Source of the DNA: Bdellovibrionales bacterium
GTDB lineage: Bacteria; Bdellovibrionota; Bdellovibrionia; Bdellovibrionales; UBA1609
Length of the DNA stretch: 32,000 bases
Assembly (NCBI GenBank): GCA_963692945.1
Contig: OY843585.1
Coordinates: 540,001-572,000 of the forward strand
Reading direction: 5' to 3'
The notes under the pieces were generated by a model. It saw only the letters and a program-made list of their open reading frames with translations. It did not search any database and had not been told where the DNA came from. Of this stretch, positions 1 to 32,000 are shown one piece after another. How positions within the stretch are numbered: position 1 is the first letter of the stretch; each line of letters starts with the position of its first letter. Made by a program: the position numbers and the translations under genes.

Positions 1-269
1 AATTGCAATCCTCCTCATGTGAGATTTTTTATAGAGGATAGAACTCTTTATTGGGAATATGGAACGCTTTATGTTGTAAACACTATAAAGCAACATTCCT
101 TGTTTAATGCAAGTTCAGCTCAAGACAGTATCTGGCTTATAATCAATGCCAGAGTTTGTGAAGAGTCCATTAACTTTGTATCAAGTCATTTTAAGGAGAA
201 TTAAATTTTATTTGTTAAGAATCGATAGATATCCTGATCAATAAGAGAGAGAGTTATAAAGAAGTAATT

Positions 270-968
270 ATGAATCAAGATTCAATTATTTATTACATGA
301 AAGGACTAGGAAAAGTTTTAAGATCGGAATATTTTAAAACTGAGCATTCAAGAGTTCTTCAAGATTTACAAGATGCTACTTCTTTTGGTCAAGTCCGATC
401 TAAAGAATGGATACTGCAAATTCTAAAAGAAAAAAATATAAAAGATTTAGGTCAAATTTTTTTATGTGCTGGTTGGTATGGATTCTTGGCTTTTCTTTTA
501 TTGCAAGATACTTTCTTTTCTATTAAAAATATTTTTCTTTTTGAGAAAGACGAGTTAAGTGTAAAAGTTTCAGAACATATAAATTATTATTTTGTTCAAC
601 AAGAATGGAAATTTAAATCCACTTTTAAAGATATTTTAGATATTAACTATTCAGGTGATACTTTTAAAACTTTAAAGCCTAATGGAGAATTTGAAAAGAT
701 ATTTTCAGATCCAGATACAATCATCAATACTTCTTGCGAGCATATTAAGCAATTTGATGATTGGTGGGGTAAAATTCCAACTAAGAAATTAGTTATTTTA
801 CAAAGTAATAATTACAAAGAACTTGAAGAGCATGTAAATTGTGTTTCTTCTTTGAAAGAATTTAAAGAAAAAGCACCTATGAATCATTTGATATATGCAG
901 GATCTTTAAATTTAGAAAAATATACAAAACTAAAATATATACGTTTCATGTTAATAGGTTATAAGTAA
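270..968 (+). CDS. Hypothetical protein, possibly a class I SAM-dependent methyltransferase-like Rossmann fold
   Basis: The 232-aa ORF is first in a co-directional cluster. A glycine-rich stretch IFLCAGWYGFLA is followed by LFEKDE (acidic end of beta-2) and DTIINTSCEHI, resembling MTase motifs I, II and IV. The similarity is weak and judged by eye. Confidence 0.5.
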   Translation: MNQDSIIYYMKGLGKVLRSEYFKTEHSRVLQDLQDATSFGQVRSKEWILQILKEKNIKDLGQIFLCAGWYGFLAFLLLQDTFFSIKNIFLFEKDELSVKVSEHINYYFVQQEWKFKSTFKDILDINYSGDTFKTLKPNGEFEKIFSDPDTIINTSCEHIKQFDDWWGKIPTKKLVILQSNNYKELEEHVNCVSSLKEFKEKAPMNHLIYAGSLNLEKYTKLKYIRFMLIGYK

Positions 969-1043
969 GGTTAAATAAAAAACAACAAAAAGTATTATAT
1001 TTTACATTTGACCTTAATTTAGTTATATTATAGGGCTAAGTCT

Positions 1044-2537
1044 ATGAATCAGAAACCTAAAGTGGATGATTATGCATTTAATATGTCTCAAAATGAGGGT
1101 GCACCATCTTCTTGGTGTGTTTTGCCTTGGTCTCATATCAGTATTAAGAGGGACGGACAATTTAGAGTCTGTTGTTCGAGTAATGTTAGTAAGAATAAAG
1201 GTCTTTTAAGAAATAAAGAAGGGATGCCTTTTCATATAAGTAAGGATAAATGGGATGCTATTTTAAATAGTGAGATGATGAAGAGAATACGTAAAAATAT
1301 GCTTCAAGGAAAATGGAGTGAAGAGTGTAGGGGATGTAAAATTGAATATGAAAGTGATATGAGATCTAGTAATATTTCAAAACGTCATTATTTGGCCCAT
1401 AGACTGAAGAGTTCAGAGTATCCAAATTATATAAAAGCTAAAAAGTTAACAAAAGAAGATGGTTCAATATCACTTAAAGATTTTTCTATATCTTATTTAG
1501 ATATACGTTTTGGAAATCATTGCAATTTAAAATGTATGATGTGTGGTCCATCAGCTAGTAATAAATGGTATCAAGAGTATAAGGATATTTGGAAAGATGA
1601 TTTTTTTTGGGACGGAGATCAAAAAATAGATTTTATAAAAGGCTTTAATGGGAAACTAAAGGTAAATAAGCATATTTACGATTGGAGTGATGATTCTCAT
1701 TTATGGTTAGAAATTGAAAAATATTTAAATCAAATTAAAAAAATTTATCTAGCTGGAGGAGAGCCTTTACTTATTAAAGCTCATTATGATTTTCTAAAAA
1801 AATGTATAACTAAAAAGATCGCTTCTGAGATAGAGATAAACTACAACAGTAATATTACTCATATTCCAGATAAAGTTTTAGTTTTATGGAAGCATTTTAA
1901 ATCTATTTGTGTGGGTATGAGTATAGATGGTGTTGGTGAAATTAATGAATTGATTAGATATCCAAGTGATTGGAAAGAAATAGAGAATAATATTTTACGG
2001 CTTGATCAAATTGGTGGAAACCTTTCATTAAGTATAACTTCCACAATAAGTGTTTTAAATATTTGGCATTTACCAAAATTTCTTAATTATATTATGAAAA
2101 AAAATTATAAAACAATAAACAACTGGAATCTTGAGTTATTAACTAAGCCTCTTCCTCTTCATCAGCCACCGTATTTAAATTTAAATATTCTAGAGGATTC
2201 TTTTAAGGAAAAAATTGTTAAATATTTTAAAAATTGTAAGGAAGAGGTGAGGGAGTTTGACTGGGAAATTTCCAACAAGGATAACAAAATAAAAAGATAC
2301 TGTGAGATATTAGATCAGTATATAAATTATATGTATCAAGTTAAGTATGAAGAAAAAGTTTTAAGAAGTCATAGGGGTCAATTTATTTATTTTATGGATA
2401 AATTAGATCGTTTGAGAGGAACAAATTGGTCTAAAGTGTTACCAGAACTTTATGAGTCTACATTAGAGTGGAGAGATATCCTTAAATTAAAATCTTTTGA
2501 TAAAAAGTTTATTTATAAATCAGTTAAAATAAATTAA
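1044..2537 (+). CDS. Radical SAM enzyme with an N-terminal twitch/SPASM-like cysteine domain (copy 1)
   Basis: The canonical CxxxCxxC motif is present (FGNHCNLKCMMCGP). The N-terminal Cys pattern CVLPWSHISIKRDGQFRVCC...EECRGC resembles the Cx..PW..I...G....C / CxxC signature of SPASM/twitch auxiliary-cluster domains. That domain is normally C-terminal. AGGEPLL is a SAM-binding GGEP-type motif. Confidence 0.85.
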   Translation: MNQKPKVDDYAFNMSQNEGAPSSWCVLPWSHISIKRDGQFRVCCSSNVSKNKGLLRNKEGMPFHISKDKWDAILNSEMMKRIRKNMLQGKWSEECRGCKIEYESDMRSSNISKRHYLAHRLKSSEYPNYIKAKKLTKEDGSISLKDFSISYLDIRFGNHCNLKCMMCGPSASNKWYQEYKDIWKDDFFWDGDQKIDFIKGFNGKLKVNKHIYDWSDDSHLWLEIEKYLNQIKKIYLAGGEPLLIKAHYDFLKKCITKKIASEIEINYNSNITHIPDKVLVLWKHFKSICVGMSIDGVGEINELIRYPSDWKEIENNILRLDQIGGNLSLSITSTISVLNIWHLPKFLNYIMKKNYKTINNWNLELLTKPLPLHQPPYLNLNILEDSFKEKIVKYFKNCKEEVREFDWEISNKDNKIKRYCEILDQYINYMYQVKYEEKVLRSHRGQFIYFMDKLDRLRGTNWSKVLPELYESTLEWRDILKLKSFDKKFIYKSVKIN

Positions 2538-2540
2538 TAA

Positions 2541-3575
2541 ATGAAAAATTTGTTTTTTTTGTTTTTATTAAGTGTTTCTACATCTTGTAAAAAAGAATGT
2601 TGGGATGATAATATAGATTTTATAAAAATGGAGGAACATTTTGTTACTGGAAAAGTAAAAAAAGAAATTCTATTTAATGATTATTTTCCAGAATATAAAA
2701 AACGGAAAAGAGAAAAATATAAAATCTTATTTTATGAAGGAAAAACAAAAAAGTCAGATGATATAATGGTTTTCGAAAAAGCTACAGATATTAAAAGTTT
2801 GAATAATTCTATATTTTTATATAATTTTTCTAAATATATGGAATTGTCTTTTATTCCACCTAGTGTGTTGGTGAAAAAAAAGTATGATTATCCTGTACTT
2901 TTACAACTTTTTATTAATCAACCTGTAAAAATTCTAGGGGAATTTGAAGATTTTAAAAATAAAATAAGTTTAGAGGATAAAAGTGATTTATATATTTTTA
3001 ATTTTATAGCTGGAAAACTGGATGTGAGTAAATGGAATTTATTATATGACCCAAAATGTAATAAAATTATTTCTATTGATAACGATTATAGAGAAATAAG
3101 TTATATTAAGTATGGAGATTATCCTTTTATTGCTCACAGAATTATAAATGAGAAAAGCCAATCTCTTTCTGTTAAGGACTATGAAAATTTTCCTCTTGAT
3201 AAAGTAACAAAATTAACAGTGTCTCAATTTTTTAATTCTATTGTATGGTCTAGTTTATCATATTCAGATAAAATTAAGAGGAGACATGCTAAAGAAATAA
3301 TGCGTAAAAATTATTTAACAGATGATAAGATTTATTATGTAAAATATAAGGGTAGATATTGGATCAAGGACAATAGAATAATACTAAGATATTTCTATAA
3401 AGAAATAGGTGGTATGACTAAAGTTTTTTCTAGAAAAACTATTGGTAAGTTAAAATCTCTTAATAGAGAAATGTTAAAAAAATTAAGTAACAATATTTTG
3501 AGTGAAGATGAAATTGTGGGAATTCTTTATAGGAGAGATATTATCTTAAAAGAATCTGAAAAAATAAACTTGTAA
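2541..3575 (+). CDS. Putative lipoprotein with an atypical (PI3/PI4-kinase-like) kinase catalytic motif
   Basis: The N-terminus MKNLFFLFLLSVSTSC has a signal peptide followed by a Cys. The internal segment FNFIAGKLDVSKWNLLYDPKCNKIISIDND resembles a DxxxxN catalytic loop plus an IDN metal-binding motif of atypical kinases. The ATG lies 4 nt after the upstream stop, so the gene is operonic. Confidence 0.6.
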   Translation: MKNLFFLFLLSVSTSCKKECWDDNIDFIKMEEHFVTGKVKKEILFNDYFPEYKKRKREKYKILFYEGKTKKSDDIMVFEKATDIKSLNNSIFLYNFSKYMELSFIPPSVLVKKKYDYPVLLQLFINQPVKILGEFEDFKNKISLEDKSDLYIFNFIAGKLDVSKWNLLYDPKCNKIISIDNDYREISYIKYGDYPFIAHRIINEKSQSLSVKDYENFPLDKVTKLTVSQFFNSIVWSSLSYSDKIKRRHAKEIMRKNYLTDDKIYYVKYKGRYWIKDNRIILRYFYKEIGGMTKVFSRKTIGKLKSLNREMLKKLSNNILSEDEIVGILYRRDIILKESEKINL

Positions 3576-3634
3576 TAACAAGTTTAAGAGAAATCTAATT
3601 GACCTTAATTTAGTTATATTATAGGGCTAAGTCT

Positions 3635-5128
3635 ATGGATCAGAAACCTAAACTGGATGATTATGCATTTAATATGTCTCAAAATGAGGGTGCACCATCT
3701 TCTTGGTGTGTTTTGCCTTGGTCTCATATTAATATTAAAGAGAAAGGGGAGTTTAGAATTTGTTGTCATAGTAACTCCAGTAAGAATAAAGGTCTTTTAA
3801 GAAATAAAGAAGGGATGCCTTTTCATATAAGTAAGGATAAATGGGATGCTATTTTCAATAGTGAGATGATGAAAAGAGTACGTAAAAATATGCTTCAAGG
3901 AAAATGGAGTGAAGAATGTAGGAGATGTAAAATTGAATATGAAAGTGATATGAGATCTAGAAACATTTGTGAGCGTAGTCACTTGGCCCATAGACTTAAG
4001 AGTTCAGAGTATCCAAATTATATAAAAGCTAAAAAGTTAACAAAAAAAGATGGTTCAATATTACTTAAAGATTTTTCTATATCTTATTTAGATATACGTT
4101 TTGGAAATCATTGCAATTTAAAATGTATGATGTGTGGTCCATCAGCTAGTAATAAATGGTATCAAGAGTATAAGGATATTTGGAAAGATGATTTTTTTTG
4201 GGACGGAGATCAAAAAATAGATTTTATAAAAGGCTTTAATGGGAAACTAAAGGTAAATAAGCATATTTACGATTGGAGTGATGATTCTCATTTATGGTTA
4301 GAAATTGAAAAATATTTAAATCAAGCTAAAGTCATTTATCTGGCTGGAGGAGAGCCTTTACTTATTAAAGCTCATTATGATTTTCTAAAAAAATGTATAA
4401 CTAAAAAGATCGCTTCTGAGGTATCGATAAACTACAACAGTAATATTACTCATATACCAGATAAAGTTTTAGTTTTATGGAAGCATTTTAAATCTATTTG
4501 TGTGGGTATGAGTATAGATGGTGTTGGTGAAATTAATGAATTGATTAGATATCCAAGTGATTGGAAAGAAATAGAGAATAATATTTTACGGCTTGATCAA
4601 ATTGGTGGAAACCTTTTATTAAGTATAACTTCCACAATAAGTGTTTTAAATATTTGGCATTTACCAAAATTTCTTAATTATATTATGAAAAAAAATTATA
4701 AAACAATAAACAACTGGAATGATAAATTATTATTAAACCCTCACCCTCTTCATCAGCCACCGTATTTAAATTTAAATATTCTAGAAGATTCTTTTAAGGA
4801 AAAAATTGTTAAATATTTTAAAAATTGTAAGGAAGAGGTGAGGGAGTTTGACTGGGAAATTTCCAACAAGGATAACAAAATAAAAAGATACTGTGAGATA
4901 CTAGATCAGTATATAAATTATATGTATCAAGTTAAGTATGAAGAAAAGGTTTTAAGAAGTCATAGGGGTCAATTTATTTATTTTATGGATAAATTAGATC
5001 GTTTGAGAGGAACAAATTGGTCTAAAGTGTTACCAGAACTTTATGAGTCTACATTAGAGTGGAGAGATATCCTTAAATTAAAATCTTTTGATAAAAAGTT
5101 TATTTATAAATCAGTTAAAATAAATTAA
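3635..5128 (+). CDS. Radical SAM enzyme with an N-terminal twitch/SPASM-like cysteine domain (copy 2, paralog of 1044..2537)
   Basis: Length is the same (497 aa), with about 29 substitutions versus copy 1 by manual alignment. The CNLKCMMC motif is identical. The upstream 36 bp and the downstream TAATAAATGAAAAATTT are also duplicated at an offset of 2,591 bp. Confidence 0.85.
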   Translation: MDQKPKLDDYAFNMSQNEGAPSSWCVLPWSHINIKEKGEFRICCHSNSSKNKGLLRNKEGMPFHISKDKWDAIFNSEMMKRVRKNMLQGKWSEECRRCKIEYESDMRSRNICERSHLAHRLKSSEYPNYIKAKKLTKKDGSILLKDFSISYLDIRFGNHCNLKCMMCGPSASNKWYQEYKDIWKDDFFWDGDQKIDFIKGFNGKLKVNKHIYDWSDDSHLWLEIEKYLNQAKVIYLAGGEPLLIKAHYDFLKKCITKKIASEVSINYNSNITHIPDKVLVLWKHFKSICVGMSIDGVGEINELIRYPSDWKEIENNILRLDQIGGNLLLSITSTISVLNIWHLPKFLNYIMKKNYKTINNWNDKLLLNPHPLHQPPYLNLNILEDSFKEKIVKYFKNCKEEVREFDWEISNKDNKIKRYCEILDQYINYMYQVKYEEKVLRSHRGQFIYFMDKLDRLRGTNWSKVLPELYESTLEWRDILKLKSFDKKFIYKSVKIN

Positions 5129-5131
5129 TAA

Positions 5132-6565
5132 ATGAAAAATTTAAAAAATCTCTTTAAACTTCATGTTTTGACAAAAGATTTGAGAGTGCCTTTTGATTTA
5201 AATATAGCACGTTCTCTTTTTTATTTTTTAGTTTTACAAAAAGTTTTAGAGCAAATTGATAGGTTTACAAATATAACCTATTCTTATCAGTCTTTTCTTA
5301 AAGTTTTTTGGACTCCAAGTTATTTATTTCAATTTTATCCTAGAGATTTATTATTATCTTGGGGAGAGATATATTTTATTTACTTACTTTTTTGCATTTC
5401 ACTTTTTTTCTGTATGATAGGTCTATATACAAGGTTTTTTAGTATCATTACTGCTATATTAGCACTTTTTTGTTTTGGATATATGCAACAGTTTGGAAAA
5501 ATTGACACAGAATTTACATTGCCTATTATTATTCTATTTGTTCTAGCATTTTTTTCTCAAATGAGTTCATCTTATTCATTACAAAATTTTTTAAAATTTA
5601 AGAATAAAAAAAAATTAATCAAAAGTTACGATTTATTTTGGAATCAGGTGACATTAAAATTCATATCAATCTTGCTTTTGCTTTTTTATTTTATAAGTGG
5701 TGTTCAAAAAATAAGATTTTCTGGTTTTGAATGGATTACAAAGGCTGAAATATTAAATGAAGCTCTTGTATGGCTTGGGCATCCTTATGGAGAGTATCTT
5801 GCACAGTTTCCTTCATGTGTGAAAATTCTTGCTTTTTTTGTTATACTTATTCAAATTTTATCTTTTATACCTATTATATTACCTCGTTTAATTCCTTATT
5901 GGGCCATTTTACTGGTTATTAGTTTTCATTTATTTTTGGATATGTTTATATCACAACATTATTTTTATCTTTATATTTACACATTTGTATTTTTAGTTCC
6001 ATGGTCAAGGCTCTTCTATATCTTATCTAGAGGAGAAATTAATATAGGTGGTTTATTAGAAAATTACTCTTTAATTTTTCTTTTTAAGAAAACTATCTTC
6101 AAACAAAGAATCCTTCTTTTAAAATTAATTGGAATAATAACTATTTTAGGATTTTTTATAGTAGCTCCAATTTTAGGAACTAAAAAATTATATCCTTTTC
6201 CAAAAATATCTATGTATTCTTATCCATTAGAAAGAGACAATCATGAGAATATAATAAAATTTTTTATATTTAAAAAAAATAAAAAAAGTAAGGATATTAT
6301 ATCTCATAATGAATTATGGCCTATCAGAAGAGATGTATTTATTTCTTATATAAAAAAACTTTACAAACAAAAAGAATATGAAAAAATTAAAATTATTATT
6401 AATAGGTTAAAAGAAAATCAGCCTTTCTTAATGAGATCAGATCTTAGCACTTTTAAGAATTATGATGAAATACTTATAGAGGCCTGTTATTGGAAAAATC
6501 TTGATATTTATTTTAAGAAAAAAAATCCAACAAATTGTGAAATTCTATTAAAAATAAAATTGTAA
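5132..6565 (+). CDS. Polytopic membrane protein, possibly HTTM (vitamin-K gamma-carboxylase-like) domain
   Basis: The 477-aa protein has many hydrophobic segments in its first ~340 aa. The N-terminal DLNIARSLFYFLVL resembles the D..sLA.FRi motif that opens HTTM domains. The C-terminal ~130 aa is a soluble Lys-rich domain. The family call is tentative. Confidence 0.6.
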   Translation: MKNLKNLFKLHVLTKDLRVPFDLNIARSLFYFLVLQKVLEQIDRFTNITYSYQSFLKVFWTPSYLFQFYPRDLLLSWGEIYFIYLLFCISLFFCMIGLYTRFFSIITAILALFCFGYMQQFGKIDTEFTLPIIILFVLAFFSQMSSSYSLQNFLKFKNKKKLIKSYDLFWNQVTLKFISILLLLFYFISGVQKIRFSGFEWITKAEILNEALVWLGHPYGEYLAQFPSCVKILAFFVILIQILSFIPIILPRLIPYWAILLVISFHLFLDMFISQHYFYLYIYTFVFLVPWSRLFYILSRGEINIGGLLENYSLIFLFKKTIFKQRILLLKLIGIITILGFFIVAPILGTKKLYPFPKISMYSYPLERDNHENIIKFFIFKKNKKSKDIISHNELWPIRRDVFISYIKKLYKQKEYEKIKIIINRLKENQPFLMRSDLSTFKNYDEILIEACYWKNLDIYFKKKNPTNCEILLKIKL

Positions 6566-6624
6566 ATGTCTAAAAAAAGACTTTTAATACTTGAAATTTT
6601 CATTTATATTTATACAATAAAAAA

Positions 6625-7173
6625 ATGGATATAGAATTAAGAAATAAACTAAAAGAGTATTGTATTCCACTTATGCCTCTACCAAAACCCTTACAGAATG
6701 TGGATTATGAAAAGTTGATACATATATTTGAACAAAATTCTTCTAAACTTAAAAAACTATCCTATAAACATACTATTAAAGGTACTAAAAAATCTATAGA
6801 TCAATTTTTTTATGAAATGTATTTTTCTTATCATGAATTTAATTATCTCTTTAAAGATATGATTCCCTTGAAGTGTCTAGGATATATGTATGTATATATA
6901 TCACCTAATTATGAAATACCTATCCACAAAGATACAGGATATGCAAAAACAAAATTGGGATTCTTTCTAAAAGGCAATGCTCCCATTCGTTTTTATCAAA
7001 ATGAGCATAGTTCTTCTTTTTTAGGTGAGTATAATTATGTATCTCCTTGTTGTATTAATGTGCTAAATTATCATAATGTTTCTAATAACCATTTAGAAAG
7101 ATTAACTTTTTTTCTTCAGTTTGAGGAAGATTATAAAGAAGTTTATAAAAAAGTAACAAATATTTATTCTTAA
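6625..7173 (+). CDS. Cupin/2OG-Fe(II) oxygenase-like protein (aspartyl/asparaginyl beta-hydroxylase / LpxO-like)
   Basis: An HxD motif (PIHKDTG) is followed by LGFFL, then NYHNVSNNHLERLTFFLQF. This resembles the H.v.N.s...R..L end of the Asp/Asn beta-hydroxylase family. Judged by eye only. Confidence 0.55.
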   Translation: MDIELRNKLKEYCIPLMPLPKPLQNVDYEKLIHIFEQNSSKLKKLSYKHTIKGTKKSIDQFFYEMYFSYHEFNYLFKDMIPLKCLGYMYVYISPNYEIPIHKDTGYAKTKLGFFLKGNAPIRFYQNEHSSSFLGEYNYVSPCCINVLNYHNVSNNHLERLTFFLQFEEDYKEVYKKVTNIYS

Positions 7174-7174
7174 A

Positions 7175-8083
7175 ATGATTTCTATCAATCATTTTAATAA
7201 GAAGACCTATGAAATTCCTGACAAAGAGATAGATTGTTTTCTTTCTAAAATCAATTCTTCCCAAGCTTTAAAATTTGTAAGAGATAAAAACACAGATAAA
7301 AAATTCATTGAGACTTATAGAAATTGGCTTTTTTCCAATAAAAATTATATGATGAATTCATTAGATGAAAAAAAATTTAATTCCTATATAATTTCTGGAA
7401 TAACACAAAGTTTCCATGATTTTTATCAAATACATCATAATAAAATTTTAAAAGTCAGACGAGGGGAGTATCCCTATCATAAGGTTTTTTTTAAATCTAT
7501 AGGAAGAAAATGGGGTTGGATTGAAGACGAGGGGCTTCATTCAAATGATTTTGTCATCATCTCTTATCCCTTTAGTGGTAATGGAAGTATAGGACATGAA
7601 ACTAAAGAGATTCTGAATTTATGCAATAGGTATCAAGTTCCTGTTTTATTAGATTGTTGTTTTTGGGGGTTATCTAGCCCCTTATCTATTGATTTAACAG
7701 AATATCCTTGCATTGAAATAGTTTCTTTTTCTTTATCAAAATTTTTTAATATTGGAAGATTACGTATAGGCATGATGTATTCTAAATATAAGGAACAGGC
7801 TTCAGGAGCTATCCTCGGTCCTTATAACTATGTCAATAGCTGGTCAGCTTATATTGCTTTTGAACTTATGAATCATTTTCCTATTAATTATATGTATAAT
7901 AAATACAGAAAGGCTCAAAAAGCAGTATGCAAAGAACTTCATATAGAGCCTTCAGAAACTTTATTTTTTGGATTAAGTAAAGAAGAAAAATGGAAAGATT
8001 TTTCTCGTGATGGAGTTTTTAATCGGATTTATCTTTCAGAGGCTATCTCTCAGTTTGTTCTTTCGCAGAGTATGGATAAATAA
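7175..8083 (+). CDS. PLP-dependent (aminotransferase class I/II fold-like) enzyme, short form
   Basis: VSFSLSKFFNIGRLRIGMMY matches the SxSK....G.R.G pyridoxal-lysine motif of fold-type I aminotransferases. The preceding VLLDCCFWG matches the acidic residue at the end of the beta-strand before the Lys. The start is 1 nt after the upstream stop. Confidence 0.6.
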   Translation: MISINHFNKKTYEIPDKEIDCFLSKINSSQALKFVRDKNTDKKFIETYRNWLFSNKNYMMNSLDEKKFNSYIISGITQSFHDFYQIHHNKILKVRRGEYPYHKVFFKSIGRKWGWIEDEGLHSNDFVIISYPFSGNGSIGHETKEILNLCNRYQVPVLLDCCFWGLSSPLSIDLTEYPCIEIVSFSLSKFFNIGRLRIGMMYSKYKEQASGAILGPYNYVNSWSAYIAFELMNHFPINYMYNKYRKAQKAVCKELHIEPSETLFFGLSKEEKWKDFSRDGVFNRIYLSEAISQFVLSQSMDK

Positions 8084-8150
8084 TCTGTTGTATTTTATGG
8101 ATCTTAATATGAGGAAGTGTAAAACGCTGAACTAGAATCTAGTAGAGGAC

Positions 8151-8510
8151 TTAACTTGCTTTTTCAAAGTATTTGCTTTGATTTTTCAAATCTATCAGAT
8201 CAATAATACCTGTTATTTCTTTTCGGGTTCTGCTTTTTTTCCATTTTAAAACTTGATTGAGTATTTTTTTGTTAAGACTCTTCATGAGTTGAGAAATAGT
8301 TTCTCCTGAAGTATGTGAAAAGAAAGTTTTTTTATTTGTTTTGATTTCTAATTTGCCTATAAATTTATTTTTTTGATACTGCAAATCTATACGAATGACA
8401 GAATTGCAAGGGATTTTTTGAACGAGAGTATCTACCATGTTTTGAATGACTCTGTTTTGTTTTTGGTTCAGATTATAATGATGTGTAAAAATTTGAAAAT
8501 TTTCTAACAT
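8151..8510 (-). CDS. hpf: Ribosome hibernation/HPF-RaiA (S30AE) family-like protein
   Basis: The 119-aa ORF has a strong AGGAGG RBS 7 nt upstream of the ATG. Its alternating beta-alpha-beta pattern and C-terminal basic helix (KKILNQVLKWKKSRTRK) resemble HPF/YfiA. Confidence 0.5.
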   Translation of the reverse strand: MLENFQIFTHHYNLNQKQNRVIQNMVDTLVQKIPCNSVIRIDLQYQKNKFIGKLEIKTNKKTFFSHTSGETISQLMKSLNKKILNQVLKWKKSRTRKEITGIIDLIDLKNQSKYFEKAS

Positions 8511-8636
8511 ATTTTTTCCTCCTTTTTGAACTAGATATCTTAATAATAAATGATGTAAAAAAAGAATTGGGAATTTTTGTCAAAATTCTCAAAAAAGGAA
8601 GTGTTTTAACCTAAATTAAGAATCTCATAATTGAGA

Positions 8637-8823
8637 CAAAACTCTATTTCAAACATAAGCCTGTTAAGTAACTCTTATTTTAACGAGATTTGAAGATCTT
8701 ACCCATATGCGAAAACCAGCAGGTTTTCTCTATGTTTAAATCTTTTATTTTCACGAGATTTGAAGAACATCTCTCCTGTGATGAAAAGCTCGTGAAAATA
8801 AAAATTCACACACTAGAGTTTTG
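8637..8823. repeat. Intergenic modular repeat element (locus A), bounded by CAAAACTCTA ... TAGAGTTTTG
   Basis: Terminal inverted repeats are at 8637-8646 and 8814-8823. A 15-bp hairpin (8743-8757 / 8789-8803) encloses a 31-nt loop. A reverse-orientation copy of the GAAAACC-NNNN-GGTTTTC module is at 8711-8730. The modules match those at 13806-13961 and 14846-15361. Confidence 0.8.
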
Positions 8824-8830
8824 ACAGAGT

Positions 8831-9229
8831 ATGGAATATAAAATAAAATATCTCTTAGTCTTAGAACCTATTTTTGGAGAAACTGTGAAAAAACAGCTTT
8901 TTTCTGTTGCTTCTATTTTAGAGGAGCTTTTTAAAAAACCAAAATCTCCATTATCTGAAGGTTATTTTTTATGTCAATTGCATCAAATGTGGGAGGAGTT
9001 GGCTGGAGAAGAAATAGCAAAAGTGGCTCACCCTGTTGGATTTAAAAATCATCGCCTCACTATTGCCTTACCAAGTTCTAGTCATGTTCAAGAGATGCAT
9101 TTTGTGAAAGAAACTCTTAGACAAAAAATCAATCAAATTTTTCCAGATAAAAAAGTTAAGAGAATCTATTTACAAGTTAAAAATTCAAAGCCTTTAAATT
9201 TTAAATCCATTAAAAAGATCATTTCTTAA
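8831..9229 (+). CDS. DUF721 / DciA-like protein
   Basis: WEELAGEEIAKVAHPVGFKNHRLTIALPSSSHVQEMHFVKETLRQKIN matches the W..ivG..ia.h..p..l..g.L.v.v.s..w..el pattern of DUF721. The exact start is uncertain because the SD is weak. Confidence 0.6.
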   Translation: MEYKIKYLLVLEPIFGETVKKQLFSVASILEELFKKPKSPLSEGYFLCQLHQMWEELAGEEIAKVAHPVGFKNHRLTIALPSSSHVQEMHFVKETLRQKINQIFPDKKVKRIYLQVKNSKPLNFKSIKKIIS

Positions 9230-9295
9230 CTCGGATTTCTAAGTTACTTTTTTAGACTTCTTAGAATGATTTTGACAAATCCTCGTATTTCTACA

Positions 9296-10024
9296 TTATT
9301 TTTTCTTTTTAGACTTCTTAGAAAGGTCTTTTAAATATTTATACCTAGGTCTTTCTCCTAAAAGAATGAGCAATCTATTGTAAAGATTTCTGTTGTTAAT
9401 GATAGACCCTAGGGAACCTTGTCCTGAATCCACTTTTCTTAAAATACTACTTAAAGATCTTAAGATAGAGGAAACTTCTTTCTTATTTGATTGAGATAAA
9501 AAGCTTGAAATATCTTTTTGATTTAAATTTTTCATAAATAGATCTACTTCTCCAATAAGACTCTCAATAGATTTTTTATTTTTTTCTCCACCACTAATCA
9601 AAGAAAGTATGTCTAAAGAAGGAGCTGTTTTTATATACTGTCCAGTAGCCAGTGTAGGGGCTGAAAGGTCATTTGTTGCAATATTGATATAGCGATCCCC
9701 AAGAGCTCCTTGCGTCTTAAGTTGTGCTGTGCTGGATTGATTGATCATAAAAAGATGATCTTTTTTTATGGTGAAAACAACTTCAATAGTTCCATCTTTT
9801 AAAAGAGTCATTTTAGCTACATTACCAGTTCTTGTTCCGTGAATAGTGACTTCACTTCCTACATAAATTCCTCTCACTTCTTTATAAATACTTTTATAAA
9901 AATTAGATGATTTTAAAAAAGTCCCATCACTTGTTCCAATAACAATAGTGAGTAAAGTAAAAGCAGCTAATCCAATAAGAATAATGGCTCCGACAACAAT
10001 TTGTTTGATAAAGAAAAATTTCAT
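9296..10024 (-). CDS. mlaD: MCE-domain protein, MlaD-like substrate-binding component
   Basis: A single N-terminal TM helix is followed by an MCE-like core (VRGIYVGSEVTIHGTRTGNVAKMTL). The ATG overlaps the upstream ABC ATPase stop (ATGA). Confidence 0.8.
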   Translation of the reverse strand: MKFFFIKQIVVGAIILIGLAAFTLLTIVIGTSDGTFLKSSNFYKSIYKEVRGIYVGSEVTIHGTRTGNVAKMTLLKDGTIEVVFTIKKDHLFMINQSSTAQLKTQGALGDRYINIATNDLSAPTLATGQYIKTAPSLDILSLISGGEKNKKSIESLIGEVDLFMKNLNQKDISSFLSQSNKKEVSSILRSLSSILRKVDSGQGSLGSIINNRNLYNRLLILLGERPRYKYLKDLSKKSKKKK

Positions 10025-10788
10025 TTTCCATTCCCTCCTTTAGTACCTTCCATAAAGTTTTTTATTAAGACATTGTAACTTTTTTCTAATGTTTCTGGTG
10101 TTCCCATGGCTTGTATAGTTCCATCCAATAAAAGAGCAATACGATCTGATATTTTACGAGCAACGGTCATATTGTGTGTAACTAAAATAGCAGTTGTTCC
10201 TCTTTTTTTAAGCTTTAACATCAATTTAACTAAATTAGCAGTATTATAAGGGTCTAAACTGACCGTTGGTTCATCATAAAGTATAACTTTAGGTTTTAAT
10301 ATCATAGATCTAGCAATTCCCACTCGTTTTTTCATTCCTCCAGAAAGCTCAACTGGAAAAAGGTCTTCAGTTCCACTGAGTTCAAATTCTTCCAATTCAC
10401 TCATGACTCTTTTACGAATAGCCCTTTCTCCTAATTTTGTGTGTTCTCTAAGAGGTAAGGCTAAATTGTTGAATACGGACATAGAATCAAAAAGAGCCCC
10501 ATTTTGAAAGGCATAGGCTATCTTTTTTCTTATAGGAACGAGTTCTTCTTCAGAAAAATCTATAATATTTTGATCTTCTATAAAAACTTGACCTTGGGTA
10601 GGTTTCATAAGTCCAATAATAGAGCGAAGAAGAGTTGTTTTTCCAGCTCCTGATTCTCCAAGTATAGTTAAACATTCTTTTTCTTTTACAATAAAATTAA
10701 CATCTTTTAAAACAGTTTTATTTCCATAAGAAAGAGAAAAGTTTTTTATTTCTATGAGAACTTTAGATTTGTCTTTATTTGTATCCAT
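10021..10788 (-). CDS. mlaF: ABC transporter ATP-binding protein, MlaF-like
   Basis: Walker A is GESGAGKTT, the ABC signature is LSGGMKKRVGIARS, and Walker B is ILYDEPTVSLD. The gene lies between a permease and an MCE protein. Confidence 0.88.
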   Translation of the reverse strand: MDTNKDKSKVLIEIKNFSLSYGNKTVLKDVNFIVKEKECLTILGESGAGKTTLLRSIIGLMKPTQGQVFIEDQNIIDFSEEELVPIRKKIAYAFQNGALFDSMSVFNNLALPLREHTKLGERAIRKRVMSELEEFELSGTEDLFPVELSGGMKKRVGIARSMILKPKVILYDEPTVSLDPYNTANLVKLMLKLKKRGTTAILVTHNMTVARKISDRIALLLDGTIQAMGTPETLEKSYNVLIKNFMEGTKGGNGK

Positions 10789-10805
10789 TTTTTAAAAATC
10801 CTTTC

Positions 10806-11567
10806 CTAATAGTGTAAAAACGAATAGTAAAAATTTGTAAGTATTACATCGCCAAAAATAATTAATAAAGAAGAAGTTACAACAGATGTCATAGTGGCTC
10901 GTCCTATTTCATAAGAACCTTTTGAAATACTCAAACCATAGTGACAAGATGTTACAGCAATAAATATAGCAAAGACAAAAGTTTTAAACAGACTAAAAAG
11001 AAAGAAAATAAGTTTAGGTGTATAAAGAGCTTTTGCAATAAAATAAACGGGATCTAAATTTAAATAGGTGTAGCTAACATAAGCCCCTGTTAATAAACCA
11101 ACAATACTTACAAAAAGAGAAAGAATGGGAATAATCACTACACAAGCTAGTACTTTGGGAATAATGACCCTTTTTGTGTAAGAAATACCCAAAGCCCGAA
11201 AAGCATCGATTTGTTCTGTAACTTTCATAGTCCCTATTTCTGAAGTGATACCAGCTCCAATTCTTGCTGCAAGAATAAGAGGGGCTAAAACTGTTGCAAA
11301 CTCTCCTAAAATAGCCAGTGCTAAAATTTTTGGGACATACATTTTAGCACCATATTTTTCTAGAGAGACACCAATATGTAAAGCTAGGATGAAGCCTAAG
11401 CAAATCCCTAAAACAATAATAATAAAGAGGGAGCGATACCCAAAGTCATACATATTTTTTATAAGTAATTTGTAATAAAAAGGCCGTTGCCACATTTGTT
11501 TCATAACTTGCCAAGAAATAGAACAAAAACTTTTTACAAAATAAATATAAGATAGGATAGTGTTCAT
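10806..11567 (-). CDS. mlaE: ABC transporter permease, MlaE-like
   Basis: The 253-aa polytopic membrane protein carries the conserved MlaE-type segment GTMKVTEQIDAFRALGI. It shares an operon with mlaF and mlaD. Confidence 0.85.
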   Translation of the reverse strand: MNTILSYIYFVKSFCSISWQVMKQMWQRPFYYKLLIKNMYDFGYRSLFIIIVLGICLGFILALHIGVSLEKYGAKMYVPKILALAILGEFATVLAPLILAARIGAGITSEIGTMKVTEQIDAFRALGISYTKRVIIPKVLACVVIIPILSLFVSIVGLLTGAYVSYTYLNLDPVYFIAKALYTPKLIFFLFSLFKTFVFAIFIAVTSCHYGLSISKGSYEIGRATMTSVVTSSLLIIFGDVILTNFYYSFLHY

Positions 11568-12079
11568 TTTGGTTGGAATCCTTTTATGAATTTTTGAAAA
11601 ATGGCTCTTTCTTTTTTAAAAGATTTTTCAGAGTCAGCTATAAAATTTAAAATATAAAAGCAGTTGTTTTTTACTAAAGTGTACATTCCACTCATTGTTT
11701 GTTCACCATCTGGATGATAAATCTTTATAACGGAATAAATGTGATTTTTTGCCCTTTGTGTTTTTATAAGTCTGTAATTTTCTATTTCAGAAAGAGTGCC
11801 TTGCTCTATATCCTTTAAAGATTGAAGATTCCTAGAACAATTAGAAAAATAAGATAAGTAACTATTGGTTTGTTGATTCCACCAAAGAGCATCTAGTTGA
11901 GAATGTGTTTGTCGTTTATAAGGTTGTGGTGGAGACCAAAATTTGACTTGATCTGCTTTTTTATCTTTAGTCTTTTTTAAAACCATACTGAAAGCAGACT
12001 TTCTTAAAGAAGAACAGTGAGCTGTCAGGATGATAATACATCCTAGAAAGATATATTGTTTAAAAAGAAATGGTTTCAT
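11564..12079 (-). CDS. Exported or lipoprotein-like hypothetical protein, first gene of the mla operon
   Basis: The N-terminus is hydrophobic with Cys residues (IFLGCIIILTAHCSS). Its stop overlaps the mlaE start (ATGA). Confidence 0.65.
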   Translation of the reverse strand: MKPFLFKQYIFLGCIIILTAHCSSLRKSAFSMVLKKTKDKKADQVKFWSPPQPYKRQTHSQLDALWWNQQTNSYLSYFSNCSRNLQSLKDIEQGTLSEIENYRLIKTQRAKNHIYSVIKIYHPDGEQTMSGMYTLVKNNCFYILNFIADSEKSFKKERAIFQKFIKGFQPK

Positions 12080-12140
12080 AAGTAAGAACCCCTCTCTATA
12101 GTTTGAGAGGGAATTTCAAACCTTAAGGGATATTAAAATA

Positions 12141-12413
12141 TCAATTTAAATAGTCTTTAAAATCTTTACCAGGTTTAAATTTAGGGGAAGTGCAAGCAGG
12201 AATTTGAATCTCTTCTCCTGTGTGTGGGTTACGACCCATTCTTGCCTTTCTTTCGTTGGCTGTAAAAGTTCCAAAGCCAATCAGTTTGACAGTTTCTTTT
12301 TTCTTCAAAGTGTTTTTAATGATATCAAAAAAAGAAACTACTACTTTTGTAACATCTGCTTTGGAAAGACTTGTTGCCTCAGCGATTTTATCTATGATTT
12401 CTGCTTTATTCAT
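12141..12413 (-). CDS. hup: HU/IHF-family nucleoid-associated DNA-binding protein
   Basis: The 90-aa protein shows the HU hallmarks MNKAEIIDKIAE...GFGTF...R.AR.GRNP.TGE.I.IPA...P.FK.GK. An SD (AGAGG) precedes the ATG. Confidence 0.95.
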   Translation of the reverse strand: MNKAEIIDKIAEATSLSKADVTKVVVSFFDIIKNTLKKKETVKLIGFGTFTANERKARMGRNPHTGEEIQIPACTSPKFKPGKDFKDYLN

Positions 12414-12580
12414 AATTATACCTCTTTTCTATAATTTGTTTGTGGATTAAAAAAACCAATAACAAGAATTAGATTTTTTCCATTTGTGTGAAAAAAATCA
12501 AGCCTTTTTTTAAAAAAATTAAATTTTTTTAGTTAGATGGTGCCCAATGTGGTATTTTCTAATTAATTTTGACTTTAAAT

Positions 12581-13339
12581 TTAATTTGTGTATTGGTCGC
12601 AAGTGTATCTATTGCTTTTTACACGTGAAGATGTGTATCTTTGTATACTGGCGGAGATGATTTCTCGTTCTGAGGAATTTGCCCCATAAGTTATATCAAG
12701 ATTTAGGGTGTCATTTTTGACATGATTGCTACCGTTTGATCGTATAATTAATGAGAAACTTCCACCAAGACCAGCATTTGGAAAAAGCCTGATATTAAAT
12801 CCTTTGTTTTTATTGATAGCTTGTGCTGTTCCTTTAACGGTAAAAGATTCACCCCAATTGGAATTGCTAGAAGATCGTGGTTGAATAGTTACAGAAGCTT
12901 CGGTAGGCAATTGGTCTGTGTGAAATTTAATTTCAATAAAACCATTTCCAAGCCAATTTCTACATTTTTTTTCTTTGTTATTTTTACCAAAAAGATTGTA
13001 AGAGTAGTCTAAACCCAAAAAATTACCATTTGCATCAAAACGACGGTTTTTTGTAGATCGGCTTCCAAGAGTTTGATGGATTTGACCACCTCCTGGCAAA
13101 TTATAAATTCTATCCGTTCCACACCTTCTACAAGAAAACATCAGTAATTCATATTGACCAGAGTCATGTACATTAAAGTTATTACTAAAAAAGATGCCGG
13201 TATTTTCTGGACTAGTAGTTTGGGGAGCTGCAGGTGGGGCTGTAGGAGCATCACCTCTTACAAAACCAGACTTGTTGTTACAGCTTAGAAGGAAAAAGAA
13301 AATCAGGCTTACACTAGATAAATAAAAATATCTTTTCAT
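12581..13339 (-). CDS. Lipoprotein, function unknown
   Basis: The preferred start is the internal ATG at 13339 (MKRYFYLSSVSLIFFFLLSCNNK). It has an AGAGGAGA SD and an LLSC lipobox. The track ORF extends to 13396 without an RBS. Confidence 0.7.
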   Translation of the reverse strand: MKRYFYLSSVSLIFFFLLSCNNKSGFVRGDAPTAPPAAPQTTSPENTGIFFSNNFNVHDSGQYELLMFSCRRCGTDRIYNLPGGGQIHQTLGSRSTKNRRFDANGNFLGLDYSYNLFGKNNKEKKCRNWLGNGFIEIKFHTDQLPTEASVTIQPRSSSNSNWGESFTVKGTAQAINKNKGFNIRLFPNAGLGGSFSLIIRSNGSNHVKNDTLNLDITYGANSSEREIISASIQRYTSSRVKSNRYTCDQYTN

Positions 13340-13432
13340 ATCTCCTCTATCGGTTTCTTCAAGAGAAATTTCTAGAGTAAAGTTGAAATACATCATTTTT
13401 TTATAGTTTTTAAGACTTTATGCCGAAAAATA

Positions 13433-13441
13433 TGGTATTAT
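13433..13441 (+). promoter_or_regulatory. Extended -10 promoter element (TGGTATTAT) for ssrA
   Basis: A TGnTAnnAT match ends 11 nt upstream of the first tmRNA nucleotide. Confidence 0.4.
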
Positions 13442-13452
13442 AGGTTGATTTT

Positions 13453-13800
13453 GGGGGTGTATTGGCTTCGACGTGGGTCATGACGCTTTTGGGAGCATGT
13501 AGAGGTTGCACAAGGTCCTCTTTAAAAATGTGTGTTTTTTAAACGGCAATTCTGTTGCCTTTGCTGCCTAATTTAGTGTAGCCGTTGAACCAAATTTTGG
13601 TGATGGATTTGGGGAAGCGACGCTTTTATCACCTCGGTCTTTCATTTTGTCTCAGGGTTAAAGACTTAAATTTATGAGAAAACAATCAATAGAACTTTGT
13701 TCTTGGAGGTCTATTGATTTAATAAAACAAGAAACAAACATGTAGTTGCCTGAAAGAAGATTTCTTGCGGACATGGGTTCAATTCCCATCACCTCCACCA
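13453..13800 (+). ncRNA. ssrA: tmRNA (SsrA)
   Basis: The 5' end GGGGGTGTATTGGCTTCGACG pairs with the 3' end CACCTCCACCA to give a tRNA-Ala-like acceptor stem with a G3:U70 wobble. A T-arm GGGTTCAATTCCC is present. The internal tag reading frame is ...GGC AAT TCT GTT GCC TTT GCT GCC TAA (ends 13571), giving ...GNSVAFAA*. Confidence 0.93.
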
Positions 13801-13805
13801 TTTTT

Positions 13806-13961
13806 AAAACTCTAGTTCTAAAAAGTATTTCCTACTCTTAATTTTAACGAGCTTTTCATCGTAAGAGGGACACTCTTCAAATCTCGTTAAAATTAAGAGT
13901 TGCTTAACAGGCTTATATTTGAACTAGAGAAAAACTCCGTTTTTTTGCAACTAGAGTTTTG
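13806..13961. repeat. Intergenic modular repeat element (locus B), directly 3' of ssrA
   Basis: The element is bounded by AAAACTCTAGTTC and CAACTAGAGTTTTG. A perfect 17-bp hairpin (13835-13851 / 13883-13899) encloses a 31-nt loop CTTTTCATCGTAAGAGGGACACTCTTCAAAT. Confidence 0.8.
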
Positions 13962-14007
13962 TTATTTAGGATTAAAGATTGTATTTTCTTTTTCCGATAG
14001 AATAGAT

Positions 14008-14556
14008 ATGGGATATTTATCTCCTTTTTTAATAATTCTGATTGTAGTGTTTTCTCCCTTTACTTTTTCTATGACTTTAGGGGATGTGACAGCCGCTACA
14101 GCTATCCAAAACACTTTAAATAGTACAGCAGCTCCTTCCTATGGAAAAGTGCTTGATAAAGTGAAAACGGATCTAAAAAAAGCTGAAGAGGTAGAAAGGA
14201 AAAAACAAGCTGAATTAAAAGATTTGAATCTACATCCAGAATCAACAACAAAACCATTAGCAGAGGACAGAAATAATATTCAATCGGAGGATTCATTAGA
14301 TTTTAAAAATGATCCTCATTTAGAAAATTTGAGTCGCAATGAATTAGACGAAAGATTTGATGATGGTGGTGTTGAAATCAATGTAGATAAAATAATGGAT
14401 TACACCAAAAAAACAGTTATTTTTTATAAGGGTAATTGTGAAAATAAAGATGGAAGAACTCCGAGTTCAACCTGTAGTCCAATGCCTGTTTTGACAAATA
14501 TCAAAAGTGTTATTTTCAACTATGCTCATAAACGTGGTGAGTTCAAAAAAAAGTGA
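14008..14556 (+). CDS. Secreted hypothetical protein
   Basis: The start is placed at the internal ATG at 14008 (MGYLSPFLIILIVVFSPFTFSM signal peptide). The track ORF start (13900) lies inside the repeat element and is probably an artefact. Confidence 0.6.
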   Translation: MGYLSPFLIILIVVFSPFTFSMTLGDVTAATAIQNTLNSTAAPSYGKVLDKVKTDLKKAEEVERKKQAELKDLNLHPESTTKPLAEDRNNIQSEDSLDFKNDPHLENLSRNELDERFDDGGVEINVDKIMDYTKKTVIFYKGNCENKDGRTPSSTCSPMPVLTNIKSVIFNYAHKRGEFKKK

Positions 14557-14764
14557 ACGGATTTATTCTTTAAAAGTCCTTAGTATCTATTAAAATGAAA
14601 TATTGAAGTATTACACAAGTGTCCTTTCATTTTTCTAACTTGTTTTTCGTTTATAAGTTTTTGTTTTTAAAATTTTTTCGTTGAATGGTATAAAAGTTCA
14701 CTTCCTTACACGGCTGAATAAGGTTGCTTTTTAATAGCTTTTATATTAACTAGATATGTAATTT

Positions 14765-14840
14765 GCGGGAGTAGCTCAATTGGTAGAGTATCAGCCTTCC
14801 AAGCTGAGGGTTGCGGGTTCGAAGCCCGTCTCCCGCTCCA
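14765..14840 (+). tRNA. tRNA-Gly (anticodon UCC)
   Basis: A cloverleaf folds by hand: acceptor GCGGGAG/CTCCCGC, D arm GCTC-AATTGGTA-GAGT, anticodon arm TCAGC-CTTCCAA-GCTGA, T arm GCGGG-TTCGAAG-CCCGT, discriminator T, encoded CCA. Confidence 0.95.
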
Positions 14841-14845
14841 TTTTA

Positions 14846-15361
14846 CAAAACTCTCGTTCATTTCTAATACCCTTTTCTTTTTAGGAGATTTTCGTCGTAG
14901 GAGGGATACTCCTCAAACACCTAAAAAGAAAAGGATTCTTATTATTTGAACTAGAGAAAACCTACTGGTTTTCGCATTCTGGTTTTCGCATGAGGGGCTT
15001 TGTTCTTCAAATCTCGTTAAAATAAGAGTTGCTTAACAGGATTATATTGAACTAGAGAAAACCTACTGGTTTTCGCATGAGTGAACTAGAGAAAAACTGC
15101 TGGTTTTTGCATATAAGTCTTTATTGTTTGAACTAGAGAAAACCTACTGGTTTTCGCATGAGGGGCTTTGTTTTTCAGATCTCGTTAAAATAAGAGTTGC
15201 TTAACAGGATTATATTGAACTAGAGAAAAACTGCTGTTTTTCGCATATAAGTCTTTATTGTTTGAACTAGAGTTTTGGAAATGGAATTAGAGAAAACCTA
15301 CTGGTTTTTGCATGAGTGAACTAGAGAAAACCTACTGGTTTTTGCATACTGGTTTTCGCAA
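14846..15361. repeat. Nested or tandem array of the modular intergenic repeat family (locus C)
   Basis: About 7 copies of GAACTAGAGAAAACCTACTGGTTTTCGCAT and variants start near 14947, 15049, 15083, 15130, 15217, 15285 and 15317. They are interleaved with two copies of a ~55-bp module (..TTCAAATCTCGTTAAAATAAGAGTTGCTTAACAGGATTATATT). A 15-bp hairpin lies at 14871-14885 / 14920-14934. Confidence 0.85.
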
Positions 15362-15378
15362 AGGAAATTCTAAACAAT

Positions 15379-16005
15379 TTATTTTGTGCCATCATGTTTA
15401 TGTTGAAGATCTTTTCTTTGATCTATAGACCATACATCTAATCGACCTCCACCTAAATCTGCACAAGCTAAAGCGGTGTATTGTTTGTATTTACCACTTG
15501 TTAGTTTAACTTTTGCTTTCAAGCTTCCAGTGATACAAGCTCCACTTAAGTTTTTAACAGCTGTGTTTTTAGTAGAATTATTAGATTCTTTTAAAAAACA
15601 TTCAGTACTACTTCCTGAAGCAAAATCTTTACCACAAACTTCAAAGGTGTTGGAATTGCCTGTACCATTAGCAGTTCCTCCTATTGCACAATCTGGAATC
15701 CCAGATGTAGGACAACTCGTTCCTCCATCAATAGGGCTTTTGTCAAAACCTACATTGTAAATGTATTTTCCTACGAGGTCTAAATTGATGGCCTCTAAAT
15801 TATAATGATAGTTATTGTTATCTATATAAAAAATTCTCTCATTGCCATACAAATTGGAGAGCAATATTTTGGCTTCTGTTGTTTTTCCTTGTCTTTTTGT
15901 TTTCATAAAACTGATAACAGCCATAGAAGAAAGAATGGCTATGATACTTACCACAGTAAGTAGTTCAATGAGAGAGAAACCTTTGGACTTGTTGATAGAA
16001 TACAT
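15379..16005 (-). CDS. Type IV pilin (PilA/PilE-like), prepilin-type N-terminus
   Basis: MYSINKSKG|FSLIELLTVVSIIAILSSMAV shows a class III signal, with Gly-1, Phe+1 and Glu+5, followed by the hydrophobic alpha1-N helix. The C-terminal half contains several Cys. Confidence 0.85.
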   Translation of the reverse strand: MYSINKSKGFSLIELLTVVSIIAILSSMAVISFMKTKRQGKTTEAKILLSNLYGNERIFYIDNNNYHYNLEAINLDLVGKYIYNVGFDKSPIDGGTSCPTSGIPDCAIGGTANGTGNSNTFEVCGKDFASGSSTECFLKESNNSTKNTAVKNLSGACITGSLKAKVKLTSGKYKQYTALACADLGGGRLDVWSIDQRKDLQHKHDGTK

Positions 16006-16103
16006 CTTATCTTTTTATAGCATTATTTTGTTATGTTTTATCTATTTATTTTTTTATACTCAACATCCGTCCTAATTTTTTGTTAGTGATTGATAGCTAG
16101 GTT

Positions 16104-17474
16104 TTATAATTTTTGTTTTCCTTTCATTCTTTGAAAGAGTTTCTTTATAAAACCTTGTTTTTCAGAGTTAGATTTAATGTGAGCAGTCTCGGCATTGACA
16201 ACAAGACTCTTCTTTGTTGCTTTAGGTTTAGAAATCACTTTCACTCTATTTTCAGGAATAGGAGTGAACCACATATCAATAACATGTCCTTTTTGTTCAA
16301 CTCCCTTCTTGTTCACAAAAATAAAATTAGACTTTTCAATCTCTTTTGCTCTTTTACCATATTCCACCTGAGAACTTTCATAATCTAAAGAGATTTGTTT
16401 GATTTTTTGATTTAAAGGAATTTGTTCGGTTTTTTCTCCCACTCCGTTTCTATTGACATCTTTCCATAAAACCAGTTGAGAAAAAACTTTATCTTTAGCA
16501 TTGATTTGATTGTCTTTATTAGAGTCAAAATCTTTTAAAGATTCAAATCCATTTTCGTAAACAGTGTCTAAGCCTGTATTTCCAAATAACTCATAAGCCT
16601 CTGTTATTTTTCCATCTTTATTTTGATCTAAAGCTATAAAATAACCAGGGGAGTCTTTCTCCGGCCATGTGACATAGCGATTGTTTTCCATAAGAGGAAA
16701 AGTACTTAACCCTGTAAAGAGAGGTCTTTGTTGATTAAAGAAAACCATTAGAGGAGAGGTGTAGTATCTACAACCCGAAGCACTGCTTGTTGTTTTTATA
16801 GGAATGGATAAACCGATGGTAACGCTACCTGCTCTGGAAGTAAGGTCATCAAGGTTAGGGGAGTAAGATACACCTAGATGTCCTTTTTTACCCCAAGTCG
16901 TCCAAAGACTCAAAGCCGATACTGCATCACCTCTTCGTTGCCTAACTTCTACAGACCTAGTTTTATCTCTTCGTTCTATACGGGCACTTGGAACAAACTG
17001 TACAGTTATATGGTTTCTATCTCCAGAAGCTCGGTAATTTCCAGTCGCTAATACACTAGCCGTTGCTCTGTAATTGTCAGTCCAAGCTGCAGAAGCGATT
17101 TCATAAACTTTAGTTGCACGACTGTCACTAATAGTCTTGCTTATTCTTGAATGAACAAGTGCAGAAGGGAATTCAAAAACAATATATTTTTTATTATCGG
17201 CAGAATCAACAACTGGCATTCCAATAACAATATGAGTTGATCTATCAAGATTAAGAGGTGATCCTCCCCATCTTGAGTTTGTAGATATACATATAGCGGA
17301 GATACTTGTTGTTACTTTATGGTCTATAAAAACCTTTTTATCTTCTGGTGGTTCAGGAATATCAGCAGTGCTTGCTACACCTCCCCAATCTCCTCCTGTG
17401 CTTGTCTGGATGCTCACTGCAGAAAAAGCGTTTATTGAAGTAACACTCAAAAATAAAATAATAATTTTTTTCAT
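16104..17474 (-). CDS. Secreted protein with C-terminal EF-hand-like calcium-binding DxNxDG loops (candidate PilY1-like or adhesin accessory)
   Basis: A signal peptide (MKKIIILFLSVTSINAFSA) and an AGGAG RBS are present. DQNKDGKITEAYELFGN, DFDSNKDNQINAKDKVF and DVNRNGVGEKTE match DxDxDG-type Ca loops. The gene sits between pilin genes. Confidence 0.7.
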   Translation of the reverse strand: MKKIIILFLSVTSINAFSAVSIQTSTGGDWGGVASTADIPEPPEDKKVFIDHKVTTSISAICISTNSRWGGSPLNLDRSTHIVIGMPVVDSADNKKYIVFEFPSALVHSRISKTISDSRATKVYEIASAAWTDNYRATASVLATGNYRASGDRNHITVQFVPSARIERRDKTRSVEVRQRRGDAVSALSLWTTWGKKGHLGVSYSPNLDDLTSRAGSVTIGLSIPIKTTSSASGCRYYTSPLMVFFNQQRPLFTGLSTFPLMENNRYVTWPEKDSPGYFIALDQNKDGKITEAYELFGNTGLDTVYENGFESLKDFDSNKDNQINAKDKVFSQLVLWKDVNRNGVGEKTEQIPLNQKIKQISLDYESSQVEYGKRAKEIEKSNFIFVNKKGVEQKGHVIDMWFTPIPENRVKVISKPKATKKSLVVNAETAHIKSNSEKQGFIKKLFQRMKGKQKL

Positions 17475-17586
17475 TATAAGCTCCTTTATTAATTTCTATT
17501 TATCAAGTTTAATTCTATAGTATTTTTTTGTTTTTTAAAAATTATTTGAACTTTTTATCTTAAAACTGTCTCAAGATGATACACAA

Positions 17587-17642
17587 CAAAACTCTAGTTC
17601 AATATAATAAGAAAAGGGTATTAGAAATGAACTAGAGTTTTG
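17587..17642. repeat. Minimal 56-bp member of the repeat family (locus D)
   Basis: A perfect 14-bp inverted repeat CAAAACTCTAGTTC / GAACTAGAGTTTTG flanks a 28-nt centre. That centre (..AAGAAAAGGGTATTAGAAATG) is the reverse complement of 14859-14879. It abuts the stop codon of 17643..18614. Confidence 0.8.
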
Positions 17643-18614
17643 TTAAGGGAGGAACTCAAAAGAGATTTTGATTTGAGTGTTGGTCACATCGGTTCTTTTA
17701 AATTTCATATGTTTCATATTATTTGCAAATAAAAAGCCATTGCTTTGATCGCAATTTAAAGATGTATTTTTATCTTTTACTATGCAGTGGTAAATGTCAT
17801 TATCTTTCATGGAATAGATAGAGATATGAATAATTCCAGCAAGAACCACATCCTGACCTCCAATAAGATGAGAGTTCAAAACAAAATCTTTTATGTTTCC
17901 ATAACTGGTTCCTCCAACGGCAGGGTTTAAAAAATTAAAATGAGACCCCATTCTGGTGTATTTTGTTACTGAAGGAGTATCGCTATGATGTCTTACTTTA
18001 GGGCAACTTGAAGTGTGATTCTTTGTTCCCATATAACCTAGAAAAGCAGGTTTTCTTGGAAAATCATTCATATTTAAAGGACGAGCGTTTCTTAAAAAAG
18101 CAGGAATATATAAAAGCACAAGTCCATTGTTTTTCCATAAATAGTTTAGTTCTTGTCTTAAATAACAATCATTAAAATAAGCATCATTCGGAGTTACGGT
18201 ATTGATGAGGTCATCATAGTAATAATTAAAAAATTCCATAATATTGACACGTTTTACATTTTTAATGGATAGAAATAAAAACTTCTTGTTATTTTCTAAA
18301 GTAAAAATTCTATTTTTATGGGTTAAGCTGAAGGAGTGATAATCTGGTAATACATCAAAAAAGTTTTTATTATTATCATCTTTAACATTTAAAATGCCAT
18401 AAGAGACGGCTATATTTTCAAGAGAGGTGTATAAAAATTTATTCAACCATTCTTCAGTGATTTTTTTATCCGCTTTTTTCTCAATATTCTTACCTTCTTT
18501 TGTTACCAATTGTAAAATGGATACAGAACCTAAAGTTACAAAAGCGAACATAGCAGCTGCAACTATAAGTTCTACAATAGAAAAACCTTTATTTTTTTGT
18601 ATAGATAATTTCAT
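17643..18614 (-). CDS. Minor (pseudo)pilin, PilW/PilV-like, prepilin-type N-terminus
   Basis: MKLSIQKNKG|FSIVELIVAAAMFAFVTLG has Gly-1, Phe+1 and Glu+5. The protein is 323 aa and lies in the pilin operon. Confidence 0.75.
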   Translation of the reverse strand: MKLSIQKNKGFSIVELIVAAAMFAFVTLGSVSILQLVTKEGKNIEKKADKKITEEWLNKFLYTSLENIAVSYGILNVKDDNNKNFFDVLPDYHSFSLTHKNRIFTLENNKKFLFLSIKNVKRVNIMEFFNYYYDDLINTVTPNDAYFNDCYLRQELNYLWKNNGLVLLYIPAFLRNARPLNMNDFPRKPAFLGYMGTKNHTSSCPKVRHHSDTPSVTKYTRMGSHFNFLNPAVGGTSYGNIKDFVLNSHLIGGQDVVLAGIIHISIYSMKDNDIYHCIVKDKNTSLNCDQSNGFLFANNMKHMKFKRTDVTNTQIKISFEFLP

Positions 18615-18634
18615 TTTTTAAATCCCACCTGTTT

Positions 18635-19147
18635 TTAATTTAAAGGAAGAAGCATTTTTAAATCCAAGAAAGCTTTATAAGAGTAAGAGTTTGGAGTACT
18701 TCCTGTTTGTCTTTCAATGCCTACAATCCAAATTTTAAAAAGACCTCGTGTATTTGAAAGAGGTATGAGTGACAGCCCTATGCGACTTTCACAATGAGGG
18801 CAGTCCTCTGCTTTTATAATATCTCCCTTAGAATCTATGGCAAAAGCCAAAACATCAAAAACAGCTGGATTGGCTGATATATGGGATTGCTCTGTATTTG
18901 CAATACCTGCAAAACCACTTTTTCCAGGAGGATAAAATTGATAATTGTTAGAATGAGATAGAAGAGATTGCACAATATAAGCTGCACTTTTAGAAGCTAA
19001 AGAAGCATCGGAAACATCTTCTATTTGTTTTGTGACTCCTGATAGAAAACTGATAAGAGCTGTAAAAATAGTTAAAACAATAGCAGAGCTGATTAAGATT
19101 TCTACTATACCTACACCTTTGTTATTTTTTAGAAATTGAACAAACAT
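18635..19147 (-). CDS. Minor (pseudo)pilin, prepilin-type N-terminus
   Basis: MFVQFLKNNKG|VGIVEILISSAIVLTIF has Glu+5. The ATG at 19147 overlaps the TGA of the giant upstream gene by 1 nt. The track start at 19150 is a TTG one codon earlier. Confidence 0.75.
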   Translation of the reverse strand: MFVQFLKNNKGVGIVEILISSAIVLTIFTALISFLSGVTKQIEDVSDASLASKSAAYIVQSLLSHSNNYQFYPPGKSGFAGIANTEQSHISANPAVFDVLAFAIDSKGDIIKAEDCPHCESRIGLSLIPLSNTRGLFKIWIVGIERQTGSTPNSYSYKAFLDLKMLLPLN

Positions 19148-22100
19148 CAATTTAGAGTTCCTTTCTTTAAAATAGGCCGACTTATAAATTTTCTTATATA
19201 AAATTTACAACTTACTCTTCTACTATTTTCATCTATGTGAGCACAATCTGGATCTACCGAAGTCCAAGTGAAAGGGTCTGCTTCTTTCATTAAACCAACA
19301 GGATTACAACTAAGAGAGGTTGCTCGGTTTTCAGGGTGAATGGGATTGCCAAGAAAGTTTTTATTATTATTACAATCTGATTTTGAAAGTGTTGTGTCTG
19401 TTCCGACTACATATTCATCACCTTTTGTTAAAATTTTCTGATCTCTTAATTCATAAAGAGCTTGAGCTTGCCAAATACTACCCCAAGTGACTCCATGTTG
19501 AAGGGCGGTTTTATGCACATTCAGTTGAGAGCTTATAACTGTCCCTATGATACGAAGAGGAGTGGTTCTTTGTTCTATAGTGAATTTATCACAAACAAAG
19601 AAACCCGTCACAAAATCAGCCGTGCTTTTAACTATGCAATGACCAAAGAGAGCCTTATTTTGAAATCTAAAATTTACACCAGAGCGAGTTGCATTTTTAT
19701 CATCAAGTATGAAAAGGCTTTTGTCAGTCCCTCTGTCTGTAAAATCCCAAGAGCTTCTAGTGAAAGGACTTAAATCAAAAAACCAATCTAAGCTGCCTAT
19801 AAAATTTTCTGGATCTTCAGTAGGGCAATGTTCGGATGTTATAAGTAAAGGAGTTGTTGAACGGTTGAGATCACTCGGGTCTTTAGCGAGCTGTCCTTTA
19901 TTATTCTGTCCCCAGCAGTAGAGTTTAGCTTTATTATCAGTGGGTAGGACTTGAATGGCACAGGTGTGGGAATATCCAGTTGAGACCTGTTTAATGTTTT
20001 GGTTTTGAAAAGCATTTGTTGTTTCCGTTCCATTTTTAACGAGTTTGGGTTTTTTGCGAGGACTTGTAGTGGTGCCATCTCCGATCTGTCCATAGAAATT
20101 ATGTCCCCAGCAGTAAAGTTTGCCTGCTTGAATGGCACAGGTGTGGAATCTTCCAGTTGAGACTGATGTGACATTTTGATTTTGAAAAGCACCTGAAACG
20201 GATGAAACGAGTTTGGGTTTTTTGCGATTATTTGTGTTGCCAGTGGTGCCATCTCCGATCTGTCCTTGGTTATTCCGTCCCCAGCAGTAAAGTTTTCCAG
20301 CTTGAATGGCACAGGTGTGGAAATCTCCAGTTGAGACTGATGTGACATTTTGATTTTGAAAAGCACCTGAAACGGATGAAACGAGTTTGGGTTTTTTGCG
20401 ATTATTTATGCTGTCATAGGTACCATCTCCGATCTGTCCATAGAGATTATCTCCCCAGCAATAAAGTTTTTGGTTTTGGATGGCACAAGTGTGGTCAAGT
20501 CCAGTTGAGACCGATTGGACGTTTTGGTTTTGAAAAGGATTGGTTGTTTCCGTTCCATTTAAAATGAGTGTGGGGCTTGCGCGACGATCTGTAGTGCCAT
20601 CTCCGATCTGTCCATGGTTATTCTGTCCCCAGCAGTAAAGTTTTTGGTTTTGAATGGCACAGGTGTGGGAACCTCCAGTTGAGACCTGTTTAATGTTTTG
20701 GTTTTGAAAACCACTTGAACGGGATCGCAAGAAGTAGGGTCTTAGTGTTGGGATAGGAGTTAAGCGGCCATCTCCGATCTGTCCATGGTTATTCTGTCCC
20801 CAGCAGTAAAGTTTTTGGTTTTGAATGGCACAGGTGTGGGAACCTCCAGTTGAGACCTGTGTTATGTTTTTTTCTGGAAAAAAGTTTTTTTCTACATTTA
20901 ATAAATGTACATCATCTGTGTTACCAATTCCTAATTGCCCTGAAGCATTATATCCCCAACATATATTTTTAGATACACTATTACCATCATCATCATATGC
21001 AATGCTAAAACAAGTATGATTTGCTCCTGTATCAAAAACATAAGTGGAACTTGGAAATGTAACTTTCACAGCTTTCTTTTTATTATCTGTGGTGCCATCT
21101 CCGAGTTGTCCCGAGCCATTCCGTCCCCAGCAGTAAAGTTTTTGGTTTTGAATGGCACAGGTGTGGTGATATCCAGTTGAGACTGATGTGACATTTTGAT
21201 TTTGAAAAGCACCTGAAACGGATAAAACGAGTTTGGGTTTGTTGCGATTATTTGTGTTGCCAGTGGTGCCATCTCCGAGTTGTCCGTAGTTATTCCGTCC
21301 CCAGCAGTAAAGTTTTTGGTTTTGGATGGCACAGGTGTGGTTACCTCCAGTTGAGACCGAATCCATTTGGATATTTTGGTTTTGAAAAGCATTTGTTGTT
21401 TCCGTGCCATCTGCAACGAGTTTGGGTTTGTTGCGATTATTTGTGTTGCCAGTGGTGCCATCTCCGAGTTGTCCGTAGTTATTCCGTCCCCAGCAGTAAA
21501 GTTTTTGGTTTTGAATGGCACAGGTGTGGTGATATCCAGTTGAGACTGATGTGACATTTTGATTTTGAAAAGCATTTGTTGTTTCCGTGTCATTTGCAAC
21601 GAGGGTGGGTGTGCGATGATTAAATGTGTAGCCAGTGGTGCCATCTCCGAGTTGTCCATAGGTATTATCTCCCCAGCAGTAAAGTCTTCCAGCTTGAATG
21701 GCACAGGTGTTGTTAACTCCAGTTGAGACTTTTGTTACGTTTTGGTTTTGAAAAGCATTTGTTGTTTCCGTGCCATCTGCAACGAGTTTGGGTTTTGTGT
21801 GTTGATTTACTGTGTTGCCATCTCCGAGTCTTCCATAGTTATTTTTTCCCCAGCAGTAAAGTCTTCCAGCTTGAATGGCACAGGTGTAGTCACTTCCAGC
21901 TGAGACTTTTGTTACGTTTTGGTTTTCAAAAGCATTGGTTCCTCCTGTTGTGCCATCTGCAACAAGTGTGGGTTTGTTGCGATAATTTGTGCTGCCATAG
22001 GTACCATCTCCGATCTGTCCATATTCATTACGTCCCCAGCAGTAAAGTCTTCCAGCTTGAATGGCACAGGTGTGTACACTTCCATTTGAGACTTTTGTTA

Positions 22101-23631
22101 CATTTTGGTTTTGAAAAGCTTTTGTTGTTTCCGTGCCATCTGCAACGAGTTTGGGTTTTGTGCGCCTCTCTCTGGTGCCATCTCCGATCTGTCCATAGCC
22201 ATTATATCCCCAACAGTAAAGTTTTTGGTTTTGGATGGCACAGGTGTGGCTTTGTTCACCTGAGACAGAAGTCACGGTGGCTGAAGAAGAATTCACACTG
22301 TAATCTAAAATTTCTGGAGTATGTAGGCACTCCTCAAGAGTGTCATTTCTTGATTCACAAGCTTCTTGACCTGAGAAAACCTCTAAACCTTTATCCGTTT
22401 TTTCAAGCACAACCCCTTTGTAAAATCCACCCATATTCAAATGGTTATAATCCATCAAGTATCCAGCTTTACTAGGTGTGAAATCTTGATTTTGCCCGTA
22501 AAGAAATTCTCCTTTTCCTAAAAACAATTTATCAAAAAAGTAGATGGGCGTAAAACTGGGGGTTGTTCCAGAAGCATACTTTTTAAAGTGTAGATTTCCA
22601 TTTACAAACACAGGGCTTTGAAAGGTCAAACCTTTGTAGGAAGATTTTTGAGCTTCTGTTATTTTTTCAAACTTGGTAGAAGTGCTAGGGGGAGAGACAC
22701 ATTTATCATCGGGTTGAATAGTTTGACGAGCGGGGGGGGGTAGACTAGAAGTGGTATCATAAAAATACATATCCCTAGCCAATACAAGAGAAAAAGTGTT
22801 CATCTCCCTTGGAAATAAAGAAACATCCCATTCTGCTGTATAGTTTTTGGTTATGCTTTTTTCTGTAAAGTTGGTTTCAATTTTAACTTTTATATATTTT
22901 TCACTTCCACGAACTTGATAAGTTTGTGCTTCATTACTGATAGTGATTTTTAAAGTATTCATTTTAATTTTCATAGTGTTGGAAGAGGTGTAAGATTGAA
23001 AATAATCACTTAAGGCAAATTTAGTTTTATCTTTTAAGTCTGAGCTGCTAAAAACTTTATAAAAAGAATTAAGTTTAATGGTATTCAAATTTGTAGGGAG
23101 GTTGATACATTTATCACAATCAGATCTTTTTTGTTTGAGGCAAGTTTTTTGTGCTGCTGTGCAAATATCTGAAGGGTTATCTTGTCTTAATTTTTCAAGT
23201 TTAGCTAACTCAATGTCTCCAAAAAGAACTCTTTCTGAACTCATTGGATCGGTTAATTTATCACATTGAGATTGATAACCCCATTTATCATTAAAACACC
23301 ATTTTCTCTCAACACCAAAAAGAGTGTATTTAATAACAGATTGTATGGATTCTTTAAAAAGAATGAAGTTATCGGTTTCTACTTGTTGTGATTTGTATTG
23401 TAAGACATAGTGACCAACAAATAAAATCATAGGAAGGGTTGTTATTGAAATAACAATAGGCAAGAAAATAGACCCTGTTTTGCTAAATAACCTATTGAAC
23501 TTTATGAGTTTATTGAACTTTATGAAACGACTCCTATGTTTAACCAACATAAATTGCTTTTTGACTTTTAAAAGGGATGTATTCAAATGACCATAGAACG
23601 ATTTAGTAATAGTTTCCTTTTTTTTAATCAC
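19147..23631 (-). CDS. Giant membrane-anchored protein with 14 RCC1-type beta-propeller blades, first gene of the pilin operon
   Basis: The 1,494-aa ORF has an N-terminal hydrophobic helix (GSIFLPIVISITTLPMILFVGHYVL) like PilX-type N-termini. There are 14 repeats of S.G..HTCAIQ..KLYCWG.N.YGQ(I/L)GDGT, the RCC1 blade signature, enough for two 7-bladed propellers. The start is uncertain: GTG at 23631 or ATG at 23550. Confidence 0.88.
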   Translation of the reverse strand: MIKKKETITKSFYGHLNTSLLKVKKQFMLVKHRSRFIKFNKLIKFNRLFSKTGSIFLPIVISITTLPMILFVGHYVLQYKSQQVETDNFILFKESIQSVIKYTLFGVERKWCFNDKWGYQSQCDKLTDPMSSERVLFGDIELAKLEKLRQDNPSDICTAAQKTCLKQKRSDCDKCINLPTNLNTIKLNSFYKVFSSSDLKDKTKFALSDYFQSYTSSNTMKIKMNTLKITISNEAQTYQVRGSEKYIKVKIETNFTEKSITKNYTAEWDVSLFPREMNTFSLVLARDMYFYDTTSSLPPPARQTIQPDDKCVSPPSTSTKFEKITEAQKSSYKGLTFQSPVFVNGNLHFKKYASGTTPSFTPIYFFDKLFLGKGEFLYGQNQDFTPSKAGYLMDYNHLNMGGFYKGVVLEKTDKGLEVFSGQEACESRNDTLEECLHTPEILDYSVNSSSATVTSVSGEQSHTCAIQNQKLYCWGYNGYGQIGDGTRERRTKPKLVADGTETTKAFQNQNVTKVSNGSVHTCAIQAGRLYCWGRNEYGQIGDGTYGSTNYRNKPTLVADGTTGGTNAFENQNVTKVSAGSDYTCAIQAGRLYCWGKNNYGRLGDGNTVNQHTKPKLVADGTETTNAFQNQNVTKVSTGVNNTCAIQAGRLYCWGDNTYGQLGDGTTGYTFNHRTPTLVANDTETTNAFQNQNVTSVSTGYHHTCAIQNQKLYCWGRNNYGQLGDGTTGNTNNRNKPKLVADGTETTNAFQNQNIQMDSVSTGGNHTCAIQNQKLYCWGRNNYGQLGDGTTGNTNNRNKPKLVLSVSGAFQNQNVTSVSTGYHHTCAIQNQKLYCWGRNGSGQLGDGTTDNKKKAVKVTFPSSTYVFDTGANHTCFSIAYDDDGNSVSKNICWGYNASGQLGIGNTDDVHLLNVEKNFFPEKNITQVSTGGSHTCAIQNQKLYCWGQNNHGQIGDGRLTPIPTLRPYFLRSRSSGFQNQNIKQVSTGGSHTCAIQNQKLYCWGQNNHGQIGDGTTDRRASPTLILNGTETTNPFQNQNVQSVSTGLDHTCAIQNQKLYCWGDNLYGQIGDGTYDSINNRKKPKLVSSVSGAFQNQNVTSVSTGDFHTCAIQAGKLYCWGRNNQGQIGDGTTGNTNNRKKPKLVSSVSGAFQNQNVTSVSTGRFHTCAIQAGKLYCWGHNFYGQIGDGTTTSPRKKPKLVKNGTETTNAFQNQNIKQVSTGYSHTCAIQVLPTDNKAKLYCWGQNNKGQLAKDPSDLNRSTTPLLITSEHCPTEDPENFIGSLDWFFDLSPFTRSSWDFTDRGTDKSLFILDDKNATRSGVNFRFQNKALFGHCIVKSTADFVTGFFVCDKFTIEQRTTPLRIIGTVISSQLNVHKTALQHGVTWGSIWQAQALYELRDQKILTKGDEYVVGTDTTLSKSDCNNNKNFLGNPIHPENRATSLSCNPVGLMKEADPFTWTSVDPDCAHIDENSRRVSCKFYIRKFISRPILKKGTLN
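19875..22290 (-). repeat. Intragenic tandem coding repeats (RCC1 blades), several nearly identical at nucleotide level
   Basis: Stretches longer than 100 nt recur, for example GAGACTGATGTGACATTTTGATTTTGAAAAGCACCTGAAACGGAT.AAACGAGTTTGGGTTT starting near 20159, 20333 and 21178. Confidence 0.85.
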
Positions 23632-23782
23632 TTCTTAAATTATCCATGTTTTACCAAGTAATTATAGACTTTCTCATTTTTGTTATTTATAAATCTGATT
23701 TAAGTTTAAACAAAAAGGTGCAGATAGTAAATTTTTTTATATTATTTGAAGATAAAAGTGTCTCATTTTAAAACAACCAGTT

Positions 23783-23841
<59 letters not shown>

Positions 23842-23857
<16 letters not shown>

Positions 23858-24058
23858 TTTAAAAATAGGCTGGAAGAAAATACTTCCTAATTTTTTTGTA
23901 GAGATTTTTCCTCTCTCACCGTGGGCACCATTTAAAAATAGGCTGGAAGAAAATACTTCCTAATTTTTTTGTAGAGATTTTTCCTCTCTCACCGTGGGCA
24001 CCATTTTAAAATAGGATGGAAGAAAATACTTCCTAACTGTTTTGTAGAGATTTTTCCT
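23842..24058 (+). repeat. Three tandem copies of a 73-bp unit that begins with the last 16 nt of tRNA-Thr
   Basis: Units start at 23842, 23915 and 23988. Units 1 and 2 are identical and unit 3 has a few substitutions. Each unit is CTCACCGTGGGCACCA + TTTAAAAATAGGCTGGAAGAAAATACTTCCTAATTTTTTTGTAGAGATTTTTCCT(CT), containing a small GGAAG/CTTCC hairpin plus a T-run. A solo GTAGAGATTTTTCCT recurs at 24739-24753. Confidence 0.9.
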
Positions 24059-24672
24059 AAAATTTCATATTCATCACATTCTTTTTCTGTTTTTGCCTCT
24101 GCTTCGTATTCTGTTTTTGCCTCTGCTTCGTATTCTTCTTCATATTCTGCTTCTGCTTCTGTTTCTGCTTCGTATTCTTCTTCATATTCTGCTTCTGTTT
24201 CTGCTTCGTATTCTGTTTTTGTTTCTGCTTCGTATTCTTCTTCATATTCTGCTTCTGTTTCTGCTTCTGCTTCTGCTTTATATGCTATTTCTATTTCTGT
24301 TATGCAGTCATCTAATTCATAATATGTATCATCTGAGACTCTGAACTCCGCTTCATTCCAGAGATCATCTAAAGAATAAGCCGAAACAATGCATGTTGAT
24401 TCAAAGTATCCTCCATCATATTGGTGTGAATAGCTATAATCTATGGAACATTCTCCCTCTTCAAAGGAGCAATGAAAAACATGGAAGTCAAAAGTAAAAT
24501 CTCCTTCACACCATATATCATAACAAAGATTGTTTAAGTCTATTAATAAAACTTCCTCCTCATGACTGGTTAGGTCGTTCCCACTGGAATAAGCTTTAGG
24601 AATTCCTCCCATCCATTGCAATAAAAAGATGCAAATAGCGAGGGGAAAGATTTTTTTTATTATTTTTTTCAT
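23989..24672 (-). CDS. Secreted Cys-rich protein with an acidic E/A/T/Y tandem-repeat C-terminal extension (paralog 1)
   Basis: The start is placed at the ATG at 24672 (MKKIIKKIFPLAICIFLLQW..., AGGAGG RBS), identical to paralog 2. The track ORF start at 24756 adds 28 aa with no RBS. The core motif is WCEG...FHCSFEEGECSIDYSY. The last ~20 codons are antisense to repeat unit 3, including the tRNA fragment. Confidence 0.7.
   Translation of the reverse strand: MKKIIKKIFPLAICIFLLQWMGGIPKAYSSGNDLTSHEEEVLLIDLNNLCYDIWCEGDFTFDFHVFHCSFEEGECSIDYSYSHQYDGGYFESTCIVSAYSLDDLWNEAEFRVSDDTYYELDDCITEIEIAYKAEAEAETEAEYEEEYEAETKTEYEAETEAEYEEEYEAETEAEAEYEEEYEAEAKTEYEAEAKTEKECDEYEILGKISTKQLGSIFFHPILKWCPR
24085..24280 (-). 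repeat. Intragenic tandem repeat encoding (EAETEAEYEEEY)n-like acidic tract
   Basis: GCTTCGTATTCTGTTTTTGCCTCT and GCTTCGTATTCTTCTTCATATTCTGCTTCTG motifs are reiterated. The other frames yield the spurious ORFs 24057..24245 and 24093..24344. Confidence 0.85.
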
Positions 24673-24771
24673 TAGAACCTCCTTTATGGTTTTGTGTTTA
24701 AAATTCGGAAAAAATCTCATGACTTTTGTTAAAGCAAAGTAGAGATTTTTCCTCAAACTTAATATTTATCT

Positions 24772-25164
24772 TCAATACAGTTCTTCATCTTCTATACAAT
24801 CAGATACTTCATAATACAGATCCTTTGATATTTCGGAATCCACTTCATTCCAGAGATCATCTAAAGAATAAGCCGAAACGATACATGTTGATTTAAAATC
24901 TTCTTCACCATATCGGTATCCATAGCTATAATCTATGGAACATTCTCCTTCTTCAAAGGAGCAATGAAAAGCATGGAAGTTAAATTTAAGAGCTCCTTCA
25001 CACCATACATCCAAACAACGATTGTGTAAGTCTATTAATAAAACTTCCTCTTCATAATTGGTTAGGTCGTTTCCGCTGGAATAAGCTTTAGGAATTCCTC
25101 CCATCCATTGCAATAAAAAGATGCAAATAGCGAGGGGAAAGATTTTTTTTATTATTTTTTTCAT
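24772..25164 (-). CDS. Secreted Cys-rich protein (paralog 2, short form)
   Basis: The 130-aa protein has the same signal peptide and Cys-rich core as 23989..24672. The identical 66-bp upstream region, including the AGGAGG RBS, is duplicated at a 492-bp offset. Confidence 0.75.
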   Translation of the reverse strand: MKKIIKKIFPLAICIFLLQWMGGIPKAYSSGNDLTNYEEEVLLIDLHNRCLDVWCEGALKFNFHAFHCSFEEGECSIDYSYGYRYGEEDFKSTCIVSAYSLDDLWNEVDSEISKDLYYEVSDCIEDEELY

Positions 25165-25567
25165 TAGAACCTCCTTTATGGTTTTGTGTTTAAAATTCGG
25201 AAAAAATCTTATGACTTTTGTTAAAGCAAAAAGGATTCCAGATAGAAATAGGCCCTAATTCTTTAAAAAAACATTGAAAAACAGGAGTTTGTTTATGATT
25301 TTCAAAATATCGGACTCTTTTTTAGTCGGGAAAGATGTGTGAAATCCGAAAACCTGTTTTAAATAAAGTTGGAAAAATCTTGATAATTTGGAAAGAAATT
25401 AGGGTTTAATAGAAGTTAGGAAAAAACTTTCATTGATAAAATAGAGATCTACCTACAACTATAAATTTCTTATTTTGGCTGTTTTAGGATAAAAATTAGA
25501 GTTATAGGCTAAATTTTAATAAGGGTATTGCAAGTTAAAAAAATTATGAGATACTAGCATTTGTTAT

Positions 25568-25597
25568 TTGACATAAGCTTAAAATTCTTTTTATATG
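25568..25597 (+). promoter_or_regulatory. Sigma70-like promoter upstream of tuf (TTGACA - 17 nt - TTATAT)
   Basis: A consensus -35 TTGACA is at 25568-25573 and a -10-like TTATAT/TATATG at 25591-25597, about 65 nt upstream of the tuf ATG. The RBS AAGGAGGG is at 25647-25654. Confidence 0.4.
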
Positions 25598-25662
25598 AAT
25601 CTTAGTTTTAAGAAGGTTTATTTCTAAAGAATAAGCTTGAACCTATAAGGAGGGATGACTCG

Positions 25663-26847
25663 ATGTCTAAAGAAACTTTTAAACGTGATAAAGAGCATGT
25701 GAATATTGGAACAATAGGGCATGTTGATCATGGTAAAACAACTCTAACAGCGGCTATAACTTCTGTTTTAGCAAAAGCGGGTGGTGCAACGGCTATGAAA
25801 TACGACCAAATTGATAAAGCACCAGAAGAAAAAGCTCGTGGAATTACTATTTCTACGGCTCATGTTGAATATGAAACGGAAAAGCGTCATTATGCTCATG
25901 TGGATTGTCCAGGTCATGCTGATTATGTAAAAAATATGATTACAGGTGCGGCTCAAATGGATGGTGCTATTCTTGTGGTTTCTGCTACGGATGGGCCTAT
26001 GCCTCAAACAAGAGAACATATTTTATTGGCTCGTCAAGTTGGTGTTCCTGCTATAGTGGTATTTTTGAATAAGTGTGACCAAGTTGATGATAAAGAACTT
26101 CTTGATCTTGTTGAGTTAGAAGTTCGTGAGCTTTTAACAGAATATAAATTTCCAGGAAATGATATTCCTATTGTTAAAGGTTCGGCTTTAAAAGCTCTTG
26201 AAGGTGATGCTGATAGTGAAAAAACAATTTTGGATCTTATGGCTAAAGTTGATGAGTACATTCCTTGTCCAAAAAGAGATATAGAAAAATCTTTTCTTAT
26301 GCCTGTTGAGGATGTGTTTTCTATTTCAGGTCGTGGAACGGTCGTTACGGGTCGTGTGGAAAGAGGTGTTGTTAAAGTTGGTGGTGAAGTTGAAGTTGTG
26401 GGTATTCGTGAAACTAAAAAAACAACGGTTACAGGTGTTGAAATGTTTCGTAAATTACTTGATAGAGGTCAAGCTGGTGACAATGTTGGTCTTCTTCTTC
26501 GTGGTATTGAAAAAGATGATGTTGAAAGGGGTCAGGTTATTTCTGCTCCAGGAACCATCACTCCTCATAAAAAATTTAAATGTGAATGTTATATATTAAA
26601 GAAAGAGGAAGGTGGAAGACACACTCCTTTTTTTAAAGGCTACAGACCTCAGTTTTATTTTAGAACAACAGATGTAACGGGTTCTGTTCAACTTCCTAAA
26701 AATGCAGAGATGGTTAGCCCTGGTGACGATGTTCATTTAGAGGTAGAACTCATTTGTCCTATTGCTATGGAAAAGGGAGTTCGTTTTGCCGTTCGTGAAG
26801 GTGGTAGAACAGTAGGAGCTGGTATTGTTTCTGAAATTATGGAGTGA
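25663..26847 (+). CDS. tuf: Translation elongation factor Tu
   Basis: The 394-aa sequence is unmistakably EF-Tu: [10 protein letters not shown] (G1), DCPGH (G3), NKCD (G4), [30 protein letters not shown]. Confidence 0.99.
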
Positions 26848-26883
26848 TTTTTGATTAGATAATTTTTTAAATTATGACAAAAA

Positions 26884-26911
26884 AGAGAGGGTTTTCCCTC
26901 TCTTTTTTTTG
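26884..26911 (+). terminator. Rho-independent terminator of tuf
   Basis: A perfect 8-bp stem AGAGAGGG / CCCTCTCT with a TTTT loop is followed by a T8 run, 37 nt after the tuf stop. Confidence 0.85.
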
Positions 26912-26960
26912 TAGATATTAAGTTTTTAAGTTGTTTTTCTAAGAGAGATTTTTATCTATG

Positions 26961-27062
26961 GGTTTATGTGATTACTTTCTTTTAAGAAGGGTTAAACAAA
27001 GAAGACATGGGAAAAGTAGATGAGGTTTATGTGGTTACTTTCTTTTAAAAAGGGTTAAACAA
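26961..27062 (+). repeat. Two 39-bp direct repeats between tuf and tRNA-Trp
   Basis: GGTTTATGTG(A/G)TTACTTTCTTTTAA(G/A)AAGGGTTAAACAA occurs at 26961-26999 and 27024-27062, a 63-bp period. Confidence 0.8.
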
Positions 27063-27152
27063 TTGTAATCGTTAGAAGAAACAGGTTATTTTACGAGGAA
27101 AGAATTAAGAACTACCTGTGGTTTTTAGAATATGATAAATTTAAAAAAGTTC

Positions 27153-27228
27153 AGGGCAGTAGCTCTAATGGTAGAGCGTCGGATTCCAAATCCGTAGGTT
27201 GTGGGTTCGAGTCCTACCTGCCCTGCCA
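27153..27228 (+). tRNA. tRNA-Trp (anticodon CCA)
   Basis: A cloverleaf folds by hand: acceptor AGGGCAG/CTGCCCT, D arm GCTC-TAATGGTA-GAGC, anticodon arm TCGGA-TTCCAAA-TCCGT, T arm GTGGG-TTCGAGT-CCTAC, discriminator G, encoded CCA. Confidence 0.95.
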
Positions 27229-27324
27229 TCGCTTTGTTATAATAGATTTTTACGAGTATAAACCATAAAAACCTTAATGGTTTCAATAGTTTATAAGAAT
27301 AAAATTTAATTTACTAATTTTATT

Positions 27325-27436
27325 TTCAATCACATTCAATCACATTCAGTCACGTTCAAAACAGGTTAAGGGCAACACTTTCAAGCTGTCCCTAAAACCC
27401 TTTGTTGTCCCTAAGCTGTCCCTCTAAGCTGTCCCT
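27325..27436 (+). repeat. Two sets of short direct repeats just 3' of tRNA-Trp
   Basis: TTCA(A/G)TCAC(A/G) occurs three times in tandem (27325-27356). AAGCTGTCCCT occurs three times (27383, 27413, 27426), plus a variant GTTGTCCCT at 27404. Confidence 0.75.
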
Positions 27437-27555
27437 CAATTTTTCTGAAACATTTATAAAACTTATGGTTTTTCTATTTTAAAAATATTGAATTAAGAGA
27501 AGCTGTTGTCCTTTTACATAATAAAAAACTAGGTGAATGATTAAACTATACCTTT

Positions 27556-28842
27556 TTAAGCTGCTTTCTGTTTAGCTTGGTTGATTTTGTCTATAAATCC
27601 GACTTCCTGCAATTCAATAGAATAGCCGTCTTGAGTTATTGTGTTAGAAAAATTAACCACAGATTGAGGAAATTCTTTTGCTATTAAAACCCCTATATTT
27701 TTCCTTTGTGCAACCATAACCCCTAAAAGTTCTCTAATATGCTTAACTTGTCCTTTGGATTTTTTAACTTGCATTATTGCTCCGTCTTTAATTCTAATTC
27801 CGTCAATGCCCCCGTCATTTGATTGGTATGGATTTGGTGTTCCCTCAGCTTTTAAAATACATTCAGTTTGAAATTCTTTATCATTTAATTTATAGATATC
27901 TTTTGGTATTTTATTAAAAGATTTAAAATCTCTTTTGCTTTTTCTAATTCCAAGTTTCAATAACTTTTTTTGAATAGAGGCTATAGCATCTTCCTGTGCA
28001 TCACATCCAATAAAATATCTTCCTTCTTTATGGCAAGCTTCTATAGTTGAACCACATCCACAGAAAAAATCAGCAACTTTATCATTTTTATTTGTAAATG
28101 CTTTGATTAGAGTTTGTATTAAAGGAGCAGGTTTTTCAGTAGGATAAAGTTTTTCAGTTGTAGCCACATCAGGATGATTAAAAACATCTCTAGCATTAAC
28201 TAAGTTATATGTCCTTCCATACCTATCTTTTTGGTACTGAACTTTTCCACCATGTCCACCACCACTTTTTGTATAAGACCTTTCTTTATCTGGTGGATTC
28301 CAAATATAATCTTCTGTTTTTCTATAAACTAAAATTGTTTGATGTGACCCTGCAAATTTCTTTCCACCATTCTTTGCTTTCTTATACCAAATTATTTCAT
28401 TTAAAAAATGCTTCTTATGACCTCTATCTCTATCTCCATAACCAAAGATTTCATCTAAAATACATTTAACATAATGAACGGCATTATGATCTAAATGCAC
28501 ACATAAAATACCTTTATCATCTAAAAGCCTATGACAGTGATTTAGTCTTGGTTTAATATACTCAAGATATCCTTGTATGCCTGTTCCATAACTATCATGG
28601 TAACCAACCACTTTTTTAGCCCAATTCTTTCCATCTGTTTTTATATCAAACTTACTTGCACTTGGTTTATTTATTGTTTGTTTTCTTCTAGTATTAAATG
28701 GAGGGTCAATGTATATAAGTCTAAACTCTTTATCTTTTCTTAAAGACATAAACTTAAGGTTTTCAGCTTTCCAAACTTCAATTTTATCTGCCATAAAAAA
28801 TAAGTCGGATTGATTAAGCTGCACTCTTGAGTCCTTTTTCAA
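27556..28842 (-). CDS. Beta-class N6-adenine/N4-cytosine DNA methyltransferase fused to a C-terminal Mrr-like (PD-(D/E)xK) restriction endonuclease domain
   Basis: Motif IV IYIDPPFN comes before motif I VADFFCGCGSTIEACHKEGRYFIGCD, which is the beta-class order. The C-terminal ~110 aa has NDGGIDGIRIKDGAIMQVKKSKGQV...IGVLIA, matching the DgGiDg...vQvK core of Mrr_cat nucleases. The track start is TTG at 28842; an ATG at 28794 is an alternative. Confidence 0.8.
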   Translation of the reverse strand: MKKDSRVQLNQSDLFFMADKIEVWKAENLKFMSLRKDKEFRLIYIDPPFNTRRKQTINKPSASKFDIKTDGKNWAKKVVGYHDSYGTGIQGYLEYIKPRLNHCHRLLDDKGILCVHLDHNAVHYVKCILDEIFGYGDRDRGHKKHFLNEIIWYKKAKNGGKKFAGSHQTILVYRKTEDYIWNPPDKERSYTKSGGGHGGKVQYQKDRYGRTYNLVNARDVFNHPDVATTEKLYPTEKPAPLIQTLIKAFTNKNDKVADFFCGCGSTIEACHKEGRYFIGCDAQEDAIASIQKKLLKLGIRKSKRDFKSFNKIPKDIYKLNDKEFQTECILKAEGTPNPYQSNDGGIDGIRIKDGAIMQVKKSKGQVKHIRELLGVMVAQRKNIGVLIAKEFPQSVVNFSNTITQDGYSIELQEVGFIDKINQAKQKAA

Positions 28843-29017
28843 ACTTAGAGTTAAAACTAGACTTTAGAAGCTCAAGATTAAGCTGTAGTCTTTCTAAGTC
28901 TCTATCAATCATATTTATTTCATAATTCCCTTTATCCAATATAAAGGTAATTTCATTTAGATATCTACGGCAAGTGCTTATAGACCAATGGTGGTAAATA
29001 CATAAGTATAAAGCCAC
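28814..29017 (-). CDS. Small ORF with a partial HTH-like segment (WSISTCRRYLNE); possibly a remnant or controller-like
   Basis: The 67-aa ORF has a GTG start and lies directly upstream of the MTase-nuclease gene. Only one HTH-like stretch is recognisable. Support is weak. Confidence 0.25.
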   Translation of the reverse strand: MALYLCIYHHWSISTCRRYLNEITFILDKGNYEINMIDRDLERLQLNLELLKSSFNSKFEKGLKSAA

Positions 29018-29038
29018 TTGCTATTTAATTTTTGATTT

Positions 29039-29236
29039 ATGCATAATGTTCCAGTTCTAAAATCATTACCCTCTAATGAATCTGTTGAATACTATGAGAC
29101 AGCTATTGATCTGATCTTTTTAGTTGTGAGAAATCAGATTCTTGAAAACTTTTTCTGGAATCATCTGAATACATATAGAGAGTATGTAAAAGAATGCATA
29201 AAAAGAGATAAAAATATAGAAACCCGTGTCGGCTAA
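29039..29236 (+). CDS. Hypothetical small protein
   Basis: The 65-aa ORF has an ATG start but no recognisable motif or clear RBS. Confidence 0.25.
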   Translation: MHNVPVLKSLPSNESVEYYETAIDLIFLVVRNQILENFFWNHLNTYREYVKECIKRDKNIETRVG

Positions 29237-29965
29237 TCTTTTAAATAGTTTGAACTCTTAGGTTGTAAATCTTAGGCACTAACCTAGCTATTTGGTCGTT
29301 ATTTTGAAAGTTTCAATTAAAGCACTTTATACATCTACCTATTGTTAAAAAATGTCAAATTTGGCAGTATTTCTTTAATTCTAGAGGCTTTACTTCAAAA
29401 ACTCATATAGTCATCTCTTAAATTGCCAAGCCAGATGTTAGTTTTGATATTTCTTTATAAGCTATTTATTTTTCCACTCTCTTATCAAATAGGATGCAAT
29501 AATACCTACTACAATAGTAAGGAATATATGTTCTCCACCTCTATATGAATCATCTATTGCTAAACCAATCCAACCGCCAAAAAAAGTTATTAAAAAATAA
29601 ACAACTCTAATTTTATTATTTATTTTTTGGCTCCTTTAATTATTTCACTATCCTTTCTATACCCCTGATGTACAAGTTCGTCTCTAAATTGTGCTTCACC
29701 AGTTCCTTCACAACTTTGCTCAAAAATTACACCAAACCACAGTTAGTTGTAGTGAGAGCTTTTTCTAGCTGGTAATTTTTAATTTTGTAAATTCATGGTT
29801 TTTTTCTTTCAAAAAGGCTCAAAAAGTGATTCTTACTTTTTCTCCGAACCACTAAAAAGGCTCAAATCATGGTTTTATACGATTAATTCTTTATTAGTAA
29901 TTATAGGCTTTCAAACCATTGATTTTACTTGGTTTTTTTCAAATTAAAATTCGCTACTAACTTCT

Positions 29966-30022
29966 TACTAATAAAATTTTAGCTTTACTAACATCCTACT
30001 AATAAAATTTTGACTTTACTAA
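29966..30022 (+). promoter_or_regulatory. Two 26-bp direct repeats (TACTAATAAAATTTT(AG/GA)CTTTACTAA) upstream of the ATPase gene; candidate operator or promoter
   Basis: Copies lie at 29966-29991 and 29997-30022, a 31-bp period. Additional TACTAA/GCTAATAA half-sites flank them. They abut the first in-frame ATG (30026) of the ORF. Confidence 0.45.
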
Positions 30023-30064
30023 TAAATGCTAATAACCTCAAAACTTCTAAAAATCGGTGTTTTT

Positions 30065-31354
30065 ATGAAAAATAATCCTTTCAATCCAAATTCAGTAGTT
30101 CAACCTCGATTATTTGCTGGACGTGACAGCCAAATACTCCATGTTGTTCGGAAAATGGCTCAAGTTCAAGATAAGATGCCCTCAAGTTTTGTGATTTCTG
30201 GAGAACGAGGTATTGGAAAAACGGCTCTAGCTAAACTTATAATGTTTATTTCTCAGCAAAAAAATAAAAATCTTGAAAACTTAAATTTTTTAACAACCTA
30301 TTATGCTGTAGAAAAAGATCAACCCTTTCATTCTGTTCTTCAATCTTCTCTTAATTTATTAACAGATCAACTCCCTAAGCCAGCTATAGATAGGCTTAAT
30401 TCTCATTTAGGTAGTTTTTTTAAAGAAGGTAAATTTTCACTTGGTGCCTTTGGCGTTAAAATGGAAATTGATAAGACTTCAAAAAAATCTTTAGAAGATA
30501 ATATGTATCTTAAGGATCAAGCTATATCCATACTTACAAATATCCTTAAAGGAATAGAAGAAGATAAAACAAATAATACTTCTTCAGATGGAATTCTTAT
30601 TATCTTAGATGAAATTCATAATGTTAAAAATATTGATGGTGTTGCTCAAATTTTAAGAAGTGTCATAACTACTTTAGATATGAATGGACATGGAAATATT
30701 GCTTTTTTAATTATTAGTTATCCTGAAGCAGTTAAGAAATTTTTTAAAGGTGATCCTTCTGCTAAAAGAAGTTTTGATATGTTGCCTTTAGGAATAATGC
30801 CAGATAATGAGACAGAAAAAATATTAACCAAAGGATTTGATCAATCTGGAATCAAATATGATAAATTACTTATTAGCAATAATATAAATAAAGCAGGTGG
30901 ATACCCCCATTCCATTCAAGTTTTAGGACATAATCTAGTTGAAGTTGATAGTGACAACTATATTGATCAAGAGGATTGGACAAAGTCTATACAGAAAACA
31001 GCTTTGGAACTTCAACATAAAGACTTTTCAAATCTCTATAGTTTTAATGGAAAAATTAGACAAAGAGACGAGTTACTAAATATTTTAGCTCTAATGCCAA
31101 AACCTGTATTAAAATCTGATTTAGCAAAGGAGTTTAATAAAGAAAAGAAAAATATATATGCAAATTCCTGTCTTCCTGAATTAAAAAATGCAGGAGCTGT
31201 GAGAGAAGATCCAGAAACAGGGCTGCTTTCTTTACAATCTTACCTATTTAAATCAGCTATTAGCCTACATATAGCCTCTCAATCGGAAGAGAAAAAATTA
31301 AAATCAAAATGGTATCTTGTGTATCAAAAATTATCAGAAGCAAAAGAGATATAG
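30065..31354 (+). CDS. AAA+ ATPase of the Orc1/Cdc6 / Arch_ATPase type with a probable C-terminal winged-helix
   Basis: The start is preferred at 30065 (MKNNPFNPNSVVQPRLFAGRDSQ), matching the NPF.P..PV....F.GR.. opening typical of this family. Walker A is GERGIGKTALA and Walker B is ILIILDEIH. The C-terminal ~100 aa (RDELLNILALMPKPVLKSDLAKEF...LKNAGAV) looks like a wHTH. The track ORF starts at 30026. Confidence 0.75.
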   Translation: MKNNPFNPNSVVQPRLFAGRDSQILHVVRKMAQVQDKMPSSFVISGERGIGKTALAKLIMFISQQKNKNLENLNFLTTYYAVEKDQPFHSVLQSSLNLLTDQLPKPAIDRLNSHLGSFFKEGKFSLGAFGVKMEIDKTSKKSLEDNMYLKDQAISILTNILKGIEEDKTNNTSSDGILIILDEIHNVKNIDGVAQILRSVITTLDMNGHGNIAFLIISYPEAVKKFFKGDPSAKRSFDMLPLGIMPDNETEKILTKGFDQSGIKYDKLLISNNINKAGGYPHSIQVLGHNLVEVDSDNYIDQEDWTKSIQKTALELQHKDFSNLYSFNGKIRQRDELLNILALMPKPVLKSDLAKEFNKEKKNIYANSCLPELKNAGAVREDPETGLLSLQSYLFKSAISLHIASQSEEKKLKSKWYLVYQKLSEAKEI

Positions 31355-31450
31355 TAGATTTGGTGCAAAATTAATCATCCCTTTTATTGCTAATGCAGAC
31401 AATCTTCCACTTGCTTTAATATTAAAAGCATAGTGAGGAGGTTTTCGCAA

Positions 31451-31516
31451 ATGGTATTTTTATCTATAGAAAAAACTTCAAGTCCTAGTTCGTGGTTACC
31501 GATAGAGAAAATATGA
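31451..31516 (+). CDS. Candidate 21-codon leader ORF translationally coupled to the pentapeptide-repeat gene
   Basis: A strong SD GGAGG (31437-31441) lies 9 nt before the ATG. The peptide is MVFLSIEKTSSPSSWLPIEKI*. Its TGA (31514-31516) overlaps the downstream ATG (31513-31515), and that gene lacks its own SD. Confidence 0.3.
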   Translation: MVFLSIEKTSSPSSWLPIEKI

Positions 31517-32000
31517 AACTCTTTACTTTCTTAATCTTTTTATTTTTACTTACACCATTTCATGAAAGCGAGGCATTTCATAATAAAAAAACTCCCTATA
31601 AAAAAATATGTGATAGTCCATGCACTAAAAAGGATTTAAAAGGAAAGGACTTTAAACATGCTGATCTTGAAATGGCTAATCTTCCTAAAGCGAATCTTTC
31701 AGGTGTCAATTTTACAAATGCAAATTTTTTTAAAGCGAAACTTCCAGGGGCTAAACTGAAGGAGGCTAATCTTCATGGTGCTAATGGTAGAAAATCTGAT
31801 TTTTCAGGAGCTGATCTTGAAAAAGCTAGTCTTTATGGAGCAAATTTTTCAGGATCTAATTTTGAAAATGCAAATTTTTTTAAAGCGAATTTGGAAAAGG
31901 CTAGTCTTTTTTGGACTAATTTTAAGGGAACCAATTTTCAAGGAGCTAATCTTCAAGGAGCTAATCTTTTTTGGACTATTTCATCAAAAGAAACTGATTT
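31513..32000 (+). CDS. Secreted pentapeptide-repeat protein (partial, runs off the window end)
   Basis: I translated this by hand: MKLFTFLIFLFLLTPFHESEA (signal peptide), then repeats of A(N/D)LxG such as ANLSGVNFTNANFFKAKLPGAKLKEANLHGANG...ADLEKASLYGANFSGSNFENANFFKANLEKASL. No stop occurs before position 32000. It is absent from the ORF track because it is open-ended. Confidence 0.8.
   Translation, partial: MKLFTFLIFLFLLTPFHESEAFHNKKTPYKKICDSPCTKKDLKGKDFKHADLEMANLPKANLSGVNFTNANFFKAKLPGAKLKEANLHGANGRKSDFSGADLEKASLYGANFSGSNFENANFFKANLEKASLFWTNFKGTNFQGANLQGANLFWTISSKETD

What the first reader, a model, noticed from the sequence alone, without database searches (positions are those of the whole stretch)
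270..8083. Unusual seven-gene cluster combining HTTM-like membrane protein, AspH-like oxygenase, two rSAM enzymes, kinase-like lipoprotein, PLP enzyme and MTase-like protein
All seven genes are co-directional with 1-70 nt gaps. The predicted chemistries are radical SAM, 2OG-type hydroxylation, PLP chemistry, methylation, an HTTM domain related to vitamin-K gamma-glutamyl carboxylase, and an exported kinase-like lipoprotein. This combination does not correspond to any pathway I recognise. In animals, gamma-carboxylase and Asp beta-hydroxylase both modify secreted Gla/EGF proteins. In bacteria, LpxO-type AspH homologs hydroxylate lipid A. The cluster could therefore modify an envelope lipid, a glycan or a secreted protein or peptide. 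I found no convincing precursor-peptide ORF; 19..204 and the mini-ORF 6566..6634 are unconvincing.
Basis: inference. Interest (0 to 1): 0.65.

Follow-up and report, generated by a model that had tools for sequence, protein, structure and literature searches.

The report
HTTM, radical-SAM and PLP-like enzyme operon
This is a real seven-gene operon whose core (a membrane enzyme related to the vitamin K carboxylase, two duplicated radical-SAM enzymes and a shortened PLP-type enzyme) recurs in predatory Bdellovibrio-type bacteria; its function is undescribed, and I infer that it tailors a sugar-derived or cell-envelope molecule rather than a peptide.

Summary
The seven co-directional ORFs are real, with gaps of 1-75 nt.

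**Family assignments tested**
- Supported: two radical SAM enzymes. Both are NF033640 'N-terminal twitch' rSAMs, 94% identical, from a recent 1.5-kb duplication.
- Supported at profile level only: the HTTM membrane protein. A profile of its homologues hits human gamma-glutamyl carboxylase at E=5e-13, and the Lys aligned with GGCX K218 is invariant.
- Weakly supported: the PLP fold-type-I protein.
- Not supported: 'AspH-like' for g6, 'kinase-like' for g3 and 'MTase-like' for g1. They gave no HMM hit, and the AlphaFold models of g6 and g3 were unusable.

**New findings**
- HTTM, N_Twi rSAM(s) and the g7-type PLP-like protein form a module conserved in Bdellovibrionota. It was seen in about 15 loci, and all 8 GTDB hits are Bdellovibrionales or Oligoflexia.
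- The module often sits inside dense arrays of 5-11 rSAM genes.
- No conserved precursor-peptide ORF was found.
- Related loci couple the module to nucleotide-sugar and glycosyltransferase genes.
- ORF 19..204 is the tail of an upstream gene with a sub-threshold AspH hit, so the cluster runs off the window.

**Verdict**
This is an undescribed tailoring module, most likely for a sugar or envelope substrate (confidence about 0.4). The substrate is unknown.

The parts
1..204 (+). 3' end (67 codons) of an upstream gene that runs off the window. It is a possible AspH-type (Asp_Arg_Hydrox) cupin, and the cluster probably continues upstream.
   Evidence: Frame +1 is open from base 1 to the stop at 204. 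It gives a sub-threshold Pfam PF05118 match: E=0.05, 13.9 bits, residues 4-47 against profile positions 109-151 of 157. No significant similarity to g6.
270..968 (+). g1, 232 aa, unknown fold. It appears to be a partner of the g2-type rSAM. The 'MTase-like' label is unverified.
   Evidence: No Pfam, NCBIfam or PDB hit. The only homologue found is L021 7448-8008 (186 aa, 40% identity, E=1e-25), which again overlaps the start of an N_Twi rSAM gene. hhalign against class I MTases and a profile search of the PDB were negative. Conserved GGWxG and IINTSCEH motifs are visible in alignment A7.
1008..2552 (+). Copy 1 of a 1.545-kb duplicated unit. It runs from 36 nt upstream of the rSAM start to 15 nt past its stop.
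   Evidence: the repeat finder and pairwise alignments. Identity to copy 2 is 95.8% nt over the coding region.
1044..2537 (+). g2, 497 aa, radical SAM enzyme with an N-terminal twitch-type Cys cluster (NF033640).
   Evidence: NF033640 at 344.8 bits (cut-off 170); Pfam Radical_SAM residues 155-344 and SPASM residues 25-99. C160xxxC164xxC167, GGEP 238-241 and C95/C98 are invariant, and C25/C43/C44 are at least 90% conserved across 30 homologues.
2541..3575 (+). g3, 344 aa. It has an N-terminal hydrophobic signal-like segment ending in Cys16 (imperfect lipobox). It is an orphan; the 'kinase-like' label is unverified.
   Evidence: Translation. No family hit, no PDB hit, no relative in related loci or JGI metagenomes. 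AlphaFold pLDDT 36.
3599..5143 (+). Copy 2 of the duplicated unit.
3635..5128 (+). g4, 497 aa, a paralogue of g2 (469/497 identical). The differences cluster at residues 33-48, 109-116, 231-233, 263-264 and 363-370.
   Evidence: NF033640 at 336.7 bits. Identity and positions of differences. dN/dS is 0.38 overall and about 0.77 for codons 130-380. All catalytic Cys residues are intact.
5132..6565 (+). g5, 477 aa, a polytopic membrane protein. The HTTM-family core covers residues ~20-300, followed by a C-terminal extension conserved in its close relatives.
   Evidence: The exhaustive search gave 318 hits. Profile A1 against the PDB hits human GGCX residues 51-306 at E=5e-13, and 8 of 40 members hit PF05090. 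K193 is invariant and aligns with GGCX K218. GGCX D183 corresponds to Q151 here, whereas 37 of 40 members have D. The hydropathy scan flags 8 windows, some of them overlapping, so roughly 6-8 hydrophobic segments.
6625..7173 (+). g6, 182 aa, an orphan. The 'AspH-like' label is unverified; the only evidence is an HxD...H motif resemblance.
   Evidence: No family hit at E<=10. The only hit in 5.8 billion proteins is itself. No PDB hit. AlphaFold pLDDT 33. No significant similarity to the AspH-like gene of L021.
7175..8083 (+). g7, 302 aa, a shortened fold-type-I PLP-type protein. It founds a family restricted to Bdellovibrionota that is always next to N_Twi rSAM genes.
   Evidence: PF00155 at 20.1 bits against a cut-off of 19.7. 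Alignment A2 shows invariant D160, SFSLSK189 and R197. The profile hits aminotransferase 3if2 at E=0.0017 and ACC synthase at 0.011. 17 family members lie in 12 loci beside rSAMs.

Best explanation
The seven ORFs form one operon. It is a lineage-specific version of a module conserved in Bdellovibrionota. The core of that module is an HTTM-family polytopic membrane enzyme, one or more N-terminal-twitch radical SAM enzymes, and a truncated fold-type-I PLP protein.

I read it as a tailoring pathway for a non-ribosomal, sugar-derived substrate. The most likely substrate is a nucleotide- or polyprenyl-linked sugar that ends up on an envelope glycoconjugate or lipid.

Proposed order (inferred, not shown):
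1. In the cytoplasm, the two rSAM paralogues (with g1 as partner) use 5'-deoxyadenosyl radicals to abstract hydrogen from the substrate. This oxidises, dehydrates or rearranges it. The twitch cluster handles the extra electron, as in BtrN.
2. The PLP protein g7 then aminates or otherwise processes the carbonyl that results. This is the BtrN/BtrR or DesI/DesII logic.
3. The HTTM protein g5 acts on the membrane-bound product using its invariant Lys (the equivalent of GGCX K218). This could be a quinol/O2-driven carboxylation as in GGCX and MloH.
4. g3 is an exported accessory protein.

Shown: the family assignments of g2, g4, g5 and (weakly) g7; the conserved synteny; the absence of a conserved precursor ORF. 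Inferred: the substrate class, the order of steps and the HTTM chemistry.
For: **Module conservation**
- g5-type HTTM, N_Twi rSAMs and g7-type proteins are adjacent in L006, L007, L009, L011 and L022/L023.
- g7-type/rSAM pairs are adjacent in L005, L010, L012-L017.
- All six loci found that carry a g5-type HTTM gene besides the window (L006, L007, L009, L011, L022, L023; the last two are near-identical) have it next to rSAM genes.
- All 8 GTDB hits of the g7 family are Bdellovibrionales, Oligoflexia or Bdellovibrio, including the isolate Bdellovibrio sp. HCB2-146.

**Sugar and envelope context**
- In L013 the closest-type g7 homologue is the last gene of a string with overlapping junctions (4 nt at the first two, 22 nt at the last): UDP-glucose 6-dehydrogenase, NDP-sugar SDR epimerase/dehydratase, a 303-aa protein, then g7-like. 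A DegT/DesI-like fragment, a second epimerase, an OlsE-like lipid hydroxylase and a polysaccharide lyase lie alongside.
- In L022/L023 the string is g7-like, three rSAMs, a GT-C (PMT_2/PMT, E=6e-5) and a GT2.
- In L001 a 51%-identical homologue of g2 follows an NTP_transferase and a transaldolase-like gene.
- In L021 an rSAM array contains an NDP-sugar epimerase and a weak AspH-like gene.

**Against a peptide substrate**
- No conserved intergenic small ORF was found in any locus.
- No RRE/PqqD, protease or peptide-exporter domain was hit.

**Nearest solved rSAM core**
- The best match is viperin, a nucleotide-modifying enzyme (E=4.5e-6).
Against: - The window cluster itself contains no glycosyltransferase, nucleotide-sugar or lipid gene. 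The sugar context comes only from related loci with 23-36% identical proteins.
- The g7 profile resembles amino-acid-type class I/II aminotransferases and ACC synthases, not the DegT sugar aminotransferases.
- The characterised HTTM enzymes (GGCX, MloH) act on peptidyl Glu or Asp.
- The secondary NCBIfam hits of the rSAMs are mostly peptide maturases, though all are far below their cut-offs.
- g5 lacks the Asp (D183 in GGCX; Q151 here) that 37 of 40 relatives keep.
- Three of the seven genes (g1, g3, g6) have no assignable fold.
Confidence: 0.4

Rival explanations
1. Peptide or protein modification (RiPP-like, or a bacterial Gla-type system). The HTTM protein carboxylates Glu or Asp of a secreted peptide or protein. 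The twitch rSAMs install cross-links or other radical modifications. g3 and g6 add further modifications. The substrate gene lies elsewhere or upstream of the window.
For: - The only characterised HTTM enzymes act on peptidyl residues: GGCX on Glu, and MloH on an aspartyl residue of a PK-NRP intermediate.
- SPASM/twitch rSAMs are typical peptide maturases, and the sub-threshold NCBIfam hits are to PapB, SkfB, HxsC and DynA.
- SkfB is among the nearest solved structures.
- A weak AspH-family signal sits next to the cluster.
- g3 appears to be exported.
Against: - No conserved small ORF was found in or beside any of the related loci compared (L001-L015).
- No RRE, leader peptidase or ABC exporter is present in the module.
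- g5 matches only the HTTM core of GGCX (residues 51-306 of 758). It does not match the rest of the protein, and the residues aligned with GGCX N159/H160, which that structure shows holding the substrate Glu, are not conserved.
- The repeated PLP-like/rSAM pairs and the sugar-gene contexts have no counterpart in known RiPP clusters.
Confidence: 0.2
2. Biosynthesis of a diffusible small-molecule natural product, for example an aminocyclitol-, nucleoside- or amino-acid-derived metabolite used in predation. Many rSAMs build the scaffold. The PLP protein works on an amino-acid-like intermediate. The HTTM protein carboxylates or exports the product.
For: - Dense arrays of 5-11 different rSAM genes occur with SDR, B12-rSAM, PP-loop/QueC-like and AdoHcy hydrolase genes in L003, L005, L016-L018 and L021.
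- The g7 profile is closest to amino-acid aminotransferases and ACC synthase, which uses SAM as substrate.
- MloH is a precedent for HTTM in secondary metabolism.
- BtrN/BtrR provide a precedent for twitch rSAM plus aminotransferase chemistry (my own knowledge).
Against: - No PKS, NRPS, resistance or regulator genes were seen.
- GT2, GT-C and Ugd neighbours point to polymer or lipid-linked products.
- The module sits among housekeeping genes and has the genome's normal codon GC3.
Confidence: 0.2
3. Not one pathway. The string is a hypervariable neighbourhood in which expanding rSAM paralogues and fast-evolving orphan genes (g1, g3, g6) happen to be co-oriented. Only the g5/g7/rSAM adjacency is functional.
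For: - g3 and g6 have no detectable homologue anywhere, and g1 has one.
- The g2/g4 duplication is recent, and g3 lies between the copies.
- Close rSAM homologues occur in quite different contexts, as in L001, L004 and L020.
Against: - Gaps of 1-3 nt at three junctions and no terminator between the genes argue for co-transcription.
- All ORFs are intact and have native codon usage.
- The g1-rSAM adjacency is conserved in a distant locus, L021.
Confidence: 0.1

Closest known systems
[quoted passage not shown]
   Same: g5 shares the polytopic HTTM core. Its family profile matches GGCX residues 51-306 at E=5e-13, and the Lys aligned with GGCX K218 is invariant in 40 of 40 relatives. The role of K218 as the catalytic base is from my own knowledge. 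MloH shows that bacterial HTTM enzymes can work in biosynthetic clusters.
   Different: - There is no direct Pfam hit for g5.
- g5 does not match GGCX beyond residue ~306; it has its own C-terminal extension instead.
- The N159/H160 equivalents are not conserved, and D183 corresponds to Q151.
- The genomic partners (rSAMs and a PLP-like protein) are unlike those of GGCX or MloH.
- Quinol dependence is untested.
BtrN/BtrR (2-deoxystreptamine pathway) and DesI/DesII (desosamine pathway): a twitch or plain rSAM enzyme paired with a PLP aminotransferase on a cyclitol or NDP-sugar (my own knowledge)
   Same: A radical SAM enzyme with an auxiliary twitch-type cluster is repeatedly paired gene-by-gene with a PLP-fold protein. 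In L013 the pair lies with Ugd and NDP-sugar SDR genes.
   Different: - Here the twitch-like Cys cluster is N-terminal (NF033640), not C-terminal.
- The PLP protein is about 300 aa and resembles class I/II aminotransferases, not DegT-type enzymes.
- No sequence-level orthology to BtrN, BtrR, DesI or DesII was detected.
Arn-type lipid A aminoarabinose pathway (Ugd, ArnA, ArnB, ArnC GT2, ArnT GT-C) (my own knowledge)
   Same: Related loci combine Ugd, an NDP-sugar SDR and a PLP protein (L013), or a GT2 with a PMT/ArnT-like GT-C (L022/L023), with the module.
   Different: - None of these genes is in the window cluster.
- No locus examined has the whole Arn set.
- rSAM and HTTM enzymes have no role in the Arn pathway.
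- The NCBIfam scores for ArnA and ArnB are far below their cut-offs.
Radical SAM/SPASM RiPP maturase clusters (SkfB, PapB, HxsBC and others) and the SdpAB system, whose SdpB is an HTTM protein (the SdpB assignment is my own knowledge)
   Same: These are rSAM enzymes with auxiliary Fe-S domains. SkfB is among the nearest solved structures. In SdpAB an HTTM protein is involved in maturing a secreted peptide.
   Different: - No precursor peptide, RRE, protease or exporter was found.
- The scores for every named maturase family are 10-40 bits against cut-offs of 300-650.

Membership tests
NF033640 N_Twi_rSAM (twitch domain-containing radical SAM protein) | Whole-protein score above the curated cut-off (170 bits) | tested here: met
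   g2 scores 344.8 bits and g4 scores 336.7 bits, covering profile positions 2-396 of 398.
NF033640 N_Twi_rSAM | CxxxCxxC radical SAM cluster motif and the GGE SAM-binding motif | tested here: met
   C160, C164, C167 and G238-G239-E240-P241 are invariant in 30 homologues and present in both paralogues.
NF033640 N_Twi_rSAM | N-terminal Cys-rich (twitch/SPASM-like) auxiliary cluster domain | tested here: met
   Pfam SPASM matches residues 25-99. C95 and C98 are invariant; C25, C43 and C44 are at least 90% conserved. Cluster binding itself cannot be tested here.
HTTM / vitamin K-dependent carboxylase family (PF05090) | Match to the family model | tested here: inconclusive
   g5 alone gives no PF05090 hit even at E<=10. 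Its 40-member homologue set does: 8 members hit PF05090 (best 4.7e-13), and the profile hits GGCX at E=5e-13.
HTTM / vitamin K-dependent carboxylase family | Lys equivalent to GGCX K218 (its catalytic role is my own knowledge) | tested here: met
   K193 of g5 is invariant (40 of 40). It aligns with K218 when residues are counted on the HMMER alignment.
HTTM / vitamin K-dependent carboxylase family | Glu-binding residues N159/H160 of GGCX (PMC12647623) and the remainder of GGCX beyond the HTTM core | tested here: not met
   The columns aligned with GGCX N159/H160 are not conserved across the family, and g5 has D125 and T126 in the two columns just before them. The match covers only GGCX residues 51-306. 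g5 is therefore an HTTM-superfamily member, not a GGCX orthologue.
HTTM / vitamin K-dependent carboxylase family | Quinol- and O2-dependent carboxylation | not testable with these tools
   This needs biochemistry.
Fold-type I PLP aminotransferase (PF00155 Aminotran_1_2) | Score at or above the gathering threshold | tested here: inconclusive
   The score is 20.1 bits against a cut-off of 19.7, and only residues 125-205 match. The family profile against the PDB gives E=0.0017 (3if2) and 0.011 (ACC synthase).
Fold-type I PLP aminotransferase | Schiff-base Lys in an SxSK motif, the Asp that binds the pyridine N, and the phosphate-binding Arg | tested here: met
   D160, S186-L-S-K189 and R197 are invariant in 6 of 6 family members. 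The motif region (PF..G, D, SLSK) aligns with the corresponding motifs of 3if2. The functions of these residues are from my own knowledge of the family.
Fold-type I PLP aminotransferase | Full-length architecture (about 360-450 aa with N-terminal arm and C-terminal small domain) | tested here: not met
   The family is 279-366 aa, and only about 90 residues align to aminotransferases.
Aspartyl/asparaginyl beta-hydroxylase (PF05118), as claimed for g6 | Match to the family model or fold | tested here: not met
   g6 gives no hit at E<=10 and has no homologues. Its AlphaFold model is unusable, so the fold is untested. The truncated upstream gene gives a sub-threshold hit (13.9 bits against a cut-off of 22.6).
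Protein-kinase-like fold, as claimed for g3 | Match to any kinase family or fold | tested here: inconclusive
   No Pfam, NCBIfam or PDB hit. AlphaFold pLDDT is 36. No homologues were available to build a profile.
Class I SAM-dependent methyltransferase, as claimed for g1 | Match to an MTase family or profile | tested here: not met
   No Pfam, NCBIfam or PDB hit. hhalign probability against two MTase alignments is about 0.1%. The only evidence is a glycine-rich GGWxG motif.
RiPP biosynthetic cluster | Precursor peptide gene; RRE, leader protease or exporter | tested here: not met
   No conserved intergenic small ORF across the window and the related loci then in hand (L001-L015). No such domains were found in any scanned gene.
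Known LPS or polysaccharide locus | Glycosyltransferases, nucleotide-sugar enzymes and Wzx/Wzy-type genes within the cluster | tested here: not met
   None lies in window 1-8083. Such genes occur only in the related loci L013, L022/L023, L021 and L001.

The most novel reading that the evidence does not exclude
The HTTM, N-terminal-twitch rSAM and truncated-PLP module is a new biosynthetic system of Bdellovibrionota with no characterised member. In it, a vitamin-K-carboxylase-type membrane enzyme works on a non-peptide substrate (sugar- or lipid-linked) that has been prepared by several radical SAM enzymes. This would give a new class of envelope decoration or predation-related metabolite, and a new reaction type for both the HTTM and NF033640 families.
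Probability: 0.3. Interest if true: 0.8.

Novelty: new variant of a known kind. Interest (0 to 1): 0.55.

Why it matters
Two large families in this cluster have almost no biochemistry behind them.
- The only bacterial HTTM protein with a defined reaction in the papers I could search is MloH; SdpB (my own knowledge) is linked to toxin maturation.
- The NF033640 'N-terminal twitch' radical SAM family has no characterised or solved member that I could find.

This work shows that the two families are genetically coupled, together with a previously unrecognised PLP-like family. The coupling is conserved across Bdellovibrionota, and one carrier is a cultured Bdellovibrio (L013, strain HCB2-146). That gives a concrete, testable entry point to three questions:
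- What bacterial HTTM enzymes do.
- What these rSAM arrays make.
- Whether predatory bacteria carry an unrecognised envelope or metabolite chemistry.

Tried and rejected
1. Single-sequence HMM scans of all seven proteins assigned only g2 and g4 clearly and g7 marginally (Pfam and NCBIfam at E<=0.1; Pfam again for g1, g3, g5 and g6 at E<=10).
2. Word-index homology searches for g5 and g6 returned only the proteins themselves. An exact-sequence look-up of g5 found no public contig.
4. AlphaFold2 single-sequence models of g6 and g3 had pLDDT 33 and 36. They were useless, so no Foldseek search was run.
5. PDB sequence searches for g1, g3, g6 and g7 as single sequences gave only chance-level hits. 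The two-sequence g1 profile also gave nothing.
6. hhalign of g1 against class I MTases from related loci gave probability about 0.1%.
7. JGI metagenome scans for g3 and g1 found no relatives.
8. I suspected from motifs that the upstream partial ORF and g6 are paralogous cupins. BLAST and phmmer found no significant similarity, so I dropped the idea.
9. The precursor-peptide search had two rounds. The first all-ORF comparison gave only shadow ORFs inside conserved genes. The intergenic-only comparison gave nothing significant.
10. The low G+C is not evidence of a horizontally acquired island, because GC3 equals that of the housekeeping genes.
11. Literature searches for the rSAM family, for HTTM with rSAM, and for Bdellovibrio or Bdellovibrionota with rSAM found no description of this module.

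Full report
**1. The observation**

The window carries seven + strand ORFs at the stated coordinates: g1 270-968, g2 1044-2537, g3 2541-3575, g4 3635-5128, g5 5132-6565, g6 6625-7173 and g7 7175-8083. The intergenic gaps are 75, 3, 59, 3, 59 and 1 nt. No convincing intrinsic terminator lies between the genes. A convergent ORF at 8151-8510 (-) closes the string on the right.

Three points need correction.
- 'ORF 19..204' is the last 67 codons of a gene that is open from base 1 and runs off the window. The cluster is therefore probably cut by the left edge.
- The two rSAM genes are a recent duplication. The unit 1008-2552 repeats at 3599-5143, and the coding regions are 95.8% (nt) and 94% (aa) identical. 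It starts 36 nt before the ATG and ends 15 nt past the stop, which is why g3 and g5 both begin MKNL. The 29 amino-acid differences fall in patches (residues 33-48, 109-116, 231-233, 263-264, 363-370). dN/dS is 0.38 overall and about 0.77 in the central part. All catalytic cysteines are intact.
- The cluster's low G+C reflects amino-acid composition, not foreign origin. GC3 is 0.15-0.22, as in mlaDEF, tuf and dciA.

**2. What each gene is**

*g2 and g4.* Both are unambiguous members of NF033640, 'twitch domain-containing radical SAM protein' (345 and 337 bits against a cut-off of 170). Pfam finds SPASM at residues 25-99 and Radical_SAM at 155-344. Across 30 homologues the CxxxCxxC motif (C160/164/167), GGEP 238-241 and C95/C98 are invariant, and C25/C43/C44 are at least 90% conserved. 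No member of this family has a solved structure. The nearest PDB cores are viperin (E=4.5e-6) and SkfB. I found no paper on the family.

*g5.* On its own it gives no HTTM hit, and a word-index search found only itself.
- The exhaustive HMMER search found 318 relatives.
- Of 40 aligned relatives, 8 hit Pfam HTTM directly (best 4.7e-13) and 3 hit LMF1.
- The profile hits human gamma-glutamyl carboxylase residues 51-306 at E=5e-13.
- K193 is invariant. Counting on the alignment, it is the equivalent of GGCX K218. That K218 is the catalytic base is my own knowledge.
- The positions aligned with N159/H160, which bind the substrate Glu in GGCX (PMC12647623), are not conserved. D183 corresponds to Q151 in g5.
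- g5 is therefore an HTTM-superfamily enzyme with roughly 6-8 hydrophobic segments (the scan flags 8 windows, some overlapping), not a GGCX orthologue.

*g7.* It just reaches the PF00155 threshold (20.1 against 19.7 bits).
- With five homologues from related loci, the alignment shows invariant D160, SFSLSK189 and R197.
- These residues lie in the motif region that aligns with the PLP motifs of an aminotransferase (3if2, E=0.0017) and of ACC synthases (E=0.011).
- It is a shortened fold-type-I PLP-like protein of about 300 aa.

*g1, g3 and g6.* None has any family, PDB or usable structural support.
- HMM scans were empty even at E<=10.
- PDB searches gave chance-level hits.
- hhalign of g1 against MTases gave probability about 0.1%.
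- The AlphaFold single-sequence models were unusable, with pLDDT 33 and 36.
- g6 has no relative in 5.8 billion proteins. g3 and g1 have none in JGI metagenomes.
- The labels 'AspH-like', 'kinase-like' and 'MTase-like' therefore remain motif impressions.

Two weak AspH-family signals do exist, but neither is in g6.
- The truncated upstream gene hits PF05118 at E=0.05, matching the C-terminal end of the model.
- A gene in an analogous array, L021 15067-15729, hits it at E=0.0013.

**3. The surroundings and the relatives**

The rest of the window is ordinary chromosome of a Gram-negative organism: DciA, MlaDEF, pseudopilins, tmRNA, tRNAs and EF-Tu.

The closest rSAM homologues are about 50% identical. 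They come from small (1.5-2.5 Mb) metagenome-assembled genomes, with several paralogues per genome. They often lie in striking arrays of 5-11 rSAM genes within 12-17 kb, as in L003, L005, L018 and L021.

The closest relatives of g5 are P0123 (47%), P0124 (34%) and P0127 (27%). Each lies directly beside N_Twi rSAM genes and one or two g7-type genes.

A scan of one genome per GTDB species with the g7 family found 8 loci. All are Bdellovibrionales, Oligoflexia or Bdellovibrio, including the isolate Bdellovibrio sp. HCB2-146, and all have rSAM genes next to the g7-type gene.

Clustering of all locus proteins gives these recurrent families:
- rSAM: 48 genes.
- g7-type: 17 genes in 12 loci.
- HTTM: 6 genes.
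- A short SDR.
- A small unnamed family (F6), one member of which gives only a sub-threshold methyltransferase hit.

A typical order is HTTM, rSAM, g7-like, rSAM, g7-like, rSAM (L007, L009, L011). All the rSAMs in that core string are NF033640 members.

g1 has one homologue: L021 7448-8008, 40% identical, which again overlaps the start of an N_Twi rSAM gene. The window operon is therefore a lineage-specific version of a conserved module, with the extras g3 and g6.

**4. Peptide or not?**

Comparing all intergenic small ORFs of the window cluster and the related loci then in hand (L001-L015) gave nothing conserved. An unfiltered comparison produced only shadow ORFs inside conserved genes. No RRE, leader protease or peptide exporter appears in any scanned gene.

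Several related loci instead tie the module to sugar and envelope genes.
- In L013 the g7-type gene most like the window's is the last of four genes joined by overlapping junctions (4, 4 and 22 nt). The order is UDP-glucose 6-dehydrogenase (460 bits to TuaD; above the cut-off of the general NDP-sugar dehydrogenase model), an NDP-sugar SDR epimerase/dehydratase, a 303-aa unknown, then g7-like. Beside them are a DegT/DesI-like fragment, a second epimerase, an OlsE-like lipid hydroxylase and a polysaccharide lyase.
- In L022/L023 one strand carries g7-like, three rSAMs, a PMT/ArnT-like GT-C and a GT2.
- L021 has an NDP-sugar epimerase in its array.
- In L001 a 51%-identical homologue of g2 follows an NTP_transferase and a transaldolase-like gene.

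**5. Most likely mechanism**

Confidence is about 0.4, and the steps are inferred. The module tailors a sugar-derived, probably nucleotide- or lipid-linked substrate.
1. The rSAMs, with g1 as partner of the g2 type, perform radical oxidation, dehydration or rearrangement.
2. The PLP protein processes the resulting carbonyl. This follows the logic of BtrN/BtrR and DesI/DesII (my own knowledge).
3. The HTTM enzyme acts at the membrane through its conserved Lys. This may be a quinol/O2-driven carboxylation, as in GGCX and MloH.
4. g3 is an exported accessory protein.

Evidence against this reading:
- There are no sugar genes in the window cluster itself.
- g7 resembles amino-acid aminotransferases rather than DegT enzymes.
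- Characterised HTTM enzymes act on peptidyl residues.

Rivals and their confidence:
- A RiPP or Gla-like protein modification system whose substrate is encoded elsewhere (0.2).
- A diffusible natural product (0.2).
- A partly fortuitous gene string (0.1).

**6. Comparison with what is known, and verdict**

- The module is not a GGCX orthologue system.
- It is not a recognised RiPP class.
- It is not a known LPS or Arn locus.
- It shares superfamilies and plausible logic with each of these.
- I found no description of it in the searchable literature.

I rate it as a new variant of a known kind, namely an rSAM-containing tailoring operon. There is roughly a 0.3 chance that it represents a new pathway type for both HTTM and NF033640 enzymes.

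Interest is 0.55. The conserved HTTM-rSAM-PLP coupling and the rSAM arrays in Bdellovibrionota are real and testable in a cultured strain. The substrate is unknown, and three of the seven genes remain unassigned.

Noticed in passing
window 1008-2552 and 3599-5143: The 1.5-kb rSAM duplication has its 29 amino-acid differences concentrated in five short patches, while the last 180 nt are identical. This suggests either diversification of substrate-contact regions or mosaic gene conversion. g3 lies between the copies.
   Followed up: partly
L003, L005, L018/L019, L021 (whole loci): Related genomes carry dense arrays of 5-11 different radical SAM genes in 12-17 kb. The arrays include a B12-binding rSAM, PP-loop/QueC-like genes and small unknown proteins. 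The phenomenon is larger than the window cluster and appears undescribed.
   Followed up: partly
window 19147-23631 (-): A 1494-aa protein carries about 13 RCC1 repeats. Its G+C (38.5%) and GC3 (0.31) are clearly higher than those of its neighbours. It lies directly downstream of (3' to), and co-oriented with, genes carrying type IV pilin-like N-terminal methylation motifs (15379-16005 and 17643-18614).
   Followed up: no
window 27556-28842 (-) and 30026-31354 (+): A DNA N6/N4 methyltransferase fused to an Mrr-type nuclease domain sits next to a STAND/KAP-type P-loop NTPase. This may be a small defence island beside tuf and tRNA-Trp.
   Followed up: no
window 13453-13800 (+): A tmRNA gene (154 bits) has the predicted tag peptide GNSVAFAA. 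tRNA-Gly(TCC) lies at 14765, tRNA-Thr(GGT) at 23783 and tRNA-Trp(CCA) at 27153.
   Followed up: no
L016 2643-4280 versus L017 3544-4614: Two assemblies of nearly the same locus differ by an IS (DDE_Tnp_1 transposase). It interrupts a 356-aa gene just upstream of the rSAM/g7-like array.
   Followed up: no
L021 15067-16643: A weak AspH-family (PF05118, E=0.0013) gene overlaps the start of an NDP-sugar epimerase gene inside an rSAM array. This echoes the sub-threshold AspH signal of the truncated gene at window 1-204.
   Followed up: partly
window 8151-8510 (-): A 119-aa ORF convergent with the operon has no family hit. By eye its sequence loosely resembles ribosome-hibernation/RaiA-type proteins. 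I did not test this.
   Followed up: no

Follow-up and report, generated by a model that had tools for sequence, protein, structure and literature searches.

Two radical SAM (rSAM) genes in the 32,000-nt stretch of DNA that was analyzed here (the window) lie on a 1,544-bp direct repeat, and most of the differences between them are confined to five short islands. The islands (118 nt) are 41% divergent, contain 48 of the 63 mismatches between the repeat copies and have saturated synonymous sites (pS 0.66), whereas the background (1,426 nt, about 92% of the repeat) is 1.05% divergent, with 15 differences, a dS of 0.03 and a pS of 0.029. Because the synonymous divergence of the islands is at least 50-fold higher than that of the background, a recombinational (gene-conversion-type) history of the copies is, judged from the sequences, required; such a mosaic cannot be produced by point mutation and selection on a recent duplicate. 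With slightly better than even confidence, we attribute it to recombinational homogenization over a long time, combined with selection protecting specificity islands, which would have yielded two functionally distinct enzymes.

The direct repeat and its genes

In the alignment, the two copies of the repeat (Table 1) are offset by 2,591 bp throughout, as the initial annotation had stated, and there are no indels. They are 95.9% identical over the 1,544 nt, and about 99% identical outside the five islands. The repeat ends at 2551 and 5142, not at 2555 and 5146 as first proposed; the last four positions all mismatch. It comprises the 36 bp upstream of each ATG, which are identical between the copies, the full 497-codon ORF, which ends with TAA-TAA in both cases, and the first 11 nt of the gene that follows (ATGAAAAATTT). 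The products of the two downstream genes both begin with MKNL, and the inclusion of this start and of the upstream 36 bp in the aligned region had been correctly recognized. The ends of the repeat consist of 39 and 194 identical nt, and its borders are perfectly sharp: beyond both of them, identity is at once at the random level, with no erosion gradient. Only 1,544 of the 2,591 bp are repeated. The simple 2,591-bp tandem duplication that had been suggested is ruled out because the 1,047-bp spacer between the copies is unique DNA and holds a genuine conserved gene, o344. Indeed, the regions 2552-3598 and 5143-6189 show random identity, and the proteins encoded by o344 and o477 have no similarity.

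Table 1. Features of the repeat region; positions are those of the window, and partner positions are those in repeat copy 2
Feature	Position	Partner position	Strand	Description
Direct repeat copy 1	1008-2551		+	upstream 36 bp, rSAM ORF with its two stops and the initial 11 nt of the following gene; from constant-offset alignment
Direct repeat copy 2	3599-5142		+	1,544 bp; same basis as copy 1
rSAM copy 1	1044-2537		+	497-aa N-terminal-twitch radical SAM protein, non-canonical signature S45-G97-S109-K113-L370
rSAM copy 2	3635-5128		+	497-aa N-terminal-twitch radical SAM protein, canonical signature H45-R97-R109-E113-H370
Island 1	1139-1187	3730-3778	+	codons 32-48; 19/49 nt differ
G97/R97 difference	1332		+	single nt, GGA/AGA; G97 in copy 1, R97 in copy 2
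Island 2	1370-1391	3961-3982	+	codons 109-116, start of helix 109-120; 10/22 nt differ
Island 3	1734-1751	4325-4342	+	codons 231-236; N-terminal end of strand beta2, directly before the GGEP SAM-binding motif
Island 4	1830-1834	4421-4425	+	codons 263-264; N-terminal end of strand beta3
Island 5	2130-2153	4721-4744	+	codons 363-370, loop before strand beta6; 10/24 nt differ
o344	2541-3575		+	unique gene between the copies, start-coupled to rSAM copy 1
o477	5132-6565		+	start-coupled to rSAM copy 2; predicted polytopic membrane protein

Both proteins are radical SAM paralogs, as had been proposed, with Pfam and NCBIfam matches above the cutoffs. NF033640 (N_Twi_rSAM) matches both copies from end to end (residues 22-471 versus profile positions 2-396/398), with 344.8 bits for copy 1 and 336.7 bits for copy 2 (cutoff 170). 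The scores for PF04055 (residues 155-344 in copy 1) are 35.8 and 32.7 bits (cutoff 29.5), and those for PF13186 (residues 25-99 in copy 1) are 25.4 and 23.5 bits (cutoff 21.5). The CX3CX2C site C160-x3-C164-x2-C167, which would bind the SAM-cleaving [4Fe-4S] cluster, and the GGEP motif at 238-241, both invariant in the family, are present in the two copies, and so are the N-terminal twitch cysteines of one predicted auxiliary cluster, arranged as a hairpin, C25-x12-G38-x4-C43, followed by C44, C95 and C98. The CX9-15GX4C hairpin is present and the seven-cysteine SPASM set with CX2CX5CX3C is absent, which points to a twitch domain with one cluster. Between residues 98 and 160, copy 1 has no cysteine and copy 2 has C112 alone. 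The gain of this Cys in copy 2, emphasized in the initial annotation, is real, but its significance was not borne out: position 112 varies among family members, 33 of 58 homologues having Tyr there, and does not belong to the conserved ligand positions. The AF2 model of copy 1 (pLDDT 93.9) consists of an N-terminal auxiliary domain (25-99), the core and a long C-terminal helical domain (about 385-480). Because both ORFs are intact and free of frameshifts, retain the family's invariant residues in 18 of 18 columns and score 345 and 337 bits with NF033640 (cutoff 170), both copies look functional and are probably working radical SAM enzymes.

The genes downstream of the two copies differ. The ATG of o344 is separated from the stop codon of copy 1 by 3 nt, that is, by the second TAA triplet. 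The protein has a lipoprotein-type signal (MKNLFFLFLLSVSTSC), 98 representative homologues and a profile match to FAM20A/C (E = 7e-4); its AF2 model (pLDDT 86.8) matches the folds of kinases only, all of them weakly, and it is thus predicted to be a lipoprotein with a kinase-like fold. In the case of o477, no homologue was found at E <= 1e-3 among 5.8 billion proteins, and no Pfam or NCBIfam family matched, so that it is an orphan. The intergenic gaps around these genes range from 3 to 76 nt, and there is no small ORF that does not overlap a larger gene. A sequence search of the PDB with o232, o182 and o302 yielded no significant match. A look-up of the source contig past the left edge of the window, by exact protein match, turned up no record of either rSAM copy. 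Promoter and terminator scans were uninformative in this AT-rich DNA (50 promoter-like sites versus 59 expected).

Distribution of the differences between the copies

The two proteins differ at exactly 29 of 497 positions (468 are identical), the number that had been estimated, and the peptide differences quoted at the time were correct. The clustering toward the N-terminus also holds, with slightly shifted counts: 18 differences, rather than about 19, are in residues 1-142, and the 19th is at residue 143. Since the last difference is at residue 370, the identical C-terminal part comprises 127 rather than 128 residues; 3 synonymous nt differences lie within it.

At the nucleotide level, the clustering that had led to the description of the divergence as a mosaic is far beyond random expectation. 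The maximum for a 50-nt window is 19 mismatches, compared with 11 at most in 20,000 permutations (0/20,000; p < 5e-5), and 38 gaps between neighboring mismatches are 5 nt or shorter, compared with a null mean of 11.7. Evenly distributed, synonymous-dominated differences, the pattern of a recent neutral duplicate, were not seen: 29 codons carry non-synonymous and 13 carry synonymous-only differences, and all 17 codons with at least two nt differences are inside the islands. Synonymous differences at unchanged residues were found in 4 of 16 codons inside the islands and in 9 of 452 codons outside (Fisher p = 5e-4), in a conservative test, in which the islands were bounded by amino-acid changes only. 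A dN/dS of about 0.24 in the background indicates purifying selection. There is no formal signal of positive selection, because the overall dN/dS of the pair is 0.36. Significant clustering with long identical tracts and strong synonymous heterogeneity, both of which are marks of gene conversion, were found together.

The initial annotation had envisaged a diverged 5' part and gene conversion of the 3' part. The recombinational history is retained, but not its limitation to the 3' part: five short islands are placed along 1 kb of uniformly similar background, homogenization extends over the whole gene, the stretches between the N-terminal islands included, and the 3' third has an island of its own (codons 363-370). 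Over the whole repeat, the background differences are no nearer to the islands than random positions (p = 0.48). Between islands 1 and 2 they are overrepresented, with 8 of 15 in 262 of the 1,426 nt (post hoc p = 0.002), as expected for exchange tracts that are confined to the space between protected islands.

A contrast of this kind might also arise during assembly or polishing, if evenly diverged paralogs or strain variants were homogenized by cross-mapping reads, or if a second copy were mis-joined. The sequence comes from one 1.56-Mb contig of a lineage of the uncultured type, and a 1.5-kb repeat with 96% identity can attract cross-mapped short reads. Nevertheless, we regard such an artefact as quite improbable. 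Both copies are bordered on either side by unique sequence and joined in frame to different, intact downstream genes, both ORFs have remained free of frameshifts, and 15 isolated differences are still present in the background, with the ratio that is normal for purifying selection. Moreover, stretches that cross-map must be highly similar anyway, so that their contrast with the 41%-divergent islands would stay real.

The islands and the family signature

Five residues, H45-R97-R109-E113-H370, form a co-varying signature of the family; they are all retained in copy 2 and all replaced in copy 1. Four of them (H45, R109, E113 and H370) fall in islands, whereas R97, within the C95-x-x-C98 cluster motif, is an isolated single-nt change. 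The copy 2 state, HRREH, is found in 34 of 58 close homologues; the SGSKL of copy 1 matches no known subtype. Among 88 homologues the quintet is bimodal, with all five residues in 38 (11.4 expected) and at most one in 20 (3.3 expected); these expectations assume independence, and shared ancestry inflates the co-variation. On a tree built without the five columns, there are about 10 independent switches of the signature.

Island 1 covers the twitch beta-hairpin and the residue after the CC pair, that is, residue 45 (H in copy 2, S in copy 1), which adjoins the C43-C44 ligand pair. It also contains synonymous changes at the unchanged residues K35, G38 and N47. In island 2, copy 2 has the canonical R109 and E113 and copy 1 has S109 and K113; 103 homologue cells match copy 2 versus 11 that match copy 1. 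The corresponding values for island 5, which ends at the conserved H370 of an H-P-x-H motif (L370 in copy 1), are 68 and 5. In islands 3 and 4 it is copy 2 that has the derived state, with A231 and V233 instead of I231 and K233, and V263-S264 instead of I263-E264; across the family, residues 233 and 264 change in concert, 9 homologues having K-E and 4 having E-R. The derived states are thus reciprocal (copy 1 has them in islands 2 and 5, copy 2 in islands 3 and 4), and the simple picture of a single diverging copy does not apply. Throughout, the islands preserve the invariant or nearly invariant residues G38, R41, C43 and C44 and the highly conserved N110, R114 and P369.

From the adjacency to ligands in the sequence and from the secondary structure, we infer that the island residues may be near the active site. 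The earlier suggestion that the two enzymes act on different substrates or steps fits these positions, since the islands include residues next to the auxiliary-cluster cysteines and other signature positions. If copy 1 replaced the five signature residues and copy 2 remodelled the beta2-beta3 strand contact (islands 3 and 4), the enzymes would most likely share cofactors and chemistry and differ in their substrate, or in the position on one substrate.

The same changes could in principle stem from a small number of mutations that each altered several nucleotides (by error-prone synthesis or template switching) in a recent neutral or relaxed duplicate, without any function. Clustered multi-nucleotide substitutions do occur in bacteria, and the overall dN/dS (0.36) is below 1. 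However, we hold this explanation to be very improbable: up to 19 changes fall within 49 nt, yet conserved residues are kept and neither a stop nor a frameshift has resulted; all invariant residues are kept in both copies; the changes coincide with a family-wide co-varying signature; and no local or inverted template was found in the window.

Explanations of the mosaic and comparison with known systems

According to the explanation that we favor, recombination would keep erasing the differences between the copies, and selection would remove each exchange that overwrites an island. The recombination could be gene conversion between the copies or, alternatively, recombination of alleles followed by the side-by-side capture of two alleles. 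The protected islands alone would then gather old divergence, including linked synonymous changes, and each enzyme would be translated with its own downstream partner, the kinase-like lipoprotein in the case of copy 1 and the orphan membrane protein in the case of copy 2. Among the observations that speak against this reading are the even spread of the background differences relative to the islands over the whole repeat and the lack of a formal signal of positive selection. Moreover, the sharp borders of the repeat are easier to explain by a recent than by an ancient duplication or insertion, and for islands of only 5-24 nt the ends of the exchanges would have to be very precise or the time span very long.

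The sharp borders would be accommodated by a recent 1,544-bp duplication (with an age of about dS 0.03), followed by recombination that replaced short patches of one or both copies with those of a diverged homologue, which might be a paralog since lost or DNA of another strain. Such a history would fit the un-eroded borders and the uniformly low background divergence; the saturated synonymous divergence of the islands requires old or foreign sequence, and relatives contain many diverged paralogs that are potential donors in principle. However, a search of both strands of the window, with mismatches allowed, revealed no island donor but only chance AT-rich 9-mers, and no other family member from the source contig was among the 120 matches listed. 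A donor with about 60% identity would lack the flanking homology for replacing 5-49 nt; it would have to be a mosaic of the near-identical kind as well, and the problem would only be shifted. In addition, five patches that are derived in different copies imply at least five precise events, and the signature of copy 1 fits no known subtype. We thus consider imported patches unlikely.

The relatives provide no parallel for the pair. The nearest homologue in a search of 5.8 billion proteins has 54% identity, and the members of 90%-identity clusters in relatives include no near-identical pair within one genome; all are orthologues from different contigs or assemblies. The island pattern is absent from orthologue pairs with more than 90% identity, and up to about 99%, that belong to other 90%-identity clusters; in the clearest pair, P0008/P0122, 13 of the 18 differences are located after residue 390, where the pair in the window is identical. 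The locus is not syntenic in relatives. In the ten loci compared (L001-L010), rSAM arrays are located among housekeeping genes or unrelated tailoring genes; o302 alone has counterparts, with orthologues that are 60-65% identical and not beside homologues of the rSAM pair. The N-terminal-twitch rSAM proteins are expanded into paralog arrays of up to eight or nine genes in Oligoflexia/Bdellovibrionota-like bacteria. In the literature searched, we found nothing specific on the N-terminal twitch family or on radical SAM expansions in these groups, and no characterized member of NF033640.

Variable mini-segments among conserved ones formally resemble cassette systems, and the copies are direct repeats 2.6 kb apart. 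Programmed diversification, by a diversity-generating retroelement or by cassette-type swapping of islands between the copies, is nonetheless hardly credible. There are two copies only, the product is a cytoplasmic enzyme, and the window ORFs scanned include no reverse transcriptase, integrase or transposase. A retroelement target in particular is ruled out: 40 of the 63 changes are transitions, and there is no adenine bias, with A at 19 (copy 1) and 20 (copy 2) of 63 coding-sequence sites, and no reverse transcriptase among the ORFs scanned. It is, in our view, very doubtful that the islands are exchangeable mini-cassettes, for which the conserved stretches would provide the homology for frequent short exchanges between the copies. 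If they were, up to 32 island combinations per locus would result in combinatorial variation of the substrate pocket in the population, which could suit an arms-race role in a lineage with expanded rSAM arrays. In a tamer version of this reading, the approximately 21 island residues and R97 would be the complete specificity code of the family, presented in nature as a minimal chimera.

Like anSME, BtrN, SkfB and BlsE, SPASM/twitch enzymes of known structure, the two proteins combine a radical SAM core with an auxiliary domain that contains a CX9-15GX4C hairpin. In these enzymes, however, the auxiliary domain is C-terminal, whereas in the pair it is N-terminal (25-99) and a helical C-terminal domain follows the core. 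Searches of the PDB by sequence and fold yielded generic radical SAM core relatives only (TM-score 0.3-0.4), the best fold matches being SkfB 6efn, anSME 4k36-4k39 and BlsE 7vob. With NF033640, both copies share the N-terminal C-x12-G-x4-C hairpin and the CxxC pair, followed by the CX3CX2C core; the close homologues in this family mostly carry the five-residue signature, all of which is missing from copy 1. A RiPP maturase of the SPASM/twitch type is not supported at this locus, with no RRE/PqqD match and no adjacent precursor-peptide gene evident, although a precursor might be encoded elsewhere; the equivalog RiPP models PapB, SkfB and HxsC scored about 23 bits, versus cutoffs of 268-340. The prokaryotic viperin pVip was rejected as well (NF038283, 16.6 bits versus a cutoff of 180; PADLOC pVip, 22 bits, generic core only), as was a defence or phage origin, the similarity to pVip and to a phage rSAM family being limited to the generic core.

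Long-lasting concerted evolution is documented for bacterial paralogs in different genomic contexts, for example tufA/tufB, in cases that are defined by recurrence across species (PMC6053082). Like the rSAM pair, pairs of the tufA/tufB type have different contexts and near-identical coding sequences, and their homology ends sharply at the gene borders. In tuf-type cases selection favors uniformity, and the few differences are scattered. Unlike in these cases, five saturated islands persist in the homogenized rSAM gene, at signature residues. The models of Innan and of Teshima and Innan are said to predict narrow peaks of old divergence around selected sites when conversion is combined with selection for divergence; they are reportedly theoretical, with mostly eukaryotic examples. 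The rSAM pair matches this prediction, here with five islands, 2-17 codons wide, that are derived in different copies. It can be viewed as a natural experiment, in which the islands point to where specificity is probably encoded and provide a shortlist of residues for swaps (33-48, 97, 109-116, 231-233, 263-264 and 363-370). Taken together, the pair clearly illustrates a known evolutionary pattern, in this case in an uncharacterized enzyme family, and is, for evolutionary genetics, a clean bacterial case of homogenization and functional divergence in one pair, in which the synonymous sites set the old islands apart from the young background.

The repeat and its mosaic divergence

The two radical SAM genes of the window lie in a low-GC chromosome (about 27–30%) and within a direct repeat, the coordinates of the features being collected in the table. 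The segments 1008–2551 and 3599–5142 align without a single indel, offset by 2,591 bp throughout, with 63 mismatches (95.9% identity), and directly beyond both ends identity is at the random level. Each repeat unit contains 36 identical bases before the ATG, the whole gene with its TAA-TAA stops and, from the gene that follows, the first 11 nt (ATGAAAAATTT); both downstream genes consequently begin with MKNL. The alignment confirmed the offset, the 36 bp upstream and the downstream MKNL codons, as they had been read in the initial annotation, and the protein copies differ at exactly 29 of 497 positions, where about 29 had been counted. The proposed 2,591-bp tandem duplication, however, does not exist: nothing 3' of copy 2 corresponds to the intervening 1,047 bp (2552–3598), and what is repeated, in direct orientation, is thus a 1,544-bp unit on either side of a unique gene.

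Coordinates of features in the window and at related loci
Feature	Position	Strand	Description
rSAM copy 1 ORF	1044–2537	+	497 codons
rSAM copy 2 ORF	3635–5128	+	497 codons
Island 1	1139–1187	+	codons 32–48
Island 2	1370–1391	+	codons 109–116
Island 3	1734–1751	+	codons 231–236
Island 4	1830–1834	+	codons 263–264
Island 5	2130–2153	+	codons 363–370
o344	2541–3575	+	between repeat copies; real gene
o477	5132–6565	+	477 aa, predicted to be a polytopic membrane protein; start-coupled to rSAM copy 2
o302	7175–8083	+	short, 302 aa
tmRNA gene	13453–13800	+	predicted tag peptide GNSVAFAA, short
Pilin-like genes	15379–16005, 17643–18614		type IV pilin-like N-terminal methylation motifs
RCC1-repeat ORF	19147–23631	-	1,494 aa, 13 or more repeats, PF25390 494 bits
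Methylase-Mrr fusion	27556–28842	-	428 aa, N6/N4 DNA methylase and Mrr-type restriction endonuclease domains
P-loop NTPase	30026–31354	+	KAP/AAA_16 type
Radical SAM array, related locus L001	4696–11419		four genes
Radical SAM array, related locus L002			about nine genes in 14 kb
Radical SAM array, related locus L005	10001–15360		several genes
Radical SAM array, related locus L009	6708–10687		three genes
Radical SAM array, related locus L010	1–10711		eight genes

The mismatches are concentrated in five short islands, which hold 48 of the 63 in 118 nt, corresponding to a divergence of 40.7% versus 1.05% over the other 1,426 nt. The observed maximum was 19 mismatches in 50 nt, compared with 11 as the highest value in 20,000 permutations of 63 differences. 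Clustered neutral mutation is, in our estimate, a very improbable source of the islands. Synonymous divergence follows the same pattern, pS being saturated within the islands (0.66) and only 0.029 in the background. The first island borders had been drawn after the data were seen, and the test was therefore redone with borders set solely by amino-acid changes; among the codons of unchanged residues, 4 of 16 within the islands and 9 of 452 elsewhere then showed synonymous differences (Fisher p = 5e-4). Codons that differ at two or three nucleotides number 17, and none of them lies outside the islands. The mosaic pattern noticed in the initial annotation is thus real and statistically strong, even though its geometry had been mis-stated.

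These data reject a recent neutral duplicate with evenly spread, synonymous-dominated differences, because the islands are synonymously saturated and the background is not. A recent duplicate diverging by point mutation under positive selection was likewise rejected, as local synonymous divergence would not rise in that case. The islands carry old or imported sequence in a background that is young or has been homogenised. With a background dN/dS of about 0.24 and both ORFs intact, both genes are under purifying selection. An artefact of assembly or polishing could exaggerate the homogeneity between the copies, but it could not create the contrast between islands and background, and each copy has unique flanks; we regard this explanation as improbable. 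Programmed or cassette-based diversification is scarcely credible, since the substitution spectrum between the copies has no adenine bias and the ORFs scanned in the window encode no reverse transcriptase, integrase or transposase.

Enzyme family and location of the islands

With NCBIfam NF033640 ("twitch domain-containing radical SAM protein"), the two proteins give end-to-end matches of 345 and 337 bits (cutoff 170), in agreement with their initial annotation as radical SAM paralogs. By Pfam, residues 25–99 form an iron-sulfur domain of the SPASM/twitch type and residues 155–344 the radical SAM core. Both copies retain all 18 residues that are invariant across an alignment with 88 homologues, including C43, C95, C98, C160, C164, C167 and G238-G239-E240-P241. 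The N-terminal domain has a C25-x12-G38-x4-C43 hairpin and a C95-x-x-C98 pair and lacks the additional cysteines that mark a complete SPASM domain, an arrangement that suggests one auxiliary cluster per enzyme. The AlphaFold model is confident (pLDDT 93.9, pTM 0.91), and its best PDB matches are generic cores only (SkfB, anSME, BlsE and viperin; TM-score 0.3–0.4), as were all matches in the defence and phage libraries. A literature search found no paper on an N-terminal-twitch enzyme; the subfamily is catalogued yet uncharacterised. Neither a precursor peptide nor an RRE domain was found near the two genes in the window.

Island 1 comprises the twitch hairpin and the residue following the C43-C44 pair, and island 2 the start of helix 109–120. 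Islands 3 and 4 coincide with the N-terminal ends of two adjacent strands of the core, beta2 (directly ahead of GGEP) and beta3, and island 5 is the loop before strand beta6, ending at H370 of the conserved H-P-x-H motif. The earlier interpretation, recombination together with divergence near the cluster- or substrate-binding region, was right in spirit and wrong in detail.

Family variability is higher at the differing than at the identical positions (mean entropy 2.2 versus 1.5 bits, p = 0.001). The well-conserved differing positions, H45, R97, R109, E113 and H370, form a signature, which reads H-R-R-E-H in copy 2 and in 34 of 58 closer homologues, and S-G-S-K-L in copy 1. Over the 88 homologues the quintet is bimodal, with all five residues in 38 and at most one in 20, versus 11.4 and 3.3 expected under independence, although these co-variation statistics are inflated by shared ancestry. 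A tree built without the signature columns implies about ten independent signature switches and places copy 1 next to the canonical copy 2. The window pair is, in itself, unambiguously one such switch. SPASM/twitch enzymes such as anSME and BtrN bind the substrate in a cavity beside the auxiliary cluster. Since H45 and R97 lie next to cluster-ligand cysteines in the sequence, we reasonably infer that the signature would line a putative substrate cavity of this kind.

The derived state is not confined to one copy. Homologue cells match copy 2 rather than copy 1 in islands 2 (103 versus 11) and 5 (68 versus 5), which are thus derived in copy 1, while islands 3 (0 versus 26) and 4 (4 versus 24) are derived in copy 2 and island 1 is mixed. 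Residues 233 and 264, at the starts of the adjacent strands beta2 and beta3 (window 1740–1742 and 1833–1835; homologue alignment A1), are K-E in copy 1 and in 9 homologues, and charge-reversed E-R in 4 others. This pattern suggests a paired contact, a salt bridge, that is replaced by V-S in copy 2.

Neighbouring genes and related loci

Seven plus-strand genes run from 270 to 8083 with gaps of 1–76 nt, and their similar GC3 (0.15–0.22) indicates that nothing in this run looks foreign. The gene between the copies, o344, aligns over almost its whole length with 98 representative homologues and carries a lipoprotein-type signal peptide. Its family consensus has kinase-like motifs ('KAvFKP', 'D....NILI' and 'LIDND'), its profile matches the FAM20A/C secretory kinases (E = 7e-4), and all fold matches of its confident model (pLDDT 86.8) are kinases, although weak ones (PI4K type II, PI3K, HipA-like and CK1). 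On this basis o344 may be an exported atypical kinase without a Pfam family. A small, AT-rich hairpin (ACTTGT-AATA-ACAAGT, then TTT; about 3569–3587) starts in the last codons of o344, spans its stop (3573–3575) and ends 12 nt 5' of repeat copy 2 (3599). It may be a weak terminator that separates the unit rSAM1-o344 from the unit rSAM2-o477, and was not among the calls of the terminator scan. The start codon and first codons of o477 came with the duplication or are common to it, because its first 11 nt are within the repeat unit; the protein is an orphan, a search of 5.8 billion proteins having given no homologue at E <= 1e-3. For o302, a weak class I/II aminotransferase match was obtained, and by eye we read an SxSK-type lysine motif in its sequence. 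Its orthologues (60–65% identity; L006 10001–10948, L007 and L008) are not beside rSAM homologues; the clusters around them contain many oxidative and tailoring enzymes, with genes for TauD, Asp/Arg-hydroxylase-like, arylsulfotransferase, glycosyltransferase, methyltransferase, sulfatase, YdjC and fatty-acid desaturase proteins.

The closest homologue of the pair in a search of 5.8 billion proteins is 54% identical, the closest reference genome is a Bdellovibrionales MAG (48%), and related proteins are labelled Oligoflexia. Every related locus examined has several radical SAM paralogs in arrays, which are only 23–51% identical to the window proteins. The lineage typically expands this family; a mosaic pair of near-identical copies has so far been seen only in the window. 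Apparent gene pairs among the 90%-identity clusters were rejected, as they were orthologues on different contigs. In the clearest orthologue pair used as a control (P0008/P0122), 13 of 18 differences were located beyond residue 390, in the helical region at the C-terminus, in which the window pair is identical; the other control pairs did not cluster so strongly. The arrays in Oligoflexia/Bdellovibrionota-like genomes are dense (3 to about 9 genes, many of the N-twitch type and often back to back) and sit among housekeeping genes, with no obvious precursor peptide or pathway partner.

The window also carries a tmRNA, three tRNAs, DciA, EF-Tu and an Mla transporter. The RCC1-repeat ORF has a DNA periodicity of about 183 nt and a raised GC content (0.42 versus about 0.30), and adjoins the pilin-like genes. 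The methylase-Mrr fusion and the P-loop NTPase, about 1.2 kb apart, may form a small restriction/defence island downstream of the tuf-tRNA-Trp region.

Proposed maintenance of the two copies

The perfectly sharp, un-eroded repeat borders count for a recent event and are in line with a recent duplicate that received imported patches, but no donor for the island variants was found within the window, and we consider this explanation rather unlikely. The interval between the closely spaced islands 1 and 2 is enriched in background differences (8 of the 15, in 18% of the sequence; p = 0.002, post hoc), which counts, as a post hoc observation, for conversion in situ; there is no general gradient around the islands (p = 0.48). 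To our knowledge, only one natural process yields saturated islands within an otherwise near-identical pair: homogenisation by recombination over a long time, together with selection against exchanges that would overwrite certain sites. Recombination would homogenise the two copies over the long term, either by gene conversion between them or among alleles, two of which were then captured side by side, and selection would remove the exchanges that overwrite the islands. We therefore lean, with some reserve, towards two functional enzymes with a common chemistry, held alike by recombination and apart by selection at specificity islands, copy 2 being canonical and copy 1 of a new type. In practical terms, the pair offers a short list of candidate specificity residues.

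Gene conversion between paralogous copies has been described for tufA/tufB and for the cases in PMC6053082. The likeness is that those copies are kept alike by gene conversion, as may hold here for the rSAM pair, which is a new, unusually clean case of a known evolutionary pattern.

Follow-up and report, generated by a model that had tools for sequence, protein, structure and literature searches.

In Nanosynbacter lyticus TM7x (Saccharibacteria), the PilX-like minor pilin PilX2 bears a 7-bladed RCC1 propeller and has a non-canonical signal peptide; it was proposed to be the adhesin at the tip, and host binding falls by half when it is deleted (PMC11623550). ComZ of Thermus thermophilus (6qvi) is a large tip-associated minor pilin in which a bulky beta-solenoid breaks up the pilin fold (PMC6561018), and cyanobacterial PilX is a Glu5-less pilin fold broken by a beta-solenoid that was proposed as a PilY1 substitute (bioRxiv 10.64898/2026.02.12.705559). 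Both occur in organisms without PilY1, and the solenoid was proposed to be a tip plug (PMC6561018; bioRxiv 10.64898/2026.02.12.705559). For the Kil Tad-pilus Tips (KilL/M/N) of the predator Myxococcus xanthus, several paralogous three-gene minor-pilin cassettes are present per genome; the distal domain displayed by the large subunit is variable, and tips with different prey preferences can be interchanged (PMC12075869). The predicted Kil-type tip of Bdellovibrio is Bd0114/0115/0148 (PMC12075869). [quoted passage not shown]

The window is a 32,000-nt stretch of DNA from a Bdellovibrionales bacterium (GCA_963692945.1 OY843585.1:540001-572000). The original prediction described five tightly linked, co-directional minus-strand genes with a 1-nt overlap, and all five ORFs were found in place, with the following features (a slash marks the putative cleavage site).

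19147-23631, minus strand: ORF1, large subunit gene, 1494 aa from GTG (probable start ATG 23550, ~1,467 aa)
23308-23475, minus strand: pilin-like N-terminus of ORF1, Gly at aa 53, 'NKTG/SIFLP', then a predicted 53-residue alpha-helix
22297-23550, minus strand: family N-domain of ORF1 (aa 28-445) with the 'SPVFVNGN' motif, comprising a helix, a beta-sheet and the beginning of a solenoid-like scaffold
19783-22284, minus strand: 14 RCC1 blades of ORF1 (aa ~450-1283), the variable display module
19150-19782, minus strand: family C-domain of ORF1 (aa ~1284-1494), 'FVTGFFVCD..PLRIIGT' and 'ADPFTWTSVDPDC'
18635-19147 (ORF to 19150), minus strand: ORF2, small prepilin, 170 aa from ATG, 'NNKG/VGIVE', PilV/GspI-sized
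17643-18614, minus strand: ORF3, mid-sized prepilin, 323 aa, 'KNKG/FSIVE', PilW/GspJ-sized
16104-17474, minus strand: ORF4, accessory protein secreted by Sec, 456 aa, with an SPM-like Ca-binding domain behind an N-terminal domain of unknown fold
16275-16763, minus strand: SPM-like domain of ORF4 (aa ~238-400), 'TSPLMVFF' and three EF-hand-like loops, DQNKDGKITEAYE, DSNKDNQINAKD and DVNRNGVGEKTE
15379-16005, minus strand: ORF5, type IVa-like pilin, 208 aa, 'KSKG/FSLIE'

The overlap of ORF1 and ORF2 is real (TGATG): the ATG at 19147 uses the A of the ORF1 stop TGA. The remaining intergenic gaps from ORF2 to ORF5 are 20, 168 and 98 nt. A single minus-strand terminator-like site was found within the operon, at 18410-18396 inside ORF3, with none between genes. 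The length of 1,494 aa originally given for the large protein is correct for the ORF read from its GTG; the true start is probably the ATG at aa 28 (nt 23550), which shortens the protein to ~1,467 aa, since the start called for ortholog P0001 falls opposite this residue in the alignment. No pilB/C/D/M-Q or gsp assembly genes were found within the window or at any homologous locus examined.

The prediction of two prepilin-type minor pilins and a terminal PilA/PilE-like pilin was borne out. ORF5 scored above the cut-offs of both N_methyl (PF07963; 29.9 bits, cut-off 21.2) and TIGR02532 (29.1 bits, cut-off 16.3), and its N-terminus matched the Myxococcus PilA model NF041775 (2.4e-10). Its best PDB match was M. 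xanthus PilA (8tj2), over alpha1 only. ORF3 reached 20.5 bits with N_methyl, slightly under the cut-off; Gly-1 and Glu+5 are invariant in six orthologs, and its profile matched only pilin N-termini in the PDB. The N_methyl score of ORF2 was not significant (13 bits); five orthologs all have Gly-1, Glu+5 and a Cys pair in common with it and likewise begin 'MF..'. Assignment to the type IV prepilin class was thus made by HMM and motif for ORF5 and by motif for ORF2 and ORF3.

An exhaustive profile search with ORF1 recovered 164 family representatives at E<=1e-3, and the family C-domain was detected in 129 of 150. The Gly at the putative cleavage site is invariant in 43/43 family N-termini, with K/R before it and a hydrophobic stretch after it, and at position +5 the residues Q, L, P, M, V, T, I and Y occur, but not E. 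This pattern, (K/R)-G-(S/N)-x-L-L followed by a hydrophobic helix, resembles PilX_N proteins. The leader of ORF1 ahead of the conserved Gly is long (26 aa counted from the ATG). Pfam PilX_N (PF14341) gave no match at E<=1 for ORF1 or for any of the 43 family N-termini, and ORF1 and its relatives were also unmatched by Pfam N_methyl. The PilX-like anchor that had been proposed therefore holds as a pilin-type N-terminus without Glu5, as in PilX/GspK, and not as a match to the PilX_N model.

An AF2 model of ORF1 was built as a chimera without the RCC1 region, using an MSA of 70 sequences (overall pLDDT 75, pTM 0.76). It contained a helix at residues 29-81 (53 residues, mostly pLDDT 78-91), followed by beta-sheets and short solenoid-like strands, and the C-domain was modelled as high-confidence beta-hairpins (pLDDT 85-98). 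The predicted helix has the length of pilin alpha1. In a Foldseek search of the PDB, the best matches were three chains of the tip pilin ComZ (6qvi), followed by an ice-binding solenoid; the ComZ fold match is weak (E 1.7e-3, TM below 0.2). The same two resemblances were reported for cyanobacterial PilX (bioRxiv 10.64898/2026.02.12.705559). By motif and predicted structure, ORF1 resembles the capping pilins PilX and ComZ (Gly-1, no Glu5).

RCC1 membership was scored as blades of ~50-60 aa above the gathering scores of PF00415, PF13540 and PF25390, and ORF1 falls within the class. The 14 blades of the original prediction were recovered by Pfam RCC1 (E 1.6e-140, 458 bits, cut-off 21.7, 14 stretches), by WD40_RLD (E 2.8e-148, 494.5 bits, cut-off 150, three stretches) and as 14 '[YI]CWG' blades at aa 472-1238 with a period of ~58 aa. 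At the DNA level, the region is a 174-nt tandem array with 71-81% matches. From the blade count and the three WD40_RLD stretches, the array probably forms two 7-bladed propellers. It occupies exactly the variable-middle position, where Bdellovibrio paralogs have a ~300-aa coiled-coil-like segment, and it marks one subclade, with six of the seven RCC1-bearing proteins among 150 family representatives. The RCC1 giant is kept as a probable adhesin. Within a larger, Bdellovibrio-typical family that lacks RCC1, the array is an insert specific to one lineage and does not make up the system's core.

ORF4 has a Sec-type N-terminal signal peptide, three EF-hand-like loops and no RTX repeats. It had been described as a secreted protein with EF-hand-like Ca loops, which is accurate as far as it goes; more exactly, it is a homolog of the FrpC SPM (PF26745; FrpC 415-591) without the scissile Asp. 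The protein matched the FrpC SPM structures (6sjx/6sjw) at E 1.6e-9 with phmmer and at E 8e-22 with the family profile, and PF26745 is annotated (precomputed) on 22/22 ORF4 homologs. Three EF-hand loops and both stacking Trp of the SPM, at residues mapped in PMC7078468, are kept, Pro240 is invariant in the family, and the beta1-like 'PLMVFF' strand after it is conserved. Of the 17 family members in which the motif was located, 16 have Ser-Pro where the scissile Asp-Pro would stand, and the other one has Glu-Pro. No 'DP' dipeptide is present in the entire ORF4, the fourth Ca site of the SPM (D419/D421/D423) is absent, and the HMMER alignment leaves the first ~40 SPM residues unaligned. Since the required Asp is Ser, the Asp-anhydride "clip-and-link" chemistry is not expected of ORF4, which from its sequence is probably a non-cleaving Ca switch at the operon position of PilY1.

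The cassette order of large, small, mid and SPM genes was intact in 7/8 contexts examined (the window, L003, L004, L005, L006, L008 and the P0182 contig); in L002, from a reduced-genome relative, the cassette lacks only the small gene. Homologs of the large gene were linked to prepilin genes in all eight, a linkage that spans deep divergence (21-28% identity) and includes start/stop overlaps, so that homologs never linked to pilins, which would have counted against the operon, were not what was found. PilA-like genes adjoin or lie near the cassette in the window, L003, L002 (a remnant) and L008; the ORF5 ortholog follows the cassette in L003 and is a remnant in L002. Bdellovibrio and its relatives carry the cassette, and a genome often has several copies (Bdellovibrio sp. 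HCB-162 has two, and the names of family members indicate further multi-copy genomes); its genes are annotated only as "hypothetical". The designation as a co-directional (pseudo)pilin operon is upheld. The five-gene arrangement is not due to chance, which is excluded by the E-values and the conserved synteny.

Among the described systems, TM7x PilX2 shares several features with the locus. Like PilX2, ORF1 is minor-pilin-like, has a non-canonical (non-PilD-type) signal and RCC1 repeats, and is encoded beside minor pilins. PilX2 has one C-terminal 7-bladed propeller, whereas ORF1 has 14 blades between the conserved N- and C-domains of a solenoid-type scaffold. Unlike the PilX2 operon, the window cassette has an SPM-like partner. 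The phyla also differ, TM7x belonging to Saccharibacteria and the relatives of ORF1 to the apparently diderm Bdellovibrionota. The locus is probably a conserved Bdellovibrio-type tip cassette with RCC1 propellers, and a similar design has been published once, in another phylum; the original statement that an RCC1 double propeller was not known as a pilus-tip or priming-complex component is therefore out of date (PMC11623550). As in ComZ and cyanobacterial PilX, Glu5 is lacking from ORF1, and ComZ and an ice-binding solenoid lead the Foldseek matches of its model. ORF1 has no sequence similarity to either pilin and a weak fold match, and its family differs in having an extra insert that can be exchanged, either a coiled coil or RCC1, together with an SPM-like partner that is obligatory.

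Like the fimU-pilVWXY1E and GspH-I-J-K sets, the cassette encodes small, mid-sized and large pilin-like subunits, the largest without Glu5, and, as in fimU-pilVWXY1E, the same operon holds one further pilin and a Ca-binding protein that is secreted by Sec and is not a pilin. The order in the window is large, small, mid, accessory, pilin, so the layout does not mirror that of fimU-pilVWXY1E as had been suggested. None of the window subunits reached a FimU/PilV/PilW/PilX or Gsp family cut-off. None of the five proteins matched PilY1/Neisseria_PilC (PF05567) at E<=1, in agreement with the original statement that no PilY1-type protein is recognisable. Unlike in PilY1 sets, the propeller is RCC1-type and is placed on a pilin-like subunit rather than on a non-pilin one, and the Ca sites are in an SPM-like domain. 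The ORF4 domain shares with the FrpC/ApxIVA SPM the three EF-hand-like loops, the W451/W519 pair and the Pro at the module start (PMC7078468); that SPM is found in RTX/T1SS proteins, whereas the ORF4 family consists of ~400-490-aa Sec-secreted proteins encoded with pilins. ORF4 has Ser in place of the scissile Asp and no fourth Ca site. Like the Kil Tips, the cassette type is multi-copy with a variable large subunit. Unlike these TadE/F/G-type tips of a Tad system, it has G/FxxxE motifs (T4a/T2SS) and a fourth, SPM gene. A Tad-type tip identity was rejected on the motifs, on the lack of a TadE Pfam match and on the assignment of the Bdellovibrio Kil-type tip to other genes (Bd0114/0115/0148).

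We consider it reasonably probable that the five genes specify the complex that primes and caps a type IV filament at its tip, in a form characteristic of Bdellovibrionota; the filament is most likely a type IVa pilus. ORF1 would act as the terminal capping pilin, lacking Glu5 as in the PilX/ComZ class, with its N-terminal alpha1 docking into the filament. Its pilin/solenoid-like scaffold would carry a spliced-in variable module, which is ~300-aa coiled-coil-like in most Bdellovibrio paralogs and 14 RCC1 blades here. Placed at the distal end, the blades would bind the surface of a host or prey cell as an adhesin or lectin, and an adhesin role of the array is probable. ORF2 (PilV/GspI-like) and ORF3 (PilW/GspJ-like) would complete a three-helix base with ORF1, and ORF5 may be an adapter (FimU/GspH-like) or a fibre subunit. 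ORF4, at the PilY1 position, would fold only upon binding Ca2+ after export and may then bind or stabilise the tip. More tentatively, and with the balance of our judgement against it, the cassette may be an undescribed multi-copy four-gene tip system across Bdellovibrionota that sets host or prey recognition for their type IV pili, with the Ser-Pro SPM partner taking the place of PilY1 as a tip factor triggered by Ca2+ and perhaps having a processing chemistry of its own, and the RCC1 double propeller being one of several plug-in recognition modules.

The cassette could instead form the tip of a pseudopilus in type II secretion, made of GspK-, GspI- and GspJ-like subunits with a GspH-like ORF5. 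It would then serve secretion, with the SPM-like protein or something else as possible cargo, and would not be an adhesive pilus tip. GspK is the largest pseudopilin and is Glu5-less, no pilus machinery is linked to the cassette, and faint NCBIfam similarities were obtained for ORF2 (XpsI/GspI/ComGE), ORF3 (GspJ/ComGE/ComGF) and ORF5 (GspH/GspG). These similarities are, however, far under the curated cut-offs and restricted to the N-terminal helix; ORF5 best matches the T4a major pilins of NF041775 and 8tj2, and gsp genes are not linked either. A ~1,500-aa subunit with two propellers is also hard to accommodate in a periplasmic pseudopilus, and multiple variable paralogous cassettes suit recognition better than secretion, so that we regard the secretion role as unlikely. 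It is somewhat harder still to see ORF1 as a signal-anchored envelope or surface protein that never enters a filament, with the neighbouring pilins functionally separate or only co-regulated. The unmatched Pfam pilin and PilX_N models, the long leader without Glu5 and the weak ComZ match would fit such a protein, but the large gene is prepilin-linked in every context examined, despite the low identity and with start/stop overlaps, and has an invariant Gly where prepilin peptidase cleavage is expected, followed by a predicted helix of pilin alpha1 length.

Two further alternatives concern single domains. ORF4 might be catalytically active, with Ca2+-triggered self-processing at X-Ser-Pro covalently linking its N-terminal domain to the tip complex or a target surface. 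The homology to the FrpC SPM is true, with the Ca loops, Trp pair, Pro and 'PLMVFF' strand conserved, and the domain is always encoded alongside pilins. Such activity is nevertheless very unlikely, given that the Asp414 carboxylate is required (PMC7078468) and is replaced by Ser or Glu in the 17 members where the motif was located, and given the absent fourth Ca site and the unaligned SPM start. The RCC1 array, for its part, might be a eukaryote-like effector mimicking a Ran GEF (as Legionella LegG1) in a reduced-genome symbiont, and not an adhesin. RCC1 proteins are eukaryote-like effectors in Legionella, the source replicon is small (1.56 Mb contig) and AT-rich, and the contig of one relative belongs to a very large multi-contig assembly. 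Against this, the array is not a free secreted protein, because the two domains that flank it belong to an extracytoplasmic scaffold that is Cys-rich and anchored in the membrane. The TM7x PilX2 precedent also ties an RCC1 propeller to bacterial host surface binding (PMC11623550), and the effector role is given hardly any weight.

Prey entry by Bdellovibrio requires type IV pili, as cited in PMC6060248. In the literature on Bdellovibrio type IVa pili, no description was found of this cassette or of any minor-pilin/PilY1 set. The cassette, conserved, multi-copy and annotated as "hypothetical", is a concrete tip-complex candidate, and B. bacteriovorus is genetically tractable. The presence of an SPM-type Ca domain outside RTX toxins, always beside pilins and with Ser for the catalytic Asp, widens the known uses of this domain and may interest protein engineers who use SPM for covalent ligation. 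The RCC1 variant suggests that two distant phyla each recruited RCC1 propellers to their pilus tips, independently of one another. It shows the large subunit taking very different display modules at a single insertion point, which supports the emerging view of pilus tips as modular and exchangeable.

The operon at 15379-23631 comprises five minus-strand genes, namely the large gene, ORF2 (small prepilin), ORF3 (mid prepilin), ORF4 (Ca-loop protein), and ORF5 (pilin), and ORF calling reproduced the coordinates of the original prediction. The predicted 1-nt overlap is real, since the large gene's TGA stop and the following gene's ATG share one A (TGATG); 20, 168, and 98 nt separate the remaining genes. 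The sole minus-strand terminator-like site within the operon (18410-18396) lies inside ORF3, with none between genes.

Features of the window at and around the pilin operon
14765-14840: tRNA-Gly(TCC), one flank of the pilin operon
19147-23631, minus strand: large gene, ending in TGA
23783-23857, plus strand: tRNA-Thr(GGT), the other flank of the pilin operon
25663-26847: tuf; the pilin operon sits upstream of it
27153-27228: tRNA-Trp; the pilin operon also sits upstream of it
27556-28842: DNA methylase with Mrr-like nuclease domain, after tRNA-Trp and followed by an AAA/KAP-type ATPase

Radical-SAM/SPASM genes, DciA, MlaDEF, tmRNA, tRNAs, tuf, the DNA methylase, and the AAA ATPase make up the rest of the window, and no pilus or secretion machinery was found in this remainder.

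ORF2, ORF3, and ORF5 all show K-G|(F/V)-x-(I/L)-(V/I)-E, and the Gly-1 and Glu+5 of these prepilins are invariant across orthologs. ORF5 scored above the curated cut-offs for prepilins (N_methyl, 29.9 bits vs 21.2; TIGR02532, 29.1 vs 16.3), ORF3 fell just short for N_methyl (20.5 bits), and the prepilin HMM score of ORF2 was not significant. ORF5 is closest to T4a major pilins, with the match confined to alpha1. In a genome scan with the mid pilin, the only match was a Bdellovibrio locus of 24% identity.

By Pfam, the large protein has 14 RCC1 repeats (E 1.6e-140), the number originally predicted, as well as three RCC1-like-domain stretches. The blades map to aa 472-1238 with a period of ~58 aa and form a 174-nt tandem array at the DNA level. 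Several of them (window 19783-22284) are nearly identical as protein, and 'FQNQNVT(S/K)VS(T)G', which includes an N-x-T sequon, occurs in nearly every blade. The sequence suggests recent intragenic amplification of the blades, and from the sequon they are possibly glycosylated.

Scans of genome contigs and metagenome contigs with the N-domain of the large protein gave no match. A word-indexed homolog search with this non-RCC1 domain gave a single relative (50% identity), whose low-coverage contig likewise has RCC1 repeats and this C-terminal domain, so an exhaustive profile search was needed to reveal the family, which consists of 164 cluster representatives at E<=1e-3. Representatives with the C-terminal domain have a median length of 924 aa. 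A search with a 60-sequence family alignment matched Bdellovibrio bacteriovorus, many Bdellovibrio spp., and Pseudobdellovibrionaceae, with more than one copy in some genomes; the matches are named only 'hypothetical protein' and almost none has a Pfam domain. RCC1 repeats are present in only 7 of 150 family representatives (~5 to ~20 repeats each), and a neighbour-joining tree built on the conserved domains groups six of these seven as one clade. The RCC1 array was removed from the window protein and the remainder aligned with 69 RCC1-less homologs; the ~300 additional residues of the homologs all fell at the resulting junction. By this comparison the array is exchangeable, inserted into a conserved scaffold at one fixed position. 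A PDB profile search with the family returned coiled-coil noise from the variable middle, where coiled coils were the only matches, and a faint match to a pilin N-terminus.

The original prediction of a PilX-like anchor at the N-terminus was upheld in pattern but not in family assignment. Across 43 family N-termini, a Gly is invariant, with mostly R/K before it and S/N, then a hydrophobic run, after it, and position +5 is never Glu. An invariant Gly without Glu+5 is the capping minor-pilin pattern, as for PilX (bioRxiv 10.64898/2026.02.12.705559). However, Pfam PilX_N and N_methyl matched none of the 43 N-termini, and PilX_N matched none of the five operon proteins at E<=1; membership in PilX_N is ruled out by this negative HMM test, and the family is therefore not filed there. 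AF2 modeling of an N+C chimera gave a pLDDT of 31 from the single sequence, and a pLDDT of 75 and pTM of 0.76 with 70 sequences. The latter model opens with an N-terminal helix of 53 residues, as long as a pilin alpha1; beta-sheets, short-strand runs, and long hairpins come after it. No PDB structure matched it strongly in Foldseek, where the top three hits were the three ComZ chains (E 1.7e-3, TM below 0.2), followed by an ice-binding beta-solenoid. ComZ is a tip-associated competence pilin of Thermus with a beta-solenoid inserted in the pilin fold (PMC6561018). Cyanobacterial PilX likewise has a pilin fold with a solenoid that 'resembles ice-binding proteins', lacks Glu5, and has been proposed to replace the PilY1 plug (bioRxiv 10.64898/2026.02.12.705559). 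Agreement of the model with these two proteins is suggestive at these weak scores, and the scaffold fold assignment is tentative.

[quoted passage not shown] Compared with the published SPM structure (PMC7078468), ORF4 retains three EF-hand-like loops and both stacking tryptophans, and the fourth Ca site is missing. The scissile Asp-Pro position is occupied by Ser-Pro ('TSPLMVFF'), and the protein contains zero DP dipeptides. Ser-Pro was found in 16 of the 17 family members with a locatable motif and Glu-Pro in the other; in the SPM protein of L002, a locus in a relative, Glu-Pro is preceded by a Gly/Asp/Pro-rich low-complexity stretch. A near-invariant Cys stands five residues before Ser-Pro in the SPM-protein family (homologs P0017-P0035; window 16104-17474), whose motif is 'C-G-G-[YF]-x-S-P-L-M-V-F-F-[DN]-[DE]-x-R-P-x-F'. 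Because the Asp carboxylate must attack its own carbonyl in the SPM mechanism (PMC7078468) and this Asp is missing in ORF4, anhydride 'clip-and-link' is not expected and the canonical reaction was ruled out; active self-processing is a minor possibility. Ca-dependent folding is probably retained. The SPM was said to be exclusive to a subset of RTX proteins (PMC7078468), whereas here it is in a protein of ~400-490 aa with a Sec signal, always after pilin genes. As originally predicted, no PilY1-type protein was recognized: PilY1/Neisseria_PilC had no match at E<=1 in any of the five operon proteins, and with PF05567 unmatched, ORF4 is excluded as a PilY1 homolog. It would parallel PilY1 in position and Ca binding by analogy, not homology.

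Neighbourhoods of ORF4 or large-protein homologs were examined in eight places besides the window, and the homologs are clearly linked to pilin genes. The closest relative (L001) stops short of the downstream genes and is uninformative on what comes next.

Gene order and protein lengths (aa) of the cassette (large, small, mid, SPM) in relatives
L003, NCBI assembly: large (cut at contig end), 207, 332, SPM 490, PilA-like 216
L004, Bdellovibrio sp. HCB-162 copy 1: 995, 148, 333, SPM 413
L006, Bdellovibrio sp. HCB-162 copy 2: 931, 164, 322, SPM 385
L005, B. bacteriovorus: 986, 154, 340, SPM 413; on CP102930, flanked by the czcD-like and ahpC/ABC1 genes
JGI/NCBI contig carrying the homolog P0182: 1223, 155, 330, SPM 444
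L008, JGI contig: 861, 148, 349, SPM 417; PilA gene 4.3 kb upstream
L002, ENA contig of 1.19 Mb: RCC1 large 1209, small gene absent, 340, SPM 487, 79-aa pilin remnant

The order large-small-mid-SPM is kept in seven contexts including the window, and only L002 is without the small gene. Genes flanking the cassette vary from place to place, so the unit itself is what is conserved. The L002 cassette is eroding (11556-11795, 8775-8778): the small prepilin gene is gone and a 79-aa remnant is all that is left of the PilA-like gene; the RCC1 large subunit, mid pilin, and SPM protein are still intact. It lies ~7 kb upstream of secE-nusG-rplK; no secE/nusG was seen within the window.

In the proposed mechanism, the three pilin-like proteins would be inserted by Sec/SRP and then cut by a prepilin peptidase behind the conserved Gly. 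A three-helix base that primes and caps a type IV filament would form from the small and mid prepilins together with the Glu5-less large subunit, with the large-subunit scaffold at the apex and the RCC1 propellers held outward as a binding surface. ORF5 would serve as adapter or fibre pilin, and the SPM-like protein would fold on contact with periplasmic or extracellular Ca2+ and join the tip. Two known systems fit this tip-complex picture. PilX2 of Saccharibacteria is an RCC1-propeller pilin on which host binding depends (PMC11623550), and with its publication the original statement of RCC1 as a novelty at pilus tips is out of date. Myxococcus Kil pili have interchangeable three-pilin 'Tips' in four paralogous clusters with differing prey preferences (PMC12075869). 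The Kil-type tip predicted for Bdellovibrio is formed by the Tad-type genes Bd0114/0115/0148 (PMC12075869); identity of the cassette with that 'Tip' was ruled out, as both the genes and the pilin class are different.

A T2SS pseudopilus tip remains as an improbable alternative because no machinery is linked to the cassette and faint NCBIfam matches are Gsp-like; it is disfavoured by a large subunit of this size, by an ORF5 resembling T4a pilins, and by the presence of several variable paralogs. That the large protein is a membrane protein outside any filament is unlikely because synteny is strict and the Gly is invariant. A Ran-GEF effector role of the RCC1 array is a minor possibility.

An origin of the operon as an island integrated at tRNA-Thr was rejected, since the tRNA 3'-end repeats lie on the tRNA's far side from the operon, and is also disfavoured by the other contexts that the cassette occupies in relatives. 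These repeats are three copies of a 73-bp unit (23841-24058, 97% identity), each starting with the tRNA-Thr(GGT) 3' end, followed by a small hairpin and then T-rich sequence; they overlap the 3' end of the ORF at 23989-24756 and resemble either repeated att-type copies of the tRNA 3' end or an array of terminators. That ORF and 24772-25164 (both minus strand), between tRNA-Thr and tuf, encode adjacent paralogous small secreted proteins that are near-identical in signal peptide and Cys-rich N-domain; acidic 'EAEAETEAEYEEEY' repeats occur in the longer one, and neither has a Pfam match. At 1044-6565 (plus strand), two 497-aa radical-SAM/SPASM proteins form one cluster at 90% identity, and behind each gene comes an ORF with no Pfam match (344 and 477 aa); the layout resembles a peptide-maturase pair that has been duplicated.

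In the database records the window's proteins belong to one NCBI/ENA contig of 1,561,448 bp and ~30% G+C; for the closest cassette relatives the contigs are the 1.19-Mb ENA one and one from an NCBI assembly of >118,000 contigs. Together these hint at a lineage with a reduced genome that is possibly host-associated and, going by the names of homologs, related to Bdellovibrionota; nothing useful was found in the literature on reduced-genome Bdellovibrionota symbionts. No published description of the Bdellovibrionota cassette was found in the searchable texts, whose coverage is partial. The parts are already known, namely prepilins, an RCC1 propeller on a PilX-like pilin, solenoid-type capping pilins, and the SPM domain. 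What appears new is their combination: a conserved Bdellovibrionota cassette with an exchangeable insert point, here holding 14 RCC1 blades, and an obligatory Ser-Pro SPM-like partner.

Follow-up and report, generated by a model that had tools for sequence, protein, structure and literature searches.

The closest described counterparts of the locus analysed here are the pilC genes of Neisseria and the poly-G/C loci of Campylobacter jejuni. Poly-G phase variation of pilC1 and pilC2 in N. gonorrhoeae and N. meningitidis is credited to Jonsson et al. (1991, as cited in PMC5953494); the pilC tract is genic, phase-varying and G(9-20) in length, and is found in some lineages only, commensal species having a pilC without it (PMC5953494). 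The poly-G/C tracts of C. jejuni, whose genome has 31% GC, are most often nine bases long, and G6-G8 are scarce (Bayliss et al. 2012, PMC3401435); each genome has 11-29 of these tracts, mostly inside ORFs of surface-related genes and weakly conserved between strains, and the switching rate of a G9 is 2e-4 to 1.2e-3 per division (PMC3401435). More generally, coding regions tend to be free of highly mutable repeats, the vicinity of N-termini in phase-varying species being the exception (PMC3315296). With respect to the encoded protein, PilX2 of Saccharibacteria TM7x is a minor pilin bearing an RCC1 seven-bladed propeller (PMC11623550). The first-pass annotation of the DNA examined here had invoked Neisseria, Haemophilus and Campylobacter together as parallels, and the papers above describe such tracts in Neisseria pilC and in Campylobacter. 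Phase variation in Haemophilus relies mainly on tetranucleotide repeats, and the analogy with that genus is therefore a loose one. C. jejuni is not known to have MutS/MutL repair.

The C9 tract and the giant RCC1 gene

The window, by which we mean the whole 32-kb stretch of DNA analysed, carries exactly nine G on its plus strand at 22732-22740 (...GACGAGC GGGGGGGGG TAGAC...), which read as C9 on the coding strand. The run falls in phase 0 of a very long ORF, as CTA CCC CCC CCC GCT for L-P298-P299-P300-A, and the earlier description of a PPP-encoding homopolymer some 297 codons into a 1,494-codon gene thus proved correct. It lies about 20% into the ORF, in the first fifth of the gene; if the ATG at 23550 (M28) is taken as the start, as it may be judging from the homologues, the tract becomes codons 271-273 of 1,467. 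The features needed to follow the argument within this gene are the following, the two slip products being computed from the sequence.

19147..23631, minus strand: giant ORF of 1,494 codons with a GTG start; likely true start the ATG at 23550
22732..22740, minus strand: C9 homopolymer of the coding strand (G9 on the plus strand), CCC CCC CCC for Pro298-300, ON length
22699..22755, minus strand: hypervariable linker DTTSSLPPPARQTIQPDDK, flanked by the conserved blocks ...DMYFY and C(V/I)...; 19 aa against 16, 16, 16 and 17 aa in homologues
22706..22708, minus strand: TGA reached after a +1 slip (C10), 308-aa product
22659..22661, minus strand: TAA reached after a -1 slip (C8), 323-aa product
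19837..22224, minus strand: RCC1 repeat array, about aa 470-1265, also a repeat at the DNA level (periods 174/183/363), wholly downstream of the tract
19145..19149, minus strand: TGATG, formed by the overlap of the giant gene's TGA with the ATG of a 171-aa pilin-like ORF

The encoded protein has a hydrophobic anchor at its N-terminus and about 13 RCC1 repeats, which lie between an N module and a C module, both of them unannotated, and it belongs to an unannotated family of at least 148 representatives with members encoded beside minor pilins. The tract precedes every Pfam RCC1 match of the protein, in agreement with the earlier placement of the run upstream of every blade. Removal of one C (C8) brings a stop at codon 324 and addition of one (C10) a stop at codon 309, while C7 and C11 lead to stops at codons 308 and 325, respectively; both slip frames consequently close 9-24 codons past the tract, before all RCC1 repeats and the C module, and the predicted truncation ahead of the propellers holds for a slip in either direction. 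The conserved blocks on the two sides of the tract stand in one frame, as they do in intact homologues, and nine is therefore the ON length.

The identity of the giant protein was approached through profiles and structure. Pfam returned RCC1-type domains only, the PilY1/PilC C-terminal propeller domain was not detected, and the protein has neither an NCBIfam match nor a PDB relative; an assignment as a PilY1/PilC pilus tip adhesin is thus unsupported by profiles. A PilX/GspK-type minor pilin likewise lacks profile support, as the N-termini of five family members, in which N_methyl or PilX_N was sought, gave no Pfam match even at E <= 10. The single hint of such a helix was a non-significant match to a geopilin helix (E = 0.86), and an AlphaFold2 model of the N module, built on a 3-sequence alignment, reached a pLDDT of 39.6, too poor to judge a pilin-like helix.

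The minor-pilin operon and a candidate switch

The giant gene is the first gene of a type IV minor-pilin operon, and an operon with pilin genes is kept in two relatives (L004 and L005). The overlap of its stop with the start of the next pilin-like gene, pointed out in the first-pass annotation, is the TGATG listed above, and the genes that follow it are these.

18635..19150, minus strand: 171-aa pilin-like ORF (..KGVGIVEIL..), sub-threshold XpsI/GspI and ComGE matches only; its homologue adjoins the giant gene in L005
17643..18614, minus strand: 323-aa minor pilin; N_methyl motif, weak GspJ/ComGE-like match; kept downstream in L004 and L005
16104..17474, minus strand: 456-aa secreted protein of the same operon; kept in L004 and L005
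15379..16005, minus strand: 208-aa type IV pilin with a prepilin N-terminal methylation domain, PilA/GspH-like

The N-terminal hydrophobic anchor, the conserved operon with N_methyl pilins and the precedent of an RCC1 minor pilin are compatible with a giant protein exposed at the surface, and it would most likely be displayed, membrane-anchored, on or at the pilus. The precedent in question, TM7x PilX2, resembles the protein in its features: each is encoded in a type IV pilus cluster, lacks a canonical PilD signal, and combines a hydrophobic helix at the N-terminus with an RCC1 propeller. This likeness supports a pilus-displayed role. The giant protein greatly exceeds PilX2 in size, having about 13 repeats as well as additional N and C modules that are conserved, and PilX2 is not reported to phase-vary.

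Given this setting, we put at about an even chance the proposal that the tract is a lineage-specific, intrinsically hypermutable C9, found here in its ON state, and a de facto ON/OFF switch of a pilus-associated adhesin. At nine bases, its length is within the hypermutable range for contingency loci (about 7-8 or more). A G/C run of this length would be an intrinsic hotspot for slipped-strand mispairing at replication, with loss or gain of one C expected far above the base-substitution rate and reversion at a similar rate. Each slip of one base would end translation at codon 309 or 324, with the loss of all propellers and of the conserved C module, and would leave about 3.5 kb of untranslated mRNA; Rho-dependent polarity, together with the lost coupling at TGATG, would then probably lower expression of the downstream minor pilins. 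The locus would in this manner act as a de facto reversible switch, much like Neisseria pilC or the Campylobacter poly-G loci. An OFF slip that would probably silence the downstream pilins as well would make the switch a costly one, a consideration that speaks against it.

The parallel with pilC is one of arrangement, in that both are large type IV pilus-associated proteins whose genes contain a G/C homopolymer of at least nine bases with predicted ON/OFF states at plus or minus one base; the two are unrelated in sequence, as no PilY1/PilC domain is matched by the giant protein. Furthermore, the pilC tract lies in the signal-peptide region, whereas the present one lies some 270-300 codons in, and switching, demonstrated for pilC in Neisseria, is here a prediction from the sequence. 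With so many codons ahead of the tract, the OFF state of the proposed switch would not be null, but would leave an anchored N-terminal fragment of 308-323 aa. The resemblance to C. jejuni extends to the GC content of about 31%, to the length of nine, to a place inside the ORF of a putatively surface-related gene, to the weak conservation of the tract and to the gap at 6-8 (the window holds seven runs of 5 and one of 9); unlike C. jejuni with its 11-29 tracts per genome, however, the 32-kb window has a single tract.

The tract region in homologues

In the four homologues of the giant protein that could be retrieved (44-55% identity), the tract site has other residues and ordinary codons free of repetition, and so the tract is not recurrent among them. 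Within the N module, conservation is lowest in the linker around the tract, which also contains indels; in the present gene this linker exceeds that of every one of the four homologues by 2-3 codons, which is consistent with a tract that may have been born by insertion or expansion. In 45 kb of L003, L004 and L005 there is no G/C run longer than 5. Absence of the tract from homologues nonetheless settles neither side of the question, as poly-G/C loci are poorly conserved between Campylobacter strains too (PMC3401435).

Searches beyond these homologues covered metagenome contigs, a genome collection and a protein set. Neither an exact-flank DNA pattern with a variable gap of 6-13 nor a protein-based scan gave a match in the metagenome contigs; the only match in the genome collection, in a Lujinxingia MAG, was confined to RCC1, and searches of a set of 5.8 billion proteins gave homologues of the giant protein at 55% identity or less only. 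No sequence of the same species thus came to light in these collections, although Logan and ENA contain traces of close relatives. Two of the homologous genes are themselves broken. That of L003 loses its frame at an A6 run located 15 codons past the position that corresponds to the tract, where frame and homologues indicate an original A7, and that of L001 by one extra G. We considered these as possible OFF alleles and discounted them, since the assemblies are of long-read style, one of them at 2x coverage, and the lesions lie at sites other than the tract.

Chance, codon usage and competing readings

The C9 is the sole G or C run of at least 6 in the window, the next longest being of 5 (five of G and two of C) with none of 6-8, which agrees with the earlier impression that the window has no comparable homopolymer. 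Under independent bases, G/C runs of at least nine are expected 0.0035 times per window and 0.0034 times within the gene; scaled to the 1,561,448-bp source contig, our arithmetic gives about 0.17 such runs, so that the tract is striking for one window and only mildly surprising genome-wide. A codon-aware null, in which synonymous codons were resampled with the protein sequence fixed, is equivocal, as its outcome ranges with the codon usage assumed: the probability of a run of at least nine is 0.0006 under the usage of the other 24 ORFs and 0.08 under the gene's own CCC-rich usage, and under the latter, given PPP, that of C9 is about 0.04-0.08. CCC accounts for 16 of the 219 proline codons in the other ORFs of the window, for 17 of 44 in the rest of the giant gene, with 4 of 12 in its N module, and for all three in the tract.

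These figures can be read as the signature of a neutral accident, in which PPP arose in a fast-evolving, indel-tolerant linker and was written thrice as CCC in a gene that favours this codon; the run may still slip, but its OFF forms would be deleterious mutants, nothing would maintain it, and it would decay under AT-biased mutation. We regard such an accident as a serious possibility, at somewhat below an even chance. The poorly conserved, indel-bearing site, the lack of the tract in all four homologues, the value of 0.08 under the gene's own usage and the absence of a second long G/C tract in the window are what would be expected of it, and the presence of a single tract where about 0.17 are expected by chance per 1.56-Mb contig likewise counts against a switch. 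Under background codon usage, however, three consecutive CCC codons are very unlikely, as the value of 0.0006 indicates. The 10 other PP motifs in the window all have interrupted runs, avoiding homopolymers, and one relative encodes its own PPP as CCC CCA CCA; a composition of 31% GC would favour run-breaking synonymous C-to-T changes at the three third positions, yet none is present. Moreover, both the position of the tract and the class of its gene match known switches.

Error in the sequence itself would take the form of a true tract length that differs from nine, or of a polisher that forced the length into frame. Homopolymers are the commonest error class of long-read assemblies, and the homologous gene carries single-base frameshifts on two metagenome contigs. 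Here, however, the ORF is intact across the tract with the conserved blocks on both sides in one frame, the protein record is identical in NCBI and ENA, and the window contains 54 A/T runs of at least 7 (16 of them of at least 8) inside unbroken ORFs, from which the assembly looks sound at homopolymers; we consider an artefact very improbable. To a translational role we give as little credence. Polyproline stalling is established, and PPP with rare CCC codons could make the ribosome pause in an EF-P-dependent manner and so set the timing of folding or membrane insertion between two parts of the N module, a notion in keeping with a PPP that has no second copy among the window's roughly 8,900 codons and is flanked by conserved blocks; a pause, however, calls for prolines rather than identical codons, and none of the four homologues has PPP or even PP at the site. 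Least credible of all is programmed recoding, whereby the C9 would make RNA polymerase slip or the ribosome shift frame, yielding a deliberate shorter second product. Nine-base homopolymers can cause transcriptional slippage, although this is established for A/T runs and G/C runs slip less readily at the RNA level. A slippery run is also absent from the site in all four homologues, and neither of the two alternative frames, both of which were checked downstream of the C9, contains a conserved reading frame; they end within 9-24 non-conserved codons, leaving no second ORF to access.

Returning to the proposed ON/OFF switch, the further step, that selection maintains it, is the one we hold most tentatively, and we think it rather unlikely. 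So understood, the locus would be a selected contingency switch in an uncultured, AT-rich, small-genome bacterium outside the classical host-adapted pathogens, toggling the 1,494-aa RCC1 protein against an anchored OFF fragment of 308-323 aa, with polarity on the coupled minor-pilin genes turning the whole pilus tip from adhesive to bare (or absent) and back. Were the switch real, a poorly sampled environmental lineage would join a few well-studied pathogens, Neisseria and Campylobacter, in phase-varying a pilus-associated adhesin by means of a homopolymer. The unannotated family would also gain a genetic handle, since a comparison of ON with OFF variants would show what the giant RCC1 protein does. 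If no switching occurs, the tract is a harmless polyproline-coding run, and a single G9 in an AT-rich genome of 1.5 Mb is no more than chance allows.

Two other structural roles for the tract were considered. A plus-strand G-quadruplex formed with the G5 at 22688 and the G3 at 22711 was dropped because its loops would be about 18 nt. A domain-fusion junction at the tract was rejected: GC3 is continuous, at 0.24 before and 0.29 after the tract, and the homologues are collinear with the giant protein across the site.

The C9 tract and its reading frame

The proposal of the first-pass annotation, that a C9 tract may act as a phase-variation switch of the giant RCC1 gene, is partly supported by our analysis, with every sequence prerequisite of such a candidate locus present. 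The features concerned are these:

22732-22740, + strand: exactly nine G (nine C on the coding strand).
19147..23631, - strand: giant gene, GTG start, 1,494 codons, the sole long ORF spanning the tract.

On the - strand the tract lies in phase 0 (CTA CCC CCC CCC GCT, Leu-Pro298-Pro299-Pro300-Ala), its nine C coding for PPP as had been noted. The conserved K(T/R)GS motif of homologues falls 14-28 residues after their starts, so the true start of the giant gene is probably the ATG at 23550 (M28), which would make the tract codons 271-273. It was also correctly noted that the window has no comparable G/C homopolymer, as all other G/C runs within the 32 kb are of five or fewer. Assuming independent bases, 0.0035 G/C runs of at least nine are expected per window and ~0.17 per 1,561,448-bp source contig; the tract is therefore remarkable for the window, but only mildly so for the genome.

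A +1 slip (C10) gives a product ending PPPRSSNYSTR* with its stop at codon 309, a -1 slip (C8) stops at codon 324, and C7 and C11 likewise lead to early stops. All thirteen Pfam RCC1 repeats (~aa 470-1265) lie downstream of the tract, and the giant gene's TGA and the ATG of the following ORF overlap (TGATG). As such, every mechanical statement of the first-pass annotation is correct: single-base slips truncate the protein before the propellers, the tract precedes all RCC1 blades, and the stop overlaps the downstream start. Furthermore, the conserved blocks flanking the tract lie in one frame, matching two intact homologues (1,209 and 1,372 aa), and C9 is therefore an ON length, at which the gene is readable through the tract.

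Origin of the tract and alternative readings

Of the 219 Pro codons in the remaining 24 ORFs, 16 are CCC, and in each of the window's ten further PP motifs a CCA, CCT or CCG breaks the run; a relative's own PPP is written CCC CCA CCA. The giant gene itself favours CCC (17/44 Pro codons outside the tract, and 4/12 in the N module, the non-RCC1 part before the repeats), and in the N modules of homologues CCC accounts for 0-21% of Pro codons. Upon resampling of synonymous codons with the protein held fixed, the probability of a run of at least nine was 0.0006 under background codon usage and 0.08 under the giant gene's own. Given the span of these values and the CCC-richness of the gene, the evidence that selection acts on the run is suggestive and falls short of compelling.

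The tract site was compared with four retrievable homologous sequences with DNA.

Residues at the tract site in the window and in homologous sequences (proteins in brackets)
Window: SSLPPPARQTIQPDDKC
L004 (P0013), 55% identity, ENA assembly ERZ26050970: AASRAPADQNADKC, GCC TCT AGA GCT CCT GCG
L005 (P0159), ENA assembly ERZ26050970: AASEAPADQNADKC
L001 (P0001), 50% identity: QSLLGDVEDGEPTC
L003 (P0014), 44% identity: NSEFIPAQSNDDRC

None of the four has a homopolymer at the site; G/C runs above five are absent from L003, L004 and L005 (45 kb together), and L001 has one G7. Conservation within the N module is lowest where the site lies, in a linker joining ...DMYFY to C(V/I)... that has 19 residues in the window versus 16, 16, 16 and 17 in the homologues. 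These 2-3 extra codons roughly match the tract in size, as would be expected if it arose by insertion or expansion, though this is no more than suggestive. No same-species sequence was found in genome, metagenome or protein collections. Two of the homologues are themselves frameshifted, that in L003 at an A6 run (~10796-10801; frame and homologues indicate an original A7) 15 codons downstream of the tract-homologous site, and that in L001, whose contig has 2x coverage, by an extra G (~4137) within the first RCC1 repeat. Both breaks may be genuine OFF (frameshifted) alleles, or else errors of assembly.

The lack of conservation at the site, the CCC bias of the gene and the genome-wide expectation all accord with a neutral accident in a fast-evolving linker, which we regard as a serious possibility, if a less than even one. 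It is very unlikely that the tract length is an assembly artefact, as the frame is continuous across it and homopolymers elsewhere in the window are clean; the 54 A/T runs of at least seven in unbroken ORFs argue against a homopolymer-noisy assembly. An EF-P-dependent pause at PPP is just as improbable, with PPP occurring at the site in none of the homologues, and programmed recoding at C9 is less probable still, for the alternative frames close at once.

The giant protein, its operon and the proposed switch

Only RCC1-type Pfam domains are found in the giant protein, and neither the N module (~aa 28-455) nor the C module following the repeats (~aa 1266-1494) has a match in Pfam, NCBIfam or PDB. 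In translation, the N-terminus presents a basic stretch and then a hydrophobic helix, KTGSIFLPIVISITTLPMILFVG. An exhaustive phmmer search yielded 148 cluster representatives (50% clustering) of the N-module family, most of 800-1,000 aa, with RCC1 present in a minority only; the C module is conserved too in aligned members, and motifs of the N/C-module family include G(I/V)xR(K/R)WCF, FPRELN, SPVFVNGN, DKGLEVFSG and PFxWTxVDPDC. The non-RCC1 modules mark out a protein family that lacks annotation. The RCC1 array (window 19837-22247; comparison regions L004 10001-13630 and L005 5264-9382) is repeated at the DNA level with periods 174/183/363. Two giant-gene copies in one relative's assembly are 95% identical over their first 1.6 kb and only 82% over the remainder, and differ in length (1,209 versus 1,372 aa); diversification of the propeller part by recombination or repeat turnover is suggested.

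The downstream genes, all on the same strand, are:

171-aa ORF: pilin-like N-terminus; pseudopilin matches sub-threshold only.
323-aa minor pilin: prepilin methylation motif.
456-aa secreted protein, 16104-17474: after the minor pilin.
208-aa type IV pilin: after the minor pilin.

The same neighbours adjoin the giant-gene homologues of L004 and L005 (tblastx), and PilX2, described in Saccharibacteria TM7x, is a minor pilin that bears an RCC1 seven-bladed propeller and lacks a PilD signal (PMC11623550). Based on this operon context, its conservation and the PilX2 precedent, we read the giant protein as a pilus-associated and probably pilus-displayed binding protein, by context and not by profile membership. 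PilY1/PilC family membership was rejected because the domain test failed. In the 456-aa protein, two D-x-N-K-D-x-x-I motifs look similar to calcium-binding loops, and the homologue of this protein beside the L004/L005 pilin genes has the precomputed Pfam label SPM.

The proposed likeness of the C9 locus to Neisseria pilC and Campylobacter poly-G loci is one of manner of working. Campylobacter jejuni, of the same GC content as here (31%), has poly-G/C tracts of modal length nine with G6-G8 scarce, and switching rates of 2e-4 to 1.2e-3 per division for G9 reporters (PMC3401435). The pilus-associated pilC genes of pathogenic Neisseria have genic G(9-20) tracts that phase-vary; in commensal species, pilC lacks such tracts (PMC5953494). 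Coding sequences are generally kept free of highly mutable repeats, the exception being positions near N-termini in phase-varying species (PMC3315296). From these precedents, a C9 tract at 20% of its ORF is predicted to show elevated slippage as well as reversion, the actual rate depending on mismatch repair. As a phase-variation switch, slippage would toggle the giant protein, and an OFF slip, leaving 3.5 kb without translation and abolishing TGATG coupling, would presumably lower the downstream minor pilins. If real, the switch would be of a known kind, occurring in a new gene family and a poorly sampled lineage.

Other features of the window

At 23783-24058, a 73-bp unit occurs in three copies (97% matches) starting within the 3' end of tRNA-Thr(GGT) (23783-23857). 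Each has a GGAAG...CTTCC hairpin and then a T run, and the last units provide the 3' end of ORF 23989-24756; they look like duplicated tRNA-end or terminator units, and may be what an integration or slippage event left behind. At 23989-25164, two neighbouring paralogues with signal peptides (255 and 130 aa) are nearly identical over their N-terminal ~120 aa, and the longer one has an imperfect array for Glu, Ala, Thr and Tyr (24079-24301; periods 6/12/36/42) that could vary in length in frame. Two radical-SAM/SPASM proteins (1044-2537 and 3635-5128) share a 90%-identity cluster, each gene being followed by an unannotated ORF in a duplicated two-gene module (1044-6565), possibly with a role in peptide maturation. 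One ORF (27556-28842), adjoining tRNA-Trp just downstream of tuf, fuses an N6/N4 DNA methyltransferase domain to an Mrr-type restriction endonuclease domain and contains no repeat tract. Last, a tmRNA at 13453-13800 has an unusually short predicted tag, GNSVAFAA.
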